Positions 1 through 64,000 of a DNA stretch of 64,000 bases are shown one piece after another (positions within the stretch are counted from its first letter, which is position 1; the number at the start of each line of letters is the position of its first letter). Source of the DNA: Neoechinorhynchus agilis (lineage: Eukaryota > Animalia > Acanthocephala); NCBI GenBank assembly GCA_051530055.1, contig CM121341.1, positions 9,960,784 to 10,024,783 on the forward strand, in the 5' to 3' direction. The notes below the pieces were generated by a model, which saw only the letters and a list, made by a program, of their open reading frames with translations, was not told where the DNA came from and did not search any database. The position numbers and the translations under genes are program-made.

Positions 1-620
1 TGGTTATCGATAAAGCTTTTGTCCTACAAGGTGCCTTTTTGGAGCGAGGTTCCGGTGCTTATCAATCTTGATTATCTGTAAATGATTCAAAATGTTCTGA
101 GGTCAATAGTGTATAGCCTTATCGGCTAATAGATACCAGGAAATGGAATCCGGAAAATGTTCAGTCATCTCATAGACAAAGTCTACTCCTTGGTCGATAA
201 AGTTTATTGTCATGCAGGAAACAACGGGTACTAATCCGGAAAACTGTGGGAGGCAATCATGAATAGTTTCTTGTTTGACTTGTCTAGAAACTCATATAAA
301 GAATTGGATTTTCCATCATTTTGGTTGTTGAATCTGGGTTTAAAAGTTTGGATGATGACTTGAGTATTCAAGTAACTTCGTTTGTTGATTATCTAAACAA
401 TTGGACCTCATCACGACTTAAGTAGTTGCTCCTGCGTGTTGTTTCCAGCATTGGGCATCCGACTATTGATTATCAAGAAGGGCTAAAAGCAATCCATTAG
501 TACGTGACAGAACCAATATGGGCTCTGCTAAAACAATTTTCTCGTCTAATGCGCACGATTTGGAACCCGATTTTTGTTGGAGAACAATATGTGATAGTCG
601 GAGGGCCACTTTTCTTACCA
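1..620 (+). pseudogene. Endogenous viral element: degenerate Mononegavirales-like (rhabdo-like) L protein, N-terminal RdRp domain I fragment
   Basis: Manual translation gives VYSLVDKVYCHAGNNGY*SGKLWEAIM (181-260) and, after a frameshift, VVSSIGHPTIDYQEGLKAIH*YVT (GHP at 453-461). This parallels VSV [28 protein letters not shown]...[22 protein letters not shown] in both sequence and spacing. Stops and frameshifts are present, and the fragment probably extends left of the window. Confidence 0.7.
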
Positions 621-779
621 TGTGCTCATGGGTGCTTTCGAGATGCAGACGGCCCAGACATTTTATGTGGTTACAGTGACATTGGAGGGCGGCTCCCAGG
701 TGGTCGAGCGGTTTACGTTCGGCCGCGAGAACTGCATTGGTGGCTTTCCTTACGACGTCTTCGGATCATCAATTAAGGG

Positions 780-1640
780 GCTCTAGATGAAGGAAAAGAC
801 TATGTTTTCTCTTCTTGTGTTAGTTTGTCCCTGTCTGAGAAAGGACTTATAGATTATGAAGAGGTGGAGTTTGGTGTTGACGTTAATAGTAGACTAAAAG
901 GTTTTGACTCAAAAGCAGGTAAAATTATATCAAAGAATGAATTATGTTTGAAATATTTCATCCAATCGCACTGGACTTCTTCAGTCAGGTATTGCTTGTA
1001 AGTTTTAACAATCGTGAACAATATAAAGAGGCTGGTTTCAAGATATTAATGGCAAGTGAGTTTAAACGTCTTAGTGTTTGCCCTACTCTGAAACGGATCA
1101 TTTGAAGTGTTCTTCTATCTCATCACTCAGTGTGTGTGAATGGATGGTATGATGATGAGCATTGGGAGAGCCGAACACGGTTGACTTCATTGGTGTGAAA
1201 GAGTGGTGGCAGACACACTGGTGTATCGGTTAACAACGGGAATGCCTTCTGGTTCCAATTTGACGACCTTCTACAATTCATTGGCTTATGCAATTATATT
1301 GTCTCAAGCGGTGTTTGATAGCCTTCACAGTTTAAGGGGTATCAGGGTTGCGACGCCATGGAAAAACTAAAGCCTTTGGAATGGTTTGGTCACTATGGTA
1401 TGGTTTATACCGATGCAAACAAAGGTCAGGCATTGTCATTGTTGGAGTCCGGAGAAGTATCTTTTCTTAAGAGAAAGTTTCTTCAGCTATGAAGTACGCC
1501 AGTTATGCTAATGAGTTTGGATGATGTTGCAGTCCCTCAAATGATACAGAAAAACAAGCGAAACTCGGACATGGTCCACTAGAGCATTGACGGAAGGAGC
1601 AGCAATTGAAGTTGCTTTACATGGTCGGATGAGGAGTCAA
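780..1640 (+). pseudogene. Endogenous viral element: degenerate picorna-like (Picornavirales) RdRp
   Basis: Motifs appear in the expected order: LIDYEEVEFG...DSKAG, NGWYDDEHWESRTRL, motif B GMPSGSNLTTFYNS (1239-1280), motif D YTDANK, motif E SFLKRKF (1460-1480), and C-terminal AAIEVALHG. Motif C (YGDD) is not recognisable and may be deleted or mutated. Several frameshifts. Confidence 0.85.
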
Positions 1641-2129
1641 AATTAAAAAATGTAAAATTCCTTAATTTTCTGCCGAAAATAGGAGAACATTTGCAAAGTC
1701 CGCTAAGTATGGAAGGAAGGAAACCTACTTCAAGGCAATTACAGAAACCTCAAATGGCAAAATTTAAAGGACAAAAGCGTCGAAATTATCGATGAATTAA
1801 AAGAATAAAGGAATCACACCACGATCAATAAATAACCACAAAAATTGGAATTCATTTTAAATGCGATCGTGATGAGAACCAGCAGTTGCAAAAGAACCAA
1901 AATATGAAATATTGCGGGAAAATATGATCTCCGACAAACAATTTCTCGGGATATTTACCCCATTTCTGGAATACTACGATTATAATCTTTTGCCATTTCA
2001 AGTAATGAGCAGAAGCTCAAGTCCTGAACTCAGGTAGATCAATGACAAAAATGAGTTAAAATTGTTACAGCTCTCTCTTTCGGTTAATTAGCGCCAGGAC
2101 TACTGAGTTATTTGCGTTTTCTTGTCCTA

Positions 2130-4500
2130 ACGTAATGCGCGGATTTGCTCAGTTCGATCGATTAGAGAGAATATCGTAGAGATTCCGTCGAAAGGTAGTC
2201 GTCTTAAAGCTAAGTTTGACCGACTTATAGAACGCTCAAACGTAGCTGAGGATTTTCAAAAGCGTGACGCAAATATCGAAATTACAGTTGATAGCCCCGA
2301 AATTCCCGCTGGAACTTTGACATCTGCCCAGAAGGATGTCCTGTCGAGAGGACCGGCATTTGTTCCAAGACGTAAGTTCGCGGAACGAGAAACCTTTCAG
2401 CTTCAGATTGACGTTGCGAGGCTAGCCTATCAACTACGTTGGAAATCAAACACGGAGAGATATGAACGATCGCTTCCTACTGCAACTGGGATGAACTCTA
2501 CTTCTGAAACTTCCCCGAGGAAGAGATTTTCTTTTGAAGGCAAGTTCGTTGTTGCTCCTCGAGCAGATGACAATATTGAGAGGAATTTGGTTTGTTTTCT
2601 AGAGAAACTTGAATTTATATGCCAGACTCAAATAAGGAGAACATCTTCAAACAATCTTCCTGACGCTCAAATGCAGGCACTAAAGGACATCAAAAAGTCT
2701 ACTCAAGAAAAGACGATGAGGGTGTCTGTCAGTGACAAAGATGGCGAATTGGTTGTTCTGACGAAGCATTATGAAGACGAAATGATGAAGAAATTGATTT
2801 CCGATGAATCTCTATATAAGCCTGAAACGGAGGATGATTCCGATGAGAAACGATGCAGTTTGAACGAAGCTTTGCGCAGGATAGTCACGCGTAGGAACCT
2901 TACGAGAATGCACGCATTTACCCAAGGGCCCTTACGTACCCCAGTTCTATATGCGATGGTAAAGACCCATAAGATGCCGGAGGTCTTATTGAGAGGAGAC
3001 CAGCTCAAATGCAGACCAATTGAATCTACAATAAATGGACCAGCATATAGGGTATCCAAACTGCTAGCCAAGATGTTGGCTCCTTTGGATGGAGATGGGC
3101 CAGCATACATCAAAAATACGCGCGGACTAACAGAAACATTGGAATCGAGGCAAGATATCCTGCAACGATCTAAAGTGATGTCCTTCGATTTCCAAAGCTT
3201 ATATACAAATGTCGACACTGAAGCCGCAATTGATACATTGGCCAGGAAGTTGCAAGAACGTCGGACAAACCTGTTCGGAATGGAACCTTCTGCTGTGTTG
3301 ATGCTCACACGTCTGGTCCTACAATGCAACCTTTTTCGATTCCGAAATCAACTGTATCGTCAAGTCCGTGGTCTCGCGATGGGTAACAGTCTTGCGCCAG
3401 TCTTGGCTAATCTATTCCTTGATGGCTTAGAGGGGCAGCACATTTTTCCACATCTTTCGTCGAGTCAAATCTATCTCCGATATGTGGATGATGTGCTGCT
3501 AACCTACCACGAGGACAGTGAGGTCGACACAATCGAAGAAAAGCTAAATTCAATGGATTTAGCAGGTATCTGGTCCTTCATCGTGAGTCACACCATCCAT
3601 GGATCATCAAGCAATCTATCTTCACAGAAATGTGGAAAACAGCAATATGTGCTTCGACGGATCAAGGAAAACACGAGGCGGAGGAGCGGATTAAGCAACT
3701 GTTCGCATTACCAGGTTGACGGCTGGTGCGAGGAAAAAAGAGAAAAGATTCGATCGACGAAGTAGATTAGCAGAGGAAAGTCTACCAGTCCTAAAAGTGC
3801 CATTCGTCGATGAAGGATTCATGACCGAAGTCAAGAAAGCATTGCGGCAATGCAAGTTAAAAGCGCGAGTTGTCCACAGGATAGGGCCATCACTCAGACA
3901 GATTTTGAAACAGGCCGAGCACCACGAGGATCAAAATCGTTGTCCGAAGGCATGTCTGATGTGCCCCCATTGCAGCCCTTCAAGGAACGAAGAAGGACGA
4001 TTCCTCAGACCGTCTTGCCAATCAATATGCGTGGTATATAGGATGTTGTGCCGGCTATGCAAGGACGAAGGACGGACAACGTTCTACGTTGGCAAGACTG
4101 AAAGAACATTACGTTCACGTGTGACGGAACACGTGCGTAATGCGCGCAATCTGACAGCTCTGTCATTCCGATCGACCCCATGGGCTACCCATTTCGCTAC
4201 CTCTCACGTTGGTGCCAGCCCAGCCTTCGAGATTGAGGTGATGCACAAGGCATCCGATCCGGTGGATCTCTCGATTGCCGAAGCGCTATGCATTAATCGT
4301 GGGAGAGTAGTGGGATTGGGTGGGGTTACGAGCAGCAAGGACAGACACAACGAGGCAGAGGGGATGCTCAATAAGAGGGATGAGCTGACGGACAGCGTTG
4401 CCCTCCTCTGATTCCTTTTCAGATAACCGAAGAAAAGCTTCCTGACGAAGACGCAAGGCGTCGAAAATTTGAAGTAAGAAATAAATAAAACACTCATTTT
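2130..4500 (+). mobile_element. Penelope-like element, RT plus GIY-YIG endonuclease with Cys-rich linker (Neptune-type architecture), frameshifted
   Basis: ORF 2317-3765 has the PLE N-terminal LTSAQKDVLSRGPAFVP and RT motifs SFDFQSLYTNVD, GLAMGNSLAPVLANLF and YLRYVDD. ORF 3716-4411 has CxxxCxxC upstream of VVYRMLCRLC...FYVGKTERTLRSRVTEH. Confidence 0.92.
4438..4474 (+). ncRNA. Minimal type I hammerhead ribozyme motif in the Penelope 3' end
   Basis: CTTC-CTGACGA-A-GACGC aag GCGTC-GAA-AATT-T-GAAG: 4-bp stem I, conserved core, 5-bp stem II and palindromic AATT in place of stem III. It lies 27 nt after the endonuclease stop codon. Confidence 0.65.
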
Positions 4501-4532
4501 TCGTTCGATAATAAATCTGGAAGGTCGAAATC

Positions 4533-5520
4533 AACGTACATTTTTAAACGAAAATTGGAATATCGACGTTTCCAATAATTTCAAGAAATATTACTCACAT
4601 TGAGGCGCTCGTCCTTGTCGCGAATGTTCTATTATTCGCTACAAAATCGTTCGATTCTTCAGGAAACAAAAAGAACAATGGAAGGAACACGAATGCATCG
4701 ATTAAAAGCGGGCAGCGATTTGGAAGGTACGAAAAAATAGAAGAATTCAAGCTCTGTGTAATGATTTCTCGACGCCTTCACAAAAAGTTTCATTCCTTGC
4801 CAATGGACTTTATAGAAGAAAAAGACAGGAATTTCAATCGCTCTTCAACTGTAAAATCAAGTTTCTTTTAATGGCGGAAGCCTCCAGACACGTTCGAGAT
4901 TATTGATGTTCCCAGCAATCCTGTGAGTGAAACTGCTTTGAGATTCGCTTCTCGCCTGCGATCTCAATGGACTGATTATCCCAATGGGAGAAGACCAGAA
5001 ACAAATCGAAAATTTGTGTTGCGATGTGTGATTGACAATGGCAGGAAGGAGTTATGAGTTGAGATTTGGTGTTATTCTGCCACGGTTGGATGAGCCGATT
5101 TTTGGTATATTTATATCGGGAATGGCCGCTGATTTTTACTTTGGAAAAATTGGGAGATAGAGAATTATGATTTATCGGACGTTGATGGAGGCGCACAATT
5201 AATTTTAGACGTGATAGATGTTTTAATTTATTTGTTAATAGCGTATGCGGATGCTTATGCTGAGAAAATAAGGTTTATAGGGATACTGGTAACACGCGAT
5301 GTTGGTACAGATGTATCAATCGAGTGATTGGGGTTTGATGATTTAATACAATAATATTTATGTGGATAGATCCGAAGAGGAAGTTGTGAAGCAGGGAACT
5401 TCTATCTCCTGTTGAAGATGAGAGAGGCAATGAGTACTACGTGGAAATTTACTGTGCGAAGACGCGGGCGTGGGTAGCTTAAAATCTGTGAACGATATAA
5501 TTGCAAATTTGATTTAGAAA
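4533..5520. repeat. Dispersed repeat block, diverged copy of ~26947-28420
   Basis: Starts with tacatttttaaacgaaaattggaatatcgacgtttccaataatttc, which recurs exactly at ~11091 and ~26947 and in variant form at ~41420 (3' part at ~47660). The downstream part matches 27560-28420 and, partly, 43400-43545. Confidence 0.7.
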
Positions 5521-5524
5521 TTAA

Positions 5525-5830
5525 CTCACATCATTTTTACAGGCATTTACGAATATTCACGTCACCGCTCTGGATCACCCAGCTGCCGTCCCTGTGATAT
5601 GGTTGAAAGTACAGATGCAACGTTGCCTAGTTGCACAGCCGGACTTATGCTTTCCAAGAGTAATGCCCATGCCTTTGGATCGTCAGTGATTCGTCTGAAT
5701 CTCTTCGACTATTACTTGACTAGGTCCTGCGCCGCGGTGCTAAACGATCCGAGTGTATCGGCGCCAAAGTGAACAAAATAATCATTTCGACCTAGGTAAC
5801 GGTACTTTGTCTTTTTTGCGTAGAAAATTC
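5525..5830 (-). mobile_element. 3' fragment of a CRE-like RLE non-LTR retrotransposon
   Basis: The reverse strand encodes YFVHFGADTLGSFSTAAQDL...SISPAVQLGNVASV, the C-terminus of this family. It is homologous to 28450-28700. Confidence 0.72.
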
Positions 5831-5889
5831 TGATAATTCGAAGGTTCAGTTCTCAAAGAAAATCTCGACTGAAAACAAGCACCGAACTG

Positions 5890-8720
5890 CATACATATTG
5901 CCTACAATCGACGCTACTGACGCAGACACCTTGAACGCACCACTTATCGATCATGATCAACCTGAGAAGACCAATGCTGCCGGGCTTCCACGCGTCTCTA
6001 CTGGTGTGTGTTCGGTTTGCGGTAAGTCTTGTAAATTAACCAATTGGGGGGTTTTGTTTACCCATGGTCCCGGGATTCCGCTGTAGTAGGTCCCGTTCTC
6101 CACCACAATCAACCGATCTGTTTATTCCTGGGACCTCTCAGATCACCACTGACTCCATTTCGATACCTGATGTCGTGCGGTTTCTGCCCAGGAACGTCCT
6201 GAAACAGATCCCAAGGGGCGCACGATATCAGGTCGCGAAAGCATTTACGGGATTGCTCAACGATTGCCTCCAAAATAATTGAGCTCCATCATGGGCACGG
6301 TTCTTCGCATTCCCGCGCTTAGTACTTTGCACCAGTGATGATTCTGGGGTGTCTTTGACATCAATAATCAAGGAAAGGGTGGAATCCTTCGAGCAACTAT
6401 TTAACAATTTGGAAATGAAATTTCGCGAGGTTCGTAAGGGACGCACGAAGGAAGGGTTTCGTTGCCGTTTTTCAAAGCGATCCCTGACTGAACGTGTCTC
6501 TTCGAAGCTTGCGGACGAAGATGTTCAGGGGCTGTTCGGTTATTGTCATCCTCCGACAGTTTTGCAGAAGGAGAAAACGAGACACTACAAATACTCAGGT
6601 TAAAACACCCATGCAGTAGTGGCAGTTTTCAAATTCCACCTCCTCCCATACAAGACAGGACACCCACTAAAATTTGAGAGTTAAAAAGGCCAGATCATCT
6701 TTTACCTATAGTTCGGGTCATGGCCCGACGGTCTAAGGCCTCAGCACCTAATGTCCTTTACAGCTGGTGAAGCAGCTCTCTCTAGAAAGTGCGCTTTCGC
6801 AAGTTGTCGACCGCCTGACTGGAGAGGATTTGAATCCCGTTGCAAAAGACCTATTTTTCGGAGCATCATTATGTGTCCTCACAAAAAAAGAAGGTGGGAT
6901 TCGTCCCATCGCCGTATCTTCGACAATACGCCGACTTGCAAGAAATATTCTCTGCAAACGTATCACCGAAAACCGGGCAGCAACTTCGCCCAGTTCAACT
7001 GGGCTGCTGCACATCCCGCGGGCGGAAGCTATTGTCCACGCGCTCCGAAACTTTTCCACGAGGAGTCCAGAGGCGTGATTCCTAAGTGCGATTTTCAGAA
7101 CGCCCTTAACTCTCTCAATAGAGAAAGCACGTTCTGCGCAATTAGGGATCACACGCCAGAAGCCTTCCAGTATTTTCTCAGTGCCTACGGAACCGCGACT
7201 CCTTTGCTTTTCGAAGACCACCTAATTTGGTCCGAAAGAGGAGTGCAGCAAAGAGATCCTTTCGGTCCAACCGCATTCTGCCTAACAGTAAATTCAAAAG
7301 CATACTCTTTCCATTTCAGCATCAACGCTTGGTACTTGGATTCCGTTGTACTGCGCGATTTGGAGACGCTGATTTGGGAGCTCGAGAATGGGCATTGAGC
7401 TCCATGCTGGGAAGTGTGAGCTCCTAGCATTAAATATCGAAGACGCCGCCAAAGTCAAGGAGCTAGTAAATGGGCTCGAGGCCGAAGCTCCAGGTCTGAA
7501 AGTGGTAACTTTAGAGCGACTCAGCCTCCCGGGTAATTGCATCTTTGATTCTAATGTGGAAATTGAGATCGGCCGTGTCATACCGAAACTTTCGTTGCTG
7601 TGCGATAGGGTGAGCGCTCTCTCGGCTCACGAAGCGTAATTTCTGATAAAGAACGCACTCTTTATCCCAAAAGGTTATATAAGGTCCGCACAGCAACATT
7701 CTTCAAACCTAAAGAAGGATTAGCTAAGCTGGACGACAAGGTGAGGGCTTGTCTCTAGCGTGCTTTAAATGTCGAGCTCTCATGTGAGGCGTGGCGACAA
7801 GCTTCATTGCCTGTGCCATCTGGGGGAATGGGCATTCGGGCGCTAGTAGACCTTGCCTTGCCAGCATTTCTTGGATCGTATGAGGGGCGTCAACCGATAG
7901 CGAAGATAATTCTGAGGGGAAAGTTTTGTCTTGACCAAGACTGTGGTGACAGTTGAAGAATGGTGCAAGCAGACTGGCGCTAACCATGTTCCCGTGAATG
8001 GCCTCAGACAGTCGATGTGGGACGGACCTCTCGTCGCGAGTGCTCACAGCTCTCTACTTTCAGGTTCTCGCGATCGGGTCGTCCGAGCTAGATCGTTGGC
8101 AGTTTCGACACGAGAATGGGGGGCGTGGTTGGAGGCTGTTCTTCTGGCATCTGTGGGAACTTCTCACTGATGAGGTAACGGGGATCGCAGTGTTTTTACG
8201 TCTCGGTTTTCCGATATGCACGCCTGTCGACGTGGGTCTTTGGTTGATGCTTTCCCTCGACACGCTCCCGTTTGCCGAAAGTCAGGAGGAAGGTTCTCAT
8301 GCCATTCTGAGATCAATACCGTAATTTTTCGGGCATTGAGAAGGACGAACTTCTCCAACATCTTGGAACCCGCCCCATCTTTGTCGACTAGACGGTCGTC
8401 GACCTGACCGAATTTTGGTCTTTCCGTGGCGGGAGGGCAAATGCCCTCTCTGTGACGCCACGTGTGTGGATACCCTCGCAACCAGCAACATCCCCTACTC
8501 CCTCGAAATCGCCGGTGGTGCCGCCAGTGCAGCGGAAGGGAGGAAGGTGCGAAAATGTAGGAATTTAGCAAGGGCCTACTATTCTTTCCCCTTCGGAGTA
8601 GAGCTGTATGGAGCGCTTGGCAGCTCGGCACTCACTCTGCTCCAGGATTTCTCGAAGAAATTGAAAGAAACCACCGGCGACGTACGAGCAGGTGTATTCC
8701 TGCGACAAAATATCTCGCTT
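5890..8720 (+). mobile_element. CRE-like non-LTR retrotransposon (N-terminal Zn finger, RT, restriction-like endonuclease), degenerate, near full length
   Basis: CSVCGKSCKLTNWGVLFTHGP; GPDGLRPQHL; FFGASLCVLTKKEGGIRPIAV; SERGVQQRDPFGP; degenerate YLDD (WYLDSV); FPWREGKCPLCDATCVDTLATS; FPFGVELYGALG. Many frameshifts. Confidence 0.88.
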
Positions 8721-8965
8721 GCAGGAGAAGATCCGATTTTGCGGGCGGTGGTGATTGTATCGGACTGATTTAGTTTCTCTAAAGTTGAGGGAGATGATTG
8801 CTGGAATGGACAACTTGGTAAATCAATAATCCGCGACTGAAGAAAGAATATAAAGAAAAAACGTCGGACCGAGACAAAGAGAATGGCGTATTATGAATCT
8901 CTTGGTGAGAGAAAAGGAAGTGGAAAATCGAAAATCAAGATTTTATGGAAAAATTAGCTGGTGAT

Positions 8966-10929
8966 TGTGATGGATGATTGATATTGCACACAATGCGCTA
9001 AGCGATATTAATGTGCAACGCGCCATTAATGCGAGAGAGCAAACCGGGTGTTTGTGTTTTGTTCGAAGGTTTTACTAAAAAGGTTACTCATGTCATTTGG
9101 CGACGAGGAACTGCAGAAAAGACGGATTACGATTGAGGAGGTTCTGGTCAACCAGCAGCAACTGATGAAGATGCTACTGGAAAATCGACAAGGAAATAAT
9201 GCTGATAACAGGATCAATATCACAGGATTCCGGAGCTATGTGCTAGCAAAAGAAGAATGGGCGGGATACGAAGCTCAGCCGGAAAAGCATTTTGAAGGCG
9301 ACCGAAGTCAATATCCGGGATGCAATAATCATTAATACTCCTCACGAGGAAGTGAGAAGGGCTGTTTTCAGCCGTAAAGATCCTACACTGAAGATCTTGC
9401 TGGAGATCACCGACACCTTGGAAAGCACGAAAGAAGCCATGAAGATTATGGTGTCTGCGAATAACAGGTCGCTTTCTGATTCAGAGCTCAAGGCAGTGAG
9501 CAGCTGGTCAAACAACCAAAAGCGTACGAAAAATCGTAAGTCTGTTGAATCGCCAGAACGCTGCAAGGTAAATGTTTCCGATGTGGAAGAGAGCATGGCG
9601 ATTTTAGCAAGTGTAGAGCAAAGACGGTGAAGTGCTTTAAGCGTAACAAGGTAGGGCATTTATCCCGATGCTGCAAGAATTCCAAAGATGTGAATCAATT
9701 AAGGCTGGACAAGAAGCTGGGTGAACCTAGACTGCACAATGCACCGGTCATTAGAGCATTTGGGGGAACGAAAATCGAAACTCTGGGTGTCTGCGATGTG
9801 CAAGTAAAATTAGATCAACGAATCAAGAAGCTGAACGTGACTGTGATCACTGGGATAAAGCGCTCGATTTTTGGTCTACCGTGGATAAGATCCCAGAAGC
9901 CCGAATCATCCAAGTCAATCAGATCCATGAAGATCCAGCGAATACCCAATCGATAAAAACTATGATTTGTGAGCAGTTTCCGATACCATTCGATGGCAAC
10001 TCAAGAGCTGTAAAGAGTTTCGAGGCCAGTTTTGCTGCGTTATCTCATGTCCAAGGACCTGTTCATAAGGCAAGGAGAGTACCATTTTCATTATATCATG
10101 CGGTAGGAGAGGAACTGGAAAGATTAGTGAAGGACGAGATATTGGTACCAGTTGATGTGGCTAAAAATGAGTTGACATGGTCCACTCACCGATTTTCAAA
10201 GCTGCCATAGACATGCGACTGACAAAACAGGCGGCAGTACATGATATTATCGTGAGGAAAACTATATGTGACGATTTCAATCACCCTAAATTCCCATCTT
10301 AGAGTGGACTCTTTTCAGATACCTACATTTGGCGAAGTAACTCAAAAACTGGCAAACGCTCGTTGGAATAGTACCGTTGACTTGAAAGATGCCTATCTGC
10401 CAATTCCGGTCGATTGCCAAATCAGTAGGATGCTCACGATATCCACTCCATTCGGATATTTCAGATACAAAAGATTGCCACTGGGAATTTCTTTTGCACC
10501 TGCAATTTTTCAGAGATATATCAACGCAGTTCTCAAATTAATTTCAAATACAGCAGCTTACTTGGATGACATTATTATCGCTACAGAAACAATGGAGCAC
10601 GAAAGATGTTTGAAGAGAGTGTTACAGCGTTTGGAAGACGAAGGCATGCGAGTTCAAGGGGATAAGTGTGTTTTTGCAGCTAAAGACATTCGATGTTTGG
10701 TCCACATAATCTCCGAAAACAGGATCTTACCGATTCATGATAGAACAAGAGCGTTAACAGAGGCTTCGCCTCCTAGTAACGCGAAGGAATTGAGGAGTTT
10801 CATCGTACTGGCTAACTTTCACGCTCGATTCTATCCGGCAATATTAATGCGCAACGCGCCATTAATGCGAGAGCCAACCGGGTGTTTGTGTTTTGTTCGA
10901 AGGTTTTACTAAAAAGGTTATTCATGTCA
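8966..10929 (+). mobile_element. Internally deleted Ty3/Gypsy LTR retrotransposon
   Basis: The ~130-bp LTR 8966-9095 (TG...CA) is followed by PBS-like TGGCGACGAG. Gag CCHC (KCFKRNKVGHLSRCC) and RT (VDLKDAYLPIPV, AAYLDDIII) are present, with a partial second LTR copy at ~10839-10929. RNase H and integrase are absent. Confidence 0.85.
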
Positions 10930-12235
10930 GTGATACAGCGTTAAAACTCACTGAACGGACGATTGCGCTTAATGAAACATCGTTAAAATCGCGTTGTTAA
11001 AGTAGAATAAAGCGTCCACATTGGCAAGCAGCTCAATTTATCCTGCTTTTCATGCATAAAACATTTTTGACGCAATTGCAGAAATAAATGTACATTTTTA
11101 AACGAAAATTGGAATATCGACGTTTCCAATAATTTCGAGAAATATTACGTTTCGTTTATTCGCTCCGAAATCGCTCAATTCATCAAGGAGCAAAAAGAAC
11201 GGCGGGAGGAACACGAATGCATCGATAGAAAGCGGACGGCGATATGGAAGCTACGAAAAAATGGAAGAATTTACGATCTGTGTAAACGATTTGGCGCCCG
11301 TTTAAAGAAATTTTCCTAATTTTTGAAAAAATTAGTTTGTGAGAAGTTGCCATTTTTCGTTTTCTAATGTGTTGCATATGAACTGTTTAAAAGTTCAACG
11401 TTGAACCGATGGATAGTTGCAGATTTTCTAGAATAGAAACTAACAATCGATTTAAAAGGTGCTGCGGTCTCTTAAATAAGTTCATAAATCGCAGTGCAAT
11501 CGGAAATTAACAAATAACGCTTTTCCTCCTAATCAGATGGACCGATTGGGGTCGTGGCCAGAAATTTTAAAAGCCATTTCATTTAAAAAAGTAAAAAACG
11601 GAATCGCAACCTAACGTTGAAACGGAGAGTGTCAAACCACCAGCCAATGTTTTGTAAAAGTGCACTTAACCTAGGAGCAGAAATTGCTCTCACGCTCCTA
11701 AGCTCGGATACAAAACCTCATCTCCTGGAAAAGGATGTCCAACTCGAATAACCTCGTGCCTAGTCGACATTTTCAAACGTAAATCAGAAAGCATATTTCG
11801 CATATCTCACTAAAAAGTGGCCACCGGTCATGCTCAGACAATTATTGTAAAACGGTTGCCCGATGGGCTCGTCAAGATAAAAATTACGGCGTAAAAAAGA
11901 ATCAATTATCTCATTTCTGGAACAATGAGATTCTATTGCGTGAACATCTAATTTGAGTTTGCAGCATCGTGTCGGGTGTGTGTGATTGTTAGATTAATAA
12001 AAATCTGGCGACGAGGATTATTTCTGCCATTGCGTCAAAAATGTTTTATGCATGAAAAGCAGAATAAATTGAGCTGCTTGCCAATGTGGACGCTTTATTC
12101 TACTTTAACAACGCGATTTTAACGATGTTTCATTAAGCGCAATCGTCCGTTCAGTGAGTTTTAACGCTGTATCACTGACATGAATAACCTTTTTTGTAAA
12201 ACATTCCAACAAAACACAAACACCCGGTTAGCTCT
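10870..12235. repeat. ~218-bp inverted repeat pair (10870-11087 / 12018-12235) around a ~930-bp spacer
   Basis: 12018-12235 is the near-exact reverse complement of 10870-11087. The arm contains one LTR end, a second ~88-bp TG...CA LTR-like segment and a PBS-like TGGCAAGCAG. Confidence 0.85.
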
Positions 12236-12299
12236 TCCAAAAAATCTTAAATGGAGTCGAATTTGCAAGAATATCAAGATGCCTAACGTCTATTCGTGA

Positions 12300-15200
12300 A
12301 AAAGAATTCAATTTTTTTCTTTTGAACCTTAAAAAACAAAGCAAGCTTCCGGACGTGGATTATAAGATCCTTCGCTCAACCGATGCTTGAAGAGCGCAAT
12401 GGAATCTTCGGAGAAGGTTGGTGTCTTCGGGAGCTGATTTCGTATCAAGATTGAAATCATCGTGGAATTCCAAGTATAGAATGATGTCGGCAGATGTGGT
12501 TTCTCTGTTCACGAAAATTCCTATCGATGAAGTAATAGAATTCACAGTTCCAATCCTGTATTCGAATGCTGAATGGAAGTTAACCATAAGCGACTGACGA
12601 AAATCATTGCATTTTTGTACCAGATTCTGCAACTTCCAATTTAATGGCATCGACTACGACCAGATAGGCGGAGACTTGCTGATCTGTACATGCGACACTG
12701 GGAGGGCGAACATTTGTCGTCGATGAGGGACATCAATACCTGGCTTAGATATGTTGACGACACGTTCCTGTTAATTACCCTTCGGAGACTAGTATAGATC
12801 GTCTTAAGTTCGAGTTAAACGGAAAAAACAGGAATATTCAGTGGACGATTTAGGATGAGGATCAAGGAATATTTCCTTTTCTCGATGTAAGAATTGATCG
12901 ATCATACAATGGTCACAACACGACCAGCGTATACCGAAAGAGAGGTATAACAGTGGGCCTTGTGCCATGGACATCAGCCCAACCTCGAAAATACAAGATA
13001 TCGAGGATCGGATCGCTCATCTTCCGCGCTCTCACACACTGCAGCAATGACAAGTTGGTCAACGAGGAGATTGATTTCCTAAAATACCTATCAGGTCGAA
13101 ATGGCTATCCGCTCCAGGTTTTTGAACGGTGTGTTCGGAATGTGTGGTATGCATCCCAAAGTGAGTCGAAGTCGATAAAGGAAAGTGTGTTTATTGAGCT
13201 ACCATTTCCTGATGATCGCTCGTATATATAAACACGTTTTATTGAATAAGAAAAACGATAAATACACTTGCCAGCATCTATCTTTGCTGAAGTTGTCTGG
13301 ATGTCAGATACTGAGGCAGGGAGGTGAGGTTTGTCTTTGGAGTTTACGGGAGAATGACAGATTAGGAGTCTTTCCCTGTTCTCCGGTTATTAAGGAAAGA
13401 TTGGGCTTGAGGGAAGATAGATTTTTGGTAGAGGGTGGTACGAGCCAGGGGGGGGATGAAAAAGGTTGGGTTCCGGGTGTTTACTAGGGACGAATATTTA
13501 GAGATGAGGGAAGAAAATTGTGGAGGGGGTTGAAGAAGGCGGAGGGCGTTTTTGGAGAAAATGGAGTGGAGATGGGCGTCGAGGGGAAGGGAGTGAAGTT
13601 TCGCATATTCTAGCTGCTGTCTTGCGGAAGATCTCGAGAGAATGGAGAGCATTGACGGAGAGGGAGAGGAAACTGGGGAAAGCGTATGTAAGGATAGGAA
13701 GGATGGTAGAAAGATAAAAGTGGGCGAGGTGTTTAGGAGAAACGCCGAGACGCCGGGGGAGCTTGGGGAGGTAAAGACGAAGGTTTGTTTTAGAAAGTTT
13801 AAATGAAAGGTGGGCATCCCATTTAAGGTTTTCTTGCAAAATCAGGCCTAGTATTCGGAGAGAAGAGGAGCGTTGGATGGGGAGAGGCGCGGGGATTAGG
13901 TTGCGTTTGGAAATGTGGGGGACAAGCTCAAAAGATTTGGATAAATTTAGGGAGAGGTTTAGGGTGGAGAGCGAGGAAATTAGATCTTTGAGCTCGTCCA
14001 TGGTTGTGGAGAGGGAGAAAGGGAGATGCGATGGTAATGACTGTGAGGTAATCGGCATAGAGAAAATATTCGGTAGGAGGAGTGAGGGGAAACGCCTTGG
14101 AAATATCCAGTTGCACGAGACGGACGGTTGATTCTGGATTGGAATCAAAGCTGCGCACAAGCGTATCGTAGATGCAGATGAGGGCATATGAACACGAGTA
14201 ATTGGGACGGAAAGCGAATTTTGAAGGGCAGATGTTTTGAGGAAGAAGGGAAGTAGGCGGGTTTTAAGGCACGTTTCTAAGATTTTAGAGAAAGGTGAGA
14301 GGATAGAGATGGGACGAAAGGATGTGGGGGAAATGCGTTTATTATTTTTGGGTAGGGGGACGACACGGGCTTACTTAAGACACGATGAGAAAGAGCCCAA
14401 TAGAAAGCTAAGGTTCGTTATGTGCGTTAGAGGATCGATAAGGTCCGGGATGATGAAACGAATTGCCCAATTTGGGATAGTCGAATTAGGGGAAGAATGG
14501 CGGGGCAGGCGTTTAAGTATCTCTAGGATTTCGCGAGGGGAAACTAAGGAAGGGCATGTAATGGGCGGGTTAGAAAGTGCGAAGGGAGGTTGGGACAAAG
14601 AAGAGGAGGATTGCGGAGGACAGAGATTTTTATTCATGGTGCTGAGGATTGAGAGGAGATCAGATTTGGGGAGAGATGCGAAGGGGGTGTATCTACCAAG
14701 ACAAGTGACATTTTTTATTTCACGTCACCAGTTTCGATTGGGAACGGACCGAGATGAGAGGAATACTTTGCGGGCTATTCGGATGCGTTTGGTCATTGTG
14801 GAGTGGAGGGAGGGGTAAGCGGGATTGCCTGACCGGAAAGCTTTGGTGACCTGTATTTGAAGGGTTTTTAGAAAAGGCGAGAACCGTGAAGGGCCGCGAT
14901 TCGATATTCGTATTCTTTTGCGAGGAAAGGAGGCCTTCATCGCAGATTTTATTAGATTTGACAAAGAGCCCATTGCAATCGAGGGGTCGGTGCCAAAGAT
15001 GGTAGAGCGGTTTTGCGTAATAAGAGAATTGACACATACAGCAAAGGCGTGGGTATGATGATCACGTTTATCCCAGACAACGTAGGGGTCGGAAAAGGAA
15101 CGTTTTTGAGGTGATGAGGGGGAGCGTGAGGGGAAAGTAACGAGTTGGGAAAGGTGAAAGAGAGGGCGGGATCGGCAGTTCTATAAAATCACCCAATATG

Positions 15201-16475
15201 ATAAAGTGATCTGAGGAAGTGGAAAGTAGGTCAGTAAATAGGTGGTCTATTTGTTGAAGTTTGTTGGGGATGTTTGAGGAAGGAGGCCGATAAAGGCCAG
15301 CGATAGAGGTCTCACGCTGGCCATTGCGGAGGGGAAGATGAAGTTGGATGTGAAGCCATTCAAGATCATCGGAGATGAAAAGGTAGGGTGAAGAGCAATG
15401 GTAAGGGAGAGAGGCGCGGATGAAGATCGATATGCCTCCCCCGTTTCGGAAGTCCCTTGTGAGGTCAAAAGCTTGAAAGTTTGGAAGGAAGGCAGATAAT
15501 TTGCTAGGGATGAGACCAAGTTTCCGTAATTACAAGGATGTCGGCGTTGTACGAAGAGGCCACTATATGGAGCTCATCCAGTTTGGGAAGGAGGCTGCGG
15601 ATGTTAGAATAAAAGATTATTGGAGAGAGATGTTTAGAAGGGACATGAGGGGTGGGCACTGACGGAGAGGGTTGAAGCTGCGTAAAGAGAGAAGAAATGG
15701 GAGTTGACCGATGGGGTAGTTTAGGGGTAAGGGATTCGTGGGTGGACACTGTAGTGAGGGGTGATTTGAGTGTAGGGACCGGGACCATAAGGGTGGGAAC
15801 TGCGTATGCGGGTTGGGAGTTGAAGAGGTGGTGGTAAGAGGTGAGGTAGTGTGCGCGTCCAAGGTATTTTTCGCTTCTGAGGGGTGAAGCGAAAATTTCC
15901 AGATTTGGTAGGGTGCGGATTAGTGGTTTTAGGCACATGAGAGATGAGTGGAGGCAGGGATGAGAGGGGTTTAGGAGGAGTTAGTTTACGAGGCTAGGGA
16001 TGGCCGCGATGGAGCGTATAATGAAATGTGGATGCGATTCACAACGAGTTGACGTTTACACCAACTCTACATGAACTGATTCGCCCCAAGAAAGATCAGC
16101 AGACATCCGCCTCGGTTTACAAAATCCCGTGTTCTGGGTGCGAACAGGTTTACGTGGAACAAACCAACAATTTTAAAAGGCGGATGAATGAACGCAAATC
16201 GTCGATTGCTCGTAATACGGATATGAGTTCAGCAGTGGTGGCTCACACAAAAAAACCGGCCACAAAATTGATTTTGATGGTGCTGCCACACTCGTTCGTT
16301 ACAACAAACGATTTGAACGAATTAACGTAGAGGCCAGCGGGTATAATACCTTTTAAGGCAATAAGCCTGACTTCAGATTGAGGATGGGAGTTCCACCGGA
16401 TATAACTTGATAATCCCTGAGTGTGTGTTTTTAGATTTTGAAGAAGATCCAAGATAGGGGATCGAAATATTGACT
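12300..16475 (+). mobile_element. Second Penelope-like element (Penelope/Poseidon type), interrupted by a LINE
   Basis: MMSADVVSLFTKIPIDEV (12481), WLRYVDDTF, FPFLDV...TSVYRK and NGYPLQVFERC lie before the insertion. GIY-YIG SVYKIPCSGCEQVYVEQT follows it (16028-16330). A degenerate hammerhead core TGAAGA-A-GATCC...GGATC-GAA-ATAT sits at ~16440-16475. Confidence 0.85.
13227..16014 (-). mobile_element. CR1/L2-group LINE (APE endonuclease plus RT), degenerate, 5'-truncated
   Basis: IIFYSNIRSLLPKLDEL...ILVITETW (APE); VRLVQLDISKAF, LYADY, LRILGLILQENLKWDAH (RT). The 3' end has AATAAA and a short (TA)n tail. A 6-bp TSD CGTATA lies at 13221-13226 and 16015-16020. Confidence 0.88.
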
Positions 16476-16569
16476 TTAATTAATAATCAATTGTAGTTCT
16501 CCAAAACAACCAACAAACTATGAATAATTTTTTCAAAAAAATTTCACTCGACTAAGATTTTAAAAAGAC

Positions 16570-17244
16570 GGTCAATGAATTTTGCCGCATTACGCAGTGC
16601 GATTAGGTCCCCTTGAGAAGCAAGAGACAGGCAGTTTGGGACAAAATTTTAATCACGCGAGTTCACGACTCAATGCTATCGGACGTGCGTGACGAGGTGA
16701 CCCGAGCTCAATTGTTGGCGGTCTCTTCGAAGGAATCTTGAACCTGGCTGAGCGCTGTTCCGATTCCTTCTCTCGGAAATTTACTCACAGACGAAACAGT
16801 AAGGATCGGAGTGTATTTCCGACTGCGTCTACTGATTTGTGTCCCCCGAAATTAACTCGGTGATTAGTATAGCCCTGAATACGATGCACGCACCGAATCG
16901 GCTCGAACCGAGTCACCTCTGCAGACTCGATGGTCGAAGACCGGACGAGGTAACTGTGTTCCCGTGGCGAGAAGAGAAATCCCTTCTGACGCCCTTGCCC
17001 GTTCAATCTAAGACATTCCTCAAGGCGCGAAGGAGGTGCTGCAATTGCCGCAGAGGAACGTAAGCGCGGGAAGTACGCGGAGCTCTTGAGGGCGCATCAC
17101 TTCGTCCCTTTCGGCGTTGAGACGCTCGGTGCCTTCGGTGCTGAGGCAGGGAACTTCACGGCGAATCTGTCAGGAAAGATGAGGATCGCAACCGGAGACC
17201 CAAGAGCAGGAACGTTCTTCCTACAAAACATAGGTCTCGCGATC
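16570..17244 (+). mobile_element. CRE-like RLE LINE 3' portion, interrupted at 17245; C-terminus resumes at ~26438
   Basis: LCRLDGRRPDEVTVFPWREEK and HFVPFGVETLGAFGAEAG...FLQNIGLAI end at the LTR. The continuation QQGNAAKVRGT is found at ~26438-26540. Confidence 0.82.
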
Positions 17245-20200
17245 TGTAGTGATGTAGTAATACAATGATTGACGGTTTCGTCACATGATAATTATTTGGC
17301 ACTTGGTGCCGTGTTATAGTGTGAGCGTGTGTTCGTGGTTGAATATAGATATGCGCTCAAATAACACAGATCAGAGTACGACATTTGGCGACGAGCGTGG
17401 GATCTCGACGATGCAGTCCCTCATAGATAAGCAACATGAGTTGTTGAAATTGATGATTAAACAAACGGGACAAACAAAGCTGGGCGAGAATAGAATCGAG
17501 CAAAAGCATAGAGATATACAAGTGTTTCGGTATTTCGATCCTGATAGCGAAACGTGGGATGATTATGAGGCGCAATTATCAAAACATTTGGAATTGTGCG
17601 GGGTTGAAACCCAAGACGTAATGCAGGCTTGCTTGTTGGCGTGAACCAGTCCACGGATTTACGCAAAGGTTCGGAAAAGTTTGGGCACGAGAAACCCCAG
17701 TGATTGCTCTTTCGAAGAGTTAAAAGATATCATATCGAAGTTATACACCCAGCAAATACACGAGGTAGCTGCACGATATCGTTTTAGTAAGATCAAATGA
17801 AACCAGGACAAAGTTATAAGGATTGGATATCAGAGCTATGGGACAAATCGGAAGTAAATGCGGATTCTTGATACAGTAATATTAAACAGCCCACATGAGG
17901 AAATACGAAGATCTGGCTTGCGTTCACCTTACACAGATCAGAGTACGACACTTGGCAACGAGGGTGGGATCTCGATGATGCAGCCCCTCATAGAGAAGCA
18001 ACATGAGTTGTTGAAATTGATGATTAAACAAACGGGACAAACAAAGCTGGGCGAGAATAGAATCGAGCAAAAGCATAGAGATATACAAGTGTTTCGGTAT
18101 TTCGATCCTGATAGCGAAACGTGGGATGATTATGAGGCGCAATTATCAAAGCATTTAGAATTGTGCGGGGTTGAAACCCAAGACGTAATGCAGGCTTGCT
18201 TGTTGGCGGTGAAGGCAAGTATGGAGTTCTATACAGGAGCTGCGGAGTCAATAATCACATGCTCTTTATGGTTCCGAATCGGAAAACCAAAATTAAGACC
18301 AACAAATACGCTAAGAGCCTTTGCAGGAGTGGAAATCAAGAATCTGGGAAGATGTGAAATGAATGTAAAGTTGGGCAGGAAGTTGAAAAAAGTCCAAGTA
18401 GTGGTAGTGCCAGAGTCAGGCAGATGTCTGTTTGGGCTACCATGGGTTTTGGAATTTTTGAAGATTCCAGCGGACCTCGTAGGGGTGCACAATGTCGATT
18501 TGGAAAGAGGGGATAGAGGCGAAGCATTATTTTCGAAATTAAAGAAATCGTTCCCGTCAGTGTTTAACAATGAACCGGAGCCTATGAAAGATTTCCGAGC
18601 AAGATTAGTTGTGAAAGAAGACTCCAAACAACACATTTGTGGTGCGAGAAGGAATCCATTCGCGCTGCAAGATCCGTTAGAACAAGAACTGGATCGTTTA
18701 ATAAAGTTGAAAATTTTGTCACATGTCGATGTGAATCAAGACGAAATAGAATGGGCCACGCCAATTGTAGTAGTTAGGAAGACCGGAAGGAAGATACGAA
18801 TTTGTGGAAATTTCAGTTAATAGTTGAATCACACTGCATGCCCACATTCGAAGAACTAACGCGGAAACTGGCGATTGACAATCTACAGATTCCTGTGGAT
18901 GATCAAACGAGTAGATTACTAACGATTGCTACACCATATGGTTTCTTTAAGTACAATATCCTTGTCAAGACTAAGAAACGGATCAATCAGAGATACACAA
19001 ATAGCGCGGATTAAGCGGTACCTGATTCCAGGATGGCCTAATGGGCCGAGAAATGAAGATATGGATTTTAAAAACCGCAAGGGAGAGCTATAAACGGAGA
19101 ACGCTGTGTTATTATGGCTCGATCGTATGGTGATTTCATCTTCACTTAGAAACGAGGTTTTGCAAAAATTACATGAAGGGCATCCAGGAGAAAAAGGAAT
19201 GGGTTGGATAGAGAAATCCAAGAACATGTGGGCTGCTGCGCAGAAGAGACAACAGTCGAATGCTCGGGAGCAACCATTATTTCCATAAGATATCCCCGCT
19301 GGACCATGGAAAAGAATTCATTTAGACTTCGCCGGTCCTATCAATTGAATGTTTTTCCTTGTAGCAGTGGATGCATTTTCTAAGTAGCCAGAGGTGTAAT
19401 TGAAACCAAGTTCAACAACACAGACGACCATCACGTGCTTGAGAGAAGCATTTGCAAGATTTTGAATCCCGGAACGAATCGTGTCCGATAACGGAGCTCA
19501 ATTCGTCTCGAAGGAATTCCGAACATTTTGTGACGAAAACGGAATTACACATTGTAGGAGTTCCATATATCACCCAAAGACAAATGGTCTAGCAGAGAGA
19601 TTTGTGGGTACCCTGAAAAGACGAGCGAGGCCAGAACATCTTAGCCTGCACAACTTTCTAATGTGTTACAGGAATACACCGCATACCATAACTCAGAAGT
19701 GCCCTGCTGAAATGATGTTTGGGAGACGCATAGCGTCTTTAATGGACAATTTAAAACCGACTGCTTTCAAGACATCTAACAGCAAGCAATCGTTTCAGAA
19801 GCAGGCTCATGATGAAAATTGTGCAACACTAAAAGACTAGATATCGTGCAGCTACCTCGTGTATTTGTTGGGTGTATAACTTCGATATGATAGCTTTCAA
19901 CTCTTCGAAAGAGCAATCACTGGGGTTTCTCGTGCCCAAACTTTTCCGAACCTTTGCGTAAATCCGTGGACTGGTCCACGCCAACAAGCAAGCCTGCATT
20001 ACGTCTTGGGTTTCAATCCTGCACAATTCCAAATGTTTTGATAATTGCACCGGTCCACTGTCTTATGTGGCACAGACGAATGGAGGTTAGAAGAGAATTC
20101 ATGCCGATCACATAAGAAAAAGAGTCAGGAAAAAGACGATCAAGAGGATTCGAAAACAAACAATAAGGGAGAGATAGCTGGAGATTTGAGCAATGGCGAT

Positions 20201-20690
20201 AACCAGGATGGAAAACATCAAGAGTTTAAAAGAGATAGAGAACAGATAAGAGAAAGAAGTTTGGGGTGGGATCAACGGGAAATAAGATACACCACAGGAA
20301 ACAGAACAAAGACAGGGCGGGGATCGTGTTGAAGAAGAAAGAAGGATGAGCGAGGAGAGCTTCAGACCAGCAGATCATCGAGAAAACATAAACGAGGATG
20401 AATTGGAAGCACGACAAGTGAATGATGGGCGTTGACTCAGACGGAGTACACGAACAAGAAGAAAGCCGCTACTGCCATATGATTAGTACCGAAATCTTCG
20501 AGCGGGAGAAATGTAGTGATGTAGTAATATAACGATTGACGGTGTCGCCAATGATAATTATTTGGCGACGGTGTCGTCACATGGTAATTATTTGGCACTT
20601 GGTGCCGTGTGAGTGTGTTCGTGGTTGGATATAGATATGCGCTCACCTAAACTCTGAAATGAACACGAAAACGTATCTCACGAACACGGA
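17245..20690 (+). mobile_element. Rearranged Ty3/Gypsy element (short LTRs, duplicated gag, RT remnant, integrase)
   Basis: 5' LTR 17245-17383 plus PBS TGGCGACGAG; gag FRYFDPDSETWDDYEAQL present twice; EWATPIVVVRK; integrase HEGHPG, VSDNGAQF and YHPKTNGLAERFV; inverted gag piece 19838-20050; purine tract followed by the 3' LTR from 20512. Confidence 0.85.
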
Positions 20691-20699
20691 GTTTGAGAT

Positions 20700-20957
20700 A
20701 GACACTGTCTTAACCATTCACAAAGCCTGTGAAGACTTATAGGAGGCTCGCATTGAGGGTAAGGCAGTGGCAGACTTTGTAGCTTATAGAACCATGTTAG
20801 TCGTTTTCCCGGTAGCTTTAGTAGATCGCCTACGACTATTATTGGACGAGGGCCTGCCTGGGAGAATCAGTCACCTTAAGTGCGTCATTGGCATGGCTCG
20901 GTCCTACAGGGATTCAGGTATGAAAGGGGTGTTAATGGAGGGACTAGAAATAGGAGG
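20700..20957 (+). pseudogene. Left part of a segmented negative-strand RNA virus L-protein EVE
   Basis: The reading frame ...FVAYRTMLVVFPVALVDRLRLLLDEGLPGRISHLKCVIGMARSYRDSGMKGVLMEGLEIGG ends at the GGAGG TSD. It becomes contiguous with 24890 onward when the Gypsy insertion is removed. Confidence 0.6.
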
Positions 20958-23900
20958 TGTGATTGTGAATGTGACGACGACAGTGCGCATTTCACATATA
21001 CTGATCGTGTGTATGGACATGTACGTGCACCCGTCCATTTGCTAGATTGTTAGTTCGCGGTTTTTTGTTGAATAAACGCCTAAATGCAGAACATTTTGTT
21101 CAACAAAAAAGGGTCACCAAAAGACAATCACGAAAGCATATGGATCGAAATGTGCTCTACTCTCGATACAACCGTTCATAGAGTGAATGATGCTTTGCTG
21201 AAACCAGATAAGCTAACCATGATACCAAGTGACTGCCACTCAGCCGAAATCTTTGAGCACTGGCTCGCAACATTCGAAAATTACATACAGGATTTCGAGC
21301 TAGACGATAAAGGGAAATTGGTCCGCCTTATCAATTGTGTAGGTCCGAAGGTCTATGCTCAAATCAAAACATGTAGAACTTATGAAGATGCTAAAGGAGT
21401 TTTAAAAAAGTCATATTGCAAAGCAACTAATGTGATTGCGGCGCGGTACCGCTTGATGACCCGTCGACAAACGAATACCGAGTCGGTGACGGATTATGTA
21501 ACCGAATTAAGGCTGTTGGCGGATCAATGTCAATTCAAAGACGTTAAAGCTGACGTAGCTAAAGAAGAAGCAATAAGAGAATAACTTATCGCGGGAGTGT
21601 ACTCAGACAAGCTAAGACTGAAGCTGCTTGAAAAATCGGACATTGTCCTAGATGAAGCGATTCAACAAGCTACTGTTATTGAGCAGGCTGAGAACGATTG
21701 CTCTAACTACAACCAATCACAATGTAGCTACATAAAAAAGATCAACCATCGCTTGACGAATACCTAACACAGAGTCTGATTGTCGCGTTGCCATTACTCC
21801 TACTCCTGATTGTCGAGCTGCCAACACTCCTATCCCTCGAACGATAGTAAGCGAAAGCTCCGTTGCCATAAATCTACCAGCAAAAATGCTATTTTTGCGG
21901 AGAAAGGCGTCATCATAGATCAATATGTCCGGCGAAGGATGCGAAGTGCAACATCTGCAAGAAAATAGGCCACTATGCGAAAGTTTGCCAGTCTGCGTCT
22001 AGAGTGGCCGCGATCTCATTACTGGCAATCCAAAATATACGCAAAAGTCAAGGTTCTGATTTCATCTTCTTGAACGATAAATCGAAACTATCAGTTTTGT
22101 TCGACACGGGCAGTTCTCAAAACTTCATTGACGATAAAATAGCGAAGAGACTAGGACTCAAGGTTATACCAAGCAAAGTGCCGGTGCGAATGGCCTCTGG
22201 TGATGCCCGAAGAAATACTACCGTAATGACTGAAGCAAGTCTAAAATACCGAGGAGTAGTAGTTCACGGCAATGTCAAGCTATATGTCCTAGGGGATTTA
22301 TGCACGGATGTAATTCTGGGGAGAAGCTTCATGGATCGTTTCGAAGAAGTAAAGTTTATTTTCAGTGGAAACGGATCTCTTCGGGGCATGGCGATGAATG
22401 GAGAGTTGACTCCGTGTCGTTTCGCCAATCTGAGTGAGAATTGTCGACCGATTGCCGTGAAATCAAGGAATTATTCCCACGCTGACAAGAGCTACATTAA
22501 AGAAGAAGTTCGGCGATTGCTCTCTGAGGGAATAATAGTTCCTAGTCAGTCGCCTTGGCCGGCTCAAATGCTGGTTGTCCGGAATAAAGCCGGAAAGCCT
22601 CGAATGGTAATCGATTACGCGTCCACCATCAACAGATACACTGAGCTTGATGCTTACCCCTTCCCAAAATTGAGGATCTGGCTAGAGAAGTAGCCCAATA
22701 CATGTATTACACCGCTATTGATCTTCGACATGCCTACCACCAAATACCCATAAACAGATTAGATGGGGTTTATACCGCTTTTGAAGCAGATGGGGGCCTT
22801 TACGAATTCACCCGGATCCCATTTGGAGTTATAAACGGGGTAGCCGTGTTTCAAGGAGTGATGGACTCGATCATAGCAAATAATTCGCTGAACATCACGT
22901 ACGCCTATCTGGACAACATTACTATTTGCGGATCAACAATCGAAGAACATGATATTAATTTAGAGAAGTTCGAAACAATCGCGAGGGATCTAGGGTTGAA
23001 ATTTAATGAGGGCAAATGCGTTTTCAGAACGAACCAAATAGCAATGCTTGGTTACCTCATTTTACATCGAAGTATAAAACTTGACCCTGCGAGAATAGAG
23101 AGTTTGATGGCGCTGAAGCCTCCAATGGACACTGCCGCTTTAAAACATTGCATGGGAATATTCTCATATGATTCAAATTGGATACCAGATTTTTTGACAA
23201 AAATTCATCCGATAATCAGGAGTGACAAATTCGCCTTGGCGCAGGAAGCAAAGGAGGTGTTCGAGTCTATCAAGCAGGAAATCGGAAAATCGGCTCTAAG
23301 CTCTCTTAACCCTTCAGGTCTATTAGTGTTGGAGACAGATGCATCGGAGGTAGCCATAGCTGCAACACTCAGTCAGGAGGGCAAACCTGTGGCGTTCTTC
23401 TCCCGAACCTTTTCACCCTCGGAATGGAAGCACCTTGCAATTGGAAAGGAAGCACAGGCGATCGTGGAGAGCGTACGAAAATGGTGACACTGCCTGCTTG
23501 GCAGAACGTTTGTGATTGTAACCGATCAACAGTCCGTATCATTTATGTTCAGCAAACACCACAACAGCAAAATCACGAACGACAAGATTCAGCGATGGAG
23601 GATCGAACTGTCGTGCTTCAAGTTTGAAATCAAATATCGGCGTGGTCGGCTGAATGTGAGTGCAGATGCCTTCTCCCGATTGGAATGTAACGCGACCAAT
23701 TCCATTGACCTGAAGACAATACACGAAGACTTGGCTCATCCCGGCATGCAACGACTGGCTCACTTTGTGAAAACCAAAAACTTGCCGTACTCCATAAATG
23801 ACGTACAACGGGTTTGTGAACGATGCCGATATGTGCCGAGTTTAAACCATGATTCTACAGACCTCCGGATTTGCACGTGATCAAAGCTACTAGGCCTTTT

Positions 23901-24889
23901 GAAAGGATAGTAGTCGATTTTAAAGGTCCTTTACCAAGCTCCTCGATCAACAAGTACATATTTCTCGTGGTGGACAAATATTCACGCTTCCCTCTTGTTT
24001 TCGCGTGTAAGGACACTTCTAGTCGGACGGTTAGATCGTGCTTGGTTGGGCTTCCCGAATACCTCATCAGTGATAATGGAAGCTATTTTCGATCGGAGAA
24101 CAGATTTTTTCCTGTCTAACTTGGGAGTTCCGACTAGTCACTCCAGTTCGTATAATCCGCGGAGCAACGGAAAATGCGAGCGATATGTCGGGATACTGTA
24201 GTAAAACATTCGAATGCTTCTCAAGTCGAAATTGCTGCCTATATCCGCATGGGAAACTGTGTTGCCCATTGCTCCCCATGCGATCAGGTTACTCCTCTGC
24301 ACATCGACGAACTCCACTCCTCACGAACGTTTGTTCGCCTTCCCTCGGCAATCAATATGCTCTAATTCACTGCCACCTTGGCTCTGCAATCCTAGTCCAG
24401 TGTGGCATAGAAAGGCGACCACCAATAGATGAAAAAAGTGGATTTATTAAGTTCTAATCCAGGATACTCAACCATACAGTTTGATGATGAGCGCAGAAGC
24501 GTGGTATCGACCAGGGAGCTTGCCCAATACCCTAGCGATGAATACAATCCTCTTCAAGAGTACCGATCATTGGAGGAGCACGACGATAGCGAGATACATA
24601 CAAACGATTCAGAAGAAGCCGCCACATCTGAGCAAAACGAAATCGAAAATTTCGACGATGCACAGCAACAAATGTAGATCCTCCCAACCGTTCGAAAGTT
24701 CACTCGAATTCGAAACCCTCCGCCTTACCTTAAAAATTATGAATGGGGGAGAATGTGATGGTGAATGTGACGACGACAGTGCGCATTTCACATATACTGA
24801 TCGTGTGTATGGACATGTACGTGCACCCGTCCATTTGCTAGATTGTTAGTTCGCGGTTTTTTGTTGAATAAACGCCTAAATACAGAACA
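20958..24889 (+). mobile_element. Structurally complete Ty3/Gypsy LTR retrotransposon, 136-bp LTRs, 5-bp TSD GGAGG, coding region disrupted
   Basis: LTRs 20958-21093 and 24754-24889 differ at 2 positions by eye. TSD at 20953-20957 and 24890-24894; PPT GGGGGAGAA before the 3' LTR. Gag, protease (LFDTGS), RT (IDLRHAYHQI, YAYLDN), RNase H (LETDASEVAI) and integrase (VVDFKGP, ISDNG) are in Gypsy order. Confidence 0.95.
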
Positions 24890-25612
24890 GGAGGGTACAG
24901 GAAATGCACACCAGTAGAAGACCTGTTCACTGAGGGGAACCCATGTTCATTGACCTGACATCAGACGCAACCCTTGTGTCAACAAAGATGAAAGTCTTGG
25001 CCAGTAGGGTAGTGGAAAGGGCTAACTCATCAGTCAAGGTTATACCAAGGACAAAAGTTCCCAGAGGGAGGGTAAGAGCTTTCACGGAGGCAGCAGCTTA
25101 CAAGGTCATCAGCCCAGAACTGAGGAACTCATTTTCCATTGTATTCAGAGATGCCAGGAAGGACTTACCCAAAATGGCTGAGCACACTATAGATAGAATA
25201 ATGGAGCAGTCGACTGGAGAAGCGGGTAGCATCGGCCCAGTGAAACTGGTGGACGCCACCAAGGTGGAACACATGACCAAATACAATAATTGTCAATCTA
25301 TGAAGTATTTTGAGGACCTATCTCCTGGAGTATCTGGACAGAGGGTATAGCCTCAAATTCAAGTCTATGACCAGTCTTGGGGGCAACTTTAAGGGATGAG
25401 CTATGCACTGAGTACAAAGGTCCAGTGTCAAAATTCATAGTGCAATTGGACCAGATACAGGCTACCTTGGGGAAGGCTGGTACTCTTACGACGACGGTAT
25501 TTTCTTCGCCACTGTGGTCCTGGCCTTTACCAGAAGATACGTAGAAGATCCTTCAAAGTCAGAAGCTTATGTGAGAACGATATCTGACGATATTTTTGAA
25601 ATCTACTTCAAC
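24890..25612 (+). pseudogene. Right part of a segmented negative-strand RNA virus (bunya-like) L-protein EVE containing RdRp core motifs
   Basis: Premotif-A-like VKVIPRTKVPRGRVRAF; motif A DATK (25252-25263; DATKWN if one base is removed); motif B WGQL*GMSYALST (25378-25416; TAA is one change from CAA, giving QG); motif C candidates WYSYDDGIFF (25478-25507; one change from SSDD) or TISDDIF (25583-25591). Confidence 0.75.
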
Positions 25613-25614
25613 CG

Positions 25615-26545
25615 CTGAGGCCAAGAACTTCACGGCGAATCTGTCAAGAAAGATGAGGATCGCAACCGGAGACCCAAGAGACGATTGACGGTTTCGTCAC
25701 ATGATAATTATTTGGCACTTGGTGCCGTGTTATAGTGTGAGCGTGTGTTCGTGGTTGAATATAGATATGCGCTCAAATAACACAGATCAGAGTACGACAT
25801 TTGGCGACGAGCGTGGGATCTCGACGATGCAGTAGCTCATAGAGAAGCAACATGAGTTGTTGAAATTGATGATTAAACAAACGGGACAAACAAAGCTGGG
25901 CGAGAATAGAATCGAGCAAAAGCATAGAGATATACAAGTGTTTCGGTATTTCGATCCTGATAGCGAAACGTGGGATGATTATGAGGCGCAATTATCAAAA
26001 CATTTGGAATTGTGCGGGGTTGAAACCCAAGACGTAATGCAGGCTTGCTTGTTGGCGTGAACCAGTCCACGGATTTACGCAAAGGTTCGGAAAAGTTTGG
26101 GCACGAGAAACCCCAATGATTGCTCTTTCGAAGAGTTAAAAGATATCATATCGAAGTTATATACCCAGCAAATACACGAGGTAGCTGCACGATATCGTTT
26201 TAGTAAGATCAAATGAAACCAGGACAAAGTTATGAGGATTGGATATCAGAGCTATGGGACGTATCAAAAGGATCCAATTTTTTTAAATCGGAAGTAAATG
26301 CGGATTCGTGATACAGTAATATTAAACAGCCCACATGAGGAAATACGAAGATCTGGCTTGCGTTCACCTTACACAGATCAGAGTACGACATTTGGCGACG
26401 AGGGTGGGATCTCGACGATGCAGTCCCTCATAGAGAAGCAACAGGGCAACGCTGCAAAAGTCCGTGGGACGATTCAGAGTGGCGAAGAGATGGATCTGGG
26501 AAGTTCGCAACGATGTTATGCGGAAATGAGTTATTGTTAAAAAAC
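25615..26545 (+). mobile_element. Duplicated CRE/LTR/gag junction (copy of ~17150-17960) followed by the CRE C-terminus
   Basis: gaacttcacggcgaatctgtc...ggagacccaagag, the LTR, PBS, gag and the LTR-end-within-gag chimera all repeat 17150-17960. Confidence 0.85.
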
Positions 26546-26814
26546 AAGTATTCAAAAAAACTTGGTAAATCAATAATCGATGACTATAGAAAGAATATAA
26601 AGAAAACACATGGAAAACGTAGGACTGAGGCAAAGAGGATGGTGTATTATCAGTCTCCTGTTGATAGAAAAGGGAATGGAAAATCGAAACGCCGAAGTTA
26701 GGACGCTGGTCAAGAACCATAGATTTGTTATCCTCTGTAACTAAGAAAGATATCGATCAAGATTTTATGGAAAAATTAGCGAGTGATATGGCATTTAAAC
26801 TAACTGGAAAGCCA

Positions 26815-28420
26815 ATGATTGCGCTTAATGAAACATCATAAAAATCGCGTTTTTAAAGTAGAATAAAGCGTCCACATAGGCAAGCAGCTCAATTTATTCT
26901 GCTTTTCACGCATAAAGCATTTTTGACGCAATTGCAGAAATAAATGTACATTTTTAAACGAAAATTGGAATATCGACGTTTCCAATAATTTCGAGAAATA
27001 TTACTCACATTGAGGCGCCCGACCTCGTTACGAATGATCTATTATTCGCTCCAAAATCGCTCGATTCATCGTAGAACAAAAAAGAACGAAGTGGGGAACC
27101 TGAGTGCATCGATAGAAAGTGGGCAGCGATTTAGAAGGTACAAAAAAATAGAAGAATTCAAGCTCTGTGTAATGATTTGGCGCCCGTTTAAAAAAATTGT
27201 CGTCATTTATGTCGAAAAAATTAATTTGTGAGAAGTTGCCATTTAGTCCTCTTGCTCGAAGTGTTTTTAAATTAACGGTGATTTTATTCGTTTTCTAGGG
27301 GGTTGCATATGAACTGCTTAAAAGTTCAACATTGAACCGATGGATAGTTGCAGGTTTCCTAGAATAGAAACTAACAATCGATTTTTAAGCCGCTTCGTTC
27401 GCTTAGCTCAGTTCATAAATTGCAACATAATTGGAAATTAGCAAATAACGCTTCTTCTCCTAATCAGATGGACCGATTGGGACCGTGGGCCGAAACAAAA
27501 ACGGCTCTGACCCTTTCACGACTTACTAAATTCCAAACTCCCAAGGAGATCTCCAGTCTCGACGACTTCACAAAAAGTTTCATTTCTTGCCAAAGGACTT
27601 TATACAAGAAAAGACAGGAGTTTAAATCGCTCTTCAACTGTAAAATCGAGTTTCTTTTAATGGTGGAAGCCTCTAGACACGTTCGAGATTATTGATGTTC
27701 CCAGCAATCCTGTGAGCTAAAGTGCTTTGAGATTCGCTTCTCGCCTGCGATCTCAATGGACTGATTATCCCAATGGGAGAACACCGGGAACAAATCGAAA
27801 ATTTGTTTTATGATGAGTGATTGCCAATTGCGGGAAGGAGTTATGAGTTGAGATTTGGTGTTATACTACCACGGTTTGATGAGCAAATTTTTTGTATATT
27901 TATAGGGGGAATGGACACTGACTTTTTACTTGTTCTCAGGAGTGAAATGCTATTTAACGTGGAAAATTTTTCAGATTGTGAATTCTTATTTATCGGGCGC
28001 TGATGGATGCGCACAATTTAAAGAAGTTGGGGACTTGGTTACTCCTCGAGGTTTTAAGACTTCAAAGATGCTTTAGTGTATTCGTTAAGAGCGGAAGCGG
28101 ATGTTTATGCTGAGAAGGTGAGGTTGGAGGTGAAAACTTGCGATGATGGTACAGATGTTTTAATTGAGTGATTGGGGTTTGATGATTTAATACAATAATT
28201 TTTTAGTTGATAGATTCGAAAAGGAGGTCGTGAAGCAAGGAACTTCTATCTCCTGTTAAGGAAGGGAGATGCAATGAGTGCAAAGTGGAAATTTACTGTA
28301 CGAAAACGCGGGCGTGGATTATTGGGATTTTTGGAGAGTGCGCATAACAGTTTTTGAGGGATAAGCTTGATTTCAGCTCAAACTCTGAGAACGATATAAT
28401 TGCAAATTTAATTTTGAAAT
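26815..28420. repeat. Composite dispersed repeat block (LTR-end/PBS piece plus the repeat also at 4533-5520 and 11090-11560)
   Basis: Direct sequence matches to 10960-11560 and 4533-5520. Confidence 0.7.
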
Positions 28421-28449
28421 TAACTCAACCCACTTTTACACGCATTTAC

Positions 28450-29410
28450 GAATATTCACGCTACTGCTCTTGATCACCCAGCTGCCTTTCTTGTGATATG
28501 GTTGAAAGGACGGATGCAGCGTTGCTCTGTTACGCAGCCGGACTTATGTTTGTAGAGCCAATGATTTGTCTCAATCTCTTCGACAATTGCTTTACCAGGT
28601 CCTGTGCCGCGGTGCTAAACGACCCGAGTGTCTCGCTGCCAAAGGAAACGAAGAAAGATTTCGACCCATGTCGGTGTATTTCGTCTTTTCGCGATCCTCA
28701 ACAGCGATTGCTGCTCCTCTGGTTTAGTAGCGAAGAATCTTATGTTGCTGGCTGCGAGCGTGTCGATGAACGTGGCGTCCCAGAGGAGGCATTTGTCTCC
28801 CCTCGCTACGAGAATACTGTGACACCGTCAGGTCTACGGCCGGCAAAGATTGCTCGGCTCTAGGATGTTGGGCCTATTCACTGTATCCAGGGCACGACTA
28901 ATAATTGCGTTCACTTCAGCGTGTCGTGAGCGCCGGCGTCCCGATGGTTCCACGGTCGCTCCGCATCGATGGAATGTACACATCCAAACCTCAAGTCTAC
29001 GGTACATTGCAATCCTTACTGTCTCGTAGGAGAGAAGGTACCCACAGAAGCGATTGGGAAAGCGTTGAGCCAAGCATTAGATTCTCTTGTAGAGACTGCC
29101 GCCAATCGAGTTCGATTCACCAAGTCACGAGAATCGGAAATTAAGGAGTTATGAATTCTCGTTACCAAGGGTGAGTCCCAAGCTGATTGTTTGCAACCAT
29201 TGACGGGGACCTGCTCACTGCCTGAATCTCCACACCAAAGATTAAGAGCCTCCACGAAATCTTCATCCAAAGTATAATTCTCGCCAAAAACGGATGGAAC
29301 TATTTTGCGGCTTACTTCATACGATCCCAAATAAGGTGGCAGAGAAATATCGACTGCTTTTCGGATACCCAAACCGCCGGACGACACAGACAATGACGCT
29401 TGACGCCAGG
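28450..29410 (-). mobile_element. CRE-like RLE LINE, 3' third
   Basis: SSGGLGIRKAVDISLPPYLGSY; RRSRHAEVNAIISRALDTVNRPNILEPSNLCRP; DGVTVFS*RGDKCLLWDATFIDTLAAS. Confidence 0.85.
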
Positions 29411-29419
29411 CCTCGTCCG

Positions 29420-30150
29420 ACAGCTGAGTATTTAAAATTTTCTCGAGAGATACTTTTACCGCCTCGTTTAATTTTGCCAGCTTATCCTTGTCTAAATAAA
29501 GGTGTTGTGCGCAGCTTTTATAGCAGTTTTGGAATGAAGAGGGTGTTGTTGATCAGGAACAGATAAATCTTCGGTCTATCTAAATACACGGCGTAAGTAA
29601 CGTACCTGACAGCGCATGAACCGTAAATAATCGATGAGAGAAACACTGTGGTAATCGAAGGCGAGCATCGAATACCCAAGTTTGAGCTTGTTTCAAAATC
29701 GGTATCATGTCTTCAGGCTCAAAAACAAAGATTCCATCTTCACGTCCACAACAAAATGTACTGTTCATATCATCAGCGACAACAAACGAATCACTGTTTC
29801 CCTGAATCACTTCTACTCCATTTACTCTAAGATCTGGATGTGAATCTGAACCATTGCTCACATCTACCTGTCGTTCGTGGGTTGGTGTGATCTCTTCAGG
29901 GAACTCCAGCTTGATCTCCTTCTTAGCTCGGATTTCGTTCATCTTATCTAGATTTGGATCATGACAATGAGGTTTCATGATCTCGATTTGTGGCGCAGAA
30001 AGGTTTTTAAGCCCGTTGCATCCTTTGCGGTCACAGCGTCAATTGATTGTCCCAACGCTTTTCTTGACCCATCGATAGCAGTGGCCACGGAAGGCTATTT
30101 TCGGCCGATACTTTAAAGATTTGAACAAAAGTACTTCGTCCATCTCGGTT
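29420..30150 (-). mobile_element. FLYWCH plus MULE (Mutator-like) transposase remnant
   Basis: The reverse strand gives KIAFRGHCYRWVKKSVGTIN*RCDRKGC...PHCHDP (FLYWCH pattern), then LKQAQTWVFDA...LFTVHALSGTLLTPCI (MULE DDE N-terminal part). Confidence 0.68.
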
Positions 30151-30615
30151 ATTGCACAAATGATCTGAAAAGTCGACGTATTACATTTCGTTTAAAGGAA
30201 TAGGAAATGCAACCGTAATAGCAGCGGTACACGTTGTTTATTCCACAAACGTAGCCGGTATTCGTTCGCAAAAGAACAAATATCGCAACGATCCACACAT
30301 AAACGCGTGCATGAATGAAACCACAAAATACAAACACGCACACAACGATCAATACGCACACATTTCGTGATCTTTGTTTTTATTTATTTTACAAGCATGC
30401 CATACCAATCCAGGAAACACTCTCTATGTATTATCCTTCCGAATCCCACTCTTTTCCTTTTTGATCCAATCTTTGTCCACTCTATCAGCCCCCTTAACAG
30501 GTGACCGATCCATGAGGAGCAAGGGACACTGACTTCACTCTAACCAACTTGTAACTGGCTATAACTTTATTGTGCTAAAACACATTTATAGCTTGATATC
30601 TTCTCAAACTATACG

Positions 30616-31944
30616 ATGGATTACGAAAACGATCCTTATCGTCACCCAGGTTATGAGAAGCAAAGACAGCGGCGACTAGACGCCTATCGTGGGATGCGGA
30701 ATGCAAGATATATGCAATCAGATGAATACAAGAATCTTTCAGGCCCACCCCCATATTACGGACCATCTCGTGGAAGAGGAAGGAGCATGTTTCGGAGGCG
30801 AATGCTCGAAAAGACTCAGACGAACATCCAAGCGGCCAAGATAAGCAAAGATGCCACCCAGTCCATTACACAACGTCTCGAAAGCACACAGCGAGACTTA
30901 CATGTCATCGAAAGATATGGCTCGTCCTACGTGACACTAAGATATCTTCCCGGAGTGCCAAATCTCCTGCCCTATCTATCTCCGCACATTCAAGACCAAA
31001 GCTCAGTCAATCTAGCAGCAGCGAAGATAGTTGAATCACTGGCAATATCGGCGTATGTTAATGAAGTAACAGAAAATGAAAATGGACTTGTGTCCGAATC
31101 GTTTAATACAATGTGGAAGACGTCCGCAATCGCGACTCCCAATGTATTTTCGATGATTTCTGCTCTACGACCGATCAAAACTGAAGATTTTATCATTGTG
31201 AAAAGGCAAAAAGAAGTTCCAGACGAGCTACTGACCAAGACGTCAGGTACAGTGCTCAGACTAGAACGATATTTGACTTACGTCAACGACCCGATTATGA
31301 TGGGCATGATTAGCGCGTGCCACCAAGTATCAACCGAGGCTCAACTCAAGACGGCAATAATTCGAAGAGCCCGTGCCCATGTCGCAATGTTGCCTAACAC
31401 AGTGGTTGATGTCGATTTCGGGGAAGTGATCGACTTCTTATCGATACCACCAGTCCGGACGAAAGATAAGCAATCAGTGATTCAGGTGATGACAATGTTC
31501 GGTTGTTCCAGACATGATGGTTGGGGAATAACCAGGAATGTGGAACTGGAGGACGTTTCGATTGAAAGTTTGTTCCGGCAATTCAGAACTAGTTTTACTA
31601 GAACTGATTTAAACAATTATTTGGATCTGACTGTTCCGATAAGCGAGAGTAATGTTGCAGTTGTTGATCATATCACACCTGTTAACTACTCTGACAGTAC
31701 AAGCAATCCTCTTCATGGTATCAGAGAGTGGAAAATATTCGATCCAATACGGTATGAGCTGCCATACAGAATGAAGCGAAATGTCTGTGGTATGTTCGTA
31801 AGCAGCTTTCTGAGATTGTACGATGTCTCAGATGTTGGAGAATTGAATAAGATGCATCTTCAGGCGAAGGCATCATGTATTCAAATAGACGGTCCGAATC
31901 ATGCCGTCGTGCGTCAGCTCGGCGTCGCTGTTCAATTCATGTAG
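30616..31944 (+). CDS. Intact intronless 442-aa orphan protein; candidate RNA-virus structural (capsid or nucleocapsid) gene
   Basis: Uninterrupted ATG-to-TAG ORF among decayed TEs, with no TE or host motifs recognised. The N-terminus is Arg/Tyr/Pro-rich (RGRGRSMFRRR). Viral origin is inferred, not shown. Confidence 0.7.
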   Translation: MDYENDPYRHPGYEKQRQRRLDAYRGMRNARYMQSDEYKNLSGPPPYYGPSRGRGRSMFRRRMLEKTQTNIQAAKISKDATQSITQRLESTQRDLHVIERYGSSYVTLRYLPGVPNLLPYLSPHIQDQSSVNLAAAKIVESLAISAYVNEVTENENGLVSESFNTMWKTSAIATPNVFSMISALRPIKTEDFIIVKRQKEVPDELLTKTSGTVLRLERYLTYVNDPIMMGMISACHQVSTEAQLKTAIIRRARAHVAMLPNTVVDVDFGEVIDFLSIPPVRTKDKQSVIQVMTMFGCSRHDGWGITRNVELEDVSIESLFRQFRTSFTRTDLNNYLDLTVPISESNVAVVDHITPVNYSDSTSNPLHGIREWKIFDPIRYELPYRMKRNVCGMFVSSFLRLYDVSDVGELNKMHLQAKASCIQIDGPNHAVVRQLGVAVQFM

Positions 31945-32659
31945 CGAAGGCTACATGGTACGGTCGATTTTGTGGCAAAGTCGACTAGTCATTACTACAC
32001 CTAGTTTCCGGGGAGGTTAGTATGACGAGACGCATCCTTCTGTGTATTTTTGAACACAAAAATTTTGTGATCGGAAAACGCGCCGCATGTATCGCTTGAG
32101 TAATGTTTTTGCAATAACGCGTTGTTGGTTGGGGAGTTTGGATGAAACATAATTCAAAAAATGTGTTTGCATTTATCCGTAAAGTGATAATCAAAAAAAA
32201 ACATTTTTACGTTTTAAATGCCATTTAACTGATGTCTACAAAAAGTATTTGTTTGCCAAAAAACAAATGTTTGCAGCGCGTAGTTTTGCTGTTGATAAAA
32301 ATTGCGCTCAGCAAAAAAAAGCTTTTTAAAAGATCCGGATCCTCTGGATGATAGAGGAGGAGGTATGTATGAAGCTTTGGATGTGGATAAAGAGGAGGTA
32401 AGTGCGTGTGTATGTGAGACGGGAATCGGTCAATACGATCCTGCCGTTGTTTCCTCCATGTTGCGTGAATGTGAGACAGTTAGATCTTCCATAGATCATT
32501 CCACCTTTTTTCCCTCCCACATTTCCCCTTCACAATCCATGAAAGGTTTCAAACGACTTACCAGAAAAGAAGACCATATTGTCAAAATTGTTAAGGAAGA
32601 ATCGGGAGACCGTACTTTCTCATTCCTGACCAAGTCATTCTTCTCAAAGTTTCTTCTTA

Positions 32660-33170
32660 CTAAAGGTTACGCTTCAAGAAACTACAATTCAAAAAGCTTT
32701 TTCGCACCAAGTTTGCTTCCATATTGGGTAAAGAGTTATTCTTGAAAATGCTTAAAGAGCTACATATTAAGTGCGTTGATATGTCACGTAGAGTGACATT
32801 CCTTATGTATAACCCCCCACTGATCTTTCTCAGGAGGAATTTGCGGATATCCAAAAAGAATTCGGGATTTCTCCAATAAAATATTTCAAAAGACATCCTA
32901 ACTCTGAACCCCATGACCTAACGTGCTCAGCTCCTCTAAATATCGCTGAAAAATCCGTGGCTCTGGACTAGGGATTAGATCGCACTGGGTCACTTTTTCT
33001 GCCCTTAAAGGGTCAATTTATGACTTTAACCTTATAATTTGTCAAAAATGCTCCCGCTGGGGTCATATGGCTTCTAATTGCCCACATAAAGCAAGGTACC
33101 TTCTATGTGCTGGAAGTCATACAAAAAAGGAGTGTCCGGGAGAGTCGATAAAATGTGCAAATTGCTCCGA
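32660..33170 (+). mobile_element. LINE ORF1 fragment duplicating ~34610-35125
   Basis: Near-identical sequence to 34610-35125, including CPHKARYLLCAGSHTKKECPGESIKCANC. Confidence 0.72.
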
Positions 33171-34454
33171 ATACCGGTCGTCATCCTGTTATCCTACTCT
33201 TCCTTAACAAGGTGTTTGTTTCATTCTTTACATCGTCCTTGGGCTCTGTCCTGACTCGGAATCATTGTGATTGAATTGCTGTAAATCAAAAGGCGGGGGA
33301 AACGGACAGCAGCAAAAGTTGTCTTGTTGAAAAGGAGTTCCTTGTTAGGGTGTTTGTAGCTGCCGTTCAAAAAGGAGTTAATAAAAACAATGAAATCTAC
33401 AAAGTACTGTTAGAGCTAAAAAAATATTGTATATTCTTCACAGAATCAGCTTGTAAATTGCTTTAAATCGACTGATTTCGCCAATTGTTCGCTATGATAA
33501 CTTTTTATCAATTTATTAAAAAACCCTGAGTTTAAAAAGCTTTAAAGGAGCTGCGACGAACAGAACTCCCAAAATGAACATTTCGATGTGGGCGTTTCGG
33601 TTAAAGTCGCGATGCGAAAGGAGCTATCCATCGGAATATAATGCCAAATCTTACTCCGTCAGAATTATTCAAATATATTCGAAGTTTCAGAGGACTATAA
33701 TTATATAGCTACGCCCAATTCCGATTGGATTTTAGTTGAATGCCGAAGATCCAGTGGAAATGCCGTCCGTTGTGAAGATGGCCCCGAATTGTAGAGGAAA
33801 TTATAGAACTCATTAACTCTTCGCTGTTACACTCGCGTATCAATAAGGCAAAATATTTGCGAATAAGAGAAAAAACCAATTGCTTGCGATCGCATGACTT
33901 GGTCGCTATGACAACTTTTGATCAATTTATTTAAATAAACCTTAGCTTTGAAAATTTCAAGGAAGCGACAAATATAACTTCGGATTTCTCAGGATACCGT
34001 ATTCTTGGGCATCCCAATCCTTCGTTGGGATGGGGGGGATTCTTTAAAACGAAGGATTTCTCGGGATGCCGCTATAGTTGTGAATCCCAATCATTCGTTG
34101 AAAGATTCCTCAAAACGATGAATTTTTTGAGATATCGTCAAGCTAAAGGCATGAAATATTCGGTACAATTCTTCTACCTTGAACTTCATGGACTAAGTCG
34201 ATCAAGGCTTTTTTAACGGATTGAAGACTTTACTTGCATGTATTTAATAAATAAATTGTCTTTTGTAACTTCTAGACCTCTGATTTTATGATTCGCATTA
34301 TATCCGTGAAAACAATTGAATCAATCTTAATATTCCACCGTTATGACATTTTCAAAAAAATCATAAAAATTAATCATTTGGCATATAAAAAACAGGGGTT
34401 GTAAAGAAATTATTCATTATAGTTTCAGTTTCAATTAGCGATATTTGATAAGCA

Positions 34455-34496
34455 ATTGACTGAAGAAGGCCAACGATAGGGCCGAAAATTTTCAAT
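34455..34496 (+). ncRNA. Minimal type I hammerhead ribozyme motif enclosed by an inverted repeat
   Basis: ATTGA-CTGAAGA-A-GGCC aacgatag GGCC-GAA-AATT-T-TCAAT has a perfect 5-bp stem I and the same architecture as 4438-4474. A flanking inverted repeat lies at 34423-34449 / 34513-34539. Confidence 0.7.
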
Positions 34497-34589
34497 ATAA
34501 ACCTTTCTCTGAATCAAACATCGCTAATTGAAACGGAAAAAACAGAGGTTTCAATAGTTTTTACATTTTGCAAGAGATCATAATGCACG

Positions 34590-37240
34590 AATCATAAATT
34601 GACTTTTCAAAAAGAACTACAATTTAAAAAGCTTTTTCGCACCAAGTTTGCTTCTATGTTTGTTTTCTTTGACATATTGGGTAAAGAGTTATTCTTGAAA
34701 ATGCTCAAAGAGCTACATATTAAGTACGTTGATATGTCACGTAGAGTGACATTCCTTGTGTATGAGTCCGCACTGACCTTTCTCAGGAGGAATTTGCGGA
34801 TATCCAAAAAGAATTCGGGATTTCTCCAATAAAATATATATGAAAAGACATGATAATTCTGAACCCTATGCCCTAATGTGCTCAGCTTCTCTAAATATCG
34901 CTGAAAAAAATCTGTGGCTCTGCACTAGGGATTAGATCGCACTGGGTCACTTTTTCTGCCCTTAAAGGGTCAATTTATGACTTTAACCTTATAATTTGTC
35001 AAAAATGCTCCCGCTGGGGTCAAATGGCTTCTAGTTGCCCACATAAAGCTAGGTACCTTCTATGTGCTGGAAGTCATACAAAAAAGGAGTATCAGGGAGA
35101 GTCGATAAAATGTGCAAATTGCTCCGAATCTCATCCGGCATTTGCCCGGAAATGCAAATATGCCAAAGAATACCTAGAAGTATCGCTAAAGGGTTCCAAG
35201 CCAAACTTGGCCAGGTGGTGAATGTAAAGAAAAGTTTTATCATCACAAAGAAAAAAATAAATTTACCAACTTTAAATAACCCAGAATCAATTCCGCATCA
35301 TAAGATGACTTATTGTCCGACCAAATTTTCTCATCCTCCCATTATTAATTCGGAGTCAAGAATATCAAGTCCCTCTAAAATTAATACTCCAATCACACAT
35401 GGCCCTATACGCGAAATTGCATTACTCAAACAAATTCTTGGCTGGATTATTAGCCAATTAACTAATATGTCTACTGCTACAAACATTTCGGACACTGTCC
35501 GAACTCCCGTTTCGGAAATATTACAAACTATTCGAAACATTCCCTGTTTCCATGATAGGGTGAAAAGAGGCCCATCTTCAGCATCAGATGACGACTCAAG
35601 TCAATGTAACCCATATAAAGATCCCAAAAAGCCGAAGTTACCTACTCCTCAATGAATATGAATCAATATGACATTAGAAAATTCTCTTTTTGCGCATACA
35701 ATACCTCAATATCATATAGTATTCCCCCACACCTTCTTATGAATATCTCTAACAATATGCCGAACCTTCTATGCTTTCAAGAACCGGGCCGTTATCATTA
35801 TTGGGTGATAACTCTTACGACGGTTTTTATATTCATCCCTCTGCTCCAAGAACCAACGCTTATATTGGTTTTTGTTGAGGCTTACAAATTTTTATAAAAA
35901 AAGATCTTGCTCCTAAACACTTATTATCGATTAATAATGACCTCTGCTTAATGCAAATAATACAGATTAATAATCCCTTTAACTCCTGTTACACACAACT
36001 CCAGCCGCATTTCATAGTCATAAATGTCTACATTCGTCCTCGATCTGTAAATAATTTCATTAAACAATACTCCTCCTTTTTAAAGTTCTGGAACCCAGAC
36101 TTTATTATAGGAGATTTTAACTCTAATTTCTTATCATCTATAAGACCATTATTCAACGATCATACCTTCCTTATTCCTCGATTCCCTTCATTTCATAACT
36201 TTTCACAGGGTAGACACTCTTTTATTGATGGAGCGATCAATAGAAATAATGTCACTCTGGATTTTGCCCCTATATTACAATTACAATCCCAATCATTATT
36301 ATCTTTAGCTCATCGGGACCTAACTTAAAGATTTTTTTACCTTTAACCAAGCTCACATCAATCATTTTAATAGCTTCATATTAGAAGAGCTGAGTGCTAG
36401 TAGAAATATTTCTTTATACTCCCTTAATGACATTCTATTACGCGCGACGAAGAAAACGCTGATAATCTCGTATTTCATTAAACGATCTAAACTATCTAAA
36501 GGGGCAAAATTCTTCTATAAAAGGGCCATTCTTGCTAATCTTCATGGCAATCGTGCATTACATGATAACTTCATAAAAGAGTTTTTCAAAACCAAATTCT
36601 ATGATCGAATCTTGAAAGATAAGTGATCTTGAAAAAACAACAAAATTTCTTTCAAAAGTTCTGGTCTAGTCTTAAATCGAAAACCGGTGAGTTGGAAAGC
36701 TAGAGCAGCGAACTGGATAGGATCGGTATCATATCCATCCGTTACTGAACAGCTTTTAACATATCACACTTTTAGTGTATCTAATATTTCCCCCCATCAC
36801 CATTTTATCAAACAAACATTTTAGATGGCACTTCAATTTAACGGATTTATTTTCAGCCTGCAAAAATAACCCCTCAAAAGCCTTTAACAAAATTTTCAGT
36901 CTCCCCTAAAATCTTCACGGCAATACACGGATCGGTTTTTACTCTATTCCACTCTAAATTCTTTCATCTAAGCTAGACTTCAATGATCTAAAACTCATAA
37001 ATGTCGTCAAGAAAATATTTATTCCTAAGACTAAAGGAGCTATCTCTCAGCCAAACCATATTAGAGTTATAGCAATTCAAAACCCAATAATATCATGTCT
37101 TGAGAGAATCGCTAATAACAAATTACTGGCTTTTTTTAGAATTACGTAACATTGTTCCTGCAAATTTTCACTGCTTTGTTCGTCGTCGTGGAGTCAATTC
37201 ACTTTTACATGACCTGCATGATTTTAATAGACAAACATTC
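34590..37240 (+). mobile_element. I/Jockey-group LINE: ORF1 with Zn knuckles, APE endonuclease, start of RT; 3'-truncated
   Basis: IKCANCSESHPAFARKC; NLLCFQEP, IVINVYIRP, FIIGDFNS, SFIDGAI; IPKTKG...IRVIAIQN at ~37020-37080. Confidence 0.8.
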
Positions 37241-38150
37241 CTGACCAGGCCCAGCTGCCAGTACCACGCCGTCATCACACCGAGGTTCAACTCGGTTGCT
37301 CGACATCAGGCCCAGCGCAGCATCGTGACACGCGGACCTCCTTGCTCAACCCAACAAGGAAGCAGCGTTCGCCAATGTCACCGATGCCTCGGCACTGGCG
37401 GTCGGCGCAGCAGACAAACAACGGAACAAAGACGCCACCTGGTAGTTCTATCCTTCAGCAGGAAGCTTTACAAATCCGAGATGCGATAAAGGATAAAGCA
37501 CCTCCGACAAGGTACTTCAAACATGTCCTGGCACTTGAATCACTGATCCGGTGCTACCCACAATACCTCCTCTCAAGCAACAGACGACTCGCTGCGGTTG
37601 TCAAGTCAAAAGGCCGGTACGTTTCCAGGACGAAACGGATTAGTGCGGCGACACTGGAGGGGAGGTATGTGGCGGCGACTTCTTTCACATGAATGACGGG
37701 CAGCCGTAAGGAGTTTCCTTTCGCCGAACGAAGGACAACACACATTTGACCATTGTAGATAATAATAAATACTTCATCTTGATTACGTGTCGCCGCTAAA
37801 GTATTTTATTTTTCGTCAGTTGAATTCCGATTCGTTCGTGTTGTTAGATTCTTCCATGTTTCAATTTTCATCCATGATTTTTGAATTATTTTCATGTTTT
37901 TATTTAACGGCACCTGGTAGTTCTATCCTTCAGCAGGAAGCTTTACGAATCCGAGACGCGATAAAGCAACTTCGACAAGGTGCTTCAAACATGTCCTGGC
38001 ACTTGAATCACTGATCCGGTGCTGCCCCCGGTACCTCCTCTCAAGCAACAGACAACTCGCTGCGTTTGTGGCGGCGACTTCTTTGACGTGAATGAGGCAG
38101 CCGGAAGTAGTTTCCTTTCGCCGAATGAAGGTCGTCCGTATTACGTGACG
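37240..38150 (+). mobile_element. Gypsy pol/3' fragments, purine tract and LTR-like segments with a ~200-bp direct duplication
   Basis: 37245-37340 matches 39345-39460. 37436-37600 is repeated at 37912-38060. GGAGGGGAGG precedes TGTGGCGGCGAC, which recurs at ~38066. Confidence 0.6.
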
Positions 38151-39545
38151 CTGCTAAATTGGTGACCCCGACGCAATGACGCAACCTTCCGATGGAAATA
38201 TCGTTACGGACACACACTCAAGCGGAAGCACTTCCTCGGTTATTTCCATGAACCAGGCTATGGCAAACCTCGCCCAGATCAACTCGGTCTCGGTGAGACT
38301 TCCGATGCTCACTCCGAAGGACGTTGCTATGTGGTTTTCGCAGGTGGAAGCAACATTCAACCTGCGCCACATTACCACAAGTTTGGACGCCGAGACTCTA
38401 TGCCGGCTAAGGAGTTTCGTCGCCAACCTGCCACTGCCCGGCGATTGGTACAACGCATTGAAAAGTCGCTTGAAACAGATCTTTAGAATTCCCGAATTTC
38501 GGCGGATGCAGGAGATAGTGGAGATAACAATAGAGGACAACCCCTCGCGTCTACTGGAACGCATGTTGGCGTTGTACGCTCCGAACTCGTACCCGGCAGC
38601 TGACCCCTTGTTTCGGTACCACTTCATCATCAAGCTGCCGACGAAGGTCCGTGAACTGGTCGCCTCCATGGATACTCTCGATCTGACCGCACTGGCCGAA
38701 GTCGCGGACAAATTTTTCTTCCAAATAACAGACGACTCCACAGTCTGCGCGATCGATCAAGCAAGCCCGATAGTGGACGTGGTTCGACGACATGACAAAA
38801 ACCAGGTATCTACGAGGATAATACCGGGCATCTGTCGTTTCCATGCCAAGTGGGGCAACCGCGCCAGGAACTGCATCCCACCCTGCATCTTCAACGGCAA
38901 AGTGGCCTCAACGGGGCAGAGAAACGCCTCTGCCGGCCGCCAATAATCGTCCAAGCAACCGGCACCAGCAACATGGGCGACCTCTTCTTCGTTTTCGATG
39001 TAAACTCCCGTCGGAGTTTCCTCGTCGACACAGGGGCACAAGTTAGCATCGTCCCACCGTCCAGGGACGAACGAGCCCACCCCAGCAAAAAGCGCCCCAT
39101 CGCCGCCAACCACAGCACCATCCTTACCTACGGCACCAAAAGACTATCGCTCAACCTCGCAGGCCGAGCCTGATACTCGTGGAACTTCATAATAGCCGAC
39201 GTCAGGCACCCCATCCTTGGTTCCGATTTCCCCCGAAACGTCGGGCTAATGATCGATTTGCAGGCCAAGAGACTTGTCGCCACTTCACGAACCACCGTCA
39301 TTCCCTTGGACGCGCCGAGGTCAACTCAACTTATCAGCGTCCTGACCAGCCCAGCAACAACTTCGAGGCCTTGTTCCTCAAATACCCGCCTGCCCTTACA
39401 CCGAGATTCGACTCGGCTGCGCGGCACCATGTACAACATCACATAGTGACACGCGGTCCACGCTATTCTCCGGACGGTTAAAGAAGAGTTTAGGAAGCTC
39501 GAACAGATGGGGATCATCCGCAAGTCAAGCAGTCCGTGGCCTGGG
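38066..39545 (+). mobile_element. Ty3/Gypsy (CsRn1-like) 5' portion: LTR, PBS, gag, protease; truncated at the RT start
   Basis: PBS-like TGGTGACCCCGAC at ~38160; gag VRLPMLTPKDVAMWFSQVEATF...CRFHAKWGNRARNCIPPC; protease FLVDTGAQVSIVP in a shifted frame; ends at KEEFRKLEQMGIIRKSSSPW. Confidence 0.85.
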
Positions 39546-39653
39546 GGTAGGAGCTTTATTTGATCCGTTCTCGCTTTACGTTTGATCAATTCTTGAGGCA
39601 CTGGCTGATCCGGACGATCCTCCGTACTATTTGAATCTCCTCCTAAGCAAACG

Positions 39654-40466
39654 GTGGTGCTCGCAGGGATGCAGGATCTCAATCGGTCAACAGAGGCTAT
39701 GGAGGACTTGTCCCTATTCTCCAGAGTGCAATTGGACAAGCTTGAGGATTGTTCAGGAATAGAAAAATCTTGTATCACAATGTTTCGTGACGCAATGCAC
39801 GCGCGGGGGAGTACAGCTTTCAAGGATTCCGCAAAAACCTCGGCGGAGATAGCCATTCAAGAGCACTTCCACAGCTCCAATTGGACCAAGCTGCTGAGAA
39901 ACGTCCCCTATGATCAGAGGGCCGCAGCAACTCGCCTCATGGCCAACTGCCTGCGCAACGTTAGATGGAATGACGTCAACTCCTACCTCACTAGGCTCAA
40001 TGAACAAGCAGTCCGGGCTCTAGAGGGTGCGGCAAACGCCTTTGATCGCCGTCCTGCCCTAGATTTTGCGGATTGGCGCAAATGGGGAAATAAGACCAGG
40101 GAGAAATGTGCGAAATGGACCGTGACCAGGGCCCCCAACGCGCAGGAGTACACGGACGCCTTGTCAGGTGGGCGTTCCATCTTGACCTGGCTGTTGAATC
40201 ATAATCCAGGGGCAATTGGCGAATATCCGAAGAACGCGCAGTGGGCGGCGGTGAAAGCAGAAAGCATCATGGTCGAGGCGGCGATCAAGGCGGTTCCTCA
40301 GGAAGAGCAGGAAGCCTTGGAAGTTCTATCGAAAGAGGCATTGGTTGAGAGTCTCACCATGAAAGCCGGCGTCCTCCCCGCCGCGGAAAAGAAGTTGCTG
40401 ACTGGGCTGAAGAACATTTCCGTGAATGCTTTCAAATTGCGGTTGGTGAATATGGACAAGAGGTAA
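39654..40466 (+). CDS. Intronless 270-aa orphan ORF, helical-looking; possible viral nucleoprotein fragment
   Basis: Open frame with Ala/Leu/Arg-rich composition and no TE motifs. It begins ~110 bp after the truncated Gypsy pol, and the true start is uncertain. Confidence 0.55.
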   Translation: MVLAGMQDLNRSTEAMEDLSLFSRVQLDKLEDCSGIEKSCITMFRDAMHARGSTAFKDSAKTSAEIAIQEHFHSSNWTKLLRNVPYDQRAAATRLMANCLRNVRWNDVNSYLTRLNEQAVRALEGAANAFDRRPALDFADWRKWGNKTREKCAKWTVTRAPNAQEYTDALSGGRSILTWLLNHNPGAIGEYPKNAQWAAVKAESIMVEAAIKAVPQEEQEALEVLSKEALVESLTMKAGVLPAAEKKLLTGLKNISVNAFKLRLVNMDKR

Positions 40467-41419
40467 CATCGAAAATGTAGCTCCTTCAGTAGGCAAAGGT
40501 AGCTTGGTTATAGCAAGCAAAGAAGCAGAGTCCAGTCTAACGTCCAGAATGTCATACCTCATTCCACGGAAGCAATCGTACGAAAGTAATCAACGAAAAC
40601 ATTATGCTTGAACAAGAATCAACCTCAGTGTTATTTGAATGCTCTGTCTGGATGCTCGGCATATAGGTCCGAAAACTGCGTGTCCGTACGAAGTCATATG
40701 AAAGCCTGCAAGCGAAGAGGGGAGGTGGCTGTATCTGTATAGAAATTGATGGACCCATCTACCGAGCAATCGGTCATTGAGCTGGCCAATGAAGAGTAGT
40801 GCGAACCTCCGCAGGTATTCGAAGTTATGGCAAAAGAAAGTCCACCTTCTGTCCGTTCACTTACCTTTGTAGGTGACATGGAAACACAAGCCCAGTGCTT
40901 GCAAATCATACGTCACAGTCGTTACGTCAGTGTAAAAAGGGCACTACAATGGCAGACTGCTCAATCGAATCGACTGTTTTTACAGTGGTCAAGGCGTATG
41001 AGAGCTTTGTGGAAGTGCTAAATAAGAATATCCTCCATCCAAGGTACCGAGGTTTTCTTGATACGGAGCGAGATAACCTCCGTTCATCTGAAGAGAGCCT
41101 AAAGCCTCTAACGCGCGGGGGAATTAGGCCCTAATATCGTTAAACTTCATAAAGGTCCGACTCAGGCTCTCTCCGTTATTGCCTACCACTTACTGGGTAA
41201 TCCGCCATTGTGGAAGAAGGTAGCAACGAAAATAACAAAACAGAGGTGCAGAACAACAATAAGTATTATGCGCTAGTTTCCCAGAACGTCTCTGACGCTA
41301 ATGTTCCTCTGGTAGTTCATTTTCTAGGCCTGGTGAAGAATAGCGTAGTATCTCAAATGTTCGTTTTGTTCGCTGCCGTGTAATCACAGTGCGAAAATAA
41401 TTCATAAAGAGTACAGTTT

Positions 41420-42550
41420 TAAAAGAAAATTGGGATACCGACGTTAGCAATAATTTCGAGAAATATTACTTACATTGAGCCGCTCGTCAACGGTACGAAC
41501 GTTCCACCGCTCGTTCCAAAATCGCTCGATTCATCGGAGAACAAAAAAGAACGATAGGAGGAATGGGAATGCAGCGATAGAAAAAGGACGGCGATTTGGA
41601 AGGTACGAAAAAACAGAAGAATTCACGGTCTGTGTAACGATTTGGCGCACGTTTAAAAAAATTGTCGTCATTTTTCATGTGTTTTTAGTACATGATAAAG
41701 GCACGATATCATGCCGAAATATTGGATTTAATAAATTCCTTTAATTTTTACTTTTACGGATCCGTAATCCACTCCAAATTCAGGTGATCACAAGGACTTA
41801 TCAAAATAAAACGTGATTTTATTACTATAAACAAGAATTGTCTAAGTGGTTTTTATATTCGCAAACATGATAAAATCCTACTTCGATAAAGTATGCAATA
41901 CAAAATAGTAGAATTTGAAATTCCGTTACAAATGAAGATGTATAAATTCATTGCCACGACGGAAGCTCACACGGGCGACTCATAAAGAGCCATAGAATAC
42001 AGTACAACCGAAATAGCAGTCTAAACATTTTAATCAATGGGAATATTTGGCATACCGCAAGGGAGTTGAAATTAAATACATCAAAACCATCCGAATTTAA
42101 TCAACTTTTAAGATACAAAAACTGCGTCAGCAATGGCGATGGAATCGCTTCGAACCGAATTTTCGTTTTTTATCATTAACAAATATTATTTGCAAAATAT
42201 GAATATCAACTAATTCTTAAACCGATCTGCATTAGAAATTGTTTTCCACTAGCACAAGATTTTAATCTTCAGTTTAATAACAATCATTACTTTCCTTCGA
42301 ACGCGATACTTTTTAAGAATTCTGAAAAATCGAGATACATTTGAATTTTTTACAACGCCGTTTATTTTGACGTGAAGTTTACAAACTTTAAAAGTCTTAA
42401 TACAGATTTTTCCATTTATGTTCATTATTAATGGTTTATTCGCCTTCAAACTGCTACTTTATGTTGTTCTTACTTTCTGCTTTTGGAATGTTTGTCCAAT
42501 TGTCTTTCAAAAAGTTTTTGAAGAGTCGCCAATCTCCGTCTTTTCGGAAG
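41420..42550. repeat. ~1.1-kb local duplication (further copies at ~47660-48690 and, partially, ~50400-50670)
   Basis: Near-identical sequence by eye, for example ...ggatccgtaatccactccaaattcaggtgatcac... and ...aatggtttattcgccttcaaactgctacttta... Confidence 0.88.
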
Positions 42551-42815
42551 CCTTCTGTTTGCGCAGGCTAGAAGACGGCTTGAAGATTTCCAATTTCGTC
42601 GCAATGCGTCTCCCCATAATTAGTTCGGATGGACTGCGGTTTGTTGTCGCCTGTGGAGTATTGCGATAACTCAAAAGAAATCTCTGCAACGCTTGCGGGT
42701 GATCTTTGCTCGAAATCAATAGAGCTCTACTTTTCAACGTTTCGCGAGCCCGTTCGTCTTTGGATGGTATGTTGAACTCTTCACGTGCTCTATTCCGTTG
42801 TTTTGGCAAAACGTT
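42545..42815 (-). mobile_element. Gypsy integrase C-terminal fragment
   Basis: ALQRFLLSYRNTPQATTNRSPSELIMGRRIATKL. Confidence 0.72.
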
Positions 42816-43544
42816 TGGAAATCGGATGCAATTAATTAGGGTCCATTGTCAGAAACAATCTTCTCGGGAACACCTCGATATTTAAGCCGCTTCGTTTGCT
42901 TACCTCAGTTCATAAATTGCCGCGCAATCGGAAATTAACAAAAAAAAACGCTTTTTCTCCTAATCATATGGACCGATTGGGGTTGTAGCCAGAAATTTTA
43001 AAACCCATTTCATTTAAAAAAGTAAAAAACCTAATTGCAAACTAACGTTGCAACGGAGAATGTCAAACCGCCAGCCAATGTTTTGTAAAAGTTCACTTAC
43101 CCTCGGAGTGGAGATTGTTGCCTCGGATACAAAACCTCATCTCCTGGAAAAGGATGTCCAACTCGAATAACCTCGTGCCTAGTCGACATTTTCAAACGTA
43201 AATCAGAAAGCATATTTCGCCTATCTCACTAAAAAGTGGCCACCGGTCATGCTCAGACAATTATTGTAAAACGGTTACCCGATGGCTTGTTTGGAGCAAT
43301 GAGGTTCTACCTAACAACCCAAATGTGGCTCTCACCCTTTCACGACTTCATTAATTTCAAACTACCCAGCGATATCTTCACAGTCTTCATAAAAAGTTCA
43401 GTTCCCTGCCAAAGGACTTCAACTGTAAAATCAAGTTCCGTCTAATGATGGAAGCCTCTCGACACGTTTGAGATCATTTATGTTCGCAGCAATCCTGTGA
43501 GCTAAACTGCTTTAAGATTCGCTTCTCGCCTGCGATCTCAATGG

Positions 43545-46500
43545 ATGGCGGCTGAGTTGGTAGACGCTACTACCACCAGCGAGCCGAACCATCCTAAGAA
43601 TTCGGTTACGTCGTTGACGTACGGTGCCTTCGATGTGAAACTTAACGATCTTAATGGACCGCGACGTTGTCGCTATGCTTTCTTTACAAATGGTGCTGAG
43701 GCGGTTTGCGATGGCGTTCTTTCTTTACTCTCGAGATATCCACAGACGGTCTTGGATGGTGTCCCTGAGCATTTAAAGAATGTTTTCAAACAAGGTGGTT
43801 TTAGAGTAAAACAACTCCATTTGTTATCGAACCCCCTTACTTCACTGATGTGCTTACTCTATTAAAAGAGGTTCTTTCGCGAGTTGGTCAATTATGTTCA
43901 TCTGACTTGGTAACGGTGAATAGGTTCTTTCAAGATGGGGTTGTCCCGGCTAAAGTTTCGGTATCATTGATGAGCGAAGCTCTTTCTAAACTTTCGGACG
44001 GGAAGTGTCCCAATTGCGGGTTTTTCCTTGTTGAGCAGAGGCATGAGTGCGTCAGAGCCGTCTCTTGGGCTCACTTCCTATTTAATCGGATTTTCAGCAC
44101 AGGCTTATTGACCGATGAAATGCACTTGCGGCATTTGCTTCATTCGACTTCCAATGGCCACGTTTATAAGCCCTTTACTCGCTCTATTGGTTGGTAGCCG
44201 CTCAGCTCCACCAATTGATTTTGCCTAGTAGCTCCTGCATCAGCAGTCATTTGATCACATTACTCGGAGTGCCGATGTGTGATTCTGTTGAACTAACTAG
44301 TTTTGAATCGCAAATGGAATTAGTGACTCGTGTCATTTTGGACCGAGCTAAACATTCAATTAAAGATCTTCTTTCAGATATGGTTGAGGAAATCGTCGGG
44401 TCAACATTGATGACGCCAATCGTAGAAGATAAGAGAAGTGCTCCAATGAATCCCGTCGTTAGTCCCTCACCTAAAACGGTTATGAACAAGGTACCTGTTG
44501 ATAAAGCTGCGGTTGATCAGACAGCGCTGAGCGAGTCTGCCTCAGATATAGTATTCCCAAGCGACGCTGAATTGGTTTCTAGTCCGAGTGCGAAGGATAG
44601 AAGAAGTAAACTCCGCAGCGATTTGAAGGAGCTTCTATCTATGAAAAGAGATTACACCCAGAAGCTGCTCTCTGATTATGAAAGTAACATAACGGTTGCA
44701 CGCGAAACGTGCAGAAAACATCCAACAGCGATGGCCCAGGCCCTAGAAGATCTGCTGTAGTGTGTTTCGCAAACATCAGCCTCACTCGCAGTGATTGAGC
44801 AGGTCTTGGAAGAGATTCAGGCAATGGTCCACCTTGAAGATATCCCTCTTTTGGCATCATATCAAGATGACCGCGATATCGACTCTTTGGCAACAGGTCC
44901 CACAGACTTGGGAACTACATTCACGGCATATATTGCTAGAGGGTTGGCCTCTGAGAATACGGGTCGAGTATCAGTCACGGCGTGTCGGGCAAACCGTGGT
45001 AGTTCGAGATTGGCTTTCACGCCTACTGACAGAACTGGCTCATTTTCGCGCGATCTAGATGCTATGATAAGAAATGTAGCTTACCCTGACGGACCGGTTA
45101 GCGATGTGCTAATCAATGATAGAGCTCAGAACCTTGAGAAGAAAGTGCGAAACGGTGTTCGTGTTCGCTCTTACTTTCTTCTCAATAGGATCGGCAATTC
45201 AAAGAAAAGATTATTGGGTTTATGCTTCGCTCATAGGCATAATCCACCCATGCTCAGGGCACTGGCGCGGGATCTTCATTCCCGTAAGCAGGGGCTATGC
45301 GCGGCCTTTTGCAAGGAGTTGGAAGCGCTAGGAGAATCAATGGAGCTTGTGGAGAAGGCCGAGTGGTGTATCTCCCGGCGAACTGCTTTATTGTCATCGG
45401 TTCGGAACAGACACTTCCGACATTTTTGTTCACCAAGGTGGTTATCTGTGGGTGCAGTCAGAGCTTTGGCTGGGGACGGTGTGAGCGTTTTCTTCACGTC
45501 TTACATCTCCACCCTCCTAGCTGGGCCTGACGGCTACTCACAACGCCTTTCCGATGAATGGAACAAGCTTATGGACTCTATTAATGGCAACCCCATATTC
45601 GTTCCCTATCTCCCGCTGGGATATCAAATGTCTTGTCAACGGATCATTTCCACAAATGTGCCATTCGAATCGACTCTAGTCCTGGCTGGGAATCGTTCCT
45701 TCTTCCGATCGCTGCCGACGCAGCAAACTTTCTACATAGCTAATCAAAGACTGTCTTGTTGACCGAGATGCTTCTGGCCGCGGCGCGTGAATTCATTTCG
45801 AAAAAGAAGATAGCTCAGGACTATGCGTTTTTGGAGGAGGCTGAAACTCGGTTCTATCGTGGTCAATCAGTAAGATTAGCTGGAACTACTCTACCGATCT
45901 GGTTCTCATTTGGTTTCGTGTATGCACATTCCGGGATTATAGGCCCGAATACCACCGACCGCGGGTTGTGCGACGATAAATGATACTGTCGAGGTCGAAA
46001 CTCTAGGTGCAATGGAGGACAAGGCTTTACGCACTTTAGCCACAGGCCCCTGCTGGGATCGTTCCTTCCACTGGATCACCTCAGATGATATCGGCCCATT
46101 AGCGAAAATTGATTTTTCCAGAGTGCTGAACATAGTGCATCATTTGAGTTCAATGATACATAGACGAGATGGCTCGCCGGCTACGTTCGCTAGGCTGAGA
46201 ACATTGCTGTCAAAGGATACAGACCCGAACGTTACGTGTCCTCCCCCAAACGGTATAACCAATCTAGAGGGCTCCATGAGCCGCTTCTGGGCAACCCAAC
46301 CTTTCGAAGTCCTCTGGATACGCATGCCGGTTATAGAATTCCTTCGTTCGATAGCCGCTAACTCTATACGCTGCACTGAAGGTGCAGACGAATACGACGT
46401 ACCATTTGCGGGTAATGTTGCTGCCATGATGGAACAGTGGTTCTCGGACCCGGTTGAACAGCTTTTCCGTATGATCAGGAGAAACGCCGAGACGCTGGAG

Positions 46501-46800
46501 GAGTTTGAGGAGGTAAAGACAAGGGTTTGTTTTAAAAAGTGTAAATGAAATGTGGGCATCCCATTTAAGGTTTTCTTGTAAAATCACGCCCAGAATTCGG
46601 AGAGAAGAGGAGCGTTGGATTGGGAGAGGCGCGGGAATAAGGTTGCGTTTGGAAGGAGGGGAAGGTACGGCGACTATCCTTGCCTGTCAGCGTGATCGAC
46701 AGTTGCAAGCGGCTGCAACTATACGTACAGCAGTTCAGACGGCACTTACTAGCTATTGGGAGACTGAAACAAAATTCTCAGTTCACGTTGAAACTATCTG
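43545..46800 (+). pseudogene. ~1000-codon intronless polyprotein-like coding tract broken by a few frameshifts and stops; unknown, possibly viral
   Basis: Abutting or overlapping ORFs 43545-43865, 43850-44197, 44191-44760, 44791-45762, 45756-45983 and 46012-46480. A CPNC...HEC motif is present. GC content is higher than in the host genes, and no RT, IN or transposase motifs were found. Confidence 0.6.
46482..46653 (-). mobile_element. Internal fragment of the CR1/L2 family seen at 13227-16014
   Basis: Matches 13740-13910 and is flanked by AGGAG at 46477-46481 and 46654-46658. Confidence 0.8.
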
Positions 46801-46843
46801 ATTTTATTTTTTAAGTTTTACTGGCAAGCCGGTATGTTATGAT

Positions 46844-46959
46844 ATTCAATTTTAGTCAATCCCTTTCTTGTCCGGCTCAATTCAATTTTAGTCAATCCCT
46901 TTCTTGTCCGGCTTAATTCAATTTTAGTCAATCCCTTTGACTAAAATTGTTGACTAAAA
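46844..46959. repeat. 36-bp tandem repeat (about 2.5 copies) ending in inverted TTTTAGTCAA/TTGACTAAAA boxes
   Basis: attcaattttagtcaatccctttcttgtccggct(c/t)a repeated, then ttgactaaaattgttgactaaaat. Confidence 0.85.
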
Positions 46960-47663
46960 TATCTGATTTTAGTTTGGTCAAATTGAAAGTCCAGGCATTA
47001 GCTTCTTCGCCATACACCTCAGTAGCTGAAATCCGTTACGCTGCTGACTGTAACACTCGTGAGGCCTATGAGATTCTAGGTGTTTCTTGTCGCAATCTTA
47101 GGGTGGCTTACAAACTCAGCCTGGCCTTGACCTTCATCTACTCAAAAATGACTAAGTCGCTGGCTGACTTTTGGCTCGAGGAGTCTGCAACTATGCCTGC
47201 ACACCTCACGAATTCAATACATCCGGATGTAGTAACGATGCTAAATGCCGAGTCTGCCAAGCAGAGGTGGAAGCGAAACTCGCACGAGGCGGCGTGCGGG
47301 ACGGGGCTCCAGGAATGCTTCACGGCAATGAGAAACGTGCGCGAGGCTCTGCAACTGTTGCGAAGGTTGTTTTCCGCGGCGAAACCATGCTGCCAAGCTC
47401 AGATCAGACGCTGGCTCACACCTGATTTGTTTGTTTTTGGCGACTCAAGAGAGGAAGGACACCCAAACTGGAACCTTGCGCGCGCGGCGGCGGAGCCAAA
47501 CGCGCTGTTATCGAAGAGGCAACTTCAATCAGCGGACTGGGTCAGGTTGCTCAAAGAGGAAGAACTCATTGCAGCAATACGGTCAAACTTTTCTGATCCA
47601 CCGCGTTACTCTGCGCTCGGCCATTCACAGCTTCGTGGCCCCCATCCCAGGCAGCGACGTTAG
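46947..47663 (+). CDS. Intronless ~238-codon orphan frame, 3' end truncated by the duplicated repeat; possible viral protein fragment
   Basis: Long open frame without a canonical ATG start and with no TE motifs. It runs into the 47660 repeat. Confidence 0.5.
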   Translation: MLTKISDFSLVKLKVQALASSPYTSVAEIRYAADCNTREAYEILGVSCRNLRVAYKLSLALTFIYSKMTKSLADFWLEESATMPAHLTNSIHPDVVTMLNAESAKQRWKRNSHEAACGTGLQECFTAMRNVREALQLLRRLFSAAKPCCQAQIRRWLTPDLFVFGDSREEGHPNWNLARAAAEPNALLSKRQLQSADWVRLLKEEELIAAIRSNFSDPPRYSALGHSQLRGPHPRQRR

Positions 47664-48690
47664 CAATAATTCCGAGAAATATTACTTACATTGAGCCGCT
47701 CGTCAATGGTACGAAGGTTCTACCGCTCGCTCCGAAATCGCTCGATTCATCGGAGAACAAAAAAAGAACGATAGGAGGAATGGGAATGCAGCGATAGAAA
47801 AAGGACGGCGATTTGGAAGGTACGAAAAAACAGAAGAATTCACGGTCTGTGTAACGATTTGGCGCACGTTTAAAAAAATTGTCGTCATTTTTCATGTGTT
47901 TTTAGTACATGATAAAGGCACGATATCATGCCGAAATATTGGATTTAATAAATTCCTTTAGTTTTTACTTTTACGGATCCGTAATCCACTCCAAATTCAG
48001 GTGATCACGAGGACTTATCAAAATAAAACGTGATTTTATTACTATAAACAAGAATTGTCTAAGTGGTTTTTATATTCGCAAACATGATAAAATCCTACTT
48101 CGATAAAGTATGCAATGCAAAATGGTAGAATTTGAAATTCCGTTACAAATGAAGATGTATAAATTCATTGCCACGACGGAAGCTCACACGGGCGACTCAT
48201 AAAGAGCCATAGAATACAGTACAACCGAAATAGCAGTCTAAACATTTTAATCAATGGGAATATTTGGCATACCGCAAGGGAGTTGAAATTAAATACATCA
48301 AAACCATCCGAATTTAATCAACTTTTAAGATACAAAAACTGCGTCAGCAATGGCGATGGAATCGCTTCGAACCGAATTTTCGTTTTTTATCATTAACAAA
48401 TATTATTTGCAAAATATGAATATCAACTAATTCTTAAACCGATCTGCATTAGAAATTGTTTTCCACTAGCACAAGATTTTAATCTTCAGTTTAATAATAA
48501 TCATTACTTTCCTTCGAACGCGATATTTTTTAAGAATTCTGAAAAATCGAGATACATTTGAATTTTTTACAACGCCGTTTATTTTGACGTGAAGTTTACA
48601 AACTTTAAAAGTCTCAATGAAGATTTTTCCATTTATGTTTATTATTAATGGTTTATTCGCCTTCAAACTGCTACTTTATGTTTTTCTTAC
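47660..48690. repeat. Second copy of the 41420-42550 duplication
   Basis: Direct near-identity with 41450-42470. Confidence 0.88.
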
Positions 48691-50300
48691 TTTCTTCGAG
48701 TAGGAAATGTTGCTTTCTGCGAGGGTTTCCACACACGTGGCGTCCCAGAGAAGGCATTTGCCCTCCCGCCACGGAACGAGACCATGTCTCCCGAAAGCAT
48801 CAACCAAAGACCCACATCGACAGCGATGGGATGTGCATATCGGGAGACCAAGTCTTAAGGATATTGCGATCCTCGTTACCTCGTCAGTAAGAAGAGTTCC
48901 CACTGATGCCAGAGGAACAGCCTCCAACCACGCCCCGATTCTCCTGTCGAAACTACCAACAATCTAACTCGGACGACCCATCGCAAGAACCTGAAAGTAG
49001 AGAGCTGTTAGCTCCCGCGACGAGCGGTCTGTCCCGGATCGACTGTCTGACGCCATTCACGGGAACATAGTTAACGCCTCTCTGCTGGCACCATTCTTTA
49101 ACTGCCACCACAGTCCTGGATAAGACAAAACTTTCCCCTCAGAATTATCTTCGCTATCGGTTGACGCCCCTCATACGATCCAAGAAAGGCTGGCGAGGCA
49201 AGGTCTACTAGCGCCCGAATGCCCAATCCCCCAGATGACACAGGCAATTGAGCTTCTCGCCACGCCTCATCTGAGAGCTGGACATTTAAAATGCGCTCGA
49301 GACAAGCCATCATCTTGTCGTCAAGCTTAGCCAATCCGTCCTTATGTTTGAAGAATGTTGCTATGCGGACCTTATATAACAATTTCGGAATAAAGAGTGC
49401 GTTCTTTATCAGAAATAACGCTTCGTGAGCCGATAGAGCGCTCACCCTATCGCACAGCAACGAAAGTTTCGGTATGATATGGCCGATCTCATCTTCCACA
49501 TTTGAATCAAAGACGACATTACCAGGGAGGCTGAGTTGTTCTCGAGTCACGAGTTTCAGACCTGGAGCTACGGCCTCAAACCCATCCATTAGCTCCTTGA
49601 TTTTGGCGGCGTCTTCGATATTTAATACTAGGAGCTCACACTTTCCACCATTAAGCTCAACGCCCCAATAACCGAACAGCCCCTGAACATCTCCGTCCGC
49701 AAGCTTCGAAGAGACACGTTCAGTCAGTGATCGTTTTGAAAAACGGCAACGAAACCCTTCCTTCGTGCGTCCTTTACGAACCTCGCGAAATTTCATTTCG
49801 AAATTGTTAAATATCTGATCGAAGAATTCCACCCTTCCCTTGATTGTTGATGTCAAAGACACCCCAGAATCATCACTGGTGCAAAGGACTAAGCGCTGGA
49901 ATGCGAAGAGCCGTGTCCATGATGGCGTACAGTTCTTTTGGAGGCAATCGTTGAGCAATCCGGTAAATGCTTTCGCGACCTGATATCGTGCGCCCCTTGG
50001 GATCTGTTTCAGGACGTTCCTGGGTAGAACCCGCACGATATCAAGTATCGAAATGGAGTCAGTGGTGATCTGAGAAGTCCCAGGCATAAACAGATCGGTT
50101 GATTGTGATGGAGAATCAGGCCAGCCACAGCAGAGATCCCGGAGACCATGGGTAAACAAAAACCCCAATTGGTTAATTTACAAGATTTACCGAAAACCGA
50201 ACACATACCAGTAGAGACGTGTGGTAGCCCGGCAGCGTTGGTCTTCTCAGGTTGAGAGTGATCGATAAGTGGATCGTTCAAGGTGTCTGCGTTGAGCGTT
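48690..50300 (-). mobile_element. CRE-like RLE LINE with the RT core deleted
   Basis: Homologous to 5890-8720. The N-terminal Zn finger region is joined directly to WGVELNGGK...SSGGLGIRAL and PWREGKCLLWDATCVETLA. Confidence 0.88.
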
Positions 50301-50577
50301 TCCTCGGTCTTTTCACTTGACTCATTTTGGGCGGGCAAGTTTCCGTCTTTATATTGTCGTCGGGCATCGAGGTTACGAGCGAAGCGAGGAACGTGCCGTC
50401 CGTATAATCATTACTTTCCTTCGAACGCGATACTTTTTAAGAATTCTGAAAAATCGAGATACATTTGAATTTTTTACAACGCCGTTTATTTTGACGTGAA
50501 GTTTACAAACTTTAAAAGTCTTAATACAGATTTTTCCATTTATGTTCATTATTAATGGTTTATTCGCCTTCAAACTG

Positions 50578-51240
50578 CTACTTTATGTTGTTCTTACTTT
50601 CTTTTTTGGAATGTTTGTCCAATTGTCTTTCAAAACGTTTTTGAAGAGTCGCCAATCTCCGTCTTTTCGGAACGTAAACATGTTCAATGTCCTTAAACTC
50701 AGTTGAAATCATCTGACCAACTTTCTGGCGAAGCAATGAACCATCTTTAGCTCGATAGAATATTTTTCTTAATTTACCGAAATTTCGGCTTACCGATTCT
50801 ACATAATCGAATAGTTCCGAATACTCTTTTATTAGTTCCTTATCAAAGATTGCACTTAAAACTGTTTCTGCTTCATTTTTCGTGTGCCCATATAGTACAG
50901 CATCAACATCAGCAAAATTGTATAAAACATTTTTACTTGCATCTTCTTCTAAAACACTTAAATCTCCAATTGAAACCTTTTTAGAATTCAGTACAAACGT
51001 AGATTTTCGGCCAGAACTGCCGGTTATTGTCAATATGTTCCTTCCTTGTTCGTCGATTTGAATGCATTTTTCAACACTTGATTTACTAGTCAACAATGCA
51101 ATAACATCTTTCTTGAGTTGAAAAATCGAGTATGATTTATCTATCGGTCTATCCTTTTTGTAAATTTTGTATTTATTTGAATCGATACATTGAGTAGGAG
51201 GTTCCTGGCAAACATCATTTAGCTTTCTTTTATTTGTCAT
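50578..51240 (-). CDS. Orphan ~220-aa basic protein (probable start MTNKRKL at 51240)
   Basis: Intronless open frame with NLS-like KRKL and PKRRRL; no family recognised. Confidence 0.5.
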   Translation of the reverse strand: MTNKRKLNDVCQEPPTQCIDSNKYKIYKKDRPIDKSYSIFQLKKDVIALLTSKSSVEKCIQIDEQGRNILTITGSSGRKSTFVLNSKKVSIGDLSVLEEDASKNVLYNFADVDAVLYGHTKNEAETVLSAIFDKELIKEYSELFDYVESVSRNFGKLRKIFYRAKDGSLLRQKVGQMISTEFKDIEHVYVPKRRRLATLQKRFERQLDKHSKKESKNNIK

Positions 51241-51500
51241 CTGAAAAAAGGACCGCGGTTTCGTTAAAATCCTTTCATAATTACAAACACTCAGTAAAAG
51301 GTAAACAAGAGCAATTGAACTATGAAGTGAAAACCGAAACTGGTCATAGAAACATTTTCCGCCAGTTGATTTGCTAGCATTTAAACCAAAAAAGAAAAAA
51401 CAATTTAAAAATATTGGCATATATTAAAAACCATCAAGGAAATAAACAAGGAAAATAGAATTAAAAAAGAAGTTCCAACACAAAAATTTCTCTTTTTTGT

Positions 51501-52791
51501 TTATAAGGCATCTTTACGATTCCATCTCAAAATCTTTGACAATTCATTTAGTAACTCGTTGATTCCGTCTTCTACCCCATAGCCCGTGATTCCACTGCAT
51601 TCCTTATATATTATGCGATGAGTATTGATTAAATCGCCAATAATGTCCAACTTTTCTCGTATTTCGTCTTCATTCATTGCACCCGGTATGTGGCACTTTT
51701 GTTGCAAACGCGAGGATTCAATTTATAATGATTGACACTGGATAGAAAAGTAATGGGTCTATAAAATTATTAATATATCAGTTCGTAAGGACGATCGCCA
51801 AAGAAGACGATTGCATGTTTTTTAGTTTAGATTGGAAATTCAAAATTACTTAGGTGGACTTTGCAGTTACAAACTAAAAAGTCAAAGATTCTGTTACTCG
51901 CAAAACGCATTTGCTAAACAGTTAAGGAAAATGCGACTAAAACTAACCGCCGAGTTCTTGATATACATTAGCGAATATTGGTTACCTTTTGTTTTATATT
52001 AAATTAAGGCAAAAAAACCAAAAATGCCGGCTTTAAAAAAATATTGGTTGACGATCAACATTCGAAACATAATCCCAATTTTAATGGGTTTATTTGTTTA
52101 TTCTTAAACGCAACAATTCTACTTATGTTTGTTTATGCCGGTGAAAAATTAAAACGAATTATTTCGGCAAGGCACAATCTTGTACGCATTCTTTATCAAG
52201 GTTGCTTAAGTGTCTCATTCGCATTGCGACCTTGATAAAGAATGTGTACAAAATTGCGCCTTGCCGAAAACAACCGGACGTAATAAATTCTTTTAATTTT
52301 TCACCGGCATAAATACCAGAATAATTCAATCTTAAAGCAATTCAACATATAAATCGCATAATATTTTATCTATTTAAATTTCCCACAGACAAAAGTACCA
52401 TCCGTATGTCGTGCTTATTGCCGAAAATTAGAAAGAGTGCATTGTTCAATCTTGGTTCAGCTAATAAATTTCCGAGTACTCGGCGGCATTCCAGAATTCT
52501 GTCCGGAGAAGCACAGTCAACGACAAAAATTACAACGTGTGTCCGTTCAAAGTACGTGTCCCAATATTGGCGAATGGAAGCTTGGCCACCAACATCCCAA
52601 ATATTCATTATAATATCGCCAAGCGTCTTAGTTCGGATGTCTAGGTTGAAGGATGGAGCGATGGAGTCAACATCTTCATTGAACATTTTATGAAGAATAG
52701 TTGTTTTGCCGGCGTTGTCGAGGCCTAGCATTACTATTCGAATAACTTTGGATTTGTGGAGACGCTTTCTCAGCACAGTCAGTAAAACCAT
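51501..52791 (-). CDS. Arf-like small GTPase, Arl2/Arl3-like; two coding segments (52791 to ~52400 and ~51700 to 51501)
   Basis: GLDNAGKTT, NIWDVGGQ and GNKHD in the first segment. IPGAMNEDEIREKL...CSGITGYGVEDGINELL in the second matches the Arl2 C-terminus. The splice junction is uncertain. Confidence 0.85.
52132..52313. repeat. Fold-back (MITE-like) element in the Arl intron
   Basis: Arms tttatgccggtgaaaaattaaaa...ctttatcaaggttgc and gcgaccttgataaag...ttttaatttttcaccggcataaa around a ~20-nt loop. Confidence 0.8.
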
Positions 52792-53958
52792 CTTTAAAAA
52801 GAATTTTAGTATATCAACGATACAATCTTTATTTTGGCAATAAACAACAGGTTATATGAAGTGCCTGAATTTTCTAGACCAATAAATCTTTACCAAACTG
52901 TATTGATTTTAAAAACGAGAATCGATAAATCGTAGCGATGATCATAAAGTGACTTTTACTAGTTTGAATCTCTAATTTAAAATTTTACACTACAAAACAA
53001 ACAATTTGTTATTGTGAAGTGAGCAATCAAAAGATGTAAAAGGAAAGAAAATCGTTTGGAATCGATTTTTGAAAAATTTCAAAATGGTTTGAAATAGAAA
53101 AATGAAGGAACATACAACTCCAATATTATTCATGGATAAACGCAATTTCAAAAGGTTACTTGAGATCGAGGGTTTAAAATCGTAATATACAAAAAACTAA
53201 TGTGAAATAAACAAGGAACATCTTTTCAATGTTTAGATTGGAATTTAAGTTCTCTGCTAAGATGGACAATGTTGACTATTTCGATTTTGGTTTGAATTTT
53301 GTAAAATCTTAAATCCATTTCTATTTTGAGGAAGTTGATCAATAATATTATTGTTCATTTCGAAGAATTATCATAAAAAATTCATTGGGATGATAAAGTT
53401 CGAATTGCGGTGACATATTTTTATTGATATGAAATATTTCGAAAGAGGAAGTCTTATTGTTTAATTGTTTCATTCGCAATCCAGGATTACCATCACCATA
53501 ATTTAAACAAATTATATGAGCATTTAAGCGCTAAAGATGTACGCTGTTGCGATTCCACGTACTATGTTCAAAAATTTGAGGAGCATTTAAGAGAATTCAA
53601 ATATTTCCACAGGGCAAAAAGGGAAAAAATAAAAAACTACTATGGGAGAATACCACGAATGTAAATATCGACCAAACTATTTTAACAGTGCGCAAAGCCT
53701 AAACCAGTAGATAATGGGTTTTTAATTGTAAATCAGGAATAGATGACTTAAGAGATCGGATTTCAATGTGGAATACAAAATAATGTGGGCGCATTTTGAA
53801 GACCTTTTAGATGATGTGAAATAAAGACTTGCGTGGGTTATGTTTAATGAATGTAACACGATATAAAAGTTAGTAAGACGGAGATACCCACAATTCAATG
53901 AGTGAGGATTATAAATAGCATGATTTTTGCGGCTTCCGTAAGAGTGAAATCGCATTGC

Positions 53959-56900
53959 ATGGAGAGCGACGAATCCGCCGTGAGGACTATATGCATGTTA
54001 AAGCTGCTAAGCGGAAAGCAGCTTGAGAAAGCTATAAACCTCTTCACGGTAAGTGCTATTAAGTAATCTCATTTGAAATGCTACTCGATTTTCCATCCGC
54101 ATGATCAAGTTTTGTTTTCGAAAATGAACACTTGGGAGAGAGGATGATCAAGCTTTCGCCATCTTTCGGCTTTAGCTCAAGAACCTACAAAGGTGCGTGG
54201 AAATCTGAAGTGTGTTAGCGACGTCCAGAACTCTCCTTCGCATTATCTGCGGAAACGCCATCCCTTTCCCTGATTCCTGAAGAAGCCGTAAGATGGTAAA
54301 GTTCGAAAATAGAGATTTTCTTTTTTTATCATTACAACAACCCGCCCAGGTGTCATTTTCGAAAACAAAACTTGGTATTAAGAGTAGTTTAATGATTCAC
54401 CCAATCGTTTTTGTAGAGTAAATCCATTATCGTCGAAGACGTGGAGGAAATGGAATCTAATGAAGCTCATACGATCTATAAACTTCAGTTACGTATGGAT
54501 TCTGAAGAGCTAGCGAGGACTTTAAAATGGCTGGACGGAGAAGTCCTCAAATTCTCGTTTAGTAGCAAATTCTCGAGTCAGAACGAGAAAAAGCAAGATA
54601 AGATTCAGGCCTTAAATGATTTGTTTAAAGATATACCAATGTCGCCCTTCGCTGATGTAGACTTGCATCGGATTCGACAAGAAGGTACCGAAAAAAATTA
54701 ACACTTTAGAAACTAACCTAAAGAGGTTAGTCGATGCCGCGGAGACGCCGTGGTTCCCTATAACCTCAGCGGAAATCGATCATTGCAGTAAAAAGGTGCT
54801 TTTGTATGGAAACGATGTTCAATTTGATTACCCGGTAATTATAAAATATAACTTGAGGTTATTACTACACAAAATACAATTATTCGGTGATTTTGTATCC
54901 TACACTAAAATGGATGCGACCATTCGATTCTCCGGGTCAAGAATGAAGAGAGCATAAATGATCTTTAACGAAGCGTCTTTCAGCGTGAGGATTTCAATAT
55001 TGGGGTGTTAGTCGTCCATAGCAAAATATACCGTCATTTTTTTTACAATTGCAGGTTTCCTATTAGACTTAAATTGAAAGCTCGAATATTCTAAGTTTCT
55101 TTTAGTATACTTTTCATTTTATGTGCTCCATTTAATGGTTTAAAATAGGGTTACGAACGTGAGGACTATCGACAAAGAAGATATTTGTTAGGACAACTGG
55201 CGATGAATTACTATCAGTAAGCGTTTTGCTTGAAATCGAAATCCCGAAGCTAAATTTTTTTAGTAAAAACCCAATTCCGAGAATTCAGTACAACAATGAA
55301 GAGTTTTCTACATGGTACATCTCGTCTAAGACATTTAATTTTCTAAACAATATATAGGCAAATGATATCGAAAACGCTTAGTAACGCTTATCCGATTTAT
55401 GCTTGTCGAGAATTCTACACAAATTTTAACGAGCTCATAAAAAACATTGACTACGGGTAATATCAGTTAATAACAAATGCTAAAAAATAAAAAGTATAAA
55501 AATCGAAGGTCGTCAGAGATTCCACAATTGGCGGATGTTAATGAGCACGTCAAGTCAAAAACGGGATTTTCACTTCGACCAGTAGCTGGATACCTAAGCC
55601 CGAGAGACTTTCTTTACAGTCTTGCGTTTCGAATATTTCCTTGCACTCAATATATCCGAATGTCGACGAATGTGGACTATACTCCGGAACCTGACTGCTG
55701 CCATGAGCTTCTAGGGCATATTCCGATGCTTATAGATCAAGAATTCACCGAATTAACACAGAAAATCGGATTGGCTTCGATCGGTGCGAATGAGGAAGAT
55801 ATAGAAAAATTAGCAAAGGTTAGCGTCAAAGATCAAATTTTCATTTTAATATTCTAGGATTAGTTGTATTTCTTCACTTTGGAATTTGGTTTATGTGTCG
55901 AAGATGGGAAGATTAAAGCACTTGGAGCAGGGTTGCTATCTTCTCCAAAGGAGCTTCAGGTAAGATCTTGTGGGCTGGAAAGGTTGAAAATTTCGAATAA
56001 TGATGGCAGTGGATAATCTTAAGCGATAAAATGATTCAAAGTGAAGAATAACTTCAGATTACATTAGAAACACGTCGTTTATCCGCGAATTAATTGGGAC
56101 ACCATTCGGATAAGAAATTTTTTAGGATAACCGAAATCAAATGTAACTTTATTGTTAAATATACATCAGAACGTCGTTTATTCGCGAATGAATTGTGGCC
56201 GGTCACCATTAGGATACGAAATTTTTTGAGGATAACCGAAATGTTGTGTTCGTAACATGGGCGGGAAATTTGTTTTAAGAAAAGCAAATTTAGTGTAGAA
56301 AATTACATAATTTAAGCGTTATTGTTGGAAATACATCAGAACGTCGTTTATCCGCGAAATAATTCGGACCGGGCACCATTCGGATACCAGATCTTTTTGA
56401 GAATAACCGAAAACCCGACGTAATTAGTTTATAAAGCTAGACTAATCTTATATGGCGCAACTAAAGAATTATAGATTAATTTAATTAATTTTCGGCCTAA
56501 GCGTGGGCCATCTTCAGATATTGTTTTCGGAGGACTCGAATTTTCCTCCGAAAACAATATCTGAAGAAGGCCCATGCTTAGGCCGAAAATTAATTAAATT
56601 AATATATAGTTCTTTAGTTGCGCCAAATATTAATTTACTAATCTTATAGACTCACGTATTAAAAACTTACAAACAATACTGAAGAAGATCCGAGATAGAG
56701 GATCGAAATATTTAATTTAATTAAATTTAATTACTTTCTCCACTCGAACAAAATAATCTTATAGCAACATCAGTTGAGTGGATCAGCAATCCGGATAAAA
56801 TTGACGTTCCACTGTATTTTTAAAAAGAATTATAAGCTTAGAACTTTTATACCTCGAAATTTAACGGCACAATTTTACTCAAATTTGTTTAATTATTGCT

Positions 56901-57282
56901 AAAATTAATTTTTTTTTCAAATTTAGCACGCAGTAACTTGCAAGAATCGTCAAATTTCCATGAATCCTGAGAACATCCTCAAAGCGGAATGTATGATCAC
57001 AAGTTTCCAAAATCAGTATTTTGTAGCTAAAAGTTACGGAGAAATGATAAAAATCATCAGGTGATTCAAAGATATTTTCTCAAACGCCGAAAAAAACACA
57101 ACTAAACTTCGAAAATATTTAGCGATTTCTGCGACTCAATTTCAAAACCGTTTCAAATGACTTACGATCAGGAGACAGGATCAATCGAGATAATGAGCTG
57201 TTTACCAAGAGCAGGAAAATTGCTGAGGGATATTGAATCGGATATTGCCATTGTCTTCAACGTCCCGGAGTCAATCGTTTAG
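53959..57282 (+). CDS. TPH: Biopterin-dependent aromatic amino acid hydroxylase, most like tryptophan hydroxylase; about 10 exons
   Basis: GT-AG exons give MESDES...NLFT; [14 protein letters not shown]...FDYP; [11 protein letters not shown]; [15 protein letters not shown]; [13 protein letters not shown]...[16 protein letters not shown]; [10 protein letters not shown]...GAGLLSS; [13 protein letters not shown]; stop at 57280-57282. GYLSP and ECxITxFQ are TPH-type. The Fe ligands (HELLGH, EFG) are retained. Confidence 0.88.
56066..56420. repeat. Three diverged ~90-bp repeat units in a TPH intron
   Basis: acgtcgtttat(c/t)cgcgaa...caccatt(c/a)ggata...ataaccgaaa at ~56072, ~56170 and ~56341. Confidence 0.75.
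56453..56625. repeat. 173-bp near-perfect palindrome whose arms carry hammerhead-like cores
   Basis: Arms of ~82 bp (tggcgcaactaaagaa...cggagga / tcctccg...ttctttagttgcgcca) with a 9-nt loop. The right arm has CTGAAGA-A-GGCC catgctta GGCC-GAA-AATT at 56561-56591. Confidence 0.82.
56674..56716 (+). ncRNA. Hammerhead-like motif of the same family as the Penelope 3' end at ~16440
   Basis: CTGAAGA-A-GATCC gagataga GGATC-GAA-ATAT-T; stem I is imperfect. Confidence 0.5.
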
Positions 57283-57364
57283 AATGTCTTTAGAAACTAA
57301 TGTCGCTTTAGAATAAATGTTTGTCGTTTAATGATTCTTGAAAAATGAAACTGCTCATGATTGA

Positions 57365-57487
57365 TGTGTAGTGGCGACAAAAATTATGTAAATTTATTGA
57401 ATCGATATTTCGGCCCAATCCAGAGAATTTATCAAGAGCCAAAATATTGATTTAATAAATTTACATAATTTTTGTCGCCACTACACA
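57365..57487. repeat. ~123-bp MITE-like element with 34-bp perfect terminal inverted repeats
   Basis: tgtgtagtggcgacaaaaattatgtaaatttatt ... aataaatttacataatttttgtcgccactacaca. Confidence 0.82.
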
Positions 57488-58049
57488 ACAAACAGTTTTA
57501 TGATTCTTTAAAGCAAGGAAAAATCAAGTGTAAAAATTGAGTACTACAATTTTTGACAAAGACGATAAGAAAACCAAAATTTTATGTCCCAATGTTAAAA
57601 AATCAGCTTTTGTTTCTAGAATAGTAACATGGATGAAGTTCAAAGCGAAAACAAATTGAACTACAAATACATTTTAAAAGATCCCAATCAAATTTGTGAC
57701 GTCACGAACACGGAAGAAATGTTTGATTTTAAAATTGCGATTCTCTCCTTTTTTCAAAGGCTTCTTATTTTTTAAGGTTTTTGCGTGTGAACTTCTAAGG
57801 CCAAATGGATTCACGTCGACCGAACTTCATGAATAGAGCACTTGAGAAAATTAGCATTAATTGCATGAAAAGTGCGATTCCGGGGCTGATGGGTTTCGTG
57901 TCTAATCAAAAAAAGATTATTAAAGATAAAGGAGAAATGCTTACGTGGAATGGCGTACACTGCGACCATGATCCAAGCTGACGTAATGACGCAACTGAAA
58001 AGAGTAAGAAATGAAAGGAACAGCCATAGCTGTGATGCTAATTGAAGTG

Positions 58050-58448
58050 TTAAGCTAGAATCTGGATCACTTTAAACTTACCAACTGGTCCAAAGCAACC
58101 TTCGCTATAAATCTCACCGCTGACTCGGTGATTAGAGACAAAGTTGACACTAAAATTGAAGATTAAAACCATGTTAAAAGCACCATTAAAACGTACGCCA
58201 ACAGAGCAAGCGTGGCCATTATTCCAATCGATAAATATGCCTTGTTGAATTCCGTCGATGTAGGATACAGTATCGCCGTATCGATTATTAGCCACCAACC
58301 AATAGAAAACTACGTCGCTCGCTAGACCGATAATCGCACCAATCAAATAACTCACCAGCACGCCGGAAAACACAGCTACCGTCTCGTTCCTCCTTATAAA
58401 TGCCAATGCCGATGAAAACATTTGCGAATCCGTACCAATGGAAAGCAT
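58050..58448 (-). CDS. Small orphan protein (132 aa) with one predicted transmembrane segment
   Basis: ATG-started open frame containing VAVFSGVLVSYLIGAIIGLASDVVFYWLV; no family recognised. Confidence 0.42.
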   Translation of the reverse strand: MLSIGTDSQMFSSALAFIRRNETVAVFSGVLVSYLIGAIIGLASDVVFYWLVANNRYGDTVSYIDGIQQGIFIDWNNGHACSVGVRFNGAFNMVLIFNFSVNFVSNHRVSGEIYSEGCFGPVGKFKVIQILA

Positions 58449-58620
58449 TTTTTGTGGCTTTTTAATAGAAAATCAAAGTCTTAACGCGTACGAAAGAAGT
58501 CGCTGTTATGTTGTTGTTTTGCTAAAACGTTTGTAGGAGTATAAAATTCAAAATATCTTCGAAATGAACTTGTGGTTGTCATAATCCAGTAATACAATTT
58601 TGTTTATTGAAATTTCACGA

Positions 58621-61600
58621 ATTATGATCATCAAAAGTTCATTTCGAGAATATTTTGAATGAGTCTAAAAGCCTAAGATTAAAAATATTCCCGAAATGAA
58701 ATTGTGGTGATTATAATGCCGGATATTTTCGGTAAACAAATTTTTATCCAGGATTATGATAAACACAAGTTCATTTCGATAATATTTTGATTCTATTCAA
58801 TTGTTGCCGGATATTTTCGGTAAACAAATTTTTATCCAGGATTATGATAAACACAAGTTCATTTCGATAATATTTTGATTCTATTCAATTGTTCCTTCGA
58901 ATGGATTTGTATTCTCAATGGCGAATTGTAACACATTCGAGTTTTATTATTGAACTCTTCATTGCGAATCTTCAAGGCCTCATCTCGAGTGTGTAACAAT
59001 TCGCCATTGAGAATAATATTTTGAATGAGCAAACAAAATTATTCTCGAAATAAGATTGCGGTGATCATAATTCGGGATATTTCAGTAAACAAATTTTATG
59101 ATAAACAAAAGTTCATTTCGAGAATATTTTGATTCTATTCAATTGTTCCTTCGAATGGATTTGTATTCTCAATGGCGAATTGTTACACTGTAGTTTTATT
59201 ATTGAAATCTTCATTGCGAATCTTCAAGGCCTCATCTCGAGTGTGTAACAATTCGCCATTGAGAATAATATTTTGAATGAGTAAACAAAATTATTCTCGA
59301 AATAAGATTGTGGTGATCATAATTCGGGATATTTCAGTAAACAAATTTTATGATAAACAAAAGTTCATTTCGAGAATATTTTAATTCTATTCAATTGTTC
59401 CTTCGAATGGATGTGTATTCTCAATGGCGAATTGTTACACTTCGAGTTTTATTATTGAAATCTTCATTGCGAATCTTCAAGGCCTCATCTCGAGTGTGTA
59501 ACAATTCGCCATTGAGAATAATATTTTGAATGAGTAAACAAAATTATTCTCGAAATAAGATTGTGGTGATCATAATTCGGGATATTTCAGTAAACAAATT
59601 TTATGATAAACAAAAGTTCATTTCGAGAATATTTTAATTCTATTCAATTGTTCCTTCGAATGGATGTGTATTCTCAATGGCGAATTGTTACACTGCTCGA
59701 GTTTTATTATTGAAATCTTCATTGCGAATCTTCAAGGCCTCATCTCGAGTGTGTAACAATTCGCCATTGAGAATAATATTTTGAATGAGTAAACAAAATT
59801 ATTCTCGAAATAAGATTGTGGTGATCATAATTCGGGATATTTCAGTAAACAAATTTTATGATAAACAAAAGTTCATTTCGATAATATTTTAATTCTATTC
59901 AATTGTTCCTTCGAATGGATGTGTATTCTCAATGGCGAATTGTAACACATTCGAGTTTTATTATTGAAATCTTCATTGCGAATCTTCAAGGCCTCAGCTC
60001 GAGTGTGTAACAATTCGCCATTGAGAATAATATTTTGAATGAGTAAACAAAATTATTCTCGAAATAAGATTGTGGTGATCATAATTCGGGATATTTCAGT
60101 AAACAAATTTTATGATAAACAAAAGTTCATTTCGAGAATATTTTAATTCTATTCAATTGTTCCTTCGAATGGATGTGTATTCTCAATGGCGAATTGTTAC
60201 ACTGCTCGAGTTTTATTATTGAAATCTTCATTGCGAATCTTCAAGGCCTCAGCTCGAGTGTGTAACAATTCGCCATTGAGAATAATATTTTGAATGAGTA
60301 AACAAAATTATTCTCGAAATAAGATTGTGGTGATCATAATTCGGGATATTTCAGTAAACAAATTTTATGATAAACAAAAGTTCATTTCGATAATATTTTA
60401 ATTCTATTCAATTGTTCCTTCGAATGGATGTGTATTCTCAATGGCGATTTGTAACACATTCGAGTTTTATTATTGAAATCTTCATTGCGAATTTTCAAGG
60501 CCTCAGCTCGAGTGTGTAACAATTCACCATTGAGAATAATATTTTGAATGAGCAAACAAAATTATTCTCGAAATAAGATTGTGGTGATCATAATTCGGGA
60601 TATTTCAGTAAGCAAATTTTATGATAAACAAAAATTCATTTCGAGAATATTTTGATTCTATTCAATTGTTCCTTCGAATGGATGTGTATTCTCAATGGCG
60701 AATTGTTACACTGCTCGAGTTTTATTATTGAACTCTTCATTGCGAATCTTCAAGGCCTCAGCTCGAGTGTGTAACAATAAACCATTGAGAATAATATTTT
60801 TAATGAGCAAACAAAATTATTCTCGAAATAAATGTGATCTATTGGATATTTCAGTAAACAAAATTATTCTCGAAATAAGATTGCGGTGATCATAATTCGG
60901 GATATTTCAGTAAACAAATTTTATGATAAACAAAAGTTCATTTCGAAAATATTTTAATTCTATTCAATTGTTCCTTCGAATGGATGTGTATTCTCAATGG
61001 CGAATTGTTACACTGCTCGAGTTTTATTATTGAAATCTTCATTGCGAATCTTCAAGGCCTCAGCACGAGTGCGTAACAATTCGCCATTGAGAATAATATT
61101 TTGAATGAGCAAACAAAATTATTCTCGAAATAAGATTGTGGTGATCATAATTCGGGATATTTCAGTATACAAATTTTATGATAAACAAAAGTTCATTTCG
61201 AGAATATTTTAATTCTATTCAATTGTTCCTTCGAATGGATGTGTATTCTGAATGGCGAATTGTAACACATTCGAGTTTTATTATTGAAATCTTCATTGCG
61301 AATCTTCAAGGCCTCAACTCGAGTGCGTAACAATTCGCCATTGAGAATAATATTTTGAATGAGTAAACAAAATTATTCTCGAAATAAGATTGTGGTGATC
61401 ATAATTCGGGATATTTCAGTATACAAATTTTATCATAAACAAAAGTTCATTTCGAGAATATTTTGATTCTATTCAATTGTTCCTTCGAATGGATGTGTAT
61501 TCTGAATGGCGAATTGTAACACATTCGAGTTTTATTATTGAAATCTTCATTGCGAATCTTCAAGGCCTCAACTCGAGTGCGTAACAATTCGCCATTGAGA

Positions 61601-63300
61601 ATAATATTTTGAATGAGTAAACAAAATTATTCTCGAAATAAGACTGTGGTGATCATAATTCGGGATATTTCAGTAAACAAAATTATTCTCGAAATAAGAT
61701 TGTGGTGATCATAATTCGGGATATTTCAGTAAACAAATTTTATGATAAACACAAGTTCATTTCGAGAATATTTTAATTCTATTCAATTGTTCCTTCGAAT
61801 GGATGTGTATTCTCAATGGCGAATTGTTACACTGCTCGAGTTTTATTATTGAACTCTTCATTGCGAATCTTCAAGGCCTCAGCTCGAGTGTGTAACAATT
61901 CGCCATTGAGAATAATATTTTGAATGAGTAAACAAAATTATTCTCGAAATAAGATTGTGGTGATCATAATTCGGGATATTTCAGTAAACAAATTTTATGA
62001 TAAACAAAAGTTCATTTCGATAATATTTTAATTCTATTCAATTGTTCCTTCGAATGGATGTGTATTCTCAATGGCGATTTGTAACACATTCGAGTTTTAT
62101 TATTGAAATCTTCATTGCGAATCTTCAAGGCCTCAACTCGAGTGTGTAACAATTCGCCATTGAGAATAATATTTTGAATGAGTAAACAAAATTATTCTCG
62201 AAATAAGATTGTGGTGATCATAATTCGGGATATTTCAGTAAACAAATTTTATGATAAACAAAAGTTCATTTCGAGAATATTTTAGTTCTATTCAATTGTT
62301 CCTTCGAATGGATGTGTATTCTCAATGGCGAATTGTAACACATTCGAGTTTTATTATTGAACTCTTCATTGCGAATCTTCAAGGCCTCAGCTCGAGTGTG
62401 TAACAATTCACCATCGAGAATAATATTTTGAATGAGCAAACAAAATTATTCTCGAAATAAGATTGCGGTGATCATAATTCGGGATATTTCAGTAAACGAA
62501 TTTTATGATAAACAAAAGTTCATTTCGAGAATATTTTAATTCTATTCAATTGTTCCTTCGAATGGATGTGTATTCTCAATGGCGATTTGTAACACATTCG
62601 AGTTTTATTATTCAATTCTTCATTGCGGATTTTCAAGGCCTCAACTCGAGTTCGCAACAATTCGCCATTGAGAATAATATTTTGAATGAGTAAACAAAAT
62701 TATTCTCGAAATAAGATTGTGGTGATCATAATTCGGGATATTTCAGTAAACAAATTTTATGATAAACACAAATTCATTTCGAGAATATTTTAATTCTATT
62801 CAATTGTTCCTTCGAATGAATGTGTATTCTCAATGGCGAATTGTTACACTGCTCGAGTTTTATTATTGAAATCTTCATTGCGAATCTTCAATGCCTCAGC
62901 TCGAGTGTGTAACAATTCGCCATTGAGAATAATATTTTGAATGAGTAAACAAAATTATTCTCGAAATAAGATTGTGGTGATCATAATTCTTGATATTTCA
63001 GTAAACAAATTTTATGATAAACACAAATTCATTTCGACAATATTTTTAATGAGTCTAAAATATGAAATATTCCAGAAATTTATTTGTGGAGATCATAATG
63101 CCAGATATTTGAGTGGAATATTTATATCTTCTATTATGATCATCAAAAGTTCATTTCGAGAATATTTTGAACGAGTCCAAAAGCCTAAGATCAAAAATAT
63201 TTCCGAAATGAATTTGATGTGATTATAATGCCGGATATTTTCGGTAAACAAATTTTTGTCCAGGATTATGATAAAAAAGTTTATTTCGATAATATTTTGA
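58621..63300. repeat. Satellite array of about 16 units of ~254 bp, each with an internal ~30-bp inverted repeat, bracketed by ~175-bp direct repeats
   Basis: Unit starts at 59279, 59532, 59787, 60041 and 60296 (spacing 253-255). Each unit contains tattctcaatggcgaattgttacac...gtgtaacaattcgccattgagaata. Flanks 58621-58795 and 63133-63300 match each other. Confidence 0.95.
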
Positions 63301-64000
63301 ATATGTCAATTTTATGTTTTTTAGAACATTTTTTCCTCGGCCTATTTTCATTTTAAGCATACATCGGTTTGACTGTAGCCGAAAAAGTCAAAAACGCTGA
63401 ATCAATGGAACCGGTTTACCGGCAAACATTAAAGAGTTAATTTAAGGCTAACAGTAAAAGGAAATGGAATGAACCTAACTGGAAAACTAATTTTTTTAGA
63501 TGGAACTTTTTATTCTATGAACGTGATTGAAAAATCGCCAGCTTCATGTATGATTCAGATGTGTGTGTGTGTGTGTTTTTATCTTGTTGTGTACCAACAG
63601 CTCTACTTGAATCGATTTTCTTTTATGATGCTACTGAATAAAAGTCTTAAATGCTCTTAGATCAAATCGAGATGTGAGGTAAGAAACATCGCATCGTTTC
63701 CTAAGAAACACTAACCTGTTGAATCCAAGCCGAATGTTGACAATCACTACGAATCCAAAATTTAGTTGATGTTTTCATACCGTTGATTATCACACTAGTT
63801 TAGGCATTAGTCGGTTGTTAGCGCATCTTCCCAAAGCCATTTAAGGATCTCTTCGATGTACAAAGACTAAAGTAATCCATATCCGAGAAGACTTTCCACT
63901 CTTCGAGTTTTTATTGTGAACACCACCAAGCCTAAATGAACAACCAAAATTTTCCACCAGTAAATGGCAATATATCTCGTGCCACGAAACGGAAGCGGAT

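Follow-up and report, generated by a model that had tools for sequence, protein, structure and literature searches.

Structure of the locus

The window (the whole stretch of DNA analyzed, 64,000 nucleotides) holds two stretches of degraded coding sequence, together roughly 1 kb, on either side of an LTR retrotransposon. We refer to these as the left and right pieces of a candidate EVE. The features of the locus are as follows.

About 17245-20645, plus strand: second Gypsy-type element (B), with rve and protease matches
20512-20645, plus strand: 3' LTR of element B without its last ~25 nt, from a comparison of LTR-B copies
20646-20957, plus strand: left EVE piece, with a 13-nt leader, an ATG at 20659, 99 codons, and one stop (20740), ending in the first TSD copy
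20953-20957, plus strand: left copy of the TSD GGAGG, directly outside the 5' LTR of element A
20958-24889, plus strand: Gypsy element A, a Ty3/Gypsy LTR retrotransposon, from its LTR pair, TSD, and internal domains
20958-21093, plus strand: 5' LTR of element A, 136 nt, TG..CA
21084-21581, plus strand: gag of element A, domain match
21872-22690, plus strand: zinc knuckle/protease of element A, domain match
22651-23484, plus strand: RT/RNase H of element A, domain match
23853-24116, plus strand: integrase of element A, domain match
24754-24889, plus strand: 3' LTR of element A, 136 nt, TG..CA, with a purine tract just before it
24890-24894, plus strand: right copy of the TSD GGAGG, directly outside the 3' LTR of element A
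24895-25613, plus strand: right EVE piece, about 240 codons with four frame changes and three stops
25614-26443, plus strand: 67 nt of a high-copy repeat and a duplicate of the LTR-B/gag start

Element A has the paired TG..CA LTRs of a Ty3/Gypsy element, a GGAGG duplication where a TSD of 4 to 6 nt is expected, and gag, protease, RT, RNase H, and integrase in the required order. Its coding region (21084-24116) is broken by stops and frame changes, its LTRs show 2 differences over 136 nt, and it is a young insertion. From the ATG at 20659 to position 20957 there are 299 nt, and the next codon begins at 24896; by arithmetic, the two flanks are therefore in phase across element A. A preliminary description of this DNA had claimed that excising the Gypsy element and one GGAGG copy joins the halves in phase, which this count bears out, and its view of an EVE split by a Gypsy insertion is supported, the structure being certain and the viral origin likely. 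Its left boundary of 20700 is moved to 20646.

The right piece changes frame near 24935-24955, 25263, 25380, and 25420 and carries stops at 25274, 25301, and 25390, bringing the whole EVE to four stops and four frame changes. The EVE is truncated after the palm and the segment's 3' end is absent; the locus is unable to make a polymerase. The CpG observed/expected ratio of the right piece, 0.34, is the lowest of 176 window tiles (median, 1.13), with 13 CpGs observed versus 37.8 expected (P = 3e-6); for comparison, host exons have ratios of 1.16 to 1.24, orthomyxovirus PB1 has a median of 0.37, and bunyavirus medians are 0.23 to 0.30. The left piece carries no independent viral signal (CpG ratio 0.73, not significant), and we infer its viral identity from its contiguity with the right piece through the TSD and the phase.

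Around the EVE lies a mosaic of pieces from transposons and viruses. The viral piece begins exactly where the 3' LTR of element B departs from the other LTR-B copies. On the other side, the EVE is ended after the palm by its right neighbor (25614-26443), whose duplicated part repeats 17140-18003 apart from a short deletion. A rhabdovirus L-like fragment (tblastn E = 2e-5) and a picorna-like RdRp fragment (Pfam E = 0.007) lie nearby.

Presence in sequencing runs and transcription

The EVE flanks were found in all four sequencing runs examined (two DNA and two RNA, from three studies). Both LTR-A junctions are bridged by contigs and by raw WGS reads at a depth near single copy, and none of the eight joints examined was an empty-site joint without element A. 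The flanks are genomic, single-locus DNA joined to host and transposon sequence. Depth over the left piece is higher in run X2 (177 versus 124 to 127), which hints at a second copy. Runs X1 and X3 are RNA, as shown by seven spliced GT..AG joints, and in them the EVE has a depth of 2.6 to 8 versus 12 to 26 for a host mRNA. The locus is probably read through at a low level and would at most be a putative template for small RNAs of the piRNA type.

Similarity searches

No Pfam family, PF00602 included, matched any of four frames of the pieces, and neither the PDB, with its PB1 structures, nor the ESM Atlas gave a significant match to them. None of 512 candidates from a 5.8-billion protein library was confirmed, a 1.84-billion protein library gave no matches, and the 5 pattern matches in IMG/VR and 117 matches in JGI metagenome contigs all went unconfirmed. 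Five family HMMs reached at best 1.9 bits (E = 3), hhalign gave a probability of 1.2, and tilapia lake virus (TiLV) PB1 did not match the pieces among the best 20 tblastn or best 10 phmmer matches. A frame-tolerant profile alignment gave uncalibrated scores of 15 to 20 bits for all seven profiles, with no family separation, and a single-sequence fold of 24934-25347 was unusable (pLDDT 34.9). The RdRp profile match that the preliminary description had set as a check, and whose absence it took to count against a polymerase, is thus missing from the standard searches.

Polymerase-like motifs and their spacing

Four blocks in the right piece, and possibly a further stretch, resemble motifs of RNA virus polymerases.

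25051-25098, plus strand: motif F-like, anchor Arg at 25081 (about -2 bits, weak alone)
25234-25272, plus strand: motif A-like, Asp at 25252 and Lys at +3, interrupted by a frame change (0.5 to 3.4 bits)
25375-25416, plus strand: motif B-like, GQL*GMSYALST, fitting best the Articulavirales Met-rich loop (16 to 18 bits)
25472-25504, plus strand: motif C-like, YSYDDG, DD at 25490 (5 to 6 bits)
25541-25612, plus strand: blocks at 25547 and 25598 that may be motif D- and E-like, picked by eye and not selected by the chain search

The preliminary description had reported RdRp motifs in the correct order. The order holds (F at 25081, A at 25252, B at 25381-25416, and C at 25490), but the motifs do not share one frame, as the right piece shifts frame four times. 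The DATK and WN read as one motif lie in different frames. The candidate Met-rich loop of motif B is degraded and contains a stop. In motif C the DD lies at the expected distance, but the decayed copy reads YDD (YSYDDG) rather than the SDD of the earlier reading. The B-to-C spacing, put at ~36 amino acids, measures 32 codons when counted from the conserved G.

The distances between these blocks, in codons, are about 163 from the start to F, 57 from F to A, 47 from A to B, 79 from A to C, and 32 from B to C. The same five distances in TiLV PB1 are 155, 58, 54, 76, and 22. In influenza virus, start-F, F-A, and A-C are 239, 66, and 140; in bunyavirus L, A-C is 127 to 143 and A-B is 83 to 110. The A-B distance of 47, on which the preliminary description did not remark, is far below the 83 to 121 found in every bunyavirus and orthomyxovirus measured.

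Several other candidates were considered and rejected. An ISDD at about 25585 would place motif C 63 codons from B and was chosen only by the botourmiavirus set, at chance level; DLTSDAT (about 24955-24975) fails as motif A in lying upstream of F; and EIGG, as the influenza VGG/IGG motif, is on the wrong side of F. An LxxG at codons 92-95 was rejected as motif G, since TiLV/influenza equivalences put influenza motif G elsewhere.

Motif-chain tests

We scored chains of motifs F-A-B-C with identical spacing ranges for all families, against shuffles and 500 window tiles. The sequences kept were 12 of 14 for Articulavirales (9 of the 12 influenza-like), 19 of 54 for phenuiviruses, 39 of 41 for peribunyaviruses, 26 of 42 for arenaviruses, 54 of 83 for botourmiaviruses, and 66 of 67 for mononegaviruses. 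L038 and L445 were left out of the orthomyxovirus set as bunya-sized. The bunyavirus comparison covers the phenui-, peribunya/tospo-, and arenavirus sets. Widening the PB1 reference set added only TiLV and Flavolineata virus; 315 metagenome matches for further PB1 references yielded none that was confirmed.

The Articulavirales chain scored 24.6 bits; among 2,000 shuffles 3 did as well, and so did 1 of 500 window tiles. The uncorrected P is about 0.002, and the true value is nearer 0.01 because the region had been selected on its motifs and the comparison took in six to seven families. An orthomyxovirus-only set picked exactly 25081, 25252, 25393, and 25490 (1 of 2,000 shuffles, 2 of 500 tiles), and among six families compared on the A-B-C chain only Articulavirales stood out (4 of 3,000 shuffles, no tile of 500). 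Most of the score comes from motif B, with F and A contributing little, and it drops once D and E are included (8 of 1,000 shuffles and 8 of 500 tiles reach it). An amnoonvirus-only set of two sequences was not significant (124 of 2,000 shuffles), and the letters fit orthomyxoviruses with a z of 4.0 versus 1.6 for amnoonviruses. Even with relaxed spacing, the bunyavirus sets stayed at shuffle level (phenui, 1,111; peribunya/tospo, 195; arena, 502; each of 2,000). On the A-B-C chain, the mononegavirus (1,138 of 3,000) and botourmiavirus (359 of 3,000) sets were at shuffle level as well; a botourmia-like origin, suggested by GQL.G, scores at chance. Alignment of the ordered motifs in register, the other check proposed earlier, succeeds for the Articulavirales chain by a modest margin.

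Origin of the polymerase-like sequence

We favor, with moderate confidence, the reading that the flanks together are a single DNA copy, now decayed, of the PB1 segment of an Articulavirales-type RNA virus, later split by element A, because the motif chain favors it over three bunyavirus families and the start-F, F-A, and A-C distances match TiLV. A divergent Articulavirales lineage had been raised earlier as an alternative; the motif-chain and spacing tests make it the best, and a fairly probable, reading. The source virus probably had a compact PB1, as TiLV does.

Counted inside this reading, and making up about a third of it, is a modest possibility that the source was an ordinary-length PB1 of orthomyxo-, quaranja-, or cnidenomo-type, shortened by deletions after integration. 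The better letter fit to orthomyxoviruses than to the two amnoonviruses, the influenza-like B-C distance (32 versus 35), and the frame changes that bound the short A-B stretch on either side are in keeping with such a history. It requires, however, that start-F and A-B each lost 60 to 75 codons and ended within 8 of the TiLV lengths, and the F-A distance matches TiLV as well.

There is a rather small chance that the polymerase came from an unsampled group (qin-, yue-, or ophio-like or unnamed) whose motifs merely resemble those of PB1: the EVE has no database relative at all, and CpG depletion and viral neighbors speak for a virus but do not tell which group it belonged to. On the other side, the mononegavirus and botourmiavirus sets do no better than shuffles, and with the Articulavirales set four anchors are recovered in the right order. 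That the pieces are instead a foreign or orphan coding fragment, such as another viral gene or transposon cargo, with chance look-alikes of motifs is improbable; every standard search was blank and the score is driven by one motif and reached by 1 or 2 of 500 unrelated tiles, but the correct order and plausible spacing of four anchors, the extreme CpG depletion, and long open frames on one strand argue otherwise. Least probable is a fragment of a bunyavirus-like L, the title given in the preliminary description, which is unsupported despite a motif A of 8 bits under the phenuivirus set and a compatible CpG depletion, given shuffle-level scores in all three sets, a phenuivirus motif B of -7, an A-C distance of 79 versus 127 to 143, and an ATG with leader only ~163 codons before F.

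Under the preferred Articulavirales PB1 reading, Gypsy family B would have supplied the reverse transcriptase that copied the viral RNA, and template switching would have linked the copy to the B 3' LTR, as is suggested because the viral piece starts with a leader and ATG at the truncated LTR-B end. The copy may then have entered the germ line as part of this mixture of transposon and viral pieces, decayed through its stops and frame changes, and lost everything beyond the palm. Element A, with LTRs identical at all but 2 of 136 positions, would then have inserted into the decayed copy. The account in PMC6797480 offers a precedent for the mechanism joining viral fragments to Gypsy sequence.

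Relation to known systems

The closest known system is TiLV PB1 (Amnoonviridae, PMC10709604), in which R155, D213, K216, G267, and D289 correspond to EVE codons of about 163, 220, 223, 267, and 299. Both have a Lys three residues after the motif A Asp, and the degraded motif B-like block of the EVE lies in register with the Met-rich loop. They differ in that no pairwise similarity is detected and B-C is 22 versus 32; within Amnoonviridae, start-F, F-A, A-B, and A-C fit the EVE and B-C does not, and the amnoonvirus-only motif set is not significant. TiLV is a fish virus, whereas the EVE is a broken DNA fossil, cut after the palm, in a compact genome of invertebrate type. Orthomyxoviridae PB1 (influenza A-D and thogoto/Dhori-like) gives the best letter fit to motifs B and C of the EVE and resembles it in the B-C distance and the CpG ratio but not in A-B (97 to 106 versus 47) or start-F (about 239 versus 163).

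A viral fragment beside or inside Gypsy elements is a well-known phenomenon. By the account in PMC6797480, EVEs of Aedes piRNA clusters include a viral fragment joined to a Ty3/gypsy LTR and gag among EVEs and transposons, as here, where a piRNA role is only putative. Insect genomes, that of Photinus pyralis among them, likewise carry fixed Articulavirales sequence in the form of orthomyxo-like EVEs; as PMC6191289 presents them, these correspond to live viruses known from their host, unlike the present EVE, which has no detectable relative. The "Metamyxovirus" and "Cnidenomoviridae" clades, as described in PMC10636315, are divergent Articulavirales found with aquatic invertebrates, and the likeness is by description only. 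As the same source says for the invertebrate-associated amnoon-like clade, the host of a virus lineage can be proven from an EVE but not from metatranscriptomes.

Among the titles and abstract openings listed for Amnoonviridae EVEs or for amnoonviruses with invertebrates, no amnoon-like EVE is reported. We tentatively suggest, as a possibility short of the preferred reading, that a compact PB1 of amnoonvirus-like type could here be preserved as a genomic fossil for the first time, from an undescribed family-level lineage of Articulavirales in the germ line of an invertebrate with a small genome. A compact PB1 would tie a minimal Articulavirales polymerase to that germ line, in a lineage undetected by current libraries. 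If so, minimal PB1s would occur beyond the viruses of fish and reptiles, and the finding would bear on whether the root of Articulavirales lies in invertebrates or on Amnoonviridae. Two minor observations concern TiLV: as a weak lead, it has an LxxG at the same codon number as that of the EVE (92-95), and, in a weak and post hoc likeness, the EVE leader CCTAAAC is similar to CCAAAC, the coding-sense start of TiLV.

Insertion of a Gypsy retrotransposon into a probable viral fragment

A likely PB1-like endogenous viral element (EVE) lies in two pieces, split by one Gypsy element (Gypsy A, 20958-24889) and preceded by a second (Gypsy B).

17245-20645 (approximate): Gypsy B, Gypsy-type element
20646-20957: left piece of the EVE
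20958-21093: 5' LTR of Gypsy A, 136 nt, TG..CA ends, GGAGG outside
24754-24889: 3' LTR of Gypsy A, 136 nt, TG..CA ends, GGAGG outside
24895-25613: right piece of the EVE

Together the pieces span about 1,030 nt, or about 340 codons. The left piece, whose start the preliminary description put at 20700, actually begins at 20646, the exact point where the adjoining Gypsy B 3' LTR, here without its last ~25 nt, diverges from the two further copies of this LTR. At 25613 the right piece stops against a high-copy repeat, together with a second copy of the Gypsy B start.

The insertion of Gypsy A into the EVE, as originally proposed within one reading frame, is confirmed by the LTR pair (2 mismatches over 136 nt), the GGAGG target site duplication (TSD), the interior order of gag, protease, RT, RNase H, and integrase (Pfam), and the phase of the flanks: ATG 20659 to 20957 is 299 nt and the next codon starts at 24896. 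Because of the TSD, the two flanks were formerly contiguous and Gypsy A arrived after the viral piece. The LTR differences suggest a recent insertion, two in 136 nt being a noisy clock. The two halves thus join in frame across the insertion, but within the pieces there are four frame changes and stops at 20740, 25274, 25301, and 25390; no functional polymerase can come from this locus. Gypsy A lacks an obvious tRNA primer site; downstream of its 5' LTR, 12 nt (21099-21110) exactly complement 21061-21072 within that LTR, resembling Tf1-type self-priming as outlined in an excerpt of PMC4600332, although chance could account for this in an A/T-rich stretch.

Genomic status and transcription

The EVE is genomic DNA. 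Five of the nine sequencing runs listed contain 0.62-0.88 of the words of the stretch, which was covered in all four runs examined (three studies; the window itself may come from one of the DNA runs). Contigs span both Gypsy A LTR junctions with at least 31 bases per side (RNA runs X3, 20687-20994, and X1, 24852-25368), and an 820-nt contig from DNA run X2 crosses the right piece without a single difference. The 8 joints listed for the four runs include none that skips Gypsy A. Right-piece depth (107 in X2, 17-23 in DNA run X8) is near single copy, single-copy host DNA in X2 reaching 124-127 at another likeness cut-off. Left-piece depth is higher (177 and 31), so a second copy of that piece may exist.

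X1 and X3 are RNA, each with seven GT..AG joints in the hydroxylase gene at 54047-55862 and one of its intron bins at zero depth. EVE depth there is 2.6-8, versus 12 and 26 for the hydroxylase mRNA. Low-level read-through transcription is likely, because contigs at depth 3-7 also occur outside known exons; DNA carry-over is an alternative.

Affiliation of the polymerase

CpG depletion of the right piece is an independent sign of foreign origin (13 observed versus 37.8 expected; observed/expected [o/e] 0.34; Poisson P 3e-6). Among 176 tiles of the window, the one holding this piece ranks lowest (median, 1.13; next lowest, 0.61), and three host exons have o/e of 1.16-1.24. Reference medians are 0.23-0.37 for segmented negative-strand viruses, 0.63 for mononegaviruses, and 0.85 for botourmiaviruses. 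The left piece (0.73) is not significantly depleted.

The RdRp profile match anticipated for the reconstructed protein appeared in none of the Pfam, PDB, HMM, or hhalign searches. Four read-through frames hit no Pfam family, PDB gave nothing useful, and five HMMs built from retrieved orthomyxo-, phenui-, peribunya/tospo-, arena-, and mononegavirus loci reached at best 1.9 bits (E 3, at 25249-25419). The same HMM run recovered rhabdovirus-like fragments elsewhere in the window, so the method is effective for less divergent EVEs. Tilapia lake virus (TiLV) PB1 (from a locus matching the named TiLV protein at 98-99%), hhalign, and frame-tolerant profile alignment gave no match to the pieces; nor did protein sets of 5.8 billion and 1.84 billion. 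IMG/VR and JGI contigs yielded no confirmed match and ESM Atlas no usable one, and a single-sequence structure model of one piece had a pLDDT of 34.9.

We then scored ungapped motif matrices per family. The best ordered chain across all frames was compared with that in dinucleotide-shuffled sequences and in 500 tiles from elsewhere in the window. When spacing was set separately for each family (observed range +/-15%), the motif order reported in the preliminary description was recovered by the Articulavirales set at a modest margin (F-A-B-C anchors 25081, 25252, 25393, and 25490; score reached by 1/1,000 shuffles and 0/500 tiles); the three bunyavirus sets were at chance. Under a common spacing range, Articulavirales alone stood out among six families (4/3,000 shuffles, 0/500 tiles; other sets, of 3,000 shuffles: phenui 2,592, peribunya 1,849, mononega 1,138, arena 383, botourmia 359). 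Allowing one frame change per block gave 3/2,000 shuffles and 1/500 tiles for Articulavirales, 1/2,000 and 2/500 for an orthomyxo-only set with the four anchors identical, and 124/2,000 shuffles for an amnoon-only set. Motif B supplies 16-18 of the 20-25 bits, and adding D and E weakens the chain (8/1,000 shuffles). With the region preselected, several families tried, and a small, influenza-heavy reference set, the chain is moderate evidence favoring an Articulavirales PB1.

Codon distances are about 163 from start to F (presuming ATG 20659 to be the viral start), 57 for F-A, 47 for A-B, 32 for B-C, and 79 for A-C. TiLV has 155, 58, 54, 22, and 76, respectively (excerpt of PMC10709604 and our measurement); influenza has F at about 239 (A at 305 minus 66), F-A 66, A-B 104-106, and B-C 33-35; Dhori-like viruses have 60, 97, and 28 for the last three. 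The motif letters thus look orthomyxo-like and most distances TiLV-like. Post-integration deletions could mimic such a compact form, although two separate stretches would each have had to shrink to TiLV length.

On this evidence the EVE very probably derives from some RNA virus polymerase, and we lean toward an Articulavirales PB1. A compact amnoon-like source is a tentative suggestion. The "Bunya-like L" first proposed is improbable, with the phenui, peribunya, and arena sets at chance and A-C medians of 127-143 in bunyaviruses. Because profile and pairwise comparisons returned no match, we assign the EVE to neither Amnoonviridae nor Orthomyxoviridae. Divergent invertebrate-associated Articulavirales exist (excerpts of PMC10636315, PMC12277240, and PMC7354609), and the source virus may belong to one such group.

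Proposed origin

Viral RNA may have been reverse transcribed and recombined with a Gypsy B transcript, as PMC6797480 describes for viral RNA and a Gypsy transcript in Aedes. The locus behaves like the LTR-associated EVEs of insects. Germ line integration would have followed, in a region gathering transposon pieces and other viral fragments, then decay, truncation after the palm, and lastly the Gypsy A insertion. Orthomyxo-like EVEs are already known (PMC6191289).

Other features of the window

Within Gypsy B, 212 nt of its gag recur in inverted orientation (19840-20051). The junction of the high-copy repeat with the Gypsy B LTR and gag occurs twice (17140-18003 and 25614-26443); the repeat, without a Pfam match, presumably resembles the 3' end of a CRE-type LINE.

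Further EVEs are a rhabdovirus-like L fragment of the motif B region (26622-26760; tblastn E 2e-5), its diverged duplicate at about 8780-8940, and a rhabdovirus-like L N-terminal GHP block at 453 (420-510). A picorna-like RdRp fragment lies at about 1210-1480 (Pfam RdRP_1 E 0.007, motif B stretch). An intact 442-aa orphan open reading frame with an RG-rich N terminus (30616-31941; no Pfam or PDB match) is possibly another EVE; its nearest ESM Atlas clusters are viral capsid/nucleocapsid-like at 0.82-0.85, a lead only. Long orphan frames (196-333 aa) at 39609-40463 and 43500-47660, without a useful Pfam match, are possibly further viral or transposon cargo. A tandem array of about 254-nt units (58800-63300) has no Rfam or tRNA match.

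An aromatic amino acid hydroxylase gene (54047-55862), whose best PDB matches are to tryptophan hydroxylase (E 9e-43), contains seven introns, of which five measure 43-52 nt. The host animal has small assemblies in addition to its short introns, and this gene, together with an Arf-like gene (52369-52851), marks a compact animal genome.

Follow-up and report, generated by a model that had tools for sequence, protein, structure and literature searches.

The 64,000-nucleotide stretch of Neoechinorhynchus agilis DNA analysed here (hereafter the window) contains an insertion which is bounded by a target-site repeat at both ends, exists in an empty form, is made of two parts and carries an intact open reading frame (ORF) of which no near-identical parent was seen in the reads. 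We think it probable that the reverse transcriptase (RT) of a non-LTR retroelement made this insertion, by copying the RNA of an undescribed acanthocephalan RNA virus together with the tail of the element itself.

A preliminary description had placed the limits of the unit at 30616 and 32180; the real ones, target-site repeats included, are 30367 and 32072. The target-site repeat, the empty allele and the retroelement 3′ end joined in inverse orientation did not figure in that description. The inserted DNA is of 1,694 bp (30373-32066) and lies between two copies of GTGATC, i.e. a 6-bp target-site repeat. It consists of a 152-bp dispersed repeat on the minus strand followed by a 1,542-nt unit on the plus strand, the latter being composed of a 91-nt leader, the ORF and a 122-nt folded trailer. 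The features are as follows, with the basis of each in brackets.

30367-30372, no strand: left GTGATC target-site repeat (sequence; empty joint from 30367 to 32068)
30373-30390, minus strand: A-rich (TAAAA-type) 3′ tail of the dispersed repeat, with AATAAA (sequence; length variation in reads)
30387-30524, minus strand: dispersed repeat with about 2-4 other loci, probably a non-LTR retroelement 3′ end (X8 depth)
30525-30615, plus strand: unique leader of 91 nt, likely the 5′ UTR of the captured RNA (depth at the level of the ORF from 30528)
30616-31944, plus strand: 442-aa ORF of an acanthocephalan-restricted family, with a basic arm (translation; homology searches)
31945-32066, plus strand: 3′ UTR of 122 nt with a run of hairpins and no poly(A) before the target-site repeat (fold z −4.58)
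32067-32072, no strand: right GTGATC target-site repeat (sequence; single copy at a diverged second locus of the flank)
32193-32201, plus strand: A9 run, part of the flank, outside the insertion (sequence; read joints)

The first part of the insertion is present elsewhere in the genome. In X8, the bins covering 30404-30527 have depths of 112 and 68, versus about 14 in the ORF, and 41 reads of this run go on into other sequence past 30524. The other loci of the repeat start at 30374-30388 after differing flanks (loose ends are found before 30374, 30387 and 30388), and the T-rich end varies in length, five X8 reads having one extra 5-bp unit at 30382. A minus-strand 3′ end with an A-rich tail is the pattern of a non-LTR retroelement and, from this tail and the end pattern, the repeat is likely to be such a 3′ end. 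Its 46-codon frame, which may resemble the end of an RTE-type ORF2, has no match in Pfam, and there is no other copy of the repeat within the 64-kb window. This copy departs from most of the others at about 7 of 150 sites, i.e. ∼5%, which argues against a very young insertion unless the donor was itself a variant. At the diverged second locus of the flank, GTGATC is single (loose end behind 30342). The A9 run, initially interpreted as a poly(A) tail, sits about 120 bp past the right target-site repeat; since the flanking DNA which carries it exists without the insertion, it is not the tail of the unit.

Integration into the chromosome is attested by two DNA contigs of X2 (records 3 and 6), which bridge both junctions, and by raw X8 reads, which cover the insertion; the TE fragments and the Arf and hydroxylase genes of the window are in line with this. 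The empty joint, going from 30367 to 32068 and thus skipping 1,700 bp, was found in five of the six sequencing runs (X1, X2, X3, X5 and X8) and was absent in X4. In X2, contig depth is 255.7 for the left and 286 for the right shared flank, 137.3 for the insertion junction, 124.4 for the insertion body and 144.2 for the empty joint; contig depth is not equivalent to copy number, and the raw X8 reads agree with the picture given by the contigs. In these reads, 11 of the 30 bins of the insertion were selected as paralogue-free and have a mean depth of 13.9x, to be compared with a nominal 33x (for a genome of 46.2 Mb, the N. agilis size given in PMC12690905) and with 27x at 29936-30069; 28 reads mark the second locus of the flank and eight span the empty joint. 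The full and empty alleles of X2 do not differ over 65 bp of left and 51 bp of right flank. These observations suggest a presence/absence polymorphism at roughly 50:50, a segregating insertion being the simplest reading; a duplication giving two loci, one full and one empty, is strictly speaking conceivable.

The ORF reported initially is indeed intact from ATG to stop (30616-31944, plus strand) and codes for 442 amino acids, whereas the longest ORFs in 30 block-wise shuffles of the window were of 110-226 aa. The basic N-terminal arm rich in Arg, Tyr and Pro is also real: residues 1-65 have a pI of 10.1 and include 13 R, 8 Y and 6 P. The protein has no transmembrane segment (top 19-residue hydropathy, 1.24), and low-confidence structure models predict a long N-terminal helix over residues 55-100. 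As stated previously, the ORF is intronless, with no intron joint in any of the six runs. Its GC3, 0.44, lies within the range of TEs and host exons (0.38-0.46), i.e. its composition is not foreign. Two allelic SNPs were seen over 1.3 kb, at residues 36 and 361, and both are non-synonymous. From the size of the protein, its basic arm and the monocistronic nature of the unit, we infer a role as capsid or nucleocapsid, with likely RNA-binding activity; the basic arm alone is not specific for a capsid of the partitivirus type.

The two hairpins described at the stop codon were found as announced: the first begins at 31941 and contains the TAG stop, and the second begins at 31963 and includes one G-U pair. 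The segment 31936-31990 folds with a z of −6.2 and the longer 31930-32066 with a z of −4.58, a stability reached in none of 200 shuffles. As a background, only one of 145 window segments of equal length had a z ≤ −4; this segment, which folds as strongly as the 3′ UTR, is 34401-34537 on the plus strand (z −4.9). The leader region (30500-30620) is unstructured (z −0.04). An Rfam scan of the 1,542-nt unit, 3′ UTR included, gave no match. The ends of the unit, which may resemble reovirus or phenuivirus termini, were negative in a panhandle test, the best duplex (−5.2 kcal/mol) corresponding to negligible complementarity. A sigma-70 scan, irrelevant to a eukaryote, was at chance levels.

Homology searches did not lead to a known virus. 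The ORF has no match in Pfam, PDB, NCBIfam or PHROGs, and no viral homologue was found in viral contigs, in metagenome contigs or in a 5.8-billion search with protein and profile queries. None of 10 family members matched the rhabdovirus nucleocapsid profiles of Pfam at E ≤ 10, and no RdRp tied to the ORF family was detected. Two AlphaFold2 predictions, made with one and three sequences before the deeper alignment A3, had a pLDDT of 33.5 and 35.8 and are unusable; Foldseek, run against BFVD with the low-confidence model (pLDDT 34-36), returned no match at E ≤ 0.001. For the relative P0013, the Atlas model (pLDDT 0.33) gave no usable Atlas match either. The Atlas feature neighbours listed are all virus clusters and, with scores of 0.82-0.85, below the 0.9 bar, constitute a lead only. 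The earlier proposal of a viral capsid, for example a partiti-like one, thus found neither a viral relative by sequence nor a usable model to sustain it. Since no viral homology by sequence was found, we do not file the ORF under any virus family.

The ORF had also been presented as an orphan. This is true with respect to the family libraries, where it has no match, but relatives exist within acanthocephalans. Among 1.84 billion proteins, a length-free HMMER scan detected 10 matches: nine are family members, i.e. five N. agilis proteins, three from Pomphorhynchus laevis and one Logan protein (P0010, from a 1,415-nt contig), and the tenth is a false match, a low-complexity, repeat-rich protein (P0012) which was excluded from all alignments. 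The 5.8-billion search revealed two further N. agilis proteins besides the query, and its profile query nothing new. Identity to the query is 54-72% in N. agilis, 42-43% and 22% in P. laevis and 38% for the Logan contig protein; the 22% link scores 42.8 bits, versus at most 6.6 in 2,000 shuffles. The closest annotated piece is 90% identical, but over 50 residues only. Most relatives are fragments, or are located within gene models having unrelated parts, and the near-full ORFs besides the query are P0002 (419 aa) and P0013 (442 aa). In a tree of nine of the 10 rows of A3 (P0008 was left out; A3 itself excludes the short pieces P0005 and P0006), the N. agilis copies cluster and the family follows its hosts. 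Among the paralogue-read differences listed, 18 of the 24 classified are at third codon positions, these reads being biased to conserved stretches. Such a bias, together with the non-synonymous SNPs of the ORF, fits selection before insertion and not after, the numbers being small. Two of the P. laevis models are composite: P0007 has a P0013-type piece (69%) followed by a window-type piece, i.e. two diverged family members in tandem, and in P0011 a family piece is joined to a C2H2-rich part which presumably resembles R2-type elements.

Speaking against a viral reading are the absence of a viral homologue or RdRp in these searches, the non-foreign composition and the host-structured tree, which is like that of a host gene family. 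Even so, a viral origin of the ORF has, in our judgement, a good chance of being correct. In the raw X8 DNA reads, examined at 82% likeness, depth over the chosen bins is 10-17x and there is no near-identical parent gene; the extra reads over the ORF cover short stretches only, each with many differences. Had a host mRNA been retrocopied recently, its near-identical parent should contribute about 27x more. As none is seen, a source of the RNA outside the genome is likely, and this result is our strongest argument. With the target-site repeat, the empty site and the lack of both intron and parent, the idea of a whole RNA unit which was reverse-transcribed and recently inserted is supported. Two observations which had been named beforehand as contrary to it were not made: the searches gave no match to a host or TE family, and the runs examined show no splice joint of a host transcript over the ORF.

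The surroundings of the insertion can be described briefly. Penelope, gypsy and LINE fragments are strewn over the window, whose right side carries Arf-like and hydroxylase genes. The notion of an intact ORF among decayed elements is correct for the direct neighbours, which are broken, but it does not extend to the Penelope-like element at 2131-4411 (plus strand; RT and GIY-YIG frames), whose RT frame at 2131 is open over 544 codons. Left of the insertion, 29583-30038 (minus strand) is an open frame of unassigned family, with an X1 depth of 242 and a contig diverging at 29581; a second locus of this frame exists and is probably intact, and the window copy may be cut by a retroelement fragment. 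On the right side, a high-copy element at 32267-33204 (plus strand), with a sharp start at 32267 (146 X8 loose ends) and a zinc-knuckle gag-like frame, is likely the 5′ part of a LINE. A second orphan multi-copy family of about 1,000 codons, with a stop and frame changes, is found between retroelement fragments at 43545-46476 (plus strand) and has no match in Pfam, PDB, NCBIfam or PHROGs. Its paralogues are P0015, P0017 and the N-terminal part of P0004 (31-53%). The locus tag of P0015 adjoins that of P0005, and part of a member of the 442-aa family is likewise contained in the P0004 model; a profile match between alignments A3 and A5 was discarded as an artefact because A5 includes P0004. This second family is possibly another gene of the same virus. 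It is flanked by two 1,041-bp direct repeats (41439-42478 and 47655-48695; 98.3% identical), which lack TG...CA ends and are not clearly LTRs. Two more orphan frames, 39609-40466 (plus strand, 285 codons, GC3 0.63) and 46941-47663 (plus strand, 240 codons), have no credible family match. Finally, a tandem array of ∼255-bp units with internal inverted similarity and inverted ends occupies 58546-63302.

One could imagine that the ORF is the cargo of an acanthocephalan mobile element, comparable to the accessory or structural ORFs of the rotifer Terminons, and that the insertion is a chimeric by-product. Members of the family are indeed found among TE pieces (P0004 comes with a zinc-knuckle part and P0011 with its C2H2-rich part), the second orphan family lies near the ORF family at three places, and the low-confidence helix predicted over residues 55-100 would be in keeping with this. 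We nonetheless judge it unlikely: the raw X8 reads contain no close source copy, Rfam detects no hammerhead and two core-like matches fall inside the ORF, the copies are 54-74% apart and do not make up a young family, and PMC8557442 describes Athena elements as rotifer-specific. A cargo of the Terminon/Athena kind proper was considered and rejected, there being no hammerhead at the end of the unit, no co-oriented RT frame within the insertion and no telomeric repeats of the type required.

Another possibility is that the mRNA of a host gene, fast-evolving and confined to acanthocephalans, was retrocopied along with the retroelement tail. The restriction of the relatives to acanthocephalans, their host-structured tree, the near-full ORFs of P0002 and P0013 and the third-position bias would all be expected of such a gene, and the lack of poly(A) proves nothing since twin priming can drop it. 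What makes this explanation improbable is that the extra ∼27x of X8 depth from a near-identical parent is not seen and that the best annotated piece attains 90% identity over its 50 residues only.

The question of whether the ORF is recent or co-opted was left undecided in the preliminary description. X1, X3, X4 and X5 each yielded one contig of 1,648-1,715 nt comprising the whole ORF and the right flank, at a depth of 13.6-43.4, with 0-2 differences and no splice joint; the pieces corresponding to the left junction and to the empty joint have a lower depth (3-6). These four runs, chosen for containing the stretch, are RNA by guess, none being recorded so, and their contigs are strandless. X1 depth is zero at 32616-33151, where that of X2 exceeds 1,400, as expected of RNA. 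The genomic copy is, therefore, probably transcribed. The excess over the ORF (14-43) relative to the junction pieces is one of the points in favour of an older virus-derived ORF, kept open under balancing selection for a useful protein such as a dominant-negative antiviral. The others are the ∼5% divergence of the repeat, at which an unselected ORF would be free of stops with a probability of only ∼0.05, and the four SNP combinations over X1-X5 and the window, which point to some age. However, the identity of the X2 full and empty alleles in their flanks and the occurrence of only two SNPs in 1.3 kb, neither of them synonymous, leave this explanation with little probability. Neither fixation nor purifying selection after insertion, by which domestication is recognized, is seen, given the empty allele and the nature of the two SNPs. 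Because the empty site persists and both SNPs are non-synonymous, a recent insertion is favoured, and co-option is not supported. Lastly, a DNA virus, in place of an RNA virus, is very improbable as the source of the captured mRNA: some of the weak Atlas feature matches are ssDNA-virus coat clusters, but Atlas scores are below 0.9, DNA-virus proteins remained unmatched in all searches, and the units consist of a single gene, fold at their 3′ end and are not linked to a replication gene.

Capture of viral RNA by a non-LTR retroelement could have proceeded as follows. The retroelement would nick the target and prime on its own A-rich tail, giving the 152 bp; the other DNA end would prime on a second RNA, and the two cDNAs would then be joined head to head, i.e. 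by twin priming, a mode that the geometry of the insertion fits. Alternatively, the enzyme may have jumped from its first template onto a minus-strand viral RNA; as the outcome would be identical, the product does not tell the polarity of the template. The second RNA, a viral segment or an mRNA, would encode a structural protein of the capsid or nucleocapsid kind, likely one that binds RNA, and a poly(A) tail of this RNA could have been lost through internal priming. The ORF would be open because the insertion is young and not through host selection; the locus would be transcribed and its most likely role, if any, would be that of a source of small RNAs against related viruses.

A more ambitious version, about which we are rather doubtful, supposes an RNA virus lineage confined to acanthocephalans, the structural protein of which is without detectable relatives. 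The 1,542-nt unit would be one entire segment of this virus, captured in trans through twin priming and now segregating and transcribed; 43545-46476 would be another of its genes, and the whole would form an archive feeding piRNAs. If this were true, the worm genome would be a repeatedly refreshed archive of its own virus, supplying the piRNA pathway; acanthocephalans do keep piRNAs, according to PMC12256650. Viruses of Acanthocephala are nearly unknown, and our literature search yielded only RdRp-like sequences in P. laevis, where PMC12548735 describes 18 rhabdo-like ones. With a likely viral structural gene family present in two distant acanthocephalans, there is a probe with which the living virus can be sought. 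The locus has, in addition, kept the traces of its own formation unusually well: the target-site repeat, the empty allele, the tail of the retroelement and the partner RNA can all be read. Small RNAs and virus load can, moreover, be compared between carriers and non-carriers.

How does this insertion compare with known systems? As to the captured unit, three kinds of viral RNA are candidate donors. The capsid segment of partitiviruses and the N mRNA of rhabdoviruses are monocistronic, of about 1.5 kb, and code for a protein of ∼440 aa. The S segment of Qinviruses, which codes for a mononegavirus-like nucleocapsid, is of 1.6-1.9 kb (PMC10721934). Our unit is alike in its single gene and in the size of its protein, with no sequence link found to any of the three; at 1,542 nt it is, compared with the Qinviridae S segment, perhaps shortened, and with respect to the partitivirus capsid it shares the basic arm, a non-specific feature, there being no sequence match and models of pLDDT 34-36 only.

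As to the mode of insertion, the bornavirus-like (EBLN) and filovirus-like elements described in PMC3205384 are intronless, single-gene chromosomal units with a target-site duplication, and exist as many independent, diverged copies, as does the family studied here. The LINE-made bornavirus elements described there have target-site repeats and a poly(A) at the 3′ end of the viral sense strand, and such elements are clearly homologous to a known virus. In our case, it is the retroelement piece, on the other strand, that carries the A-rich tail, and the searches revealed no viral homologue. RNA-virus sequence joined to or flanked by retroelements is also known from LCMV, which recombines with the LTR element IAP (PMC3205384), and from the mosquito viral insertions (NIRVS) located in TE-rich piRNA loci (PMC5497376). 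The retroelements which these two sources report are mainly LTR elements, unlike the one proposed here. The closest parallel in geometry is provided by the antisense RNA/LINE-1 chimeras (5S rRNA, tRNA, U5, mRNA), which PMC13174262 ascribes to twin priming: the RNA is on the opposite strand, it starts at the junction, and there is one target-site duplication. In that source, the partners are cellular RNAs in mammals, and neither ‘viral’ nor ‘virus’ appears in its main text, whereas our partner RNA is of 1.5 kb, protein-coding and without a parent seen in the reads. The N. agilis insertion likely works like a LINE-made endogenous viral element.

Follow-up and report, generated by a model that had tools for sequence, protein, structure and literature searches.

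A decayed coding stretch in the genome of the acanthocephalan Neoechinorhynchus agilis is very probably an endogenous fragment of a toti-like dsRNA virus's first ORF

We analyzed a 64,000-nucleotide stretch of the N. agilis genome (the window, whose numbering is used throughout) and found a degraded plus-strand coding stretch at 43545–46476 that very probably derives from an undescribed dsRNA virus of the Ghabrivirales, as an endogenous fragment of its ORF1 (which would encode the predicted capsid polyprotein). This fragment is likely viral because its relatives elsewhere in N. agilis adjoin a toti-like RNA-dependent RNA polymerase (RdRp), and the viral origin of ORF1 is accordingly strongly but indirectly supported by sequence comparison. 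The capsid role we infer solely from gene order, as in the toti-like plan a long 5′ ORF encodes the capsid and the RdRp follows it (PMC10819564). An earlier interpretation made from the DNA letters alone (the sequence-only reading) had proposed an uncharacterized RNA-virus polyprotein or segment; the polyprotein part agrees with the relatives, in which a single protein is linked to the RdRp, but the source is likely a non-segmented toti-like dsRNA virus, with the stretch lying in its first ORF, rather than a segment.

The coding stretch comprises 2.9 kb (~977 codons) and is broken by four frame changes (near 43805–43862, 44170–44194, 45744–45760 and 45918–45980) and one in-frame stop at 44758. 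The plus-strand ORFs of the region lie at 43506–43865, 43805–44197, 44170–44760, 44761–45762, 45744–45983, 45943–46548 and 46517–46801. The longest stop-free run within 43545–46476 is 333 amino acids, as against a simulated mean of 114, and was reached in 0 of 1000 first-order Markov simulations; the succession of plus-strand ORFs that had first drawn attention to the region is hence longer in its runs than chance would produce. Its extent, originally given as 43545–46800 and ~1000 codons, needs trimming to 46476, as the last plus-strand ORF segment (46655–46801), beyond a LINE piece, is unrelated to ORF1 and matches no continuation of any relative in the three plus-strand frames.

Six plus-strand pieces (A to F) make up the stretch, which corresponds to roughly the middle 60% of ORF1 and is collinear with the N. 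agilis proteins P0004, P0006, P0015 and P0022–P0024, its pieces matching these paralogs in order (z scores are from 200 shuffles each). Piece A (43545–43862), with a QGGF motif, displays weak in-order homology (z 3.2–5.6 against four paralogs), its score beating the best of the 200 shuffles for two of the four. Piece B (43805–44197) features a CxxC and a WAH motif (z 9.8–11.7 against four paralogs), and piece C (44170–44760; z 12.6–28.8) combines a Ser/Pro-rich linker with a basic helical stretch and ends at the in-frame stop. The best conserved is piece D (44761–45762), with 50–60% identity to the paralogs across long blocks and z scores of up to 140. Piece E (45744–45983) shows in-frame deletions relative to the paralogs (z 8.1 against P0004, and a tblastn match with P0023), while the homology of piece F (45943–46476; z 78 against P0004, 54% to P0023) stops where the LINE piece starts.

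Within these pieces, we recovered both halves of the zinc-binding-like motif proposed from the sequence, namely CPNC at 44006–44017 and HEC at 44042–44050. The CxxC, together with a WAH (44066–44074) 16 residues downstream of it, is kept in all four relatives covering the region, but the HEC occurs in none of them and is private to the window copy; the CxxC and WAH may form a putative zinc site. The Ser/Pro-rich linker is genuine, with 27% Ser+Pro at 44407–44604 versus 12–17% alongside, and a crude coiled-coil check returned a best heptad a/d hydrophobic share of 0.47 versus 0.31 overall. None of the seven ORF pieces matched a Pfam family at E ≤ 0.05 or any PHROGs family, while ORFs of neighboring transposable elements (TEs) do match Pfam. 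The Pfam search detected no gag, protease, reverse transcriptase (RT), integrase, endonuclease or transposase domain in the seven pieces or in the ORF1 part of the paralogs, in keeping with the original observation that no TE domain is recognizable here.

A phmmer search with pieces C and D against 1.84 billion representatives (E ≤ 0.001) yielded 12 matches, of which the 11 looked up (P0013 was left out) are all hypothetical proteins from N. agilis, and two of these come from this locus. All five matches of a second search were likewise from N. agilis; this search and the members of protein clusters contributed P0014, P0015, P0022, P0023 and P0024. This brings the named ORF1 models outside the present locus to 14, at ≥11 tagged loci; protein searches, including phmmer, found no ORF1 relative in any other named organism. 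The relatives carry the regions of pieces C through F as one protein, and a two-gene structure suggested by the phmmer coordinates was rejected, as P0015 and P0022–P0024 run through. From the overlap of P0006 and P0022, we estimate the full ORF1 at ~1,680 amino acids, of which the window holds roughly residues 250–1230. Across piece D, the long copies are 68–90% identical to one another (100% in one pair) and 50–60% identical to the window copy, which points to several source viruses together with decay in the window copy. In an ORF1 tree (10 rows; five short matches left out), the window copy lies on a long branch beside P0023; we drew no date from this tree because decay inflates that branch. 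A second, smaller ORF1-family piece is present on the plus strand at 531–774, 43 kb upstream (tblastn with P0004 residues 517–598, E 2e-11; z 10 and 24), and an RdRp piece near 1185–1367 lies on the same strand as both ORF1 pieces; besides the main stretch, the window thus contains at least two further pieces that look like RNA virus. A candidate L protein at 32299–32745 was dropped, since a CCHC knuckle follows it and it resembles LINE ORF1.

The link to a virus comes from the paralogous loci, which carry an RdRp of the PF02123 (toti/chryso) type; the window copy itself ends before the RdRp. P0015 (ACOME3_010716) continues ORF1 to its C-terminus (~1540) and then enters an RdRp (RdRP_1, E 1.9e-7; RdRP_4, E 2.8e-5). 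At a second locus, ORF1 (ACOME3_000485, 1246 amino acids) and the RdRp (000486; RdRP_4, E 5.5e-10) bear consecutive tags on one scaffold, and their divergence from P0015 is alike, at 57% identity for ORF1 and 61% for the RdRp. Both genes are also carried by a 58,976-nt contig (010464, 010468 and 010452). The order of ORF1 followed by RdRp is read from the gene models (P0015 and tags 000485/000486) rather than from the DNA of those loci, and within P0015 both ORF1 and the beginning of the RdRp are partly repeated.

A search with the P0015 RdRp returned six matches, two of them N. agilis models and the other four viruses, namely Schistocephalus solidus toti-like viruses 3 and 1, Molussus totiviridae 1 and Triaenono virus 1 (32–33% identity, E 1e-54 to 1e-68). 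Motifs A, B, C and E of the P0015 RdRp resemble those of the tapeworm viruses, and the paralog RdRps share with all four viruses the wording DHSxFDEHQ, LPSGWxWT, GDDS and DFLG. These four unclassified Ghabrivirales have a layout of a long first ORF and then the RdRp in ~8 kb, which the gene models suggest for the N. agilis lineage as well; an ORF1 of ~1,680 and an RdRp of ~900 amino acids would likewise give ~8 kb, and the tapeworm virus records measure 7,954 and 8,181 nt. Unlike the RdRp, the N. agilis ORF1 has no similarity to the first ORFs of these viruses detectable by word-limited or single-sequence searches. A further difference is that the N. agilis lineage is known as genomic fossils alone, whereas the tapeworm viruses are reported as not endogenous (PMC7305300).

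The nearest competitor concerns only the source of the virus and can stand alongside the main reading: the stretch would be viral and integrated, but the virus would be that of the worm's crustacean intermediate host or of the fish. We found no living virus of N. agilis; a similar caveat has been raised for the rhabdovirus-like elements of Pomphorhynchus laevis (PMC12548735), and one report suggests that toti-like viruses pass from tapeworms to copepods or the reverse (PMC10287012). Yet infection of worm cells is the easier explanation for germ-line entry by several distinct lineages, with copies 50–90% identical, at ≥11 tagged loci, and the nearest named RdRps include those of tapeworm viruses described as vertically transmitted (PMC7305300). 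We therefore regard a source outside the worm as improbable.

Slightly less probable still is that the ORF1 family does not belong to a toti-like virus at all and represents a mobile or viral ORF of another kind, either from a different class of virus or from an undescribed transposon, that co-collects with RdRp fossils in repeat clusters. What gives this idea substance is that ORF1 lacks a viral homolog or fold: searches of Pfam, PHROGs, the PDB (by profile), the ESM Atlas and viral contigs found no direct match to a viral protein. The ESM Atlas returned nothing usable for piece D, and its best value for P0004 was 0.75, which is at chance level; by sequence the PDB gave nothing for P0015, with the ORF1 profile reaching only E ≥ 0.35 and the RdRp profile only weak matches to picornavirus polymerases. 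AlphaFold models of ORF1 from single-sequence and 10-row inputs were unusable (pLDDT 32.4 and 30.8), and neither ORF1 nor the RdRp had a relative among the viral and metagenome contigs scanned. The gene models are, moreover, chimeric in places: P0005 joins ORF1 to a second, different kind of RdRp, P0007 fuses it with a gag knuckle plus a further ORF, and P0010 also joins it to another ORF. Against co-collection, ORF1 in P0015 runs with its C-terminal end into the RdRp's N-terminal region, while in P0005 it is a mid-ORF1 break that meets a mid-RdRp piece, and the divergence of ORF1 and RdRp is matched across two loci (above). The stretch also lacks TE domains, and its read depth is that of unique rather than TE-like sequence: depth is flat over the stretch at 66 in run X1 and ~10 in the raw runs (at 90% likeness), as opposed to >20,000 and ~600, respectively, on the LINE piece.

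In a third, very unlikely alternative, the locus would be a host gene, domesticated and interrupted by short introns, comparable to the co-opted NlToEVE14 of planthoppers. Two NCBI gene models, ACOME3_002333 and ACOME3_002334, cover the locus (one of them covers the 5′ part), the 43–62-nt introns of N. agilis genes near the locus are similar in length to some of the predicted gaps, and co-option of toti-like elements has been documented (PMC10636211). But five of the six predicted gaps (25–74 nt) would excise residues conserved in the paralogs (QGGF, WAH, LVAAQL, LAGNxSxFR and YAxSGxIG). Runs X2–X4 are spliced RNA runs with splice joints seen in host genes; an RNA contig from X2 is ungapped across 43723–44285, which spans three of the predicted gaps (at low depth, with DNA carry-over possible), and the joints listed for this shallow run include no GT-AG joint in the region, which does show joints in host genes. 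The X2 contigs over ORF1 are patchy, with a depth of 2–7 as compared to about 1–13 over introns and spacers, i.e., ORF1 is no deeper.

The allele differences at the stretch also look neutral, albeit with low power: of the 14 differences listed for pieces C, D and F, 4 are synonymous, as against 23.6% expected by chance. At 44797, moreover, the alleles differ by a segregating 5-bp deletion. We conclude that the stretch has likely decayed without selection on the protein and that no working protein is to be expected from it. X1 contigs over 42520–47684 have a depth of 54–66, compared to 124–127 on host genes at 50.7–56.5 kb, which suggests that the block is on only about half of the chromosomes in that run, contig depth being no copy number; the element is probably present on only some haplotypes.

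That the stretch is an assembly artefact or contaminating viral cDNA, its frameshifts being long-read errors introduced by the Nanopore reads of the hybrid assembly (PMC12690905), is exceedingly unlikely in view of the Illumina DNA from three runs. Raw reads from X8 and X6, at a depth of only ~10, and a 2990-nt contig from X1 cover 43516–46510 and cross the 5′ junction, and no indel is listed at any frame change in this check, which the sequence-only reading had itself recommended; the stretch is hence genomic and its breaks are real.

Both ends of the fragment abut repeat sequence. At the 5′ junction lies a piece of an unnamed dispersed repeat (43417–43545) that recurs at 4843–4971 and 27632–27760 with 89–91% identity and has no Pfam match. 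The ATG at 43545 is probably not a viral start because it straddles this junction, its A being the last base common to the flanking repeat. At the 3′ junction, a minus-strand, internal 178-bp piece of a high-copy LINE (46477–46654) is 91% identical to a copy at 13735–13912, which itself has only weak RVT_1 and endonuclease matches. The presence of a LINE-type piece had been recognized from the sequence, under the candidate label CR1/L2, with the suggestion that it interrupts the 3′ end of the coding sequence and is flanked by a 5-bp AGGAG duplication. Instead, the LINE piece ends the element, because the homology stops at 46476 and 46655–46801 matches no relative, and the duplication is not supported as a target-site duplication because the 5′ AGGAG (46477) is the donor LINE's own sequence, i.e., the first five bases of the copy at 13735; it may represent junction microhomology. 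The expected signs of a target-primed LINE insertion are lacking, in that the piece is internal, the AGGAG is donor sequence and the far flank carries no continuation of ORF1. Further downstream, a separate plus-strand ORF of 240 codons (46941–47663) is joined to ORF1 only by the NCBI model. It is 37% identical to P0010 residues 112–189 (z 23), with no match to P0004 and no significant match in Pfam, PHROGs or the PDB (the last only at E ≥ 0.96); its alignment to the later part of ORF1 was rejected (z 0.2–0.9), and homology searches with this ORF and one at 39609 found nothing.

The block with the element is bracketed by a 1.04-kb direct repeat with 98% identity (41439–42478 and 47655–48695; total span 41439–48695). 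The first 50 kb of the window consist of retroelement debris, with Penelope RT and GIY-YIG domains, LINE RT and endonuclease domains, and Ty3/gypsy gag, protease, RT, RNase H and integrase domains. From ~50.6 kb onwards there are host genes, an Arf-family GTPase and an aromatic amino acid hydroxylase, which are spliced in the RNA runs and lie on the same scaffold, 4 kb from the viral-like stretch. Non-retroviral endogenous viral elements (EVEs) arise when a retrotransposon RT copies viral RNA, with template switching or recombination with retroelements carrying the copy into the germ line. From the flanks, we infer a comparable route here, the repeat pieces at both ends being what is observed. 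The RT of a host retrotransposon (Ty3/gypsy, LINE and Penelope RTs are all in the window) would have copied viral plus-strand RNA, and at each end of the copy template switching or recombination would have joined it to retroelement sequence before it entered the germ line within a repeat-dense block, to decay afterwards without selection on the protein.

Toti-like EVEs (ToEVEs) are well represented in arthropods, with 5,686 reported from 593 species (PMC10636211). The N. agilis elements resemble those described in that report, which are genomic pieces of 0.4–11 kb derived from capsid or RdRp, frameshifted, numerous per genome and polymorphic in populations, but differ in the acanthocephalan host, the tapeworm-associated source clade and the absence of a sign of co-option in the window copy. 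In the open-access literature, the only EVEs of Acanthocephala that we found are the rhabdovirus-like RdRp elements of P. laevis, and viruses appear in the N. agilis genome paper only in its reference list. The P. laevis elements are similar in being multiple, divergent and fragmented insertions among "hypothetical proteins" (PMC12548735). They are, as reported there, negative-strand L genes on unplaced contigs with an unsure host, whereas the N. agilis element is a probable dsRNA-virus ORF1 fragment with read support on a scaffold with spliced host genes.

The fragment and its relatives provide fossil evidence that Acanthocephala have been infected by dsRNA viruses and allow 16 N. agilis "hypothetical proteins" (14 elsewhere and two at this locus) to be named as likely viral. 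They also show that gene models stitch such fossils together with false introns, and the ORF1/RdRp family provides bait with which existing RNA data could be searched for living viruses of these parasites of fish. As for the stretch itself, the most likely remaining role, if it has any, is that of a putative piRNA template, a proposal that we offer only tentatively. PIWI, clustered piRNAs and the ping-pong cycle are all retained in N. agilis, while parasitic flatworms are reported to have lost piRNAs (PMC12256650), which makes EVE-derived piRNA immunity outside arthropods testable in this worm; in sea lice, EVE piRNAs are reported as mostly antisense (PMC10287012). A bolder and doubtful joint proposal is that an undescribed family-level toti-like lineage, related to the tapeworm viruses and with a ~1,700-amino-acid ORF1 unlike any catalogued protein, infected N. 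agilis and had several distinct members archived in its genome, and that the window is a strand-biased, worm-polymorphic piRNA cluster storing fragments of more than one RNA virus. If this were true on both counts, it would mean that a parasitic relative of the rotifers has a heritable antiviral memory of the kind seen in arthropods.

The 6.2-kb block that holds the broken copy of ORF1, the long protein of a likely toti-like virus with a predicted capsid role (43545-46476, + strand), is bracketed by a 1.04-kb direct repeat (41439-42478 and 47655-48695; 98% identity). The end of this repeat (42282-42549) is a 99% copy of 50406-50672, the 3′ end of an expressed host ORF (50578-51423), which hints at a recent local duplication. 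Among the ORF1-family protein models from other loci of N. agilis, P0015, P0014 and P0004, which lie on separate unplaced contigs of 20, 20 and 59 kb, respectively, share 99-100% identity between these different small contigs, and P0015 additionally displays a partial internal repeat, a pattern that we attribute to either tandem amplification or uncollapsed haplotypes.

The 240-codon ORF at 46941-47663 (+ strand) shares a PDxFxFGDxRxxGHPNW motif and 37% identity with P0010, another such model, and both adjoin a copy of ORF1. In the spliced-RNA run X2, a single 799-nt contig spans the whole of this ORF at a depth of 44, as against 2-7 on the neighboring pieces, although such contigs cannot rank expression. 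Two further + strand ORFs gave no match in Pfam or PHROGs: a 285-codon ORF (39609-40466), inserted 3′ of a Ty3/gypsy gag-protease-RT remnant, and an unbroken ORF of 450 codons (30592-31944), whose product begins with a region rich in Arg and Gly. The latter matches the C-terminal portion of the model P0007 at 73% identity and may be the remnant of another virus's capsid or nucleoprotein gene.

Toward the end of the window, RNA contigs support a spliced Arf-like gene (52366-57166, - strand), whose 4.4-kb intron (52791-57166) is spliced out and contains the aromatic amino acid hydroxylase gene on the opposite strand (54416-57121, + strand); the two constitute a nested gene pair. An AT-rich tandem repeat array with a unit of ~255 bp and internal palindromes occupies 58717-63300.

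At the window start, a decayed RdRp piece (1-1620, + strand) features a GMPSGS..TT motif B and, in a Pfam search, an RdRP_1 match below the Pfam cut-off (1185-1367; E 5e-4); judging by the motif, we take it to be picorna-like. A second toti-like ORF1 piece (531-774, + strand) lies inside this stretch. In the model P0005 (ACOME3_009941), residues 417-777 are a fragment of a different toti-like RdRp, unrelated to the one that follows ORF1 in the model P0015, with SGDD and EFLQ motifs (RdRP_4, E 0.065); accordingly, more than one lineage of dsRNA viruses has likely been endogenized.
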